From: Mytilus californianus
Taxonomy: Eukaryota
Length of the DNA: 64,000 nucleotides
Reading direction: 5' to 3'
NCBI RefSeq assembly: GCF_021869535.1
Contig: NW_026262581.1
Coordinates: 95,976,001-96,040,000, forward strand
In this document: positions 1 through 64,000 of the stretch, one piece after another
Position numbering within the stretch: the first letter of the stretch is position 1
How the letters are laid out: each line of letters starts with the position of its first letter
Program-made: the position numbers and the translations under genes
Notes under the pieces: model-generated
Seen by the model: only the letters and a program-made list of their open reading frames with translations
Databases searched by the model: none
What the model was told of the DNA's origin: nothing

Positions 1-112
1 GCAGAATACAAATCAAAAAGACTTTAAATAGACAAATAAGGTAATTTAAACTAGCTCACAGAAAATAAAATATTTATAGGTAACGACTGTATTAGCTAAG
101 CTAGTGCAGTAC

Positions 113-180
113 TCCTTTTGCTCAGTTGGTACAGCAGTGGCTTACTGTGCCGGGGGTACAGGGATAGAATCCCAGCTCTT
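113..180 (+). pseudogene. Degenerate tRNA-derived sequence (tRNA pseudogene or SINE head)
   Basis: A-box-like GCTCAGTTGGTACAGC, anticodon-arm-like GGC-TTACTGT-GCC and T-arm-like GGG-ATAGAAT-CCC occur at tRNA-like spacing. The acceptor stem does not pair. Confidence 0.45.
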
Positions 181-227
181 ACAGTAATGAATTTTGTTTA
201 TCTTACAGTGATGAAGATATAGTCATT

Positions 228-2852
228 ATGTATAAAAATTCAACCTTCTGGATAAGTGGAGACCTTAATCTTCCTGATATAGATTGGCCATCAATGACAA
301 TAGAGGGCAAAATGTACCCGAAGGAAATGAATGAAATCTTTTTAGATTTATTAAACAATCTAGGTTTGGATCAGTTAGTAAATTTTCCTACCAGGAAAGA
401 TAATATTTTAGACATCTTTTGTACCAACCAACCAAATCTTATAACCAAAATTAAATCAATATCCGGTATATTGGATCACAACATAGTTTTGGTTGATGCC
501 ATTTGTAAGCCTAAAAGAGCTACGCAATGCCCCCATAAAAAAAAATTTCTTATGGAAGAAGGTAGATTTAGAAAAAATTAAAAATATTACCAAATCATTT
601 ATATATGATCTGCTAAGCCAGACCACATTAGAACTTACTATAGATCAGTGGTGGATTAAGTTTAGAGATGGAATAATAAAAATCATCAATGATAATATAC
701 CAAGTAAAATGACAAAATCTAAATATACAAATCCCTGGGCAAATAAAGAAATTGATAGTTTATGTAAAAAACAAAGACGAGCATTTAATAAAGCTAAAAA
801 AACAGGGAAACAAATCCACAAAGATAAATACAAAAAGCTTAAAGCAACAGCTCAAAGAGAAATTAGGAAAGCCCGAAGTAAATATATGGAAGAAATCATA
901 AGTCCACAACTGGAGGAAAAACCAAAATCATTTTGGCAATACATAAAAGGGAAAAAGACTGAAACATCAGGAGTCTCACCTTTGAGAGGTAAAGATGGAT
1001 TACTTTATAGTGATCCACAAACACAATCAAATATTTTAAATGAACAATTTAAAAGTGCATTTACTAAAGAAGACAAAACTTCAATGCCACATAAACCTAA
1101 AAGTCCCTACCCCACCATGCCAGATATAACCATTAATATCAATGGCATAATTAAACTCCTTAAAAATATAAACCCAGATAAAGCTAGTGGGCCTGATAAT
1201 ATCCCTACTATTTTCCTTAATAAATTCTCAGAAGAGATATCCCCCTTCCTTGTATTCTTTTTTCATAAAATCCATAAATGATGGAAAAATCCCAGAAGAG
1301 TGGAAACAGGCAAATGTTGTGCCAATTTTTAAAAAGGGAGATAAGCATAATGCAATTAACTATAGACCGGTTTCTTTAACGGCTATATGTTGTAAGGTTT
1401 TAGAACACATCTTAACAAGTAACATTAGAAAACATTTAGATTTAGATAATATTTTAAATGATTGCCAACATGGCTTTAGGAGTAAACGTTCCTGTGAAGC
1501 ACAACTTGTTATCAGCATCAAGGACATAGCAGAAGGTAATCAAGTTGATGCAATACTTTTAGATTTTTCCAAAGCTTTTGATAAGGTCCCCCATGAAAGG
1601 TTAATAACAAAGCTTTATTATTATGGTATACGTGAAAATAACTTACTTTGGATAAAAGATTTTTTGTCAAACAGGCAACAGCAAGTCCTGCCTAACGGTG
1701 TTCAGTCTTCCAAATTAGCTGTTGACTCTGGTGTTCCTCAGGGCACAGTATTAGGCCCAACTTTATTTTTGTTATTCATAAACGACCTACCTGAGCATGT
1801 CTCCTGTAAGGTTCGTCTTTTTGCTGACAACTGTTTACTTTATGAAACATCAAATAATAAAAATGAGTCTCAAGCACTCCAAAAAAACCTATCAAGCCTT
1901 GAAAATTGGGAATCTGAATGGCAAATGAAATTTAATCCTGAAAAATGCTATGTCATAAATATTTCTAAAAAGTGGAAAACTAATTTATTTCAATATAAAT
2001 TACATAACCATGTACTTGAATCTGTCAAAGACAGCAAGTATCTAGGAGTTACTATAAGCAATGATCTTGAGTGGGGGCCCCATATTAATAATATAACTTC
2101 AAAGGCAAATAAAACACTAGGATTTTTACGTAGAAACATGAAAAATTGTACACGTAAGGTTAAAAACCTTACGTACACATCACTTGTGCGTCCGACAGTC
2201 GAGTACTCCTCACCAGTTTGGGATCCGTACAAACAAAGCCAAATAAACCAAATTGAGCAGATACAGCGTAAGGCAGCAAGATATGTTTTTAATGACTATA
2301 ACGATAGATCACCAGGTGCTGTCACTGGTACATTGTATGTTAAACAAACTAAAATGGGAAAACTTGCAATCCCGTAGAACAAAAGCTAAGCTTGTCTTGA
2401 TTTATAAGATTAATGGGGGGTTGGTCGAAGTCACTAATGACGTCCTGACACAATCTGACAGGCGAACTAGAGGCCTACATAAATTTCGACATATATATAT
2501 ACCAATAAAGACTTTTTTAAATCATCTTTTTTCCCAAGTACTATTGCTGTCTGGAAAGATCTCCCAGAAACAATTTGCATGTCACCCTCCCTAGAATCCT
2601 TCAAAGGTGGTATCTCCACCTTAACATTTGGAGGTTCTAGTCTGGCTAATTAATTAGTGTATTTAAGCCACTGTACATACTGTGAATATGTTTAACATTA
2701 AGCTACAACTAATGTTATTTTAAATTGTAATTGAACTGTGGCAAATATTTTTATTTTATAACAAAATTTTCGACATCCATTTGCATGTACATAGCGCCAC
2801 AGTTCCGGGATATTCCACACACCGGAGTCTTTCCTGTATCAGGAAGAAGAAG
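228..2852 (+). mobile_element. 5'-truncated, inactivated CR1/L2-group LINE (end of APE endonuclease, RT, 3' UTR, GAA tail)
   Basis: Endonuclease motifs SGDLNLPDIDW and NILDIFCT. RT motifs NYRPVSL, QHGFR, LDFSKAFDKVPH and SGVPQGTVLGP. The catalytic FADD is mutated to FADN, with frameshifts near 570, 1270 and 2340. It ends in AGGAAGAAGAAG (2841-2852). Confidence 0.92.
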
Positions 2853-4444
2853 TATAATGACTCACGAGGTGGGAGAGTGTAGCGGTGCTTCACAGTTTTG
2901 GTAGGCACAAGATGACAAGCTCGCAGGTTACCAGGTGCATGTTTAGGGCCCCCTTATGGAGCTACATATATGGTTAATTCATAGACTTTTTACATGTTAT
3001 GCTCCTAACTTTGTCATCAGTAGTTTGCGTCCCCACCCCCTTTTTCAAAAATCTTGCCATTCATCTTCAATACTTCATCAGCATCTGGGTGACACACTAA
3101 TTATAAGATTATTTTTAGGGTTTCATTAGTGGGATGCGAAGAAATTAGTGTCAGGCTTAAGCTTTTAAAGTTTTTCGTTAAAACATACAGTTGAAATGTA
3201 CAATTTTGATGTATCTCTCAAAGTTTCTGAAAATCAAATTTCGTTACAAAAATTGAGAATCTGATTGGTTGACAGATACCGTAAATTGTAATTTGTCAAC
3301 AAAAAAGTACAATAAACTTATTAATTCTAGATAGTAAAAATTTCAATTTCTTTCTTTCTTTGATTGTATATACATAATAACTTCCTTATTCTTTTAACAA
3401 ATAGTTTACTTATTATATGTCGTAATTAAGGTAACAAGACATTTCGGCACCCAGACAAATCGGCACCCAGGTCCGAAGACATTTCGGTATCCATTTTGGA
3501 CATTTCGGGATCCGGACATTTCGGGACCAAGACAATTCGGCACCTCGTTTTTAAAAATATATATTAGGAAAAATTAAAGAATTGTTGCAGTAATATTATA
3601 ATTCGTAGGTAAAATTTGCATTACAAAAAAAATAATCATCATTTAATTAAACCCTAAATGATTATGTATGTATGAATAAACATCATTTAATTAAATCAAA
3701 ATTGATTGTTAGATATGTTGTTGTTTGAATAAACATCATTTAATTAAATCATAATTAATTTAGTTATGCATTAATCAGTATTTTATGTATAAATCTGATA
3801 ATTCCTCAATAGAGATCAAAAGTGTATAGCTTGTGTTTGCAGCTTGTGTTCTCGTTTGATCCTTACATCTGTTTAGACAACACAATACCTGAAAACTATA
3901 TTTTATTGTTTTAATATTAAAAGCCATACGTAGTATAACGAAATCCGAGATCTATATTTTAATTAGATTGAGATAGAGCTAATAGCATTTGTACATAAGG
4001 GAGAAAAGGGAAACTTTTCATTATTGCCAAATAAATAGTAATATTAGAAATCCCCCTATAAATGCAATTAAAACCCATAATACCTATTGTAACTAGCTTG
4101 ACTCAAACTTTAAACTTAAAACTATTCTAGATCCCAATAAAGATCGGAATTGCGAAAATAAGGTCCACATTGGCATTTATCTATATACTTATAATATATT
4201 CTTATAATATATTATTAATATCAACTTGACTTGTTTAACACTCTTTACATGCATTGTATGTTTCTTGTCACTTGTGTATATTATGTTTGCAATGTTTCAC
4301 TTTTTGCAATAAAGTATAATATATTATATAATAGTTCCTGTGTATTAACAGTTATCTATTGCCACGAGCCAGAACGGGCTAATTAACATATAATAATTGA
4401 TTGGATTAGTAGCTAGATAATTGAATTAACCTGTTTGGGAATTT

Positions 4445-4945
4445 TTAAATGTTGAAGTTGGTCGTTACAATAATATGTGTCTTATTGGAGATGAATATAA
4501 TTTTGTTCTTGTTTGTCCAGCTTATGAATCCGTGCATTACAATATCTACCAAGTATTATTGTTCTTGACTTAATAATTAAATTATAATACATTAAACGAT
4601 ATGAAATAAAGTACTATTTACAATACATAACATGTATGTTTGATTGACGATGATTTTAAAATTTTGTGTTTTTGGACCACCACCAAAGTGACATTAATTG
4701 TTAGAACTTATAGTGCTTGCTGTCTGTATATATGTTATATGTTATGTTATAGTTACAGTATTTAAACTTTTTGTTCATATTTATATGCTTTTAGCTTATC
4801 ATGCTTATTACAACATGCTTCTAGTGCTTCATTTTGTGCTGTGTAATTTACTACATGTGTATTATGTGTTGTATTGTTATAAATGTCTTGAATGTCGGTT
4901 AAAAGTATACTTTGCCGACTCTAAATAAAGCTTATTTATTATTTA
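4445..4945 (+). mobile_element. 3' remnant of a LINE (C-terminal Cys/His region, 3' UTR, (TTAT)n tail)
   Basis: Frame from 4445 reads LNVEVGRYNNMCLIGDEYNFVLVCPAYESV, like the LINE ORF2 C-terminus. The tail is GCCGACTCTAAATAAAGCTTATTTATTATTTATT, and the same tail recurs at about 7480-7520. Confidence 0.65.
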
Positions 4946-5272
4946 TTATATTTATTACATGTATGCATAAACTGTTGAATATAATTATGATAAATATAAT
5001 AAATAAATATTATTAATATTCTAGATGTGTTTTATTGATTTTGGATACTATGGTAATAGAACTATGCATTACATTAAAACTAGTACATGAACATTAAAAC
5101 TACATGTAGTACATGAATGGTGAAATATATAAAATCCGAATGTTCATTGTATCAGGAAAAATAATACACACAAATAAGACACCTATCAAAATGACTAAGC
5201 TGCAGTACAGTCTTCACAAATAAATAACAAAAGGAATAAACCACTTAATAAGATACTTCTTCGAAGATACCG

Positions 5273-6601
5273 CAGTGGCGGATTTACCGGGGGGGCACAG
5301 GGGGCACGTGCCCCCCCAGTCAGGGTCACCAAAAAAATTTCTAACATAGTTTTATTGCTACAGTATCTGCTTATCTAGATATCTAGATCGAAAATCAAGA
5401 CACAGCTTGATTTGACTTCCTAAACTGGTCATTAATTAACCCCAGCTTCAACATGTGTGATTTATGACAACTTATCGATGGGTGTGTAAATATTGACACC
5501 TTTGTGTAATGTCTATATCCAAAAGCATTTATGTAAACTACATGTACATGTACATGCTGATTGGAATTAATACGAATATATTTATTGGTTTCTAATACAA
5601 TATTACAGGATCAAGATCGATTAACAAGTGAAATCTTCTGATCAGGAAAGAAATTACCAACTAAAATCGGTCTTAAAAGAACTGTAAAAATAGATGTTTA
5701 GTATCGATATGAGATACGTCTTTTTTACCAAACACTCATATTGTATACGGCTCCTGGGGAATGTGCCTGTCTCAGAACAGTCTTTTTCGGACTTTATTAA
5801 ACAACAAACGATTTTTTCAATGCATACAGCAATTTTTTTTTAAACTGAATATGTCGTGTTTTTCCCCCCTTATTTTTTTATGGAAACAGAACCTCCCCCT
5901 CCACAAAACATGAATGGTCTGTGCCTTATATATAATCATTAATAAAATGATATTGTATCTTAGAAAACCTACTTATATTTGAGATGAAGAACAGTAATAA
6001 AAGCTTATATTGTGTGTTTTTTTGCTGTGCCTGTACTGATTTTGTGTCTCGGATGGATACCCCATATCCTTTGTTTTTCTATTATAGTACAGTAATTTGT
6101 GTATATTTTTTCTTGTTTTAATTACCATGTATGAGGGTATGAATCGGTTACCGTGAATGAGGGTATGAATGGTTTACCTTGAATGAGGGTATGAATGGGG
6201 TTTACAGATAAGAGAATAATGGTCAAAAAGTTAAGGCTAAAAAAAAATGGGCACAAACAATATAGAAAACAGATTAAAGCTATGATGAACTGTAAGGAAT
6301 AGAGGACAATTGGCAGCAAATAAAAGACTAGAAAGAAATGGACCTAAAAATAATGAATAGATATAAAAATGAAGACCCGACATCACCCCCCCCCCCCCCC
6401 CCCCCCCCGGCCGGGCAACGACCACCATCACCCCCAATACACGACACCACCACCACCACCACCCCCCCCTCCCGGGCAACGACCACAATCACCCCCAATA
6501 CATGACACCACCACACTCGCTTATATACATATATAAAAAAAAATCTTTAATTTTGGTTTCATGGTGCCCCCCCAGACATCGAGGTTCTGGATCCGCCCCT
6601 G
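5273..6601. mobile_element. hAT-like MITE nested in the MULE-like element
   Basis: Imperfect TIRs CAGTGGCGGATTT and GGATCCGCCCCTG, flanked by GATACC on both sides. Internal 3 x 26-bp repeat (6131-6205) and a C-rich duplicated unit (6380-6510). Confidence 0.6.
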
Positions 6602-7163
6602 GATACCATATACAATATTGATAATAATGTTGTAAATAGTGCAGGAAACAAATTAGTAATTTGTAAAAACAGTGAAACATTATTGCTATATATTAACACT
6701 AAACTTGCAAATTGAGTTCAGGCCCTCATAAATATATCAGTGCCAGGAAATTTTAATTTTTGGTTCACTATATTTAGATCAAAGATAAATAATTTATAAG
6801 GTGCCGATTTGTCTAGGTGCCGATTTTTCTGGGTGCCGAATTGTCTTTCGGGGGTGCCGATTTGTCTATGTTAGGTGCCGATTTGTCCGAATGCCGATTT
6901 GTCTGGGTTCCGAACTGTCTAGAATTCGTAATTAAAACTAATCACCGAAAGTATTTTTGTTCAAAAGTACAAACAACCAAGAACCATTATGTATATGCTT
7001 GCATGTTTTCCTATATTCTCGAGTCATTTAATGAAGTTTTTCCATTGAAACATGACCTGGCCATCTACTTGCACACTTCTTTAAAATATACATGTCTATA
7101 ATACAATAAACCTAAAATTAGATGATTCTTGGTACGACCTGATACCGCATCTTATTTACAACT

Positions 7164-10100
7164 ATGGCGATCGAGATTGATGAACCAACTTTTGTTGAAA
7201 CAATTTTACACTATGGGCTCTTACTTGGGGCTGTTTTCCAGCTAGTTTGTATATTTGCTGTAATATTCATTCCCCAGAGTCAGAATGATCAGGTAAACAT
7301 TAGCTTTTTTTAAACGAACGAGAAAAACTAATATTTTTTAAAATAAAGGAGGTTCGATAAAGCCCTAAAATGGCCCATATTTCCAGCTAAAACTTCAAAT
7401 TAGGATTTATTGACCAACATCACAATGAATATGTCGGTTAAAAGCTCATTAGAGCTTATGTTATGTCCTTGTTTTGTATACTATGCCGACTCTAAATAAA
7501 GCCTATTTATTAGTTATTTAGACCAGGAATATATATATTGACGGGACTTGACACTACCTAGTTGTAGTCGATTTTATCGTTGGGTCATAGGTAACAAAGA
7601 TACGATACGGAAACAGAGGTGTTAAAAATGTACTCACAGTTATCCTAATAATTTCTGATAATATCAGTAAAATGTCATTTAAACTAGTTTTACAGTGATG
7701 CAAGTGTATCAAACTTGTATTCTGTCACTTCAAATTTGTTATAATCGCATTCATTTTATCACAGAATGGTACAGAATGCAAACAGGGTAATAAAAAAATG
7801 GCGCCGATTGCCTTCCCAAATTCAAAACATTATAAAACACTTTACATCAAATAAATCACACTTATTTTGGTAATTTTATATGACAAAAGGTATCTACATT
7901 ATGATAAAACTTGTATTTATTTACGATTAGAATTATATGGTTAATTTATTGAGCAGTTCCAATACTATTTTTCAGTCAGAGACCACCAAAATCAATAAAT
8001 CTCGCGAAGTCTCATGGAGTCCGAGATTTTATCAATTTTATACCGAAAAGCCTATCAGATTCATTTCCCGTTAGGTATACTGTTCCTAGTTTAGAATCAT
8101 AATTTTAAATACAATGACTAGATAGGAAATATCCTCATCTCATGGGTTTTTGTGCTATTAAGAATGCATTGTGACGTCACAATTTCCTTTGAAAAAGCAT
8201 GCATAGTACGAATTCATATGACGTACGAAAAACAAATGATCTGACCATATGTCTTTTTGTTGAATATTTATGTACTTGCATTTTATTCATGATTTCACAA
8301 ATAGACGACTTCCAAATCCATGCACTTTCCCGTATATTTCCTATGTCACAATGCTTATGTTACTATGTCACAGTAAATATAAAAAAGAAGATGTGGTATG
8401 ATTGCCAATGAGACAACTCTCCACAAGAGACCAAATGACACAGAAATTAACAACTATAGGTCACTGTACGGCCTTCAACAATGAGCAAAGCCCATACTGC
8501 ACAGTCAGCTATAAAAGGCCCAGAAATGACAATGTAAAACAATTCAAACGAGAAAACTAACGGCCTACTTTATGTACAAAAAATGAACGAAAAAACAAAT
8601 ATGTAACACATAAACAAACGACAACCACTGAATTACAGGCTCCTGACTTGGGACAGGCACATACATACAGAATGTTGCGGGGTTAAACATGTTAGCGGGA
8701 TCCCAACCCTCCCCCTAATCCTGGGTCAGTGGTGCAACAGGACACTACAAGAATTGTACAAAACAATAAACAAATAACGCATATAATCAACAGCAACAAC
8801 CACTCAATTACAGGCTCCTAACTTGGGACAGGCACATATGGAATGTGGCGGGGTTAAACATGTTAGCGGGATCCCAACCCTCCCCTAACCTGGGACAGTG
8901 GTGTAACAGTACAACATAAGAACGAACTATAAAAATCAGTTGAAAGAGGCTTGACTCATCAGATGGATAAAAATACAAATACTACAATTACAAGTAGATG
9001 TGGCCGGGTACTTGTACATCCAAACAACAAAAAGACACTAAGTACAGATCTGAGAGTACTCTCAGTTACTGACAGCTAGTTCAAAGCCACTAACAACTAA
9101 TAAAAAAAAAAAAAAAAATCATGCATCTAAGACTAAATTATCAATCCGTACACATCCAACATCCAATGGATTTAGTGTAAAGACGTCATAAACAGTCAGA
9201 GAAAAACATGACCTTGTGCAATGCCAAGATACAGGTATCGACAGATTGTAGATCCATGAATGTGTATATGTACATAACAATAATATTTAGTTTGCTTTTA
9301 ATTTACTGATAACAAAATCAATATTAGTACCAATAAAAACAATATTTAATGATCTTATTTCAGTGTTGAATTGGTAACCTTTTAAAATAAGTTTGTTTAA
9401 AGGATCGATAAGTTTACCAGGTTCGTTTCTAAATTTCCGGGCACGGTCATGACGGTAAACAATATTGCCGTAAAAATGAGGATGTGCAATCCCGTTTGAA
9501 ATAAGTTTTCTACAGGTACAACCAAACTTCAAAACCAAATCTTTATATCTGTAGAAGAATTTAGTAAAGGTTTTAAGTAATTTGTGGTAACGAAATCCCT
9601 GGCTTAATAATTTACCAGTAATACATAGATTACGTTTGTTAAAATCAAAAACGTCACAACAGACACGGGCATAGCGAATGAGTTGTGAAATATAAACACC
9701 ATAAGATGGTGCCAAAGGAACATCACCATCTAAAAAGGGAAAATTAACAATAGGTTACGAAAAATCGTCCCTTTTGTCGTAAATTTTAGTGTGGAGTTTC
9801 CCATGTAAAACCGAAATATCTAAATCTAGGAAAGGACAGTTGTTACCATTTAAATTTGATTTATTTAAAGTAAGTTCCTTTGGGTAAATTTCGGCAGTAT
9901 ATTGAGAAAATTCTTGATTATTTAACGAAAAAATATCATCAAGATAACGGTAAGTGTTGTTGAATTTATCAATTAAATGCAATTTAGACGGTCTTTACTG
10001 AGTTTGGTCATAAACTGTGATTCATAACAGTACAAAAACAAGTCTGCTATTAAAGGGGCGCAATTAGTGCCCATAGGAATACCTACAACCTGTCGATAAA

Positions 10101-12394
10101 CTTTGCTGCCGAAACGTACATAAATATTATCAAGGAGAAAATTAACAGCTTCAATAATCTCATCACACCTCCAGTAAGTATATCTAGCATATTTACCTTT
10201 CTCATTAGAGAAGAATACTTGATTGTTCAGTGACTTTGATTATGCCAATTGACCGTCGGCCTTAATTTGGTTGAACATGTTGCAGTCTGTATGATTTTGT
10301 GAAATTTCGCAAATATCTCCATTTTTGACCTATTTGGGATGTAAAAATCAACACTTTATAATAAAAATTAGACAAAAAATAGTTCTATTTTATTTTCTCA
10401 CATGTCTTTTCTTCAACTTAAAACATTTTTTATCTGAAAACATTGAACCAAGGATTTAAGCGGTGCTTAAAAGTGGCGTTAAAACACAAAAAAAATCAAA
10501 AAATCAAATCTTTCTTTTCCCCTCAGGTGTCCATCTTAGGGCAACTCTGGTCAAGTCCTCTGCTGGTCTTCTAAACATGGCCAATCCATCTCCACCTTTT
10601 TTGCTTCAATAAAGTCTCCATGTTGTTGAATCCTGTTTTTTCATGGAGGTCTTTGTTGGTGATCTTACGTGGCCAGAATATCCTTAAGATCTTTCTACAT
10701 CATGTACATAGAGCACATGAATCAACAAAAAAGAACTTTAACATAATTTTTGTTATGACATTTTACATATCAGACTTGAATATTTCAGAGTTCTTGAAAA
10801 GTGGTGGTTCGAAGGTTTTGACCACCAAAATTTTGCAAAAGACCTACACAATTTTTGCATTTTTCCTTTAGAAATAATGGCAAGGACCAGCAGATTTATT
10901 TCAATGACCACCAGGGAAAAAAAGATTCTGAGAACTCTGATATTTATTTTGTTCACTCTATGTTTCCTAGGCCTTAATTTGGTTGAACATGTTGCAGTCT
11001 GTATGATTTTGTGAAATTTCGCAAATATCTCCATTTTTGACCTATTTGGGATGTAAAAATCAACACTTTATAATAAAAATTAGACAAAAAATAGTTCTAT
11101 TTTATTTTCTCACATGTCTTTTCTTCAACTTAAAACATTTTTTATCTGAAAACATTGAACCAAGGATTTATGTAGTAAGATCCTTGATTGAAATTAATAA
11201 TCGGAAACCAAATATTGCTCTTACCATGCTTACCGAACTTTCTCCTTTCAGCAGTGTGAAAAATTTATATTATCTCCCTACACAGCCATACAGTCATTAT
11301 CATGAAAAAAAAATAATATAGTGTTTACTGCTTGCAATGTTATCAAATATTTCACTAAAACAAGTTTTTAAATAAATTAATTTTTAAAAAGTAGAAAATA
11401 GTAGAAGTATTCAAGAACACCTCAGGCCTAGAGCATGTAGAGTGCACTCAACTTTAGTGTCTCAGCACAGTTTTTTTAATTGTAAACAGGTAAAGTTAAT
11501 TCACTTTCCTTGAACAATAAATGGTTAAACATGGTCAAAGAAGAGAGTTATCTTTATTCAAAATTTTAACAAAAATCTCTGTAATCAATTGCGAGTGTTT
11601 TCTCTGGGGCACTTGTCTCTGAAAAACCCCCCATAAATATCTTAATATAACACAAGGTACCCAACTCCAAATTTTGAGAAATGACACTGTTGGGAAATTT
11701 TGTTATATTTCGATTCCCCAGTTGTCTATCCCACTGAAACTTGATATGTCGTAAATCTACATTAATATATACCATGAAGAAAATTCATTCACAGCATATA
11801 CCATGAAGAAAAATCATTCACAGCAATGATATTTAATGTTTCATTGCATATAATTGAAAATGGGGATTTTTTAGCAACTCCAGACAACATTTTTTTTACA
11901 GAAAACCCACAGCTAGGCACTTGTCTAAGAAAAAAAAATCATATATAACTTAATATAACACAAGCTACCCAACTTGGATTTTTTTTTAGGTTGTTTGGTG
12001 AAATTGATGGCTGAATTTTAGAGATGTAACAAACATTATGCAGGAAAAGTTTTCATACATATAGCAATATTTCTGGATAGATTCAATGCATACCACAGAA
12101 TGTCATGTGAAAAAATATTACAAACTCCTAGCACATATTTTTTTTATATCCATATTGATCAAAGCAATCATTACTTTTTGAGAATATCTGAAAGATTTTA
12201 CCCATCTTTCTTGGTTTATTTTGACACTTCATGTTGATATACTTTTAGTAATACGTTACTTTTATATTGAATCTGTTTATATTTTGTAGGAAAGAGTAGT
12301 TGAAGAGCCAAGACCTTCATCTAACACAAACCAACCTCAGCAATTACAGTCACATAGCAAAAAAAATAAAAAAGAGAAAAAGAAATTTCGATGA
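7164..12394 (+). CDS. MANBAL: MANBAL / UPF0239 small membrane protein, 77 aa, 2 coding exons
   Basis: Exon 7164-7292 reads MAIEIDEPTFVETILHYGLLLGAVFQLVCIFAVIFIPQSQNDQ (family motif EPTF.E..L.YGL.LGA.FQL.C), followed by a GTAAAC donor. Exon 12290-12394, after TTTTGTAG, reads ERVVEEPRPSSNTNQPQQLQSHSKKNKKEKKKFR* (basic tail). Phases match (0/0). Confidence 0.9.
8381..10240 (-). mobile_element. 5'-truncated Penelope-like retroelement (Naiad-type: RT ends the ORF, no C-terminal endonuclease) with 3' UTR and terminal repeats
   Basis: RT reads FLLDNIYVRFG..YRQVVGIPMGTNCAPLIADLFLY, RYLDDIF, CPFLDL, YDKRDDF and APSYGVYISQLIRYAR, with the stop at 9287. One frameshift (about 9990) and one TAA (9755). 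Duplicated ~125-bp unit at about 8620-8745 and 8795-8910. Confidence 0.85.
9126..9200 (-). promoter_or_regulatory. SECIS element (form 2) in the 3' UTR of the Penelope-like element
   Basis: Minus-strand RNA is UCUGACU-GUUU-AUGAC-GUCUUUACACU-AAA-UCCA-UUGGAUGU-UGGA-UGUGUACGGAU-UGAU-AAUUU-AGUC-UU-AGA. It has the AUGA/GA core, an 11-nt helix II (9 of 11 positions pair), the AAA bulge, apical helix UCCA/UGGA and helix I. It lies about 90 nt after the stop codon. Confidence 0.8.
10258..11170 (+). repeat. 201-bp identical direct repeat (10258-10458 and 10970-11170)
   Basis: The two copies read identically by eye at a constant 712-bp offset. Confidence 0.9.
10514..10702 (-). mobile_element. RTE-clade LINE ORF C-terminal fragment
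   Basis: Reads CRKILRIFWPRKITNKDLHEKTGFNNMETLLKQKRWRWIGHV, then a frameshift, then RRPAEDLTRVALRWTPEGKR, typical of the RTE C-terminus. Confidence 0.8.
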
Positions 12395-13007
12395 CAAATA
12401 GATTTTTAAATGCAAATCAGGAAGGTAAAAATGGTACATAGAATAGTTGCAATTGTATTGCTGAATGTTTTATAGAATTATTAGAATCATATTTTCTTAA
12501 GTTTATAGTTATTTTGACTTCTATTATTATTTAATAATCTGTAGTTTAAAATTTATGTAGTTTAAATATAAAAAAAGGGGGAGGGGTATGATTGCCAATA
12601 ACACAACTATCCATCAAAGTTCAAATGAGGTGGATGTAAGCAGACACATAAAGAATGTGGTGGGGTTAAACATTTTCGAAGGCGTCATCCCTCTTAAAAT
12701 TTATTTGAAATATTTTTTTTTTTTATATAAAACAGTTGTTTTCTATTGATTTTTGTATGAACTTGGAACAGTTTCTCTCATAATATTTTTCTTTGGTCTA
12801 TGATAAAACATACACATTTATCTCAGACCTCTCAATCTTGGTACTTTAAAGAGTTTTTATTGCTCAGCTGGTCTGTATATATTTAAAAATTATACAGAAA
12901 AGTCATCTTCAGCTCACTGAACTTCTCTATCTGTATATTTTCAAAATGGTATTCAGATTAATTTTGCCAAGAGTTCACTAGCCATATCAGTGAGGTCAAA
13001 GGATGAA

Positions 13008-14464
13008 TTTTTATACGACCGCAAAAAAATTTTGTGGTCGTATATTGGTATGACGTTGGCGTCATCGTTGTTGTCGTTGTCGTCGTCGGCGTCGTTGTTC
13101 CAAGAAACATTGGTTTTCGCACTCTAACTTTAGTTTAAGGGAATGGATCTCTATGAAATTGTACCATAAGGTTCAATACCACAAAAGGAAGGTTTGGATT
13201 GATTTTGGGGGTTATGGTACCAACAGTTAAGGAATTATAGGGGCTAAAAATAAGCATTTTTGTAACTTCCAGACATAACTTGTGTGTTAGTGTATGGATC
13301 TCTCTGACATTGTACCACAAGGTTTCATATCACAAAGGGAATGCTTGGATTGATTTTGGGGGTAATTGCCTCAAAATTTTAGGAATTAGGTACCAAAAAA
13401 GGGGCAAAAAACAAGCATTTTTCTAGTTTCATGACAATAACTTGTGTGTAAGTCTATAGATCTTTCTGAAATTGTACTACAAGGTTCCATATCACAAAGG
13501 AAAAGCTGGAATTGAGTTTGGGGGTAATTGCCCAAAATGTTTAGGAATAAGGGGCCAAAAATAAGCATTTTTCTAGTTTCCAGACAATAACTTGTGTTCA
13601 AGTGTATGGATCTCTCTGAAATTGTACTGCAAGGTTCATATCACAAAGGGAATGCTTGGATTGATTTTGGGGGTAATTGCCTCAAAATTTTAGGAATTAG
13701 GGGCAAAAAAAGGGGCAAAAAGCAAGCATTTTTCTAGTTTCATGACAATAACTTGTATGTAAGTCTATGGATCTTTCTGAAATTGTACTACAAGGTTCCA
13801 TATCACAAAGGGAAAGCTGGAATTGAGTTTGGGGGTAATTGCCCTAAACGTTTAGGAATAAGGGGCCGAAAATAAGCATTTTTCTAGTTTCTAGACAATA
13901 ACTTGTGTTCAAGTGTATAGATCTCTCTGAAATTGTACTGCAAGGTACCATACCACAAACGGAAGGCTGGGATTGATTTTGGGGGTAATTGCCTCAAAAT
14001 TTTAGGAATCAGGTACCAAAAAGGGGCAAAATACAAGCATTTTTCTAGTTTCAGGACAATAACTTGTGTGTAAGTGTATGGATCTTTATGAAATTGTACT
14101 ACAAGGTTCCATATCACAAAGGGAAAGCTGGGTTTGAGTTTGGGGGTAATTGCCCTAAATGTTTAGGAATTTGGGACAAAAAAGGGGCAAAAAAAAGCAT
14201 TTTTCTAGTTTCCAGACAATAACTTGTGTTCAAGTGTATGGATCTCTCTGAAATTGTACTGCAAGGTACCATACCACAAAGGGAAGGCTGGGATTGAGTT
14301 TCGGGGTGATGAATCATTAGAGGGTTCAAAAAATTTGGGGGGGGTTTGCTTTTTTTTTTCTTTAAAATTTTCCATTTTAAATTGGTTATTTCTGATTTAT
14401 ATATAAAAGCAAATAATAATGATATGGTTTGAATAGGTAAATTAAAAAAATTTAAGTTCTTAGA
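13008..14464 (+). mobile_element. Helentron-type non-autonomous element (HINE/DINE-1-like), 5' part, interrupted by the Gypsy insertion
   Basis: T-run, then subTIR ATACGACCGCA, partial inverted copy, (GTC)n microsatellite and a 150/161-bp tandem array. It resumes after the LTR at 23503, and an uninterrupted relative lies at 61785-62676. Confidence 0.8.
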
Positions 14465-15099
14465 TGAAGCGCCAACCGTTATTGTAAATGGTTTGGCAGA
14501 TATTATACAAATATCAATTAAAGTCAAAGTAATAAAACTGTTTTGAAGTCCAAACTTTGGATAATCAAGAAATAAGATTTGTTTAAATAAATAAAAGCAG
14601 CTTTATTAAAAGCTAATATCATTAACAATAGTTATTAATAAATCAATTAAATAGAATTGCAGTGTGTGCCAAAATACCTGAATAAATAATTCTGGGTCAC
14701 TGTCTGAAACTTAGCTGTTCGCCAGCGGCTATAATTTGAAACTGACTATACTTTTCTCTAAACGTTTGAAAGATCAAGTTAGTCAATACACCTAAAAATA
14801 GTACGCGTGTACACAATTGTGAAAGTAAACCAAAATGGCCTTTAACTTGACAAGTATGATTTTGGATAATTCTAACATTATAAAAGGATAACTATGGATA
14901 AAATAGGATGCATTAATAACTTCTGAATAAGGTAATTATGTTGTAACTATAGAAAATCATTCCGCATAACAAGCAAGTGTACAAAAGTGAAAATATGTAT
15001 GACCTAGTTTCGCGGAAAATATACACCGGGAAATACAAATGAAAAGCAATGAATGAAGGTTATTATTAAAAGAATACTGTAAATAATCGTGGCACAACA
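14465..15099 (-). repeat. 3' LTR (635 bp)
   Basis: Differs from the other LTR by 2 substitutions and 1 single-base indel on manual comparison. Confidence 0.95.
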
Positions 15100-15110
15100 C
15101 TGCTCCTCTC
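15100..15110 (-). other. Polypurine tract
   Basis: GAGAGGAGCAG on the minus strand immediately before the 3' LTR. Confidence 0.7.
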
Positions 15111-15275
15111 AAAGAAAAAAGAATTCTGTCCCTAGAATTGACATGAAATAAAATGAATATATATTCAAATTTCAACATAAGAAGCATACATATATAACAG
15201 TAAAACAATATACATGTATATATCACAATAAGTCTCATTCATTTTAAAAAGTTCAATATAATTAAAAAGTTCTTT

Positions 15276-15863
15276 CTATTTTCTTGATTCAATGACACAA
15301 ACAGAACTTCTGATCTTCTTAGAGGATTTGGGTTGATTCTCGGTTAATCTATTTTGGAGTTTTCTCACTTCTTCTTTAAGATCTGTCTTCCTCTTTTCCA
15401 GTCTCTCTATAAAATTCCCAAATCGAAGGCACTCAAATGTATGCTTTTCTTCTAAGACTTTAATTTGAATTTCATGTGTTGATTTCATTTCAACCAATTT
15501 ATTCTCTAATTCCAAAATTTGTTCATCTTTGGGGTCAATATTTACTTCCACAATTTCAATCTCCTCTTCTTCTTGTATAAATATTTTGTCATTTATACAT
15601 GTTGATTCAAATTCTGTAATGTCTTCACCCACAATCACCACATAAGGATTAATACTTTTCATACAAATATGTTCTTTGTTAACATGAGGTTTTTTAAGAT
15701 CCTTTAAATGTCTTTGCCATTTAGCATGGGAAATTGTTTTAAAGTTACAGGTTTTGCATACAAATGGGACTCGGTCAACCGAAGCATGTTTAATTATAAA
15801 ATGTTGAATTGTGTTTTTTGTATTTCCTCGGAAAGGACACTTCGAACATTGAAACAGTACCAT
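15276..15863 (-). CDS. Retrotransposon ORF3: two C2H2-like zinc fingers, acidic linker and coiled coil (195 aa)
   Basis: Motifs CSKC-x11-H-x4-H and CKTC-x12-H, then EEEEIEIVEV and heptad-rich LELENKLVEM...LEKRKTDLKEEVRKLQNRL. The ATG lies 4 nt after the acceptor-like TTTTATTCTTACAG. Confidence 0.8.
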   Translation of the reverse strand: MVLFQCSKCPFRGNTKNTIQHFIIKHASVDRVPFVCKTCNFKTISHAKWQRHLKDLKKPHVNKEHICMKSINPYVVIVGEDITEFESTCINDKIFIQEEEEIEIVEVNIDPKDEQILELENKLVEMKSTHEIQIKVLEEKHTFECLRFGNFIERLEKRKTDLKEEVRKLQNRLTENQPKSSKKIRSSVCVIESRK

Positions 15864-15990
15864 AATTCTGTAAGAATAAAATTAATCAATACTTAATACT
15901 TTATAAAATTAACAAGTCTTAAATATTATTTTTATACAGGAATAAATAAATACATGTATAAAATGTGTATGTTTACTCTTAACATAACAT

Positions 15991-18900
15991 TTATTCTAAT
16001 TGATTGAGTTTTCTATTAACCCAGTCTGGTATTTCACCTACATACGGTTTTAATTTATCTATATGAACAACTTCAGTTCTAGATTTAAAACAGATTTCAT
16101 AGACCACTGTGCTCAAAACTTTTGAAATAAAATAGGGACCAAGCCATGGGGATTTAAATTTTTGTTTTATAGTTTTGTCAAATTTATATACAAGATCTCC
16201 CTTTTTATATTTATGTTTTGTCAGTCTAGTGTCATGATTCTTTTTAAGTCGTTCTGCATTGGTCTTGAGATGTTTCCTGGCAATATGATACATATCTTGT
16301 AATCTATCTTGAAGATCTAGAGCATACTCATTTTGCCCTTCATATTTCTGGTCTGGCAGTGGATATATCAATTTTATTGGAATACTTATTTCTCGACCTA
16401 GCATTAAAAAATTAGGTGAGAAGCCTGTAGCAGGATGTGGTGTACTACGATAAGCTGCCAGTAGTAGATTGATGTTTACATCCCAGTCTGTAGCATTCTT
16501 GTTGATGAAACTTTTTATCATTCCTGCCAGGGTACGATTAAACCTCTCAATAAGCCCATTTGAGGCAGGATGGTAAGGTGTTGTCCGGGTCTTTGTTATT
16601 TCTAATATGCTACAGACAGCGTTAAACAGTTCACTCTGGAAATTACTGCCTTGGTCACTGTGCAGTTCTAGTGGTATTCCAAATCTCGTTATAAATTCCA
16701 TTACAAACTTATGTGCCACAATATCAGCCTTTTGATGTTGCAAAGGATAAACTTCCATCCATCGGGTGAAATTATCTCCTATTACCAATAAATATTTATT
16801 TCTCCTCTGTGTTTGTGGTAAAGGTCCAATTACATCAATACTAACTCTGTCTAAAGGGTAACCCACTCTATAATCAACCAACCCAGCTTTTGATTTTCTA
16901 CTTTTTCTTTTAGTACAAATTACACAATTTTCTATGTGTATTCTGACGTCTTTTGTCATTTGATACCATGTAAAATAATTTTTCATTTTCTGGACTGATT
17001 TCTTAATACCAAAATGACCAGAATATGCAGTATCGTGACAGCTGATTATTATTTCTCTCTTTATAACAGCTGGTACTAGAAGTTGTAAGTGATCTTGTTC
17101 ACTTTTAACTTCTCTCCATTTTTGGTATATTACTCCACCAATACGGACAATATTACTCCAATTCAGCCAATAATGTCTTACTGCTGGGCTGAAACTGGCA
17201 CATTTATCTCTATCTGGTGTTTCTTCTTCTTCATCCATCCATTTATGTAAAAAACTGTAATCTGGGTCTTCTTTCTGGAATGTACTCATCTCTTTTTCTG
17301 TGTATTTAGTTAGCCAACTGGAACAATGACTATGGCTTGACTGTGTTACATTCCTTATCATAGGTTTATCAGTTAAATTCTTTACATTATCAACCTTTTT
17401 TCTAAATTCTGACCATTCTTGTTTCCATTCAATACATTCAGTGCAACTGGAATCAAGATTTCCCTCTTTCAAATGTATACAAAGATCATTTTCATTAGAA
17501 TTTCTAGACATTGCATCAGCATTCAAATGTTTTGTACCTGGACGGTGTTGAATGTCAAAATTGTATTGACTAAGACTTTCAATCCATCGTGCTAACTGTC
17601 CCTGAGGGTCTTTAAATGCAAATATCCATCTTAATGATCCATGGTCTGTTCTCAGCAAAAATTTTCGTCCAAGTAAATAGTGCCGAAATTGCTGTATAAA
17701 TGTGACAACTGCAAGTAGTTCTCGTCTTGTGACACTATACCTCTGTTGTACCCTGTCTAGCTTCTTTGATGCATATGATATAACCTTTTCTTTGTTTTCT
17801 TGGATTTGAGACAGCACAGCGCCAATACCTATATTAGATGCATCTGTGTCCAATATAAACATTCCGTCTGATTGTGGGTATGCCAATATTGGTGATGTTG
17901 TCAGTGCGTTTTTCAATTTTTCAAAAGATTCTTGACAGGGATGTGTCCATTTAAAAAGTACATCTTTTCTGGTAAGATGACTGAGTGGAGCTGCAATGTC
18001 ACTGAATTTGAATATATACTGCCTGTAATAATTACATAGACCAAGGAATTGTTGAATCTCTTTTGCTGTTGATGGAACTTTCCAGCTATGTACGGACTGT
18101 ACTATCTTTGGATTTGGCTTTATTCCCTCTTTTCCTACCACATGGCCTAGGTATAATATTTCTTCTCTTAACAGATCACATTTAGATGGTTTAAGCTTGA
18201 GCCCTGCATTTATAAGTCTTGAAAAAACTTCATCTAGTCTTTTAAGATGTTCTTTTTCATCAGAACTAAAAATTATAATATCATCGAGATATATCAGGAG
18301 TGTTTGCCATTGAAGTCCTCTAAATATCAACTCCATGCACCTCTGGAAAGTGCTTGGGGCATTGCAGAGTCCAAAAGGCATCTTTGTATATTCATACAGG
18401 CCATACTTGGTAATAAATGCAGTCTTTGGTTGGTCTGATTCTTCTACCAGTAACTGCCAATAACCACTTTGAAGATCGAGACATGAAAATATGGACGCTG
18501 ACGCTAGACAATCAAGGCACATATCTATGCGAGGAATTGGGTAGGCATCTTTAATTGTAAGATCGTTGACTCTGCGAAAATCCACACACCAGCGCACAGA
18601 GTTGTCTTTCTTCCGAACAAGTACTACAGGTGAAGCCCATGCTGATTTTGATGGTTTGATAACTCCCGTCTTAAGTTGATCTTGTAAGTTCTCAAATTCT
18701 TCATTCTCAAATCCTATTGGTGTCCTTCTAAGTGGCTGTCTTACTGGTGCTGCACCAGCTGTGTCTATTCTATGCTTTATAAAGGAACATGTTCCAACAT
18801 CAGTTTTAGAACCAGCAAATGCCTTGCTGTTCTTGAGGAGCATATCTGAAAGCTTTCGTTTGGTCTCTTCATTTGCTATGTTTTTACTACTTCTTTCAAA

Positions 18901-20097
18901 TAAATCCTTAAGATGATCTGGTAATGCAGGAATTTTGGCCTCATTTCTGCATTTATCATCCATCTCCAAGGAATTTTCTGCTTTACATTTCCGAATGGTA
19001 CTATTCCAGTCATCAGGAATACCTACTGGTTCATCTGTAAGGCTCATATTCATCTTCAAATTGTGCAACTTGCAGATATTCTTGGTATTATCGTCCAAAG
19101 GTTTTGTACTGTTTTGGATGTCATCAAACTGTGTAATATTTGTAACTGGATGTAACTCTCCTATTAAATAATTTCTTTTCAACTGTACAGGGTGGTCCTC
19201 CATATTGACCAGTCTAACGGGGATGATTTTTTCAAAAGGGTCAACAAGGATTTGTGCAACCATAATTTTCCGATTATCCTCAACCACTGGTTGAAGCATG
19301 GTATATCTGGTATCTATAGCATCAGTATTATCACTCCCACCAAATAATATCATCTCAGAATTGGCTGGAACGGTTACATTTTCAGTTAAAACCACTCTTG
19401 CTATCATGTCTGACTTGCGGTTAACTTCACACTCAATCCATTTTCCATTCAGTTGAATTCCTTTTCTAGAGTTTACTGTTATATCCATTTCATCAAGGAC
19501 ATCACAGCCTAGCAACAAATCATCACCAATTGTTGCTACATATACATCCCAGACAAACTTTGAGTCTCCAAGTGTTAACGTCACTGCTGCTATACCTTTT
19601 GTTCCCAATTGCTTCCCTGCTTCGGCAACAACTAGTTTTTTCAGTGCTGGTTTCAACTTTGATCTGCTTGTTTTTGGAAGGTGGAAAAATATGTCTTCAT
19701 TTAAAACAGTAACTTCTGCTCCAGTATCAATTACAGCTTTTATTTTTTGATTACTGACTTCCATTGGTACCTTAATACTGGCTGCTGTTACGCGATCAAT
19801 TACAATTTCCTCTTTATTGTTAAATATCACGTCCTTTTCAGCACCTGTATCCTGACCACTATCACCATTTAAAGAGAGACCTTGGTCCTCCGGTATAGGC
19901 TCAGCAACAAAATCTGTATTTTCTTTCTTACTGGCAGAGTTCACCATTTGATTTTCAATCCCCATACCAAGAAACACACATTCAATGTTTCTATCTACTT
20001 GATCCTCATTTGTCTGGTTTATATCTACTAAGTCTGTTTTAATTTTGCAATTGCGGGCTGACACTTGGCCATTAGTCTCAGCCCGTTTTAGTTTAAC
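15991..20097 (-). CDS. Gypsy Pol polyprotein (PR, RT, RNase H, integrase), -1 frame relative to gag
   Basis: Uninterrupted ORF of more than 1350 aa. PR AVIDTGAE, RT CVDFR/YLDD, RH LDTDAS, INT zinc finger H-H-C-C plus IDVIGP/HSDQG/IERFNR, and a C-terminal WLGPY motif. Confidence 0.97.
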   Translation of the reverse strand, partial: VKLKRAETNGQVSARNCKIKTDLVDINQTNEDQVDRNIECVFLGMGIENQMVNSASKKENTDFVAEPIPEDQGLSLNGDSGQDTGAEKDVIFNNKEEIVIDRVTAASIKVPMEVSNQKIKAVIDTGAEVTVLNEDIFFHLPKTSRSKLKPALKKLVVAEAGKQLGTKGIAAVTLTLGDSKFVWDVYVATIGDDLLLGCDVLDEMDITVNSRKGIQLNGKWIECEVNRKSDMIARVVLTENVTVPANSEMILFGGSDNTDAIDTRYTMLQPVVEDNRKIMVAQILVDPFEKIIPVRLVNMEDHPVQLKRNYLIGELHPVTNITQFDDIQNSTKPLDDNTKNICKLHNLKMNMSLTDEPVGIPDDWNSTIRKCKAENSLEMDDKCRNEAKIPALPDHLKDLFERSSKNIANEETKRKLSDMLLKNSKAFAGSKTDVGTCSFIKHRIDTAGAAPVRQPLRRTPIGFENEEFENLQDQLKTGVIKPSKSAWASPVVLVRKKDNSVRWCVDFRRVNDLTIKDAYPIPRIDMCLDCLASASIFSCLDLQSGYWQLLVEESDQPKTAFITKYGLYEYTKMPFGLCNAPSTFQRCMELIFRGLQWQTLLIYLDDIIIFSSDEKEHLKRLDEVFSRLINAGLKLKPSKCDLLREEILYLGHVVGKEGIKPNPKIVQSVHSWKVPSTAKEIQQFLGLCNYYRQYIFKFSDIAAPLSHLTRKDVLFKWTHPCQESFEKLKNALTTSPILAYPQSDGMFILDTDASNIGIGAVLSQIQENKEKVISYASKKLDRVQQRYSVTRRELLAVVTFIQQFRHYLLGRKFLLRTDHGSLRWIFAFKDPQGQLARWIESLSQYNFDIQHRPGTKHLNADAMSRNSNENDLCIHLKEGNLDSSCTECIEWKQEWSEFRKKVDNVKNLTDKPMIRNVTQSSHSHCSSWLTKYTEKEMSTFQKEDPDYSFLHKWMDEEEETPDRDKCASFSPAVRHYWLNWSNIVRIGGVIYQKWREVKSEQDHLQLLVPAVIKREIIISCHDTAYSGHFGIKKSVQKMKNYFTWYQMTKDVRIHIENCVICTKRKSRKSKAGLVDYRVGYPLDRVSIDVIGPLPQTQRRNKYLLVIGDNFTRWMEVYPLQHQKADIVAHKFVMEFITRFGIPLELHSDQGSNFQSELFNAVCSILEITKTRTTPYHPASNGLIERFNRTLAGMIKSFINKNATDWDVNINLLLAAYRSTPHPATGFSPNFLMLGREISIPIKLIYPLPDQKYEGQNEYALDLQDRLQDMYHIARKHLKTNAERLKKNHDTRLTKHKYKKGDLVYKFDKTIKQKFKSPWLGPYFISKVLSTVVYEICFKSRTEVVHIDKLKPYVGEIPDWVNRKLNQLE
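20055..20097 (-). promoter_or_regulatory. Predicted -1 ribosomal frameshift signal (G UUA AAC plus stem-loop)
   Basis: GTTAAAC (20097-20091) directly before the gag TAA, a 6-nt spacer, then stem GGGCTGA-G-ACT-AATGGCCA-AGT-G-TCAGCCC (20084-20055). Confidence 0.8.
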
Positions 20098-20980
20098 GGA
20101 TTTCCGTCTGAAACCTGTCCTTGTGTCTGTTTCTGGTTAGGACATGACCTTGCATAATGTCCTTCTTCATTACATGCATAGCATCTTGTGTTGTTTTGCT
20201 TCTGGTTTTTGTCCTTGTTATGCCATCTTGAATTTTGACTGTTAAAATTCTTCTTAGGCTGGTATGTATTTGATGTTGGTAGTCTTGTGTTCATTATGTT
20301 CTCAATAGACTTGGTTACTTCAGTCGTGATACTTTCTTTCATCTCTCTACCAAACTGATTAAGACGCTCCTCTGTTACAAATCGTTTACCTCCAACTCGT
20401 CTCACTTCTATGTCATCAGACTGATCAGCATCAAAAGACGTTTCTTCTTCAATTTCAATTTGCCTTATTTGAGTTTTGCTTCTCAATCCATTTTTGCATG
20501 TAGTATGCCATGCTACAAGATTGATTGTTTCCTCCATAGTTTTAGGTCTTTTTGTCAATACATCATAGGCAATACTTTGATCATTTAATCCATTTAACAT
20601 ATGTTCAATTGAAATATTGTTGAAAAGTTGATTATCCATGCCTGGATATGCCTTCCTGACCATTGTCTGAATGCGAGCAGCATATTCATTTACTGACTCC
20701 TTGTAATTTTTTCTGGTAAATTGCAACTCTTTTCTGTAGGTTTCAGGCAGGTTGTTATCTCCAAATCTTCTTTCCATATCTTTGGATAAAAGTCTAAACG
20801 AGCTCCTTGTTTCATACGGTAGCTCTGATGCAAATTTTGCAGCTTCATCTTTAAGCACCAGTAATATTTCCTCAGCTTGACGTCTTGGGTCCCAATTATT
20901 TCTTTCAGCAATTATTTCAAATTGCATCTGAAATGTACTCCAGTCACTTCTTCCATTGTAGTCTTGAGTGATAACTATCT
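20088..20980 (-). CDS. Gag capsid and CCHC nucleocapsid segment
   Basis: Reads ITQDYNGRSDWSTFQMQFEIIAERNNW (capsid start motif) through to CYACNEEGHYARSC (CCHC knuckle). The frame opens just after a TGA near 21012; the start coordinate is approximate. Confidence 0.88.
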
Positions 20981-22059
20981 TGCATGCTAGATGTGGAGTC
21001 TGTTCTGTATCTCATTTGGTTGTTTTGCTGTCTAGTATAATTTGGTTGAAAATTTTGCTGTCTTATATTATCTGGTTGGTTATTCTGCTGTCTGTAATAA
21101 TCTCTTTCATTTTCAATTTGAAAATTTTGCTGTCTTGCATTATCTGGTTGGATATTCTGCTGTCTTGTATTTCCTGATTGAAAATTTTGCTGTCTTGTAT
21201 TATCTGGTTGGTTATTCTGCTGTCTGTAATAATCTCTTTCATTTTCAATTTCCCTTATTTTCTCTCTCAATTTAAATACTTCTTGTTGGTCATCACCGTT
21301 ATTATGGCTGATTGGTCTGTTGAAACTGGTGTCACTGAATGATGTAATTTGTGGTATATTAGCCGTCTTTGTCTGATCATGAAATGGATTAGATGCATAA
21401 GATGTGCTTATTCCTCCCGTGGAAAAGGACCATGTACTTGGTACACCTTGTACTTTTGCATAAGTGTTTGAAGCGCTACTGTTTTGAACAAATGTGCTTG
21501 TTGCACTTTGGGTATATGAACCAATGCTCTGTGCACTTTGGTTATATGGACCAGTGCTCAGTGCACTTTGTGTATATGGACCAGTGTTCAGTGCACTTTG
21601 GGTATAAGGACCAGTACTCAGTGCACTTTGGATATAATGACCAGTGCTCAGTGCACTTTGGGTATAATGACCAGTGCTCAATGCACTTTGTGATGAAATA
21701 CATGTGCTAGGTGCACCTTGAGTTTGAATATATGTGCTTGGTGCACTCTGATGTTGTACAGTTGTGCTCAGTGCACTCTGTACAGGAACATTAATGCTCT
21801 GTGCACTGTCTCTTATCATTGACACCCCCGGTTCATTTAATGAATTATTACTGGTTAAAGCAGGCAAGGTAAGTTGACTTGAAGAACCATGTAAACTTGG
21901 CATATTTGATAACCCACTATTTGAAACAAATTGTGTCTCATTTTCTCTTGTTAAGTCAGAAAAATTGGAATTAACACTATATAAGGGAGCTCTTGGGAAC
22001 CCTCCCCCTCTATTATTTAAAAACATTGGAAGTGGTAATTGTCTGTGTCTTAAATTCAT
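20944..22059 (-). CDS. Gag N-terminal low-complexity ORF (371 aa; S/T/Q/N-rich 10-aa repeats)
   Basis: ATG-started ORF after the 5' leader, with 12 x 10-aa QSALSTGxYT-type repeats and RQQNxQPDN repeats. It overlaps the capsid frame by about 70 nt. Confidence 0.8.
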   Translation of the reverse strand: MNLRHRQLPLPMFLNNRGGGFPRAPLYSVNSNFSDLTRENETQFVSNSGLSNMPSLHGSSSQLTLPALTSNNSLNEPGVSMIRDSAQSINVPVQSALSTTVQHQSAPSTYIQTQGAPSTCISSQSALSTGHYTQSALSTGHYIQSALSTGPYTQSALNTGPYTQSALSTGPYNQSAQSIGSYTQSATSTFVQNSSASNTYAKVQGVPSTWSFSTGGISTSYASNPFHDQTKTANIPQITSFSDTSFNRPISHNNGDDQQEVFKLREKIREIENERDYYRQQNNQPDNTRQQNFQSGNTRQQNIQPDNARQQNFQIENERDYYRQQNNQPDNIRQQNFQPNYTRQQNNQMRYRTDSTSSMQDSYHSRLQWKK

Positions 22060-22124
22060 ATTTAATATACCAGACTGAATTAATACTTAATTTCAGTTAC
22101 CTTTAATGTTATTAAAATATTTTT

Positions 22125-22765
22125 AGAAAAATACACTTTGTGTTTCAGTAACTCTTAGTGTTCAATTATTTTATATGGAATTATACACCTTGAGTTTCAA
22201 TAACTCTTGGTGTTCTATAGTTTATAAGGAAAAAATACACCTTGAATTTCAATAACTCTTGGTGCTCAATAATTTATAAGGAAAAAATACACCTTGAATT
22301 TCAATAACTCTTGGTGTTCAATAATTTATATTGAAAAATACACCTTGAATTTCAATAACTCTTGGTGCTCAATAATTTATAAGGAAAAAATACACCTTGA
22401 ATTTCAATAACTCTTGGTGCTCAATAGTTTATAAGGAAAAAATACACCTTGAATTTCAATAACTCTTGGTGTTCAATAATTTATATGGAAAAATACACCT
22501 TGAATTTCAATAATTCTTGTTCAATATTTTATATGGAAAAATACACCTTGAATTTCAATAACTCTTGTTGTTCAATATTTTATATGGAAAAATACACCTT
22601 GAATTTCAATAACTCTTGGTGTTCAATAATTTATATGGAAAAATGCACCTTGAATTTCAATAATTCTTGGTGTTCAATATTTTATATGGAAAAATACACC
22701 TTGAATTTCAATAACTCTTGGTGTTCAATAATTTTATATGTAAACCACACTTTGAGTTTCAATAT
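22125..22765. repeat. ~51-bp tandem array (~12 units) in the Gypsy 5' leader
   Basis: Unit approximately AAAAATACACCTTGAATTTCAATAACTCTTGGTGTTCAATAATTTATATGG. Confidence 0.9.
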
Positions 22766-22848
22766 AAGCTGATTTGTATGTTGTTTTTTTTTTTTTATGT
22801 ATTACTTTTTTCCTTCCTTTTTTTTTTTTTTTTTTAAATGATGTTTTT

Positions 22849-22861
22849 ACCGCTGCCACCA
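22849..22861 (-). other. Primer-binding site complementary to the tRNA-Leu 3' end
   Basis: TGGTGGCAGCGGT, 2 nt inside the 5' LTR, is complementary to ...ACCGCTGCCA-CCA of eukaryotic tRNA-Leu(AAG/TAG) types. Confidence 0.8.
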
Positions 22862-22863
22862 AT

Positions 22864-23497
22864 TGAAGCGCCAACCGTTATTGTAAATGGTTTGGCAGAT
22901 ATTATACAAATATCAATTAAAGTCAAAGTAATAAAACTGTTTTGAAGTCCAAACTTTGGATAATCAAGAAATAAGATTTGTTTAAATAAATAAAAGCAGC
23001 TTTATTAAAAGCTAATATCATTAACAATAGTTATTAATAAATCAATTAAATAGAATTGCAGTGTGTGCCAAAATACCTGAATAAATAATTCTGGGTCACT
23101 GTCTGAAACTCAGCTGTTCGCCAGCGGCTATAATTTGAAACTGACTATACTTTTCTCTAAACGTTTGAAAGATCAAGTTAGTCAATACACCTAAAAATAG
23201 TACGCTTGTACACAATTGTGAAAGTAAACCAAAATGCCTTTAACTTGACAAGTATGATTTTGGATAATTCTAACATTATAAAAGGATAACTATGGATAAA
23301 ATAGGATGCATTAATAACTTCTGAATAAGGTAATTATGTTGTAACTATAGAAAATCATTCCGCATAACAAGCAAGTGTACAAAAGTGAAAATATGTATGA
23401 CCTAGTTTCGCGGAAAATATACACCGGGAAATACAAATGAAAAGCAATGAATGAAGGTTATTATTAAAAGAATACTGTAAATAATCGTGGCACAACA
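22864..23497 (-). repeat. 5' LTR (634 bp)
   Basis: TG...CA termini, near-identical to 14465-15099. Confidence 0.95.
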
Positions 23498-23502
23498 TTA
23501 GA

Positions 23503-23662
23503 CCACATTCATTCTGTGTCAGAAACCTGTGCTGTGTCAAATATTTAATCACAATCCAAATTCAGTGCTGTATCAAGCTTGAATGTTGTGTCCATATATA
23601 TACTTGCCCCAACTGTTCAGGGTTCGACCTCTGCGGTCGTATCAAGCTGCGCCCAGCGGAGC
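23503..23662 (+). mobile_element. 3' end of the HINE interrupted by Gypsy
   Basis: 3' subTIR TGCGGTCGTAT (23632-23642), terminal hairpin and T-run. Collinear with about 62520-62676. Confidence 0.8.
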
Positions 23663-26635
23663 ATTTTATTATCATTACCAATAATGTTACTGGAAGTTCA
23701 TTTGTCAGGTTGGTATTGGGATGTGAGTCATATTTCTCTTGATACTATTGGCAATGCACAAAAAGGGTATTTAATGAATAATTCTGCTAAAAAAAACAAT
23801 CTGGAAATATTAAACATGAGATTTATATGTTATTTTCAACCAACCATCCAAATGCAGTAAAACTACTCAAATGGAATGCATTCATATCAAAAAAGAAAAC
23901 CACTTCAAAAGTATGTTAAGTGGACTTTTTGACATTAATTCTAAATGATGGCAATAGCCTACAAGACCTTTGACCAAGGGAGATAATAACAAAAAACACA
24001 CAACAATTTCTAATAGCAAACACATAAACTTTCAGACATTTTAGTGGTGAAATTGCCATTAACAATCAATTTTTCTCTGAATTTCGAAGGAAAATATATC
24101 TTAAGGATATAAACAGTGACATTCTGTTGTTTGATAAGTAAATATGTTTTTCTTTTTATTTCAGGTTCTAACATTCCACATTAAAGGTGTCATTCCATGC
24201 TTATCTTCCAAGACATAGTAGTGATAAATACATTCTATGTTTATATTCCAGGAAGTTATACATGCTTTTATTTTGTAGTGTAGGTTTAGGGTAGTAAATT
24301 AAACATATGCTTGCACACAGAGATTTATTGTTATTACAATGTAACGGTGCATTGGATTTAAAATTTTGAAATTTGTTTATTATGATAATTTTGTTCCTAT
24401 TAAATATGCATTAATTTCATCTGTATGCACATTTGGCAAGGTCAGCATCTAGGCCAAAAATTGAGTGTGTGTATACTTGCATGACATCATATACAACTTC
24501 CTGTTTTTTTAGGTTTAATTTTTGTGTGATGTATAATCTTCATCTGTGAATTTTGGTTACTTGATGGGATGTGCATTCTATGTCCTTTAAACAAAACAAA
24601 AAGTTAGATAACCAGGAGGCGATTTCATTAACTTTTAAAACGTTATTCGGTTAATTCTAATGTAAGTAATTTTCCATATAACAGCCATAAAATTATGTAG
24701 GATTGATTTGTTTTGTTTAGTTTTTCTACGCATATTTAAGAATTTTAAGAAAGAACCAATTTTCATGACTATGTCAAATGTTGTTTAATGTATATTTTAC
24801 CAGAGACATTTAATTCAATGTATTTTACATAAAATTAGAGATTAATGGGTAACTGTATTATTCTTTTCTGATCTATATACTATTTACCCATGTCAATTTG
24901 TAATACATGATTTCAAAAATGAAATGTATTTATTTTACAATTATTAATATGATATTCATATGTCATGAATTAATAATAATTTTGCTTGTTATACATTGTA
25001 AATACTACAAATTTATTAAAAAAAATAATTTTAATTCACTTATTAATCTTATTGGAGAATTGAAGAGATGAATTAGTTTGGATAGTTGGCAACTTTTGAA
25101 TGTTTGTTAGTACAATTTATCCTATAAGAAGTCAGTTCATGGTTTCAGTAATTTAGGTATTTTTTTAAATCTTGTATTGCTTTTTATTTATTCTGTAAAC
25201 AGTTTCTGCCTTTTAATAATAGTTTTCACAAAATAAACAAAAATGCTAAAATTGTTAAAACATGTTTGTTGATGAACCACAATATAATGAACTGACTCTT
25301 ATGATCAATCATGTAAAAGTTTGAAGTATTGTAATAGTGTCACCTAGTGAATGCAACTCCTCTAAGACCATTTGACAGAGAGCTATCATACACAAGGCAC
25401 TGAATATAACATCTACATTCTGACTGGATGTGCATATTAATACATCCCGCACAGCCAAACAAACATTTCTTTTTATGATAGGTTTTAATGCCAGAATTCC
25501 AGGGATGACCATATTTCTACACCTCAGTCAAGCTTTGGGGTCACTCACTTGAACGTATATGAAATATAGGATTTTCATAACAACCAAAGTAATAACATAT
25601 GGTAAATACCTTCTTGCCCATATTTTTCCATAGTTTGATTTAGTTTCCTTCATCTGTTCTTAAAAAGAAATCAAAACTTAATTTCTCCTTCTCATAGCAC
25701 TTCATTGTAAACTATAACCCTGATGGCGGCTTTTTGAATTTGGAAGTAACAACACTTGTAACAGACCTTCATAGAGTATTCAGTAAATATACATATATTA
25801 AAAAAACATCTTGCCTCATAACTGTGTTTCTGCATGGGTTGTTTTCACTGCATCCATTTTCGAAAATAACAAATGAAGTACCCAAATGGTTTCAATGTAA
25901 ACTTTGACCTCTACTGGAAACCAAATTCAACTTTGATTTGAATTTCAATGATGATGGCAGATCTTGATTTGTTCCTGTTAAATTCATTCACTTTTTAAGA
26001 CTAGGGGATTAAAAGCTTGACCTATTAATTAGACACCAGTCTATTGTTTGACTTATTTGTTGCCCTCCAGAAATATTTCGGTTATTTTTGATGTTAGGTT
26101 CCTGTTTCATTGACATATATCCAACATCTCCTTTTACCGGTAATTATATCACCATATATAACACCAGTTAAAGATGGCAATTCTTATTACATTAAGGCAT
26201 GATCAAATAGCAGACTAGTAGATGTCACTAATCCAACTTCAAGATATTACTCAGCATTCATCTTTTTTTAACGTATGAGCAAACACAAATACCACAAGGT
26301 GAGTTATAAAATGTACTTGAAAACAAAACAAAAGACAATCCAAAAGAAACAGCTCCATTTCAATGATCAAGATAATTTGGGGAACATTTGAGATAAAAAT
26401 AAAAAAATAATTTATCCCTGTCAAATTTTAATATACCTGTCCCAAGATGGCAGCATTGTCAGTGGTTGTCAATTATAATTATCGTTTTTTGCTATTTAGA
26501 ATATTCGGTTTTGATAATAATCTCTGTAAAATTTATTTGCAACTTTAAGACTCCCTGCAATTGCAAGCTTGACACATTGTATAGACACTTGCCTAATGGT
26601 GAAGATTGTATGTTGATCTTAAGATATGTTTTGGC

Positions 26636-27993
26636 TTTGTTTGTTGTGGCATTGAGGTATTTGTTTCTTGTGGCATTGAGTAACAGTCTCATTGAGGTGT
26701 TTGTTTGTTGTGGCATGCAGTTACTTTCTCATTGAGGTGTTTGTTGTCTTTGAGTTACTCTCTCATTGAGGTGTTTGTTTGTTGTGGCATTCAGTTACTT
26801 TCTCATTGAGGTGTTTGTTGTGTCATTTAGTTACTCTCTCATTGAGATGTTTGTTTGTTGTGGCATTCAGTTACTTTCTCATTGAGGTGTTTGTTGTGTC
26901 ATTTAGTTACTCTCTCATTGAGGTGTTTGTTTGTTGGTTGTGGCATTAAGTTACTGTCCCATTGAGGTGTTTTTTTGTTGTGGCATTTAGTTAATGTCTC
27001 ATTGGGGTGTTTTATTTGTTGTGGCATTTAGTTACTGTCTCATTGAGGTGTTTGTTTTGTTGTGGCATTTAGTTACTGTCTCATTGAGGTGTTTGTATGT
27101 TGTGGCATTTACTGTCTCATTGAGGTGTTTGTTTTGATGTGGCATTTACTGTCTCATTGAGGTGTTTGTTTTGATGTGGCATTTAGTTACCGTCTCATTC
27201 AGGTGTTTGTTTTGTTGTAGCATTTAGTTACGGTCTCATTGAGGTGTTTGTTGTGGCATTTAGTTACTGTCTCATTGAGTTGTTTGTTTTGTTGTGGCAT
27301 TTAGTTACTGTCTCATTGAGTTGTTTGTTTTGTTGTGGCATTTAGTTACTGTCTCATTGAGGTGTTTGATTGTTGTGGCATTTAGTTACTGTCTCATCGA
27401 GGTGTTTGTTTTGTTGTGGCATTTAGTTACTGTCTCATTGAGGTGTTTGTTGTGGCATTGAGTTACTGTCTCATTCAGGTGTTTGTTTGCTGTGGCATTT
27501 AGTTAGTCTCATTGAGGTGTTTGTTTGTTGTGGCATTTAGTTACTGTCTCATTGAGGTGTTTGTTTTGTTGTAGCATTTAGTTACGGTCTCATTGAGGTG
27601 TTTGTTGTGGCATTTAGTTACTGTCTCATTGAGTTGTTTGTTTTGTTGTGGCATTTAGTTACTGTCTCATTGAGGTGTTTGATTGTTGTGGCATTTAGTT
27701 ACTGTCTCATTGAGGTGTTTGTTTTGTTGTGGCATTTAGTTACTGTCTCATTCAGGTGTTTGTTTGTTGTGGCATTTAGTTACTGTCTCATTCAGGTGTT
27801 TGTTTGTTGTGGCATTTAGTGACAGTCTCATTCAGGTGTTTGTTTGTTGTGGCATTTAGTTACGGTCTCATTCAGGTGTTTGTTTGTTGTGGCATTTAGT
27901 TACTGTCTCATTGAGGTGTTTGTTTGTTGTGGCATGGAGTAACAGTCTCATTGAGGTGTTAGTTGTGGCATTGAGTTACTGTCTCATTGAGGT
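26636..27993. repeat. ~40-bp GT-rich minisatellite (~35 units)
   Basis: Unit ATTGAGGTGTTTGTTTGTTGTGGCATTTAGTTACTGTCTC with length variants of about 35-41 bp. Confidence 0.95.
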
Positions 27994-28789
27994 ATCCCCA
28001 GTATCCTTCAATATTTAAATCTAAAGGGCCATTGAAAATTCTAAAATTAGAGCATTTTATTACAAAAAAGGTTAAAGCAAGTTATATCATTTATATTTAA
28101 TATCAAAAGAATGTTCAATTTTCCAAAATTTAGTCATTCAATAAAAAAAAAAGCAACATCGTGCAAAGTATAACCCTACCCAAAACATTGACAAAAATTC
28201 CAGACTTGTAAGGGTATAATATAAATTCAAAGTAAAGTCAAACCAAGATGAATGCCCAACAGATCTTAAATTTGCTCACACCAAACAACTCAACATTTTA
28301 TCAAAATCCTTAATGCAACAGCTGATAAATATGTGGGTTTTATAAGAATTCATCCTGGGAGATTATACAAATAAAGTTTAACAATATGTTTCAAATTTTC
28401 TAACATGTAATAATTTTTTTTAGATACAGTGAATCTTTTTTTCAGACTTTAAAGGACATGTCAAATCATTCTCATTTTGTTTAACTGATAAGACTTAGTA
28501 AAACAAGAATATATATCCATAGTACACCATTGCTCTGCTCCCACTATCGCATGTCCATGGTCAGTGAACTACAATATCTTGATCAAAACCCTATTTTGAT
28601 ATATTTGTTGAAGAGTTTACATCATAATAAACACCTGTACTAAGTTTAAAGTTGATGTGACCAAAATTTGATAATAAACTACTTTAACTAAAAACTAGTT
28701 GGATTGACTAACAGATAGAGGGAATAAAGATTGACACACAGACCAGATAACATAATGCCCTGTACTATTATAAACAATTCTCATTTTGC

Positions 28790-29272
28790 TTAACTGAGAG
28801 GACACGTCAAATTAAACTCATGTTGTTGAACAGAAAAGACATACCAAATTACACTCATGCTAATGAACAGAAATAAGTCATGTAAAACAACATTCTTGTT
28901 GCTGAAAAGAAAGGTCATGTCAAATTAAGCTCATGTTGCTGAACAGAAAGCTTATGTAAAATAATATCCTTGTTGCAGATCAGAAAGGACATGTCAAATT
29001 ACACTCATGTAGCTGAACAAACAGAAAGAACATGTCAAATTACACTCAAGTTGCTGAACAGAAAGGACATGTCAAATTGCACTCATGCAGCTGAACATAA
29101 ACAAAACGTCAAATAACATTCATGTTGTTGATGGTACACTCATTTTGCTAAACAGAAAGAGCAAGTTTAATCACATCATGTTGTAGAATAGAAAGAACAC
29201 ATCAAATTACACTGATGTTGCTGAACAGAAAGAACATGTCAAATTAAACTCATGTTGTTGAACAGAAAGAAC
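28790..29272. repeat. 37-bp degenerate tandem array (~13 units) downstream of the Hakai stop
   Basis: Unit GAACAGAAAGGACATGTCAAATTACACTCATGTTGCT. Confidence 0.85.
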
Positions 29273-29476
29273 TTCCTCGTTCTTAAAGTAAATTTGTTAA
29301 TAATTGAGACTATACTTAAAACAAATCAATGATTTCACTAAACTTTTCGTTCATTTAAAATGATAAATAAGCTGTAATTTCCAATCTTTTGGTACTTTTT
29401 GAACATTTTTATACTGAAGAACAGATATACAAAAAACAAATATATATAAACAAAAAATACTTCACAAACTAACATC

Positions 29477-32400
29477 TTAAAAGTATCTGTAAGAATCAGA
29501 CTGTGGTCTTTGTTGTTGAGGACCTAATGGTCCAGCACCTTGCGACTGAGGTGGTGGTCCAGGCCATGGTCCTCGTGTACCATGCCCAGATTGCTGTCCA
29601 AACTGAGGCTTTGAAGTACTATCATCAAAATGTCCATGAGGAGATGAAAATCTTTGGGGAGGAGCAGCACTTCCTGCCATTGATATATGTTGTGGCGGTG
29701 GACCACCAGGATGCATAATTGGTGGTGGCTGCGACATAGATAGATTAAGTCCAGATGTTGTCATTATGGTTGGAGGGGATGAAAATCTTGATAATGGCCC
29801 AAGATTTAACGGAGGAGCAGTGTATGAGCAAGGAGGTCCTTGATGCATGGCAGTTGACTGGGAAAACATTGGTGGTGGCATGCCAGGAGGTGGCAATGAT
29901 GTTTGAAATGTCACAGCTGGCATGCCCATTGGTGCATTCAGATAGTTCTGCCTTCTATAGTCTGTGTCCTCATGTATAGGTATAGAAATTAGGTTACTTC
30001 GTCCTTGTTGCATCATTGCTATATTAGCCTGATAACCTTCGATCTGTGATTGTGTAGGTGGCTGTTGTAAAGGCTGTGAAATTAGAGGAGGTTGATGGAT
30101 ACCTCCCATTGTTTGTGGCAGAGTAGGAGGAGGGAGATGTGTAGGTACTACTAGGGGCTGGCTCTGGCCTCTAACTTCCTCGGACCTACGTGGGTATGAC
30201 TCTCCTTGAAGAGGGGGTCTAGAGCTAGCATCTCCATCATTTCTGACTGATGAATACATTTCATGCTGAGATGAAGTTTTAACTGATGATTTCACAGATT
30301 CTTTAGGTGTAGATGATTTTGCATTTTCTGCAGCTTCCTTCAAATGACGATGGTTTACATGAGCCTGTAAGTCTCGCTGTGATAGGTAAGTTCTACGACA
30401 TCCTGCTGCTCCATGTTTGGCTCCTCCATAACTACAGACATACACAGTCCCTAAGGCTGACTGTTCAATTCTTTGGACTGGTTCATCACATCTGTAATTA
30501 ATGAAGCAATTTAAAACATTTGTTAATAATTCAGCATCTTTTGCCTAATAGTATATTTACATTTTTCAGCTCAACTCTTTATTTGATTTTTCTGTCAGTG
30601 TGACTGTACCTGAATAACCTGGGAACACTTGTTTCATTTCGATGTGCAAATACATTGTCGAATCACATATTTAGTAACTGTTACCAAGGTAATAAACATT
30701 ACTTTTGAGTTAGACACACATTTTAACTGGTTTACCTGAGATCACACATTAATTTGCATGGGGGAAATAACCTAAAAAAAATTGCATGTGAATTAGCCTC
30801 AATAGCAGAATTCTCTCTAAACATGAGGTTTTTCATGAAAAACCTCTAATTTTCAAAAGCTAACAAAATTTGATGCCTTTATTTTAAGGAGAGTGATCAC
30901 ATGTTTTTAGACAAAATCTGGGCTACAGGAAAACACAAGGGTTAAAACTTGAAGCATTCCAAAAATTGTGTATCCATTTTTTATGAATGCTTAATATGGT
31001 TTATTTTAATTTATTTAAATATCTCACTGTATAAAGACTTGTTCAAAGGTTAAACTTAACATTTCAAAAATCCCTTTTTAACCTGAGAAATGCTTATGGG
31101 TATAAACAAAACATTATACAATGGGATATTTTAAATAAAAGAAGAATGTGTCTGAGGACACGAATGCCCCTGCTCAAGCTTTGCAATTTTCCAAAGTTAA
31201 AAAAGGCCATAACTCTTGAACGGTAAATGACTCACAACCAGAATTTGAACTCTGTCTGCATGTTGTGGTTCTCAGCATTGTGTATGAGTTTCATACAATT
31301 TGCATGAGGCAAACTAAATGGGACGGACAGATGGAAAGATAGACGGACAAGGGTAACACTTAATGCCCCCATTGCCGATGGCGGGGGCCTAATTAAAATA
31401 AATGGAGAATGTGGCTATGGGACACAGATGATGTCCCCACTTACATATAATGTTATAAAGGGGCATAAAAGTGATGCCACCCAAATTTTATCTTGATCTG
31501 TGTTTTGTGGTAATAAGCATTGAGTACAAGTTTCATGACATTTGGTTGAGGCAGCCAAAAGTTAGAGAACGGAAACCAATTTTGGGACATACCCACGGAC
31601 GTATGGACAAGGGTAACACTTAATGTCCCCACCGTCATAAAAATAATGCATTTGTTTTTGATGTATCAACCAATCTGTTTCCTAGTTGGTAGTGAAAAAC
31701 GTCAAAAATCAATGTTTTACGGCCTAATAATCTATGATGTTACGGTTTATTTCAACGTTTTATGGTCTTTTTTCACCTATGACACCACTTTGAATGATGT
31801 TTACCGCTAAAACAAAGTCAGTGACCCTATAATTATTTTACATCATTAAATTGGAAATTTATGTACCAACAACACATGGTTTTTTTATAGAAAAATTTAT
31901 GAATTTTAAATTGGAGATTTGATGCTTTTAAGACAAATTTAAGAACATTTTTCTCTGATTTTATGTGCTTTCTATACAAATGTTCACCTATTTTAAAAGA
32001 ATTCAATCAGTCATAATTCAGATAAATGGGGAATGTGTCCATAGCACACAGATGATGCCCCCGCTTGTATATCATATAAAGTTATAAAGGGACAAAACCG
32101 AAGAACGTTAAAAGTGACTCTAAAATGGTTAAAGTAACGCCACCAAAATTCAAACTTGATCTGTGTTTTGTGGTAATAAGCATTGTGTATAAGTTTCATA
32201 ACATTTGGTTGAGGCAAACTAAAGTTAGAGAATGGAAATCAACTTTAGGAGGAAGGACAGACGTACTTACAGACGGACAAGGGTAAAACTTAATGCCCCC
32301 TCCGCCACGGAGTGGCCATAAAAAAAAATGTTTATTTTTTTCACCTGTTTTACCTGCTCAAGTTCATTTTGGCATTTTAATACAGAGAACTTATGACAAT

Positions 32401-35400
32401 GACCAATGTAGTTAAACTTCAGGGACACCTAAGGGAAAAGTGAAGGAGACCAAAGGTGTGTATGATTAAGCATTCTTGTCTTAAAAATCCTTAAATAGAC
32501 CCTTAATTTGAAATATAGTCTCAGATACAGGAGATACAAGTATCTGGTTGATATGCTTGATTTGCAATCTTAATTGCTTTGGAGTTTAGTATTTTTGTTA
32601 TAACTCTATTAACATGTTAGAACAATTTTTCCCTGAAATTTTGTTCAATTTTTGTTTGTTAAACATTGAATTCCAAAGCATGTCTTAAATTTGTAAATCT
32701 TTAATACTAACAGTAAACTTGGTAGATTTTTTGTATGTTATTGGAGTTCAGAAATATCACATTCACACCTATTCCATGTTTTTAACAAAAGCGTTTCAAC
32801 GCTCCCTGACAATGCACATTTTTATGTGTCCAATGGTAATAACTCAAAAAAAGGTTAATTGGCGTTTTTTAAACTTTCAATAAATATCCTACAAAAACTA
32901 GAAATGTAGCATGAGATCACTAAAAATGTTATTTTCTTTATAATTTCTATTTCAAAGAGGCAAAACTCCTGTAAAAATAGTTTATTGGTTTTTGAACTCC
33001 TCCAAGACCTTCCTGGTATAAACCTTTGATACAATTTCCATAAAAATCCTACAAGAAATGAAGGTGTGAGAGTGCAATGATCAATATACAATACATTTAA
33101 AAGAGACATAATTATGGTAAATAATCTTGATCAGCACACAGTTTTCAAACATGTTCCAGACGTTGCTGATATTAACCTTTGATATAAATTATAACATCAT
33201 ACAGCTTCAAAAATTGATGTAGTTTGCATTTGCAAAAAAAAGTGGATTATCAAATGGTTTGATTAAAACAGATTAACTTTACTCACCTGCTACACATCTT
33301 ATCAGTTTTTCGTGCACAATCTAGACAGAATACATGCTTGCATGGAATCTACAAAACAGATCATTCTAAAAAACATTTATCTGCTTTTCTACCACAATCT
33401 ATGCAGAAAACCTGCTTGTATGGATTTATAAAACAAATTATTCTTACAAATGTTTATCTAGACAGAATACATACTTGTGACGTTTTAAGAAATTTACAGT
33501 TGGTATTGACATCTTATCTGTAAATATAATGCTTCTCAAAACATCTTTTAAAATGATGACGGTATCCATATTTATCATCCTACCTATAATAATGTTAATA
33601 GAACTAAAACACTGAACAAATTATTCTTTAAGTAAATTTCTAAAATCAATCAATAGCAAAGTGTGACTGACTAATTGAAAGTAATTCTATAAAACTGTTT
33701 TTTTTCCCAATGGTCTGACTATTTTAAATACTTTCTGGCCTCTTACATATACTGCCAATTCCAATTAAACTTTATAATGGGACTTATGAAACCTGTTACA
33801 TGTTAGGTGCACAGTGCAGGTTTTTTATTGAGTGTTTTTGTTTTGCAACATATGGTCTTGATAGGCAAAAGGGGGCAGGGGTTGTGGACAGATAAAACTG
33901 GTTTAACACCACCACATTTTATGCCTGTACCAAGTCAGGCTCTCTGGACCATGTCTTGTTTGTTGTTTGTTTTTTCAGAGGAGCCAGATGTTGGTGGTTG
34001 ATGTTGTCTGTTATACTGTCCTGTATTTTTGTCAATTCCCTAATTCATGTACTATTACAGAAACCCCAACAATTCTTAAAGTTTTCAAATCTTCATCATT
34101 ATCATAAACCAATTATCACTACACTGAAGTGTCATAATTATGATGAATAGTATCTAAACTGGGAATAACTCTGACCTGACAAATAGTGGAAATATATAAC
34201 TATTAATTTTAGTGGTTGGTTTCTATTAAAACTAGCCCTAATCAGTTACTAAATTAAAAAAATACCTTACCATCCTTCCATACAAAAGTATTGGGACATG
34301 ACAAAGTTCACAGCAGTGAATCAATGGATCCACTACTTTTTCTCCAATCAGGTTTACCTGAAAAAACAAATTCAACCATATCATTATATCCAATAGATAA
34401 TTTTAAGTTCTTGTGAACAAAAAATTAAAGGAACATAAAGGCCGTACGATGAACTATAGTTGTTAATTTCTAAGTCATTTGGTCTCTGGTGGAGAGTTGT
34501 TTCATTGGCAATCATACCACATCTTCATATTTTTATATTAAATCATTCATCTACATAATCATGATAATACTATTTATCAAATTAGCACAGAAAAGAGAGA
34601 CAAAAGACTAGAATGAATAAACTGCTTCGCCGAGCGCAGCTGGATACGACCTCAGATGTCCAACCCTGAACAGTAAGGGCAAAAATGGACACAATATTCA
34701 AGCTTGATAAGGTCTGAATTTGGATTGTAATTAAATATTTTACACATTATAGGTTTCTGACACAGAATAAATGTAGTCAAATAACTTGAAAATTGGTTAT
34801 ATGATTTGAATTTATATTCAGTTGAAGATTTCTTGCTGTTGTGCAATACCTAGTAAATCTGTTTTCAGACTATATACAAAGAATTAGCAAAATAAATTGT
34901 GACCCCCAATTTGTTTCTTTGGAAAATTGATAATTTCTTAAATCTTGAGGAAAAAAAATTGACCTCCCCCAAAAAAAAAATTTTTTTTTACCCCCTCCCC
35001 TCCAAAAAAAAATAATATTTGAAGAAATTTTCTTTTTAATTTCTCAAATCTTGAGGGAAAAAAATTGACCCCCCCAAAATAGTTTTTTTAACCCCCCTTC
35101 TCCAAAAAAATTAATAATATTTGAAGAAATTTTCTTTTTGTAAAATGTGGTACAATTTAAGAGACATCCGAACACAAGTTATTGTCTGAAAACTAAAAAA
35201 ATGCTTGTTTTGGCACCTTTTTGGCCCCTAATTCCTGAACAGTTTAGGCAATTACCCCCAAAATGAATCCCAACCTTCTACTTGTGGTATTGAACCTTGT
35301 GGTACAATTTCAGAGCAAACAAAATACTTCTACACAAGTTATTGTCCTGAAACTAGAATAAATTGCTTCGCCTGGCGCAGCTGGATACAACCGCAGAGGT

Positions 35401-38400
35401 CCAACCCTGGCCAGTTGGGGCAAAAATGGACACACTATTCGCGCTTGATACAGGTCTGAATTTGGATTGTAATTAAATATTTGACACTTAATAGGTTTCT
35501 GACACAGAATAACTGTAGTTAAAGAACTTAGAATTGGTTATATGATTTGAATTTATATTAAATTTTTTGCTTTTGTGCAATACACTATGCTGTTACCAAT
35601 AGACTATTTTCATATTACCTACTTTTGACTCGGGATTATATAATTTGTCGACTGGTTACCTTGGACATCATGGTACCAAGTCAGGTAAGAGCAAGCTAAA
35701 GAAGTAAAACCAAGCGTTCAATCGGTACAATTTTGGGGGAAAATTTTTGATATTTTTTAAACACTTAAGTGTCTACTTCAGTCGATTCATTAATTTTTTT
35801 GTAAAAGATTTTTAACTGATATGGTCATTAAAGACGCTGAAATTCAAGCTTAAGTATGAAAATCTATCAATTATGCCATAAAACGTCACTTTTCAGAAGT
35901 TTTTTCTCTATAATGAAAGTGGCCGCATTTGTGTTCAGTCTCAACCTTTATATATGTGATGTTATATCATCAAATACAACATATATCTAAATATCAAGAC
36001 TGAACACAAGTGCGGCCATTTTCAATTTAGACAAAAACCTCTAAAAAGTAGCACAAATGTTAAAATTGTGAAGATTTTAATAATTTTGCATGAATTAATG
36101 ATGCTAGTACCTGATGCATGTGCATTGTATTGTCAAAAACAACCAATATTTATGTAACGCATGTATTATGCTTTCCAATAAATAGCTAAAAGCTTAAACT
36201 TCAACAAATTTGTAAAAATGCTATATTTTGGGGCCAAAATGGGGTCTTACCGGGCCTACTCCTTTCATAGAAATCAATGAACTATACTCAAGTTATTGTC
36301 TGCGAACCAAAATGTCTTCAGATGCAGTAGCAGACAACACCATAACATAATACAAATGCAAATAAATTTGCGGTCATATAAAAATAAATATTGCAAAGAA
36401 CTAAATATTTTGTTTTCTGCAATTCTATGAACAGATAATTTTGAAATGACACTGATTTCTAAAAAGTTTAATTTCATGACTTCCCTAATTCAAGTATTCT
36501 CTATGTCTCCTCATACATATAATAACATGAATCCCATTTTCCTTTTAAAAAATAATAATTTTATGGTCAGGTAAAATTACTTTGCTATTCCACTTCAGAT
36601 GACCATTCTGGTGCAATGGTTCTCCTGGTCCTTGTTTAAATATTGGAGGTTCTATTAGGTCATCTTCTCCTGAAATAACAATGATATGTACATTATTCTA
36701 GTGTTGTGATTCCATATGTGTTGGTCTGTGGCTTAAAATTAGAGGATATGTCTGCTCTTATCTTCATAAACATAAATATATAGTATTTATCTATACAAAA
36801 TATTTTACATAAATACTTAATTTTAAACAGTTTAAACAATTCAGGTGAATCTGTTTAATGTACAATGTAGTACAAGTTGTTCATATACAATATAAAAAAG
36901 GTTTATATAATATTCAGACCATGTAAGTATAATAACCCTAAACTAGATGTGTCAGAACGACATGTATAGCCCTGATCAAAAAAAAAACCTTGAAGCCATT
37001 TATAGGAGTGGAAATTTTCAAAGTTCAAAGCCAGAAATTTTGGCAAAAATCAGCAGATCAGAACCAAACGTAGACTTGATCTGCAACTCTTCATAGTAGA
37101 CTCATAAAATAAAAATCAGCTCAATATGTGAAGGCATTTATAAAAAAAAGTCTGTTTAACTGTTACTTTCATGAAATTTTCAAAGTACAAAGCCCATTTT
37201 TTTGGCAAAAATCAGTGGAGCTGAACCAAACGTAAACTCAATCTGTAACTTGTCATAGTAGACTCACATACTAAAATCCATCTCAATAGGTGAAGGCATT
37301 TAGAATAAACTGCTTCGCTGAGCGCAGCTGGATACGCCCACAGAGGTCCAACCCTGAACAGTTGGGGCAAAAATGGACACAATATTCAAGCTTGATACAG
37401 GTCTGAATTTGGATTGTAATTAAATATTTGACATATTATAGGTTTTTGAATAAATGTAGTCAAAGAACTTGAAATTGGTTATATGAATTGAATTTATATT
37501 CAATTAAAGATTTCTTGCTGTTGTGCAATACACTGTGCTGTTGCACAATGCTTAGTAAATCTGTTGTCAGACTATAAACAAATGAAATCTTATAACTCAG
37601 AAGCCTAAATTCGAAAATTTATAAAAATCAAAAGGGAGCTTACAAAAATAGATATAAACAATTGACCAAAGTTTCATAAAAAATGCTGAAAGCATTTTTG
37701 AGTTATTTTCCGAAAACTGGAAAATCCCCCTTTTTGTAATGAATAAAACCCCATAAATCGGAAACATATAGTCTAAAATTTATACAAATCAAAAGGGAGC
37801 TCATGTCGATAGAAATAAACAATTCATCAAAGTTTCTTGCAAATTGTTGAAATTGTTTTTGAGTTATTGTCTGAAAACTGGAAAATCCCCCCTTTTTTAA
37901 TGAATAAAACCCCAAAACTCGCAAACGGTAAATCCGAAATTTATAAAAAACGAAAGGGAGCTCACGTCAATAGATATAAACAATTAACCAAAGTTTCATG
38001 CATTCTGGGTAAAGCGTTTTTGAATTAATGTCCGACATGTTGACGACGGACGGACGGACAGACGGACGGACGGTCAACGGTATACCATAATACGTCCCGT
38101 AAACGGGCGTATAAAAAAAGGCTGTATAACAGTTATTTTCACAAAATTTTCAAAGGCTTTGACATGTTATATTGAGGGCCTCAGGGAAGATAAGTGTTAT
38201 AGCTTACTGTGTTACCCTCTTTAAATAAATAAATCATTATTATTATATGTGAACATGTTGAACAATTCTATGGATTTCAACTGATTAGGCAAGCAGAATA
38301 TGGAGTCTTTTAATAATTCTAATTGTTTTCCCTGATATTTATTGGATACTATTTTACGTTGAAAGGAATTTTTGGTAGCTTTGGTCAATAAACACTAAAT

Positions 38401-41400
38401 TCCTTACACAGATTTCTTTGGAACTGTATAAGAATATGAAGAACAAATTTTAATTGCTATCACTGTGCTAGAGTGTTTTCTCAGGGTTTTTCTAAATGGA
38501 GGTTGGTGACAACTTCCAGGTGTCAACTTTATTCAAGGACAGTATTGTGCTGTGTAATGTGGTAAAATGAAATACCCACCAAATTCTTCTTTTTCTTCCA
38601 CAACTTGGACCTTTTTCTGTTTAGGTGGTGCTGATGTTTTCCTGGGACGACCTCTTGGTCTTGATGGCTGCTTTAGTTTTATTGCTATATTTTTCTTCAC
38701 ACTCCTTCCTCCAAGACCAGTACAACTGTCTCCTTCTGAGTCAAGTTCTAATTCTAAAATAAAGAATATTGTGTGTTAAATTAATTGGTGGTATTTGGTC
38801 TACTGGTGTCTGAACTTTCACTATACCAAACATATTTTTGGGAAAATACTATGTACAAGGTGCTTTAGTTAAAATTCACTCTTGTTGGTGTAGAGTGAAT
38901 CACTGTAAAATACATGAAATAGGAGGATTGCTGGTAATGTAATATTTACATTTATACAGTATGCAGCGTTCTGCCCAGGGTGCATTTTTGCATATTTCAG
39001 GCATCTTTTTTTTTAATACGGTAGAAAAATCAATAAAATTTAAAAAAAAAAAAAAAACAAATCGGGAAAACTTCCCAAAATTTTATTCTACTAATGAACT
39101 CAAAATCTTTAACTTTTTTATTTTCAGATTTTTTTGTTATCCCGCATTTGCGCAGAAATCTACTTCCTTTTTCCGGTCTCGTTTGCATGAGTCTTTGAGT
39201 AAAATAAATATTTATCAGTCTAGTAAAATATAGGAAGGAACGCAATACCAATTTCATTTTTTAATAATTCCTTGAATGGCTTGATATGAAAAACCGTTAC
39301 CTGATGATAGCGTTTCTTTGTTTACATTGAATATGACGTCATAACATAAATAACGTAACAACTAAAATCCCTAACAACAGAACAGAAATCAGAAACGTTA
39401 CGGTATTTCCGTTTCTTTTTTAACAGATTTTGAAGTTAAAATATGTTTGAATTACAAAAAATAATTCATACAGAGTTCGTCCCCTTTCACAGGTAATGCC
39501 TGCCTCATATTTTTAAGGTATTATTTTTGGGGAGGGGGTTTGGGGCAAATTAAAATCAAAAGAAATAAACTTAAGGTAGCTGTTGTTGTCTTACTACATC
39601 TTAGATTTTGAAATTTATCAAACAGAAGATAACTATAATTTGGTCTACAGCGTCAATGAAATGACAAATGTGCAAATTTCGAAAGTAGTATGTATCCTCG
39701 ATGATTGGAAGTTCGTTACCCTAACTCGAAACGGAAGAAAAAAATCTCAACCTTTGAGCAAATATTATCCACTGTGGATGTAAATATTCTTTACTTATTT
39801 GCAAATAGTCTGATACATTTTATTGATGATTAGCTTCAGAAACATGGTCAATCTTTCTATGTTTCGTATTGTGACCCGATTCCGTAAAATAAGTAGACAT
39901 GCTTGTAAGTTCGTGACCTTTGTCTTTGACAGTGGCTTTTGCGCATGTGCAACACTATATAGGTCAGGCCTATTGTATTACGTATTTGAACATTACAGAA
40001 TAAATTTGAGATCAAATAACAAACGAATATCTCGAAAAAAAAGGAGAAATTTGGACATACTAACTTTTTATTCTCCCTACAAAGATTATTCTAATTTTTA
40101 CACGTGACTTCAATGGTTAATTGGAAAGTCCAGATTAAACACTTTAACCACGTTTAAGATAACTATAACGATGTCACAATGTCATTAATGCATCAAAGTA
40201 TTTTTTCAATCAATTTGCATTCAATGGCATACACTACGCACAGAGAGTTTGTAATCACGAACCCTTATCATGGATATCGGAGTGTAGCGGTGTCACACCG
40301 CGAATCACGGATTATACTCCCAATTTCCTCCAAAGATTCTCTCCCAACACCGTGTGGCTGTTAATTGGTTTATTGCCCATCAGATGTACTGAAAATTACT
40401 GACGCGTGACATTATTCTTGTATGTATTTGCCCCATGTCATTGTCATTTGAAATAAAACGTACAAACGTATAAAAATACGAATAAAACACTTATTTTGTA
40501 TTTTTATTATAGTCCGGTCAGGTCATAATTTTTGTTTTTTCAACAAAGACGATTTTACTACAATTAGAATCTTTTATGACCTACTCAGTGAGCAATATCC
40601 GGTTCATTAATTGTTCAATATATAAATATCAACTGGCTTAAAACAAAATGATGTTTTTACGGTCATTTGTCCAATCTAAACCCAAGAGTTAATTTATCGG
40701 ATCAACAAGTGAACTCTGTTACTTTCAATTTATTTTGCAAAGTAAAATATTATGTTTCACTACCTCGGTAGATTACCGACTTGAAATATTTGAACTCAGA
40801 AAAGAAACTGTAAAGTGACAATTCTGTTGAACGAAGGGAAAACGTTTTGTATGCAATGTGCCCTATATTCATAAAAACACAACACTGAGAGACATTCCCC
40901 GCCCAGACACAACACAATAATCACAACCTAATTTAATTATATGAAGAAAAAAAAATCATGTGTTGTTTATCTCTGTTATGATCTGTTATTGATCCTTTAT
41001 TATTTAAAATAAAATTGGATGGGCGCAATCTGTATTTTACTGCTCGTTAAAAGTCCTTAGCGAAATAAAAAAAAGAAGTATTTCAACAATTAATACTATA
41101 GAATATTTAAATGAAATTATATCGTGTTCTACAAGAAAGAAATATGTGAAAAAAATGTGGATCGGATTTTAACGATCTACACATTTTCACAGAGGATCTC
41201 TACCAACGCCCAACAGGAACTGAACGACATGCATCCTGTTTTCATCTACCATTTATGTATATTGTTGACCATGGACGAATAAATAATGTCCAGGTTTATG
41301 TCCTGTGTTGACTGAGAAACATAAAATTAAAAGGCTGGTGTTCGTTTATTCAGAAAAGGATTATATTTTAGATTCCGGTTAATCAATTGTAAAAGGACCT

Positions 41401-43433
41401 TCTAGAGCCTCAATCTTAAGGCATACAAATGTCAATCATTCCAAAGCAAATTTAAACCCCGAATGAATTTTCCCAGGGTCATCCAGAAAGGTCACCTGAG
41501 TTTACTGTTACGTGATAATATTTCCCGCCAAATAAAAATCTCGTGGACAAAATTGATGTCACTGTTTTTAGCATTCAATATTGTGAGCGAAGTCAAGTTC
41601 AAAGTTCAACCACGGACTGTTGATCACTGAGATGTGTATCGTCTTCCCACGGTAATTAATTTCTTTTAAAAATTTTTAAAATCAGTCCTTTATACAACAC
41701 ACAAGTTTACATTCATTGTGCGTAAATGAATATTATGCAACGACGAGTTGATGCAGCTATAGAAGTATTCCTGTTGTAGCCGAAATGTAATTATTTATCC
41801 TAAAGTAATGCCGTAGACTTATCAAGCATAACGAATGGTGAATAGTATTTTCTTTTTTACTTGCATATACAAATTTTGAGAAACGTAATTTTCTTTAAAC
41901 TGCTCACTTTTATATTCAGCGTTAGTTTCCGTTTATTTTTACGCAAGTATGTCTCTTTTCGAAAATAAAATAATTTACCGATGAACTTAAACAAGGTCAA
42001 AATCAAGTATATTTTTGTTATAAAACTTTAATGCAATTGAAAGAATTAACAACAGCATTCTGCTTTTAAATCTTTAATTTGTTTCAAGCAATTATGTAAT
42101 CGTAAAATGAAATTGGCGTGGACTTATTAGCATAACGAATAGTGAATAATATTTTCTTTTTTACTTGTATACAAAACTTTGAGACATGCTATTTTCCTTT
42201 AAACTGCCCACATTTATCCGTTTATTTTTACACAAGTATATCTCTTTTGTAAATTAAATATTAATTTACTGACCAGAAAAAAAACGAGGTAAAAATCAAA
42301 TATAGTTTTTTTTTAATAAAACTATTTTTAAATGCACAGTGTAATTGAAAGAATTAACAACAACTTTTTTACTTTTAAATCTTTTATTTGTTTCAAGCAA
42401 TCAGAAATATAACCTGATTATCAATAGACAGGAAATACAATTGTTTAATTACATAAGTAATCTCACATACCTTGACTATCGCATGCCGGTATAGATCAGA
42501 AGTATTAGGGCAATTAATTACCTGGTGTGACACCGCATCACACCTGACTGGGAGAGATGTCGCTAATACAATAAACAAAAGGTAGCGATTTACGCGGAAG
42601 CCGGAGGAAATACTCCCAAATTTCTAAAAATTATTCACGAAATTTGTACTGTAGGATTAAATTACATTTACGAGCCTATATTCGGCAGGTTTTGTTTTCA
42701 TCAAAATATATTAAATCATTTTCTGATCTTACAAAAATCCACTCACATACAGACTTTAAAAAATAATACTCTTGGCCTTAAAAAAGGAATAAGAGGCCAC
42801 ATAACCTAAAAATTGATGATGACTCATTGTTGAGATGTCAATAACATTACTGAAAGGATTTTTCCCAAGAATTCAACGAAATTCTAAGAGAGGAATAAAA
42901 CAGTAGTAGTGGAAATAGACGTTTAAACAAAAAATATGCTAGAACATACACAACTTCTCTTTTTCAAGCCGATATTAGTGAAAATGCAATGAAAAATATT
43001 CAGTGAAGTTTTTTGAGGTAGCATGTTGCCGATGATAAATACGTTTGAATGACGTCACGAATAAAGTGGAAATCCCCAAATGTCACGAACTTGCAATCAT
43101 CGACGATAATTCATGAGCCAAGGATAGGACTTTAAAATTCGATAATTTATCTATCTCGATTGGATAAAATCCGATAATCAACTGGACCCAATGTAAGAAT
43201 CTATATTTATCAATAGTTTGTAATATATATTTTAAAATCTCATAAATTATTTCGACCAGGTTTTTACTACAATTTGTTGTTTTTTTGTTTAAATGGGCCT
43301 AATGTTATTCTTGTCATAGGAAATTTTCAGAGTATCATGTCATAAAATTTCTGGCAATCTCTTTAATGCTGCATCGCTTTTTTTTAATATTCCAGCTCTA
43401 GTTTAGAGTGCATGCATTACCTTCATCCGCCAT
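29477..43433 (-). CDS. CBLL1: E3 ubiquitin ligase Hakai (m6A writer-associated complex subunit), 479 aa, 6 coding exons
   Basis: Exons 43433-43421, 38753-38580, 36669-36581, 34357-34271, 33348-33287 and 30491-29477, all GT-AG and phase-consistent (1440 nt). [32 protein letters not shown]...[14 protein letters not shown] motif [20 protein letters not shown], Pro/Gln-rich tail. Confidence 0.95.
31135..32325 (-). mobile_element. Three short copies of a HINE family with ~160-bp core repeat (about 31135-31395, 31398-31645, 32021-32325)
   Basis: Shared GGGTAAAACTTAATGCCCC terminus, (GGAC) microsatellite and core matching 54087-55250 in reverse. Boundaries approximate. Confidence 0.7.
34430..34535 (+). 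mobile_element. Fragment of the Penelope-associated terminal repeat
   Basis: Reverse complement of 8385-8475 (GGAGAGTTGT.TCATTGGCAATCATACCACATCTT). Further fragments at about 44900-45300 and 53915-54000. Confidence 0.7.
34617..35600 (-). mobile_element. Two partial HINE copies (family of 13008/61785); a third at about 37306-37560
   Basis: Both begin on the + strand with AATAAA(C/T)TGCTTCGCC...GCAGCTGGATAC, the reverse complement of the 3' hairpin and subTIR. The first includes the array core. Confidence 0.75.
36945..38116 (-). mobile_element. Cluster of further HINE/pearl-like elements with ~160-bp repeats and an (ACGG)n microsatellite
   Basis: Terminus ATACGTCCCGTAAACGGGCGTATAAAAAAA, (GGAC)n at 38045-38075, tandem units at about 37015-37305 and 37600-38030. 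Confidence 0.65.
41810..42400. repeat. Diverged ~305-bp tandem duplication in Hakai intron 1
   Basis: GACTTAT..GCATAACGAAT.GTGAATA...TTTCAAGCAAT recurs at about 41810-42092 and 42115-42400. Confidence 0.75.
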
Positions 43434-43600
43434 TTTCCTTAATAAACCGAAAGTAGAAACAGACAAGCTTTTCTATTGGCTTATTAAATTTGGAACTTTA
43501 ACGAGAACTTTGATTCGCTATTAAAGCTATATGCATGCAGTTGTTGGGTTCTGTAATCAGCTGAAAAATAAAATTTATTAAATGTTCCAAAACTGGACGA
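43427..43600. promoter_or_regulatory. Probable compact bidirectional promoter between Hakai and USP19
   Basis: Divergent coding starts 150-290 bp apart. The YY1-like CCGCCATTTT (43427-43436) overlaps the Hakai start codon. Confidence 0.6.
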
Positions 43601-43721
43601 TACAATTTTAGACGATACCTCCAAAATAGAGCAAAGTCCAAAGAAGAGAAAGCACACAGGCGAAGTGTGCGAAGAACAACACAAGAGACAAAAGACACTT
43701 GATGTCAATGAGACAAAAGAA

Positions 43722-46700
43722 ATGTCAACAAAGATGAGAGAAATGTCTGATGAAAAGCAAGGTTCAACAGCCAGAGCAAATTTTAAAAGTACATCTCATT
43801 CTCTTGCACTTATTAAACAACCATTCACTTATAAAATAATAGGGTTAAATCTGCACATATAACTTTTCTATAAAAATGTCTATGTCATATCAACATCAAT
43901 GATTGGATATTTAGGAGCTACATGAATATCTTTGAGATTTATCAGCACCTGGCAGTCGAACTGCAGATCTTTGCCTGTGCTGATTTCTTGTTTTGTGAAA
44001 AAACAAATATATATACAATGTATATATCCTCAGTTATGACACACCTGTATCCAGGACAACTCTGAAAACAGACTCTTTAGTGATCCTTTTAATCAGCATG
44101 ACTTTAACACATGAAAATATGAATACTAAAAATCCAGGCTAAAAATAAAGCATAGGTACTTCATTGTTGTGGGTGTGTTCTAGTATAGTATAGTACTATA
44201 TACATGTGATATATGTCTCTGCATACACAACTGTACAAGCCGATTCTTCTATATTGATTCATTATTGTATTACTGGGCTGGTGAGACTTGGGCCAAATCA
44301 ACTTGGACCCTGAATGACGTAATACCTAACCTTTGAACATGTTGAAAGAGGATGAAGTCGGTATAAATTATTATTTAAACACTGATTTTTGCAAGATACA
44401 GTAAAATAGACAAGGCCATCAATTATTTTACATTTTAGAAATTATGACATTAAAAAATACCAAAAATCACAATCATTTAAAAAAAACAAGATAAATTGAT
44501 GTGATAATCACGTTTTGACCATTGAAGAAGAGATCAAGCGAACCACACCTTGATTCTTAATGAAAATAAACTGGTCAGGGAAAGTACCAATTGGCTAAGA
44601 ATAAAAGAAAGTAGAATCCGCTGATACACTCTTTCAGAATAGTTTGTCATGGTTAAACTTATTTTTTGTGCAAATGAAAGGGGGCATATCAATGAAATTT
44701 TATTTTTACATTTACAAGGTGATAACCACTTAAGGCCTAGGGCAAAGTAGTAAGTAAAAGTAAAGGATTCTTTTATATTCTCATTCATGATGAATTTACC
44801 ATGTATTTATACATTTTAAATTTTTTTTTGAAAAAACACTCACCAATGTTGTACATAACTTTATTTTCTTAGCTTTTGTTTGTTTGTTTGTTTTTGATAG
44901 GAAATATAAAGTTAGGAGATGTGGAATGATTGCCAATGAGACAACCAACCAACTGAGTCCAAATGAAGGGATTTTAGCAACTAAATGTTTTTGTACAGCC
45001 TTCAACAATAAGGAAAACCCATACCCTATAGACACCTATAAACAACCCTGACATGGCAAAATTCAAAACAAAAAAACAACTGCATTATTGACAAAACAAT
45101 AAATGACAAACAAATATGACAATTTTTATGATAGACAGTAACCAACAACAACCACTGAATTACAGACTCCTGACTTTCCGACAAGCACATACAGAATGTG
45201 AGCACTCAACCTTTCCCTGACCTATGACAGTGGTGTTACAGCAAGAACAAACTGTAAGAATCAATTGAATATGGCTTTACTCATCAGATGATGCATGAAG
45301 CAGAAAAACAACTTACTTAAAGACAAAAGACACAAAGTGATGATCTAAGCTTTCAAAGGCAATAACAATCAATAGATAAGTTTGTTCTCCCAGAGTAAAA
45401 AAGAATGGTATTGCTAAATGACCACAGGTTAAGCTTAGCTGCATTTTAAGGATTTTTGATAATGTTGATATATTACATTTCATTCTTTATTACTATATAT
45501 TTTGATATGGTACAGATACCTTTATTAAAGTAAATTTTCATTTTAGTATCAAATTTACTTTCATAGAACTTTCCTATACCTGGAAGCAGTCAGAAGATGA
45601 ACTTATTATGGTATTTGATGAAGAAGGTTTAACACCAAATCAGAAAGATTTGGATATATCTTTTGGTGATCAGTATGTCCTCATAAAGTTTCCAGGTATG
45701 ATATTGTCTATTTTTTTTCTTTTCAACACTTGTATACCAAAATACTACTGGCATAGTACATTGTATTCAGAGCCCAACAAACATCTGATTTTTTGAGACA
45801 AGTAAAATATTTTCATTTTATTAAAACTATCATGACTATAGAAAAGTTTTCAAAATTATTTTGAGATATTATTTCAAGTAAAAAACACCCATGATGAGGA
45901 TGAAAACAACAAATTCAAGTAAAAGACATTAATGGTCAAGACGAGAACAACAGTTTTAATCAGAAATAGATCGATAAACAAACAGTAAAAATTAAGTAAG
46001 CGTACCTATGTTTCATAAACATCAATGATAACTTTGTTCATTGACCTTGGATTGTCAATCTAGTTTTGAAAATGAGACACCAGAGTGTTGATTATAATGA
46101 ATGAAAACAAAACAGACGAATGAGATGAATAAACATCCCTAAACAGGGAAAACCTTATAAAAAAAATATAAATTTTGAGGCAAGAAACTGAAATCACAGG
46201 TGGAGGACAAAAAATATGAAAAAAACATAAAGGAGAGAATTTCAAAATTCTATGGTGTTCTGATTTCCCCAGGGTATCTATGGTAAATTATTCATTTTTG
46301 TCTAATTTGTTCAAAACACCCACAATTGGCTGACTAAAAGTATGGTTTATTGTGTGAAACTAATAATTCTATTATTAATCTCTTGATGTTTACAGTAAAT
46401 GACTTCTTTCAAGATTTATTTGGAAAGACAGGGCAAGTAACTTTTCTTCGGAACTAGTACTTGTCTGGTGACAAGTGCTCACAATGAATATTTCCACACC
46501 CCTGTGCAAATCCCTCAGGAATTGATCATGCTTTACTTTTGATTATGAGACTGTGTAAAATATGAACCGAAGATTCCAAGTAATTCCCAAGTGTCTCATA
46601 TAATAAGTTACATGCCTGTAATAACCAAGCCTTGTTATTACAGTTTAGTTTATCCCTTAAAAGCTTTGTCTCATTGATTTACCATGGTTGATCAAAAATG

Positions 46701-49700
46701 TATTGATTGAATTGAAAAATTAGTTATCAAGGTTATGTATTAAGTTACTGTGCAAAGTTTCAAGAATTCCCAAGTGCCCACTAAAAATAAAAATATTTAT
46801 GATACATTTAACTAATAACAAAAATATGTTACTACAGATTAAGAAAAAAAGAGTAGACAACTCGTGAAAGTATCTGTAATAACACACGTATGTTATTTTT
46901 CTCTAATAACTAATTTAAGTTATACCCTTGACTGTTCATTGTTCACTGATCAAGGGAAAGTTTTGGTTTAAGGTAGTTCATCATGAAGAAGTGGCCACAT
47001 CATCTGGAAACTGAGTACACATGTTTCATTATGATGTGAACTTTTAGAAATATATTCCAAAGTAGGGCTTGGACACAGATTTGTTTTACCTCTTTGCATG
47101 TTAAGAACCTTTGCAACAACTCTTTGACGGGTCCAGGTGGCCTATTGTTCATTTTCTGGTGACATTCCAAATTCCCTGCTCCTAATCTGGGTCGACCCCT
47201 ATTTCCGGCCCTACCTATTGTTAATTTGTTCTCATCCTGAACAGGATTGAACTATTTGCCATTGGACTTAAAGCAAACATGCAACATGTGTCCTATAATA
47301 TGGACACAGATTCTTGTTTAATCTAAATCTTGATCTAAATAAATCAGTAATTGTCAAGACTGGTAAATATGTATGACTGTTTCTAGATAAAACTGTGGAA
47401 CATTAAATCACATTGCATTGAAACAGGCATATATAGTCACATGTAATGAGAGGAGAATCCCTATTACTTTTGATATCATTACTTCCAAGGTCAAGGTCAA
47501 TGTTAATAAAAATAGTTCGGAATTATGGTAGAAATGGGGTTCCAAGATGATTACAACAGGACCATACATGGAAACTTTGACATATATGGTCACATGCATG
47601 TATAAGTGGAGGGAGATACTTAATTATTTTTACCTGAATCCATCCAAGGTCAAGATCACAGATATAAAAAAGGTAGTGAAATTTGTGAATAACAGAACAA
47701 TACAGAAAAGTGACAGAAGTTTGAACACTGCTTTGGAATAGATACAGACTATATAACACATGCAACTAGTTTTTAGAGGTTATAATGTCTTTGAAGATAA
47801 AGGCACCTGCATTTGTTCCCTGTTCACATAAAATGTATCATTACAAATTTGTAAATTAAAATGCTGACTCATATAGTTTATGCTGTTTTTTTCAGATGGA
47901 AAGAAGACATGGTCTTTAATATTTGCTGGAAATATTGATAAAGAAAATACTAAAGTACAATGGAAGAAGAAAAAATTACATATAATGATGAAGAAAAAAT
48001 GTCCTCAGATTTGGTCATCATTAGAGGTAAGCAATATATTTAGCTCACTTATATGGAACATGTGATCAGAGGTTTTGTAATAGCTAAGTGTGTCATGCCT
48101 TCTTCATTTCTTAACAGGAAACACTACATTTTTGTCAATTTCTCATATGCAAGTATTGGCATTACTAACTGTTGGAAATTAGAATAGCCTCCCCAATTCT
48201 GACCAATGATAGATTTTTATAGTTTGTAAATGTCAACTTAATTCTAGTACCTCTGTAACCAATGTGAGGTTTAGTGTAAAGATTGTAGGCTTTGTGTTTG
48301 TATATATGTAATATTGTATTTTGTCTTGCCTTTTTTGGTATTAAAGGAATACCTTATTTTATTAGAAAAAATTAAATTTTGTAAATTGCTGTCTTTATTG
48401 TTCCATTGGGTCCTTTACATTATCATGGTCAAGTTATAGTTTTGAAGAGTTACTGTATCAATATTTAGCCTAAAATTCTAGCAAGAAATCATTTTCTAAT
48501 TCAAAATTTAAAATATCCTGGTGTGTAGAAATTTTCTTTCATGGCAATATAAAAAATTGGTAGTTTTTTATTTTCAAGTGACATCATATGTTAATAAGCT
48601 GAAATAAAGATGACATATTAGCCTTAACAATTATTTTCAGTTTAGAAATGTATTTATAGTGTTAACCATTTTATTTATGAGTTGCATGTTAGTTTATTGT
48701 AGTATTATTAATTATTCATTTAAAAAAAATATAGATAATTTTGATCTTCTTCAGAGAGTTCTGAAAAAGCTTCAATCAGAACCCTGTTCTGAAGATATAT
48801 CAGAGGCCAAAAAGACTGATCAAAGTTCTGTGTCTTCTACTGAAGTTATGACCTCTGGTCAGGCGTCAGATGACACACCTTCCCCAGACCAAATGAGTAC
48901 CAGCGAGGCTACTGGAGAAGATTCAGGACAGGGAGATACTCAAACATCAGATGAATATTGTGTTGATAAGGACAAAGAAGAAGGTACTCATCAGACTTTT
49001 GCAAAATACAGTGCATCTTTATGTGTAGGTTGTGAAGCAGAATACAAGACATAGGGATGTTACTATTAATGCCCCTGCCAAGATGTGATGGACATATACA
49101 TGTAGTTTTATTCTCGCATGTGCATACATTCCTAAATTGAATTCCCTATGCTGATTTGAGTAAGATTCCACAAAAACATTAAATTAGGATTAAATGTTGT
49201 CAGATAGGGACTTCCAGTAAGAATTTGACCAACTTGACTTTTGTCTTACCAGAGGTATGTCCCTAGATAAAAAAAGGAAATAGCAAAATGTTTTTTTCTA
49301 TTGAATTGTCTGGCTAGCTATATTTCAAATTCCTCTCTACCTGTGGTCTTGTTGGTACACACAATAATAAATATTGCAGTGAGTTGTACATTCTTTCAGT
49401 GATCCTGCTTTTGGGGGACTAGGGCAAATGATATCGCTTTCTCATCAGTCACATTGTTTTTCCCATCTGCCAAAAATCAATATCATGTTGCCCTGGTGTT
49501 CCAACAGTTGATATTTACAATTTGATGTTGCAACAATTTTTTCATTTATAAAGACAAAATTTAAAAAACATAGACAATTTATTTTTTGATAAAAAAAGTG
49601 GAAGCAGGTTGTAGACTGATTGTATTTTAATTCAAAGGAACATCAAAAAGTTCTACTGAAGAGGGACTGTGAGGGCAAAATATCTCGGACAAGGTTTATA

Positions 49701-52700
49701 AATTTGAATAATTGAGACTTTTTATATGGTTTTGAACAGTTACCATTTGATTTCTTTTCTCATATTTTTTAGAGCCAGTTTACCAACTGGAGCATGTCAA
49801 AAACAGCTTTATAGAAAAGGTAATAATAATATAAATAGTATGTACCTCTATATATTTCAATGAATACCAGATGTATTGCTGAAATTTTTCAAGACAAGAC
49901 ATTAGGTTTGAACTGTAATTTCCTTTATCTTTTAAGTGAATGGTTACAGAGTAGCATTTCTGTAAGTGTTATTGTTTGTATAAATCAATATTTAAGAAGA
50001 GTAGTACAGTCAATGACAAAATAACAGACAATTAAATGTCAGTAAGGATACTGTAAAAGACCCCTGAAGTTGAATTTGTTATGTTACTATAACAAAATTT
50101 AATATTGCTAGAGTTAAGAATTTTACCATGAATTCTGCGACTATAATATAAAATATACTGCAGCTGTGCTGTTTTTGCAGTCAAATTGCATTGACCGTAT
50201 AATCATTTGTGATATACAGTCACTGACAGTATATCGCCTTGTTTATGACGTTGACAATGCGTTTCCGTAGAGTTTTATTTATGAAGTCATTAAAAGTACA
50301 GGTTCGCAGAATTTTTACGATGTTCACTCCAAATTAAAAAATGATGGTTTTTACCCTAAATATTTCATTTGGAACAGTTGTAGGAGTTGCAGTATATAAA
50401 GAATAACCATACATAGTCTTGAAATATAAATTTTATTTGTACTCGACTCAAAAGCCTCGCTTTCTACCTGTTTCTAAGCCTTGTACAAATAAAATTTATA
50501 TTACGATACAATGTATGGTTATTCCATATATGTTTGTTCTTTAATGTAAATAGTTGACTAGTTATATCATGGATAATTAACCATAAAGACTGAAAATTAA
50601 TCTCACATCAGGTCAACATTTGCAAAAATGAAAGCAGATATATATACAGGACATAAATTTCTGAATTAACAGAACTTTACCTACCAGTGTCTAGTTGAGT
50701 TTCATTTTAAGAATCAAGACCAGCATGTTGGTCTTGTACAAAGCATGGTTTATATTCATATCACTTTTACATGTTCTTTTCCTAAATTTGTAAATAAATT
50801 GTCACTGGATGTTAAGCAGTCATTCATCAACATCATCTTGTTTAGTTTGTCAGTTATTCATCTTTGATTGGTGGATTGTATTCCTTTTCTCTAACTACAC
50901 AAGGCTATAATGTTACTACATGTACTAGTGTTTGTCTTAACATTTCCTTAAATGCTTTACCTAACTTTTAATTTATCCCTAATTTGTGTCCCATTTTGAG
51001 GAAAGCAAATTTATTAAGTATGCTGTTGCATTTTTAAGGTCAAAAATTATATATATATATTGCAAGAGAAGCATTAAATTCATTAGGTAACACATGTAAT
51101 TGTTTAGTGATGTCATGTACCTTTGTGTTGACATCATTTGTTAGTGCAGATCATTTTTGTCGCAAAAGCAAGACAAAGCGATCCTACATTCCGTCGTATT
51201 TGGCAGGGTCCACAAATATTCACTCTGTGGTTCAAGTTTTTGAAATTTTAATAACTTTCTTAAACTATCCTGGATTTCTACCAAACTTGAACAGAAGCTT
51301 GTTTATGATCATAAGATAGTCACTAGAAGGAAATTTTGCAAAAAAAAAATCCTGTTTTTCCGTATTTTACTTATAAATGGACTTAGTTTTTCTTCCAGTT
51401 AACATTTCATTCACTCTGTGGTTAAAGTTTTAAAAATTTTAATAACTTTCTTAAACTATCCTGGATTTGTACCTAATTTGGACAGAAGCTTGTTTATGAT
51501 CATAAGATAGTATCCAGAAGTAAATTTTGTAAAAAAAAATCCTTTTTATCCGTATTTGACTTATAAATGGACTTAGTTTTTCTTCCAGTCAACATTACAT
51601 TCACTCTGTGGTTAAAGTTTTAAAAATTTTAATAACTTTCTTAAAATATCCTGGATTTGTACCAAACTTGGACAGAAGCTTGTTTATAATCAAAAACTAG
51701 TATCTAGAAGGAAATTTTGTAAAATTTATTTCCTGTTTTTCCGTATATAACTTTTAAATGGACTTAGTTTTTCTTCCAGTTAACATTACATACAGTCTGA
51801 AGTTAAAGTTTTTAAAACATTTATAACATTCATAAACCATTCTGGATTTTTACCAATCTTGGACAGAAGCTTCTTACAATCAAAAGATAGTATCTATGGG
51901 AAAATTTTTGATAATTTTTTCCCCATTTTTGTTGAGCCTGTGACTAGCAGCAAAAGTAGGCGAGACACTGGGTTCCGCGGAACCCTTACAAATTTTTTAA
52001 ATGAAAATGCACCTTTAATGGATTATTGGGCATACAGTAACCCTAGTACATTCAATAATAATTATACAGTAAAAGTCTGCTAATGGAGTAAACATATAAA
52101 AGTACCATTTATTATCATCATTATCTTCATTTTTAGGATGACACCATGACAGTACAGATCTATGTTAAGGAAGTAAAAAAAGATACAGTAGAAGTCAATA
52201 TGACAGACCAATCATTCTCTGTCAAATTCTCAACAATGTATGTTACCAGCCTATCTTAGACAGGCGCGTAGCTCCCTATACGCCAACATGCAGTTGCGTG
52301 CACATCGGCATGCTATAAAAAATATTTACGATTTTCAGCATTCTATGTTAGAGTTTATAAAATGGAATACATTTCTATTTAATTCAGGTTTAGCTAGCCT
52401 AACCTATTTGTCATCATTAAACGATAGTCGTTCGTCCAACCGTCTGTGAACTTAAAACGCATTTTATTACTAGTATGAGTGCACTGATGGCATTTTTACT
52501 TTAATGATGTCCATTTGTCCTAATGGCATTTTTCTTATTATGCCCCCGCCGTACGGCGACGGGGCCTTTAAGCTTTACCCATGTATGTCCGTACACCCAT
52601 TCGAAATTTCGCTCTCTTACTTAAGTTTGCATCCACCAAATTTTACGAAACTTATACACAATGCTTACTACCACAAAACACAGATCAAGTTCAAATTTGG

Positions 52701-55700
52701 GTACCGTCACTTTTGTCATTCAAGTATTACCCCTTTTTAACCGAAAAAAATGCGGAAATCGGTTTCCGTTCTACAACTTTAGCAGTCTGTGCCAAACTGT
52801 TTAAGAGTTTGTATGACTGAAAATGAAATTTGACCTTTTCTACTATATATATATTTTCAACAAAAAATCTAAAAATTTCTGTCTGACCAAATGAACTTTT
52901 GTCTGACATTTTGTCGGTCAGACAGAGTTTGGAATACACTGCTTCTGTTTGCCTCAACCAAATGTTTTGAAACTTATACACATGCTAAGTACCATAAAAC
53001 ACAGATCAAGTTTGATTTGCAGCCTGATCCAATATATGGTTTTCGAGTTAGGCCAGCAAGAGCGTCCGTGTCCTTCAGACACATTCTTCTTTTATTTTCG
53101 GTCTTATTTTAGTTTCATGTACTTAGTATCATAAAAAAGTATGATTCGCATCAATCAGGAGGTCGCTCGATGGCGAACATGCTGGTGTATAACACCTCGC
53201 GATCAGATGAAAACTGTTTGAGATACTCGATGCGGTACGCCCAGTGCTGTATCCTTCTGTAGATACTATTTTGAGTATTATGTTGACAACGCCGGTAACA
53301 TGTGCTACCGCGGACGATATCATTCAGTGTACTACATCGGTTGAAAACATATGTACGATCAACTATGAATAAGGAAAGGTTATCATCGTTAGCATTAATG
53401 CATATTCATCGGGATTTCATTGTGAATATTGACAAAGTAATGGAGAAGTTCGTTTCTGCTAAGACCCGAAGAGCAGATTTTGGACAATTTTGAGTAAATT
53501 CTGTCTCACAAAAATGTGTTGCTTATGTATTCAATTTACCATGATTTATCCTATTCAAAAGAATTCTGAATAGTTTTGCATTCATGAATTGTCTATAAGT
53601 CCTATGTAGCACCTCTTTGAACCCTCCGAAAACCGAAAAAAAATATCATTTTCTGCATAAAATGGTCCAAACAAATTTTTCGCCTCTATCCGCTCGGGGG
53701 TAGATAAGCGTGCACATCAATTTAGTCTAGCCCCTGTTAGAGATTCTATTAAAATACATGTACTATAGAACCCATCTTGAGTGAAGACAAAAAATCTTTT
53801 ACAATTATGTAGAACCTGTCTTGAGAGAGGATGTCTGGAACATAGTCACTACTTTTCACAATATATGTAAATGTCATGAAAGTGACTGAAAAGAAAGTTT
53901 CTCTTTAATAGTATAAAAATAAAGAGATGTGGTATGATTGGCAATGAGACAACTATCCATCAGAGTCCAAAGGACTTAGATGTAAGCAATTATAGATCAT
54001 GGTACGCAGGTTCTAGTTTAATGCAAAAATGCAAGAAAATAAGCATTGCATGTACAAAAGTTCACATTTTTATTCATGATGGTAATTTTTATGCCCCCGC
54101 CGTAGTGGAGGGGGCATTAAGTTTTACCCTTGTCCGTTTGTACGTACGTCCCAAAATAGGTTTCCATTCTCTAACTTTAGTTTGTCTCAACCAAATGTTA
54201 TGTAACTTATACACAATGCTTATTACCACAAAACACAGATCAAGTTTGAATTTTGGTGGCGTCACTTTTACCGTTCTAGAGTTATGCCCCTTTACAAATG
54301 GAAAATTGCGGAATTTATCGTTTCCACTCTTACTTTAGTTTGCCTCAACCAAATGTTATGAAACTTATACACAATGCTTATTACCACAAAACACGAATCA
54401 AGTTTGAATTTTGGTGGTGTCACTTTAACCATTCTAGAGTTATGCCCCTTTATAAATGGAAAAATTGCAAAATTTTTATTTTCTTCTAAATATCAAGTAA
54501 TTTTTAAAATTGGAGTTATCTTCCTTTGTCCATGATTATAGTTGAATCAACTACAATCAATGCTTTATACAATGCAATGTTTAATTTTGACTTCCACTGA
54601 TAAAACACAGATCAAGTTGAATTTGGGTAGTGTCACTTTAATCATTATTGAGTTATGCCCCTTTATAAATCGAAAGATTGCAAAATTTTTAGTTTCCATT
54701 CTGTAACTTAAGTTTGCCCCAACCAAACATTATGAAACCTATACACAATATACATTACCACAAAACTAAGATCAAGTACAAATTTTTTGTTTCCGTTTTC
54801 TAACTTTAGTTTGCCTCAACCAAATGTTATGAAACTTATACACAATGCTTATTACTACATAATACAGATTAAGTACGAAATTTGGTGACAACACTTTTAC
54901 CATTCTTGAGTTATGTCCCTTTATAAACATAAAAATATCTGAATTTTTCGTTTCCGTTCTCTAACTTTAGTTTGTCTCAACCAAATGTTATAAAACTTAT
55001 ACACAACCATTCTAGAGTTGTGCGTGTTTACAAATAGCAAAATTGCTGAATTTTAAGTTTCTGTTCTCTACTTAAGTTAGCCTCAACCAAATGTTATGAG
55101 ACTTACACACAATGCTTATTACCACAAAACTCAGATCAAGTTCAAATTTGGGTAGCGTCACTTTTACTGTTCTTCAGTTATGTCCCTTTATAACTATATG
55201 ATATGCAAGCGGGTGCATCATCTGTGTCCACATGTGGACACTATCCACATTTATTTATCATAATTTGTAATCAAACTATTATTTACTTTGGCATTGATAT
55301 ATTTTAAAATCTGTTGCATATATTCCTGTACTATAATAAATTCTTTCCCTTTATATTCAAGTTTTTGTGTCACAATTTTTCTCATCGTTACAAATAAAAA
55401 GTTCAATGTTCACATTTTCTATTAAAATGTTCACATTTTTCTCAACCTCTGATCATTTTTATAACTCGCTTCATATAGGACAACAGCTGTTTAGTTGAAA
55501 GAGCAAACATTGTTTAACACTTGGCATTTTTGCACAGATTCCTACTGATTAATTTACCGACAAAAATATATGGCACTGAAGATAGTACATTGACAGTATA
55601 TAGGTCAGCCTAAAAAATGCATTATGAAGCAAAACTGAAATGAGATAACATTTTTTGATTGAAATGATTGTCCATAACCTGCATATGAGGCTCATAAGAT

Positions 55701-58700
55701 AATATGACACAAAACAAAAGTAATGAAAATAAGATATGTTTTGCCAAAAGGTCCTACAGTAATTTGATGTATTACTCCTATTTAGAATTATGTTGATTTT
55801 TTGAAACATTCCTTGAATGCATTGATATAACTAAGAGGTACTTAATTTATTTCAGGAATGCTCAGTTTTTGAACCTTCACAAAGAATCAACCAGTGATAC
55901 AATATTTAGTTGGGAAGTAAAACTCAAGTAAGAATTCCTTTATTGATATTTTATTTACCTTTAAGTAATATTATAATAAATTGAAGTTTTTAGCTTTAAT
56001 CTGCACATAATGCTCACTTTCAAGTAAGGACTCCTTTATTGATATTTTATTTGCAAGTATGTTATATTCTTATATAAACTTGTATGTAAATAAGAATTTT
56101 GGACTTTTGATATTTTTGAATTTCTATTGGCTTTAGAATCATTTAAATTAATGAAGGTTGTTACTTTTTAACAATTTCCACTTTAATGATTGTCTCTGAA
56201 TAATTTAATAGGTTAAAATTGTCACATATCTTACAATAACTGTAGTTTCTTAACAAACCATCAATATATATTAAATACTTTATGCATGGCTGTTATGTTT
56301 TGTTTTTTTTTAGACATGAAATTGTACCAGAGAAATGCCGATACAAATTAAGTCAATCAGTACTTGAGATAACACTTTCGAAGGAAATCAGTAGAAGATG
56401 GGGAGCTTTAGAGGCACCACAAAGGAAAGGTGAGAGTTGTTTTTACTCCTGATTTACATCTAGCCTAGTGAGGAAATGATTAATACATTCTCAAACATAG
56501 AAATCGGGCTCCAGTATTTAACAAAATATTTTTAAAAATGTAAAAAAACAAATGCATGTATTCCCATTTTCAACCGTATTTTCAAATGGAAAAATCTGGT
56601 TATTTATTTGGGATAGTATTATGGGCAGGTGGCTCCACTTTCAGTGCAATACCTTTGACCACTGCTTGCCAAATTTTAATCTGTTGCTGATGACTAATCT
56701 CAGGGTCAAGTTTTAATTTTAGCCTTTCAGGAGTCATGGACCTTGATTAATTAGAAAATGTTGATTCCAAGGCAAGATTGGTTATGAATTTTACATTTGC
56801 CATTCAGGGCCTAATACTGGTTTACTAATCACACTAATAACTTTAAGAAAGATCCAGTTTGCTGTCATTTGACAGGCTCTTGTTTTCTATTGCAAACTAT
56901 TGTGCACTGCTTCAAGAATGTTGCATCAATATTTCAAGAAAAAATCAATGGTAGATTTTTTTTCTGTATGCTTTTGTAGTAATTGAACAATTGCTCTATA
57001 ATTTTATTGCATAAAACCATTAACTTAATAACTAACTTAAATACCTACTAACTAAAGAACACTTCACAAAAATTTGGTGAATATATCTTTTGGTTTTAAA
57101 AGTCGTGCTACTTTTGGGGATAAATATTAAATATGGAATTTTGTGTCTTTTCCTGAAATATGGATAAATCTAACAGAAATATCTCCCAAAATCTGCATGG
57201 TAAAAGTTTTTATTTCTAAATCAGCGTTGGGGATTGTCTTTGCTGAAAAGTTATTAAGTAATGAAGTGATAATAATTTGTTTCTTTATAATATTAGCATG
57301 ATTAGTTCTGAACCTTTCTCTAAAGACCCCTTTCATAGTAAGTAATTCTTCCTTTGAGGCCTCGAATGTTCATGAGGAAGACTTCAGTATAAATTTTTGT
57401 TTTCGATTAAATCACTAATATTGATATCCCTATATATTGGTTGCACTATCATAATACCAATTTCTTGTATTTCAGAGACTACCCCAGCACCTAAATCTGA
57501 CGAATGGTTACCCACCACATCATCTTCCTCATCCTCAGAAAACAAATCCAGTTCCGCCAAACCTAAAACAGTACAGTTTGATGAGCTGGAGGATCCCGTT
57601 ATCACCAAGAAACAAGAAAGAGATGAAGACAACAGGGCCATGGCAGACTCTATGAAAGGGGCTACTGGCACTTCAACATCAACTCAAGTAAATTTAAATG
57701 CTTTAGATATTTGCAATTTAAGAATTTAAGCAACTGTTTAAAGGTTAAAATTTTCAGAGTAAAATACAGTCGAACCTCGTTATGTCGAAGTTGAAGGGAC
57801 CGTACCAAAGTATTCGACTTATCTGAGGTTCAACTCATCCAAGGTCTATTGTGTCATCATAAATTTGAAATGCATGAAAAACGGTATGAGATTTGTGTAA
57901 ACTAGATACTTTGAACAGTGTGTCTTTTTTCAATATGACACTTTATGATTGTGTATTCAATCTCCATATTTTTTGGTCCTTCATAATAATTAAACACACA
58001 AATACAGATACAAATCATGCACAAATAAAATCAATTGTATACACAAATATTTACAAAGGTCAGTCACTATAAATTATGAAATCACTTGTGGAACGAAATA
58101 AGTTCTGAACGGTCTCTGATAAGGTCGTCTGCTTTACATTAACTTATTATAAATTAATCATTATTGTCTGAATCCTTTTATTTATTGTTATTAATGAATT
58201 TTAATTCTATTGATTCATTTAATCTCGGCTTCGCCGCTTGGGTCATTCAAATTCGTTTCGTTTTTTATGTCAGGTGAAATATGTTCAACACACGATTGGA
58301 CGATCAACAAAGGTGTTAATTACCGGTCACCATAAACATGTTATTTTAGCTGTTATACAAACAAATATGTTTACTCAGCTTTAATCTCTTTTGAAAGTGA
58401 TTAGGTTACATAAGAACTACATCCGATTTCTTACTTTCGAACTTAGAGACATCGGTGTCAATTTACATTAGTTTTAAGTCGACGGGACTATAAAATTTAC
58501 TCGACTTAACCGAGTATTCGAATCAACCGAATTTGACTCATCAGAGGTAATTATGCATTGATCAAAAAGGAATTTTTCCGGGGCTTAGAAATTACTTCGA
58601 CTCATTTGAGTTTTTGACACAACCGAGTTCAACACAACGAGGTTCAATTGTATACTTTTGACATACCATTTTATTCATGAGTTCATATCAAAATTGATTT

Positions 58701-61700
58701 TGTAACAAAATTGCAAGGAAAATCAAAATATGTCGCCATGTTAAACTTTTTTTTTTACTTTTACAAATCTGAGTAACGAAATTGATTAGATATACTTTCA
58801 ACATTTTGAAAATTGTTTCATAAATGGCAAAAAATGATGAGCGCTGACAAAATCACTATAATATGACAAGTCAGACACATATTTAGACCTTTTATTAAAA
58901 TATACATGTAATACTCTGTTTCTTAAGTTAATGAAGTCAACTGAATTATTCTTGTAAATTTTGGTCTAGCATCCTGGTCTTTTTTTAATGAATGCATAGT
59001 CAATTACGGTGGATTATTTAATTTAGATACTATATTGAACTTTCACTAATGAAGTAACTAAAAGGTAAAAAATATGATTTGACCCTATTTCTGTGTTTAA
59101 ATAATATATAAGCTAATTGCTATGGTTATAGTTTTATTTTATTCTTAGATTATTAGATCAACATTTAAAAGATAATATGGCTTTCTCAGAATTTGTTTCT
59201 TTATTATATCTTAATTTCTTTTTCAGAAACCTACATGTAAAGTATCACCACTGAATAAAAACATGGACTTAGAACAGAATGTTAGATCAGGATTTACTGG
59301 ACTAGATAACTTGGGGAATACTTGCTTTATGAATAGTGTCCTGCAGTGTTTGTCTAATACCAGAGAGTTCAGGGACTATTTTCTCAGTGAGTACAGTATC
59401 CTTCAAAGTTTAAATATATTTCTTTACAAGGGGAACAAACTTAGAAGAGTTTAAAAGTGAATTAACATACAGAAAACCAGCTTACATATCCATCTTGAGG
59501 GTATAATGAAGCTGATTTTTGCTAAGTTATTTCATACAATTTATATATATTTTATATTGTGTGAACAATATACATGTAGTAATGCAACCCTACTAAAGTA
59601 TTTATACAAAGAAATTGAAACTTTGCTCATATACTGAAGATGTGCAGGTCATATAAGTGTAGATATGTTTTCAATTAATTTTTTTTAATTTGTTTATAGA
59701 AAGCTCATAAATTGTGTAACCAAATTTTGTGTTTTGATGTCAGGTTTTCAAAAATTTTAATTAGCAATTTATTCAAATGATATTTTCCTACCGAAGGTCG
59801 GTGGTTCTCTCCGGGCACTCCGGCTTCCTCCACCAATAACAACTGACCGCCACGAAATAGCACAATAGTGTTGAAAGTGGCGTTAAACACCAATCAATCA
59901 ATTAATCAATATTCAAATGATGTCCTTATCATGAAGAACTAGCTTTCTGTTCAGTATTACAAAATCAAAAGTGGACATCATAAATCACATTTATTGTTTC
60001 AATGCAATTAATGCAGTATTTTAGACCATGTCCTGTTATTTTTAAGAACATACAACTAATAGATACTTTGATTGTGTTTTATTTATAGGTAGTAAATACC
60101 AGGATGATATTAATGCAGATAATCCATTAGGATTTGGTGGGAAGTTAGCTGTCTCATTTGCCACACTTCTCAAGGTTTTATGGGCTGGAACTCATTATTC
60201 CTATGCACCATCAAAACTAAAGGTAGGAGTCGTTATTACATATTACTTCACAATATTGATATTATTATTTCTCATACATTTAATTATAATAAACTTTCCA
60301 TTGAAGGTCTATGTGTGATGTTGTCAGATACGTTAAATAGTATTAAAATACTTCATGCTCAGTTGGACTATGTCCTGTTTAAATTGATATATTCAATATT
60401 AGTTAAAATAGTTACCAAAGCATTTCAGTCAGTCCAGTGTATTAGAAGATTAAGCATATGACTTTTATGACCTCAATAGTAAAATGCTTGTTGTGCTTGA
60501 TGAGGGAAATACTTCATTGTTGTCATATCAGCAAATGTCACTTAATGTGAAACAGGGCTTCTAATCAGAACACAACAGCATATATTATTTATAAAAAAAA
60601 ATCTGTTATTCCAGACGTAGATAAGCCTTAAAATCCATACATTGTGTATCTTATTGTCAACCTGACCTCATTTTTACAGTTTATTGATCAATATGAATTA
60701 TTGTTATAGCTGTAGTCAGAATATTTAACATATTTACTCATAATTAGTTAGACATATTAGGCATTTCCAAATGTCTTATCTTCATTTTTTTAATATTTTG
60801 CCTTTCTTTCAGTATCTTATATCCATGAAAGCCAGCCAGTTCACAGGATTTGCTCAACATGACGCTCAGGAATTCATGGCTTTTTTGTTAGATGGACTTC
60901 ATGAGGTAATGTTTGTTTTCAAATGCAGCAAAGTTGCATGTATTTTGTAAACACTGTGGTCACCTCTCTAACAGCACAGCAGTCACCTATTATCCTGCAA
61001 AATAACTGTTCTAAAATCTAATAAGTCATTTTGAATAGTGAAGTTTATTAAGTGATACATTAAGTATACCATATCACATGATGGGATATTTTTTCATGTA
61101 TAAATAGTAAGTTGAATTTAGACATGAAACTATTGAAAGTCCTAAAGAAACCCAAATTCATTAATTGTACATTTAATATAGGGTTTTCATTGAAGCATGC
61201 ATATGTGTCATAGCTGCATGATTTTATGACTGGAATTGCCCATTAAATGATCCACAGACAAAGTCCTGATTACACAAACTGATTCCTTTCATTATTGAGG
61301 TATGACTATCAGTGGATACCATCCCAAAAACATTCTTATTGTCAATATTTTTAATGGAAATTGGCTTGTTCACTGCCATATTTTGTCTTGTGAGGGTAAA
61401 ACCCAAGAGAATTTGGAAATGAATTATTCAGATAACCATATAAAACCTGAAGAAAATCAAACATAGTTTTCCCAAACACATGTTTACCTGTCTAACATTA
61501 ATTAAGGTATCAACCATGTCAATTAATTATCAATTTTGGCAATCAAAAATAATATAATGTTGCCTGGAAGAGAACCTGTAGGGTTTTTAGGTGTTTCCCA
61601 TACCCAAACATGGACTTAGCCATTTCTGCTTTAATCAGTTGGCTAATCTGCAACTCTTTGAATTTTTTTTACAGAATTCCACCAAACATGCAGAGATTTA

Positions 61701-64000
61701 CAGGACATACAGTTTTGTAGCTGTTAGTTTTAATTTTGATCTGAGATATATAAGAGGCTTCCCATACCAAAACATGAACTGCCATTTTTATACGACCGCA
61801 AAAAATTTTGCGGTCGTATGTTGGTATCACGTCTTCGTCCGAAGACATTTGGTTTCCGGACAATAACTTTAGTATAAGTAAATAGAAATCTATGAAATTT
61901 GAATACAAGGTTTATAACCACAAAAGGAAGTTTGGGATTGATTTTGGGGGTTATAGTTCTAACAGTTTAGGAATTGTTTAGGAATTAGGGGCCAAAAAGG
62001 GGCCCAAATAAGCATTTTCTAGTTTCCAGACAATAACTTGTGGAATGGTGCATGGATCTCTCTGAAATTATACCACAAGTTTCCATACCACAAAGGGATG
62101 GTTAGGATTGGCTTTGGGGGGTAATGGCTCAAACCATTTAGGAATTAGGGGCAAAAAGGGGGAAAAACAAGGGTTTCCTTGTTAATGGATAATTATTTTT
62201 AAGTACAATGTTTTGTGTTTGGATTACCTCCCTTACACTGCTTTGAAATTATGTATAAAGAAATGTTGTATTGTCTTGAAGTGATTAGCTGTCAAATTGG
62301 GCAGGGGGGTAAAAAAGAAATTGGGGGGGGGGGGGGGGGCATTTTTTTTCTTCTCATTTCAGATTTTCAGATTTCAGAAATTTAAAAGAAAATTTCTTCA
62401 AAAAAAGGGGGCGAGGGGTGGAGGGGAGGGGGTCAATTTGCAACAGCATAGTGTATTGCACAAAAGCAAAAATTTGAATATAAATTCAAATCATATAACC
62501 AATTCTATGTTCTTTGACTACAGTTATTCTGTGTCAGAAACCTATTATGTGTCACATATTTAATTACAATCCAAATTCAGACCTGTATCAAGCGCATATA
62601 TTGTGTCCATTTTTGCCCCAACTGTTCACGGTTGGACCTCTGCGGTCGTATCCAGCTGCGCTTGGCGAAGCAATTTTATTGTTTATGTTACTTGGAGAGG
62701 GCAGGGGACAATACTCACACAATTTTTTCTTTAAATAATATCATTGCGGATATTAGAAAAAACCTTTTGCTTGATTGATAATACCCATTTTAAAATCTCC
62801 AGTAAATTAAGACTGCCATAAAATATATCTTCATTTTCTTACCCTAAAAAAACGTTATATGTTGATTACTAACTAAATTGAAATAAGAAAGCTATTTCCA
62901 TTTTTGTCGAGCCTTCGACTTTAGTCGAAAAAGCGAGACATAGCGATCCTACATTCCGTCGGCGTCGTTGTCGTCGGCGGCGTCCACAAATATTCACTCT
63001 GTGGTTAAAGTTTTTGAAATTTTAATAACTTTCTTAAACTATCCTGGATTTCTACCAAACTTGGACAGAAGCTTGTTTATGATCATAAGATAGTATCCAG
63101 AAGTAAATTTTGTAAAAATAAAATTCCATTTTTACCGTATTTTACTTATAAATGGACTTAGTTTTTCTGCCGGTAAATATTACATTCACTCTGTGGTTAA
63201 AGTTTTTAAAATTTTAATAACTTTCTTAAACTATCCTGGGTTTGTACAAAACTTGGACAGAAGCTTGTTTATGATCATAAGATAGTATCTAGAAGTAAAT
63301 TTTATAAAAAAATAAATCCATTTTTTCCTTATTTTACTTTTAAATGGACTTAGATTTTCTGCCAGGAAACAACACATTCACTCTGTGGTTAAAGTTTTTA
63401 AAATTTTAATAACTTTCTTATACTATTTTGGATTTGTACCAAACTTGGACAGAAGCTTGTTTATGATCAAAAGCTAGTATCTAGAAGGAAATTTTGTAAA
63501 AAAATAAATCCATTTTTTCCGTATTTTACTTTTAAATGGACTTAGATTTTCTGCCAGGAAACAACATATTCACTCTGTGGTTTAAGTTTTTAAAATTTTA
63601 ATAACTTTCTTATACTATTTTGGATTTGTACCAAACTTGGACAGAAGCTTGTTTATGATCAAATGCTAGTATCTAGAAGGAAATTTTGTTTTCTTCCAGT
63701 TAACATTACATTCAGTCTGCAGTTAAGGTTTTTAAACATTTATTAGATTCATAAACTATCCTGGAATTTTACCAAACTTGGACAGAAGCTTCTTACAATC
63801 AAAAGATAGTATCAAGAGGAATATTTTTTATTGATTTACTTCCTCATTTTTGTTGAGCCTGCGATTAACAGAAAAAGTAGGCGAGACACTGGGTTCCGCG
63901 GAACCCTTACGAATTTTTATTTACTGTACAAGTAAATTATTATATTTTTTAAAGACTTTGTTATCACTTTTAGGACTTAAATCGAGTGAAGAAAAAGCCT
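43722..64000 (+). CDS. USP19: Ubiquitin carboxyl-terminal hydrolase 19 (two CS/p23 domains plus USP domain), 3'-incomplete
   Basis: Phase-consistent exons 45567-45695, 47896-48026, 48755-48983, 49773-49819, 52137-52237, 55856-55927, 56314-56429, 57476-57687, 59227-59386, 60089-60222, 60813-60905 and 63974->64000. CS motifs TWKQSEDE and VQIYVKEV...[16 protein letters not shown], Cys box [33 protein letters not shown]|DLNR. The first exon and start (about 43572-43761/43788) are uncertain. Confidence 0.93.
47095..47285 (+). mobile_element. Probable SINE 3' fragment
   Basis: Ends in ACTATTTGCCATTGGACTTAAAGCAAACA, resembling a molluscan SINE/LINE tail as recalled; not searched. Confidence 0.4.
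50402..50523. repeat. 41-bp inverted repeat (37/41 matches) with a 40-nt spacer
   Basis: AATAACCATACAT...AATATAAATTTTATTTGTAC (50402-50442) against its reverse complement at 50483-50523. Confidence 0.85.
51154..51991 (+). mobile_element. HINE family B with ~190-bp tandem array
   Basis: Same architecture as 62901-63912. The terminal 16-bp palindrome GGGTTCCGCGGAACCC is at 51970-51985. Confidence 0.8.
52538..53095 (+). mobile_element. HINE family with ~160-bp core (degenerate copy)
   Basis: TATGCCCCCGCCGTACGGCGACGGGGCC start and a core matching 54087-55250. Confidence 0.65.
53155..53736 (+). mobile_element. hAT transposase C-terminal (dimerisation domain) remnant with 3' TIR
   Basis: [22 protein letters not shown], a frameshift, then [30 protein letters not shown] (stop at 53493). 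TIR-like CTAGCCCCTG ends at 53736. Confidence 0.8.
54087..55250 (+). mobile_element. HINE with ~160-bp tandem repeat array
   Basis: TTTTATGCCCCCGCCGTAGTGGAGGGGGCATT start. Repeated TTGCCTCAACCAAATGTTATGAAACTTATACACAATGC, with 159-bp spacing for the first units. Confidence 0.75.
57767..58650. mobile_element. pogo/Tigger-like (Tc1/mariner) MITE, 884 bp
   Basis: TA|CAGTCGAACCTCGTTATGTCGAA ... TTCAACACAACGAGGTTCAATTG|TA. TIRs with 4 transitions and a TA TSD. Confidence 0.85.
59782..59909 (+). mobile_element. 5'-truncated core-domain SINE with 12-bp TSD
   Basis: GGTCGGTGGTTCTCTCCGGGCACTCCGGCTTCCTCCACC core and GAAAGTGGCGTTAAACACC(AATC)n tail. TATTCAAATGAT occurs at 59770-59781 and 59910-59921. 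Confidence 0.85.
61785..62676 (+). mobile_element. Uninterrupted HINE of the family that hosts the Gypsy
   Basis: 5' ATACGACCGCA with adjacent inverted copy, 3' TGCGGTCGTAT and hairpin CTGCGCTTGGCGAAGCA. Confidence 0.8.
62901..63912 (+). mobile_element. HINE family B with ~192-bp array (~4.5 units) and (GTC)n
   Basis: CACTCTGTGG recurs at 62995, 63187, 63379 and 63571. Palindrome GGGTTCCGCGGAACCC at 63891-63906. Confidence 0.8.

Follow-up and report, generated by a model that had tools for sequence, protein, structure and literature searches.

The env gene of errantiviruses is expressed by splicing. In these env-carrying Ty3/gypsy elements a third ORF lies behind pol (PMC13524379), and in bdelloid LTR elements the slot holds non-env ORF3s (GDSL, DEDDy, coiled-coil, or TM proteins), which are typically spliced (PMC5408684). 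Regulators encoded by LTR retrotransposons themselves are known in few cases. A tested one is CERV of the Caenorhabditis Gypsy/Ty3 element Cer1: its RNA is spliced, the protein combines a zipper with a Cys finger and an NLS, and export depends on it (PMC10309623).

The mussel gene analyzed here, ORF3, resembles each of these systems in part. Like the errantivirus gene it is a third ORF behind pol, but it lacks a signal peptide, a TM segment, and a fusion fold. The bdelloid ORF3s share its position and carry enzymes or coiled coils as cargo, comparable to the TatD fusions described below; however, they are family-specific in the text available, in whose main part (PMC5408684) the word “zinc” is absent, whereas the mussel finger ORF3 spans a deep lineage. 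With CERV it has in common that it is a non-env accessory protein of a Gypsy element with a candidate zinc finger, a zipper or long helix, and a basic, NLS-like motif; CERV is a product of splicing and acts on the element that encodes it; for ORF3 use of the acceptor was observed, and the protein may likewise act on its own element. CERV differs in its 517 aa, exons shared with gag, C4-type loop, and H, M, and G domains (PMC10309623, available text), whereas ORF3 lies wholly behind pol, starts at an ATG of its own next to the acceptor, and carries C2H2 fingers in tandem. It showed no homology to CERV, and membership in the CERV family was rejected on the different domain make-up, the varying acceptor phase, and the lack of a conserved gag fusion. 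The “novel system” of the original prediction was too strong a term, because spliced non-env ORF3 regulators (CERV, bdelloid ORF3s) are already known; the finger protein family itself appears to be undescribed. The literature consulted, including the available parts of PMC6238403 (MolGy clades), 10.64898/2026.05.21.726589, and PMC10294476, gave no account of it or of TatD in LTR elements, which Repbase or Dfam entries, subscription papers, and supplements may annotate.

Structure and class of the element

The window, which is the whole stretch of DNA analyzed, comprises 64,000 nt of Mytilus californianus (NW_026262581.1:95,976,001-96,040,000, forward strand). Its minus strand carries a young, complete Gypsy element of 9033 bp (23497-14465), with these features:

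22864-23497, minus: 5′ LTR, 634 bp, from LTR comparison
22849-22861, minus: primer-binding site, from sequence, which we take to be of tRNA-Leu type
22126-22764, minus: leader array of ∼12.5 units of 51 nt, hairpin-capable, with an AA/AA internal loop per unit
22095-22103, minus: donor-like AAG/GTAACT (cut 22101/22100), a motif in the sequence whose use was not seen
20088-22059, minus: gag with CCHC knuckle, from Pfam, in two frames in the window copy only
15991-20136, minus: pol (protease, RT, RNase H, integrase, and p58 C-terminal module), from Pfam, open frame
15868-15880, minus: ORF3 splice acceptor, first exon base 15867, from RNA breakpoints
15276-15863, minus: ORF3, 195 aa, ATG at 15863, stop at 15278-15276
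15100-15110, minus: polypurine tract, from sequence
14465-15099, minus: 3′ LTR, 635 bp, TG...CA, 99.5% identical to the 5′ LTR
14460-14464, repeated at 23498-23502, no strand: 5-bp target-site duplication, from sequence

The TG...CA LTRs, primer-binding site, polypurine tract, target duplication, and order of gag followed by PR-RT-RH-IN are those of Ty3/Gypsy. The gag ATG is at 22059 and the pol stop at 15991, and the intact 195-aa ORF predicted between pol and the polypurine tract, in the sense of pol, was confirmed at its coordinates. Because gag is one continuous frame of 622-704 aa in 5/11 other fetched copies and the break is limited to the window copy, a two-ORF gag design was rejected. 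Troyka elements have CG...CG termini and a 3-bp duplication in the available text of PMC12440569, and this assignment was rejected given the TG...CA termini and 5-bp duplication found here. An errantivirus-like, env-carrying class was also rejected, as ORF3 has neither signal peptide nor TM anchor. That ORF3 might be a degenerate Env or small fusogen is suggested by its position behind pol and by nothing else; no signal peptide or TM segment occurs in ten of ten members, the highest 19-residue hydropathy is 0.66 in the window protein (0.34-1.17 across the ten), and a zinc-finger fold is predicted, so that the view of ORF3 as a non-Env accessory gene holds and an Env origin is hardly credible.

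Elsewhere in the window, a Hakai C2H2 zinc-finger domain (Pfam E 5e-17) is encoded by an exon of a host gene at 29477-30544 (minus), broken non-LTR-type RT ORFs lie at 168-2594 (plus; RVT_1 E 2e-35), and minisatellite or satellite-like arrays with units of ∼40, 150-160, and 190 nt lie at 26600-28000, 13100-14350, 51200-51900, and 62970-63830.

Distribution, descent, and selection of ORF3

Across a large lineage of mussel Gypsy elements, ORF3 is a genuine accessory gene under selection. Forty matches in the mussel's own genome included nine full-length open copies at 96-100% identity and three broken but closely related copies; older subfamilies were also among them, as were diverged families at ∼30-37%. 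In 24/25 distinct loci from the first search, integrase immediately precedes ORF3 in the same orientation. A search with two diverged members gave 20 distant finger loci, with pol upstream in 17, gag only in one (an internally deleted copy), and neither within 10 kb in two. Altogether, homologous zinc-finger ORFs were found behind pol in ∼16 families with RTs 45-77% identical. Internal deletions removed most of gag and pol and kept ORF3 in L037 and L118, and an internally deleted copy, L147, kept pol and lost ORF3.

Homologues bearing names came from Mytilus coruscus, M. edulis, and M. galloprovincialis, and the named matches included no host gene copy of ORF3. In a profile search of 1.84 billion representatives, multi-finger host proteins dominated; six single full-domain hits were among the 150 matches listed, and those with names were all from Mytilus. 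Two proteins, P0176 and P0178, may come from other hosts. In an atlas search the first hit scored 0.91, and recognition was below threshold. Several public Mytilus gene models (P0003, P0006, P0007, P0132, P0174) consist of integrase pieces fused to ORF3 via its acceptor, or of ORF3 named as a host C2H2 protein (in one case HIVEP).

Phylogenetic analysis of RTs, with copies whose RT is broken omitted, placed the short and long forms of ORF3 each on a strongly supported branch, and ORF3 therefore descends vertically alongside pol. The short form (160-330 aa; RT 63-77% identical to that of the window) has an acidic linker and a helix, which in the closest families carries an H-x2-E-x2-R/K-x3-F/Y-I-x-R-L-E-like motif, whereas the long form (390-470 aa; RT 45-54% identical) is Pro/Ser/Thr-rich.

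Purifying selection acts on ORF3 at a level like that on integrase. Against five decayed sister-subfamily copies, ORF3 dN/dS was 0.21, 0.20, 0.29, 0.18, and 0.19 (dS 0.49-1.0; p 2e-4 to 2e-12), thus about 0.2 and not about 1, and integrase in four of these loci gave 0.27, 0.14, 0.31, and 0.20. In other families the ratio was 0.08-0.42, with one young pair at 0.51; columns in alignment windows below 40% identity were discarded, which slightly lowers dN and barely affects the L111/L112 pair (dN/dS 0.21, dS 0.17, 384 codons). Comparisons between families were saturated and unusable. Selection was undetectable among young copies, with six synonymous vs 13 replacement codons among the nine copies and dN/dS of 0.47-1.31 for L010-L012.

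To sample the slot behind pol by another route, 20 loci were picked by integrase alone, chosen to span families, and read downstream. Thirteen had a long ORF behind pol and seven had none (decayed, deleted, or lacking). Five of these loci (L145, L148, L149, L154, L156) encode proteins with another C2H2/C2HC pair and both acidic and basic stretches, and two of the five match the finger profile (E 9e-7 and 4e-5); these five proteins also have a basic N-terminus, an acidic tract, a conserved GRIxRKxTxP-like motif, and a C-terminal strand motif. Four of 15 proteins searched with Pfam contain a TatD DNase domain (E 4e-36 to 2e-9), at these loci:

L150:4345-6438, TatD ORF3
L146:4118-5317, TatD ORF3
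L151:1997-3772, TatD ORF3
L153:4722-6249, TatD ORF3

A finger-like motif precedes TatD in three of the four (L150, L151, L153). L152 is nearly a duplicate of L150, whose family seems to be present in many copies, with long open frames in pol; the L158 ORF resembles the N-terminal part of the TatD ORF3s and has no TatD hit, and L155 and L157 have yet other finger ORFs behind pol. A PHD-like finger also lies just behind the integrase match at L158:4044-4265. A YAG lies 0-12 nt before the ATG in nine of ten checked ORF3s of integrase-picked loci.

The TatD group joins the two ORF3 groups of the window's lineage on the RT tree with 97/97 support. This kinship suggests a cassette of finger plus effector and favors a role for ORF3 as a counter-defence or targeting adaptor, whose fingers would bring an effector to nucleic acid or to host proteins (piRNA or chromatin silencing factors, integration sites) and which would not be a classical activator. 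However, no homology between the TatD-type fingers and the window domain was found by hhalign (probability 0.5%), and the window protein has no enzyme domain; we consider such an adaptor unlikely.

The ORF3 splice acceptor and its transcripts

The predicted acceptor, TTTTATTCTTACAG, has its AG at 15869-15868, 4 nt ahead of the ORF3 ATG. Only four acceptor-like sites (at least 9/12 pyrimidines before YAG) occur on the sense strand of the element, two of them the LTR duplicate. A YAG lies 0-8 nt before the ORF3 ATG in 15/15 families, a proximity that may be slightly favored by the choice of each start as the Met ahead of the finger domain, and at least 8/12 pyrimidines precede it in 13/15 families vs 2/28 internal pol ATGs. 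All three acceptor phases are represented across families (7/5/3), so there is no conserved in-frame upstream exon such as gag; judged from these phases, ORF3 is not a gag fusion, and its upstream exon is likely non-coding.

The acceptor works in vivo. Six of seven RNA-type runs break exactly at it, namely X21, a raw run of which ∼6% was read, and X3, X2, X4, X5, and X7, which, like X1, are assembled contigs guessed to be RNA. In X21, seven reads depart from the reference exactly at 15867, on the element strand, with a depth of 5-9 on ORF3 and 0 on pol; the five contig runs, from two organisms and together with X21 from four studies, break at the same base, and their lack of pol coverage is no measure of expression because they are contigs. 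The X1 contigs stop short of the acceptor, and the DNA-like X16 spans it unbroken.

The proposed splice from the donor-like AAG/GTAACT at 22101/22100 fared less well: the motif is present 41 nt before the gag ATG, but none of the seven runs joins it, or the LTR, to the acceptor, at low depth and with most of the leader outside the references. The 22101 donor is not supported, and its position and sequence are unconserved in the three other families compared.

Instead, the letters upstream of the break in X21, X2, and X4, three of the six breaking runs, are identical to the terminal bases of a host exon of 223 nt, whose donor is GTAAGT (L131:8927-8705, minus) and which lies ∼17.2 kb upstream of the acceptor of copy L031 on contig C13. 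Variants in X2 and X4 fit this copy, which shares the ORF3 variants and a 3-nt gap in the 3′UTR; three further X4 differences do not match, so the assignment rests mainly on the neighboring host exon. Another copy, L036, was rejected as the source because its variants do not match. One frame is open through the exon, which ends in phase 0, and the join is out of the ORF3 frame, with a stop after 25 codons. No upstream exon was located for X3 or for X5 and X7. The traced RNA is a case of exon trapping by an intronic insertion and not the element's own mRNA, so spliced expression of ORF3 is borne out in the use of the acceptor and not in the origin of the traced upstream exon.

The sole traced RNA, host-driven and out of frame, speaks for a passive reading, in which ORF3 would be a recently captured host exon that reaches RNA through host read-through only. 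This reading is contradicted by the nine intact copies, by purifying selection equal to that on integrase, and by the presence of the gene in ∼16 families down to 45% RT identity; moreover, the acceptor-ATG spacing is conserved and the named hits include no host gene copy. We regard it as highly improbable.

An intron of a large host gene (L131, L135-L137; G000:C13 ∼22.41-22.50 Mb) holds copy L031 in the sense direction, and the acceptor of this copy truncates the gene's transcript; Pfam gave no hit on the scanned exons of that gene. An antisense donor, AAG/GTAATT, was also noted at 14931/14932 on the plus strand, inside the LTR (14814-14932), where 112 + 11 X21 reads exit at or next to the site into mixed sequences, as do contigs of all six other RNA-type runs, and many reads start near 14814. 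This suggests that an antisense LTR promoter drives chimeric host transcripts, mostly from older related LTRs.

The ORF3 protein and its possible functions

The protein consists of tandem C2H2-like fingers (residues 6-60), a packed extension (65-85), an acidic linker (96-120), a helix (111-175), and a basic tail. Finger 1 (C6-C9-H21-H26) is of the canonical C-x2-C...H-x3-5-H form, and in finger 2 (C36-C39-H52) the fourth ligand, H60, is unusually distant (H-x6-7-H), so “C2H2-like” was an apt description; H21, H26, C36, and C39 are invariant in 16/16 members and H52 nearly so. Pfam finger hits were below curated cut-offs (best E 2e-4), with weak jaz/met RNA-type hits in 2/16 members. Net charge is +10 over residues 1-65, -10 over 96-120, where an acidic patch had been noted, and +7 over the C-terminal 30; ten of ten members have an acidic 25-mer (-6 to -11) and nine a basic tail. 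AlphaFold (mean pLDDT 85) predicted two beta-beta-alpha fingers, the extension to residue 85, a disordered acidic stretch, and a 65-residue helix at 111-175 with pLDDT >90; the finger domain alone was modeled at pLDDT 90 and pTM 0.77. Of the coiled coil originally proposed, the long helix is thus predicted, and it may serve for dimerization.

The top profile neighbors are DNA-binding C2H2 fingers (CTCF, E 2e-10). CTCF, Kaiso, and Tramtrack are among the top sequence and fold neighbors, and they and AFV1p06 (2lvh) share beta-beta-alpha fingers with ORF3 as its best yet weak neighbors (Foldseek E at least 0.13; VIA Z at most 5.3); no match was found at E ≤ 0.001 in PDB or viral models. ORF3 differs from all four in having only two fingers, a longer linker, an atypical last His, and an additional strand that folds back onto finger 1; the acidic linker and long helix come after it. 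The best VIA match, a viral finger (Z 5.3, rmsd 1.8, 40 aligned), spans model residues 1-87, consistent with an extension that packs on finger 1 as modeled. A Gli/Zic-like packed pair was not among the fold matches listed, which excludes nothing. Such neighbors are biased toward DNA binders because most solved C2H2 structures are of DNA binders.

ORF3 is very probably a functional, element-encoded, nucleic-acid-binding accessory protein. That it is a nuclear self-regulator, acting on the element's own DNA to keep it transcribed, we put at about an even chance, and we favor this reading because of the architecture of ORF3. Transcription activators are commonly built in this way, from a binding domain, an acidic region, a helix, and a basic tail. 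A subgenomic RNA of the element, spliced and led by a non-coding exon, would supply ORF3; the long helix would dimerize the protein, the basic tail would import it into the nucleus, the paired fingers would recognize a repeated site in the LTR or leader, and the acidic or Pro/Ser/Thr-rich linker would recruit host co-activators or displace silencing. Against a DNA regulator, the traced spliced RNA is host-driven and out of the ORF3 frame, and the finger packing is unlike that of DNA-bound arrays (TM ∼0.4, rmsd 4-6 Å, for a model built without nucleic acid), with an inter-finger linker two residues longer than the canonical TGEKP type and atypical His spacing in finger 2. No ORF3 binding site was identified in the LTR or leader.

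The main rival, which we hold to be possible and distinctly less probable, is a Rev- or CERV-like RNA exporter: splicing to ORF3 would be the default, and the protein would bind unspliced genomic RNA, perhaps at leader hairpins, and license its export or block its splicing. A strong acceptor within the genomic RNA creates a need for such control, the non-canonical finger packing is compatible with it, and CERV itself, spliced, required for export, and equipped with a zipper, Cys finger, and NLS, is a precedent in the available text of PMC10309623. The leaders of short-ORF3 families, moreover, often hold arrays of hairpin units between primer-binding site and gag. These tandem arrays are family-specific (window 22126-22764; leaders of L045, L116, L127, L129, and L130), and the window family and L045/L129 have in common a C-AA-G/C-AA-G internal loop between stems of wholly different but complementary letters. 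The AA/AA hairpin gave nine, six, and two hits in these families and none in 160,000 strand-bases of host flank. The array is a candidate cis target of ORF3, and only a lead. However, this hairpin is present in only 3/13 families, the window array, taken in full, is no more stably folded than shuffled sequence (z -0.36), an array would mark unspliced RNA only with a donor upstream of it, and hairpins could serve packaging or export without ORF3. Furthermore, neither in sequence nor in fold was a resemblance to CERV detected, and no NES pattern occurs in the window protein or is conserved.

On a broader and tentative view, which we rate at somewhat below even, these elements would form a deep animal Gypsy lineage resembling complex retroviruses, in which a spliced finger cassette, kept in the env slot, would recognize DNA or RNA of its own element and bear interchangeable effectors (acidic linker and coiled coil, long Pro/Ser/Thr region, TatD nuclease), making a family of sequence-specific self-regulators or counter-silencing enzymes. 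The finger-TatD ORF3s of the sister lineages are a separate lead. For the mussel, insertions truncate transcripts because the strong acceptor traps host exons, and gene predictors already list ORF3 among host “C2H2 proteins.” With a small soluble protein family and at least 16 cognate LTR and leader sequences in one genome, self-activation or evasion of silencing and the co-evolution of fingers with their targets are directly testable.
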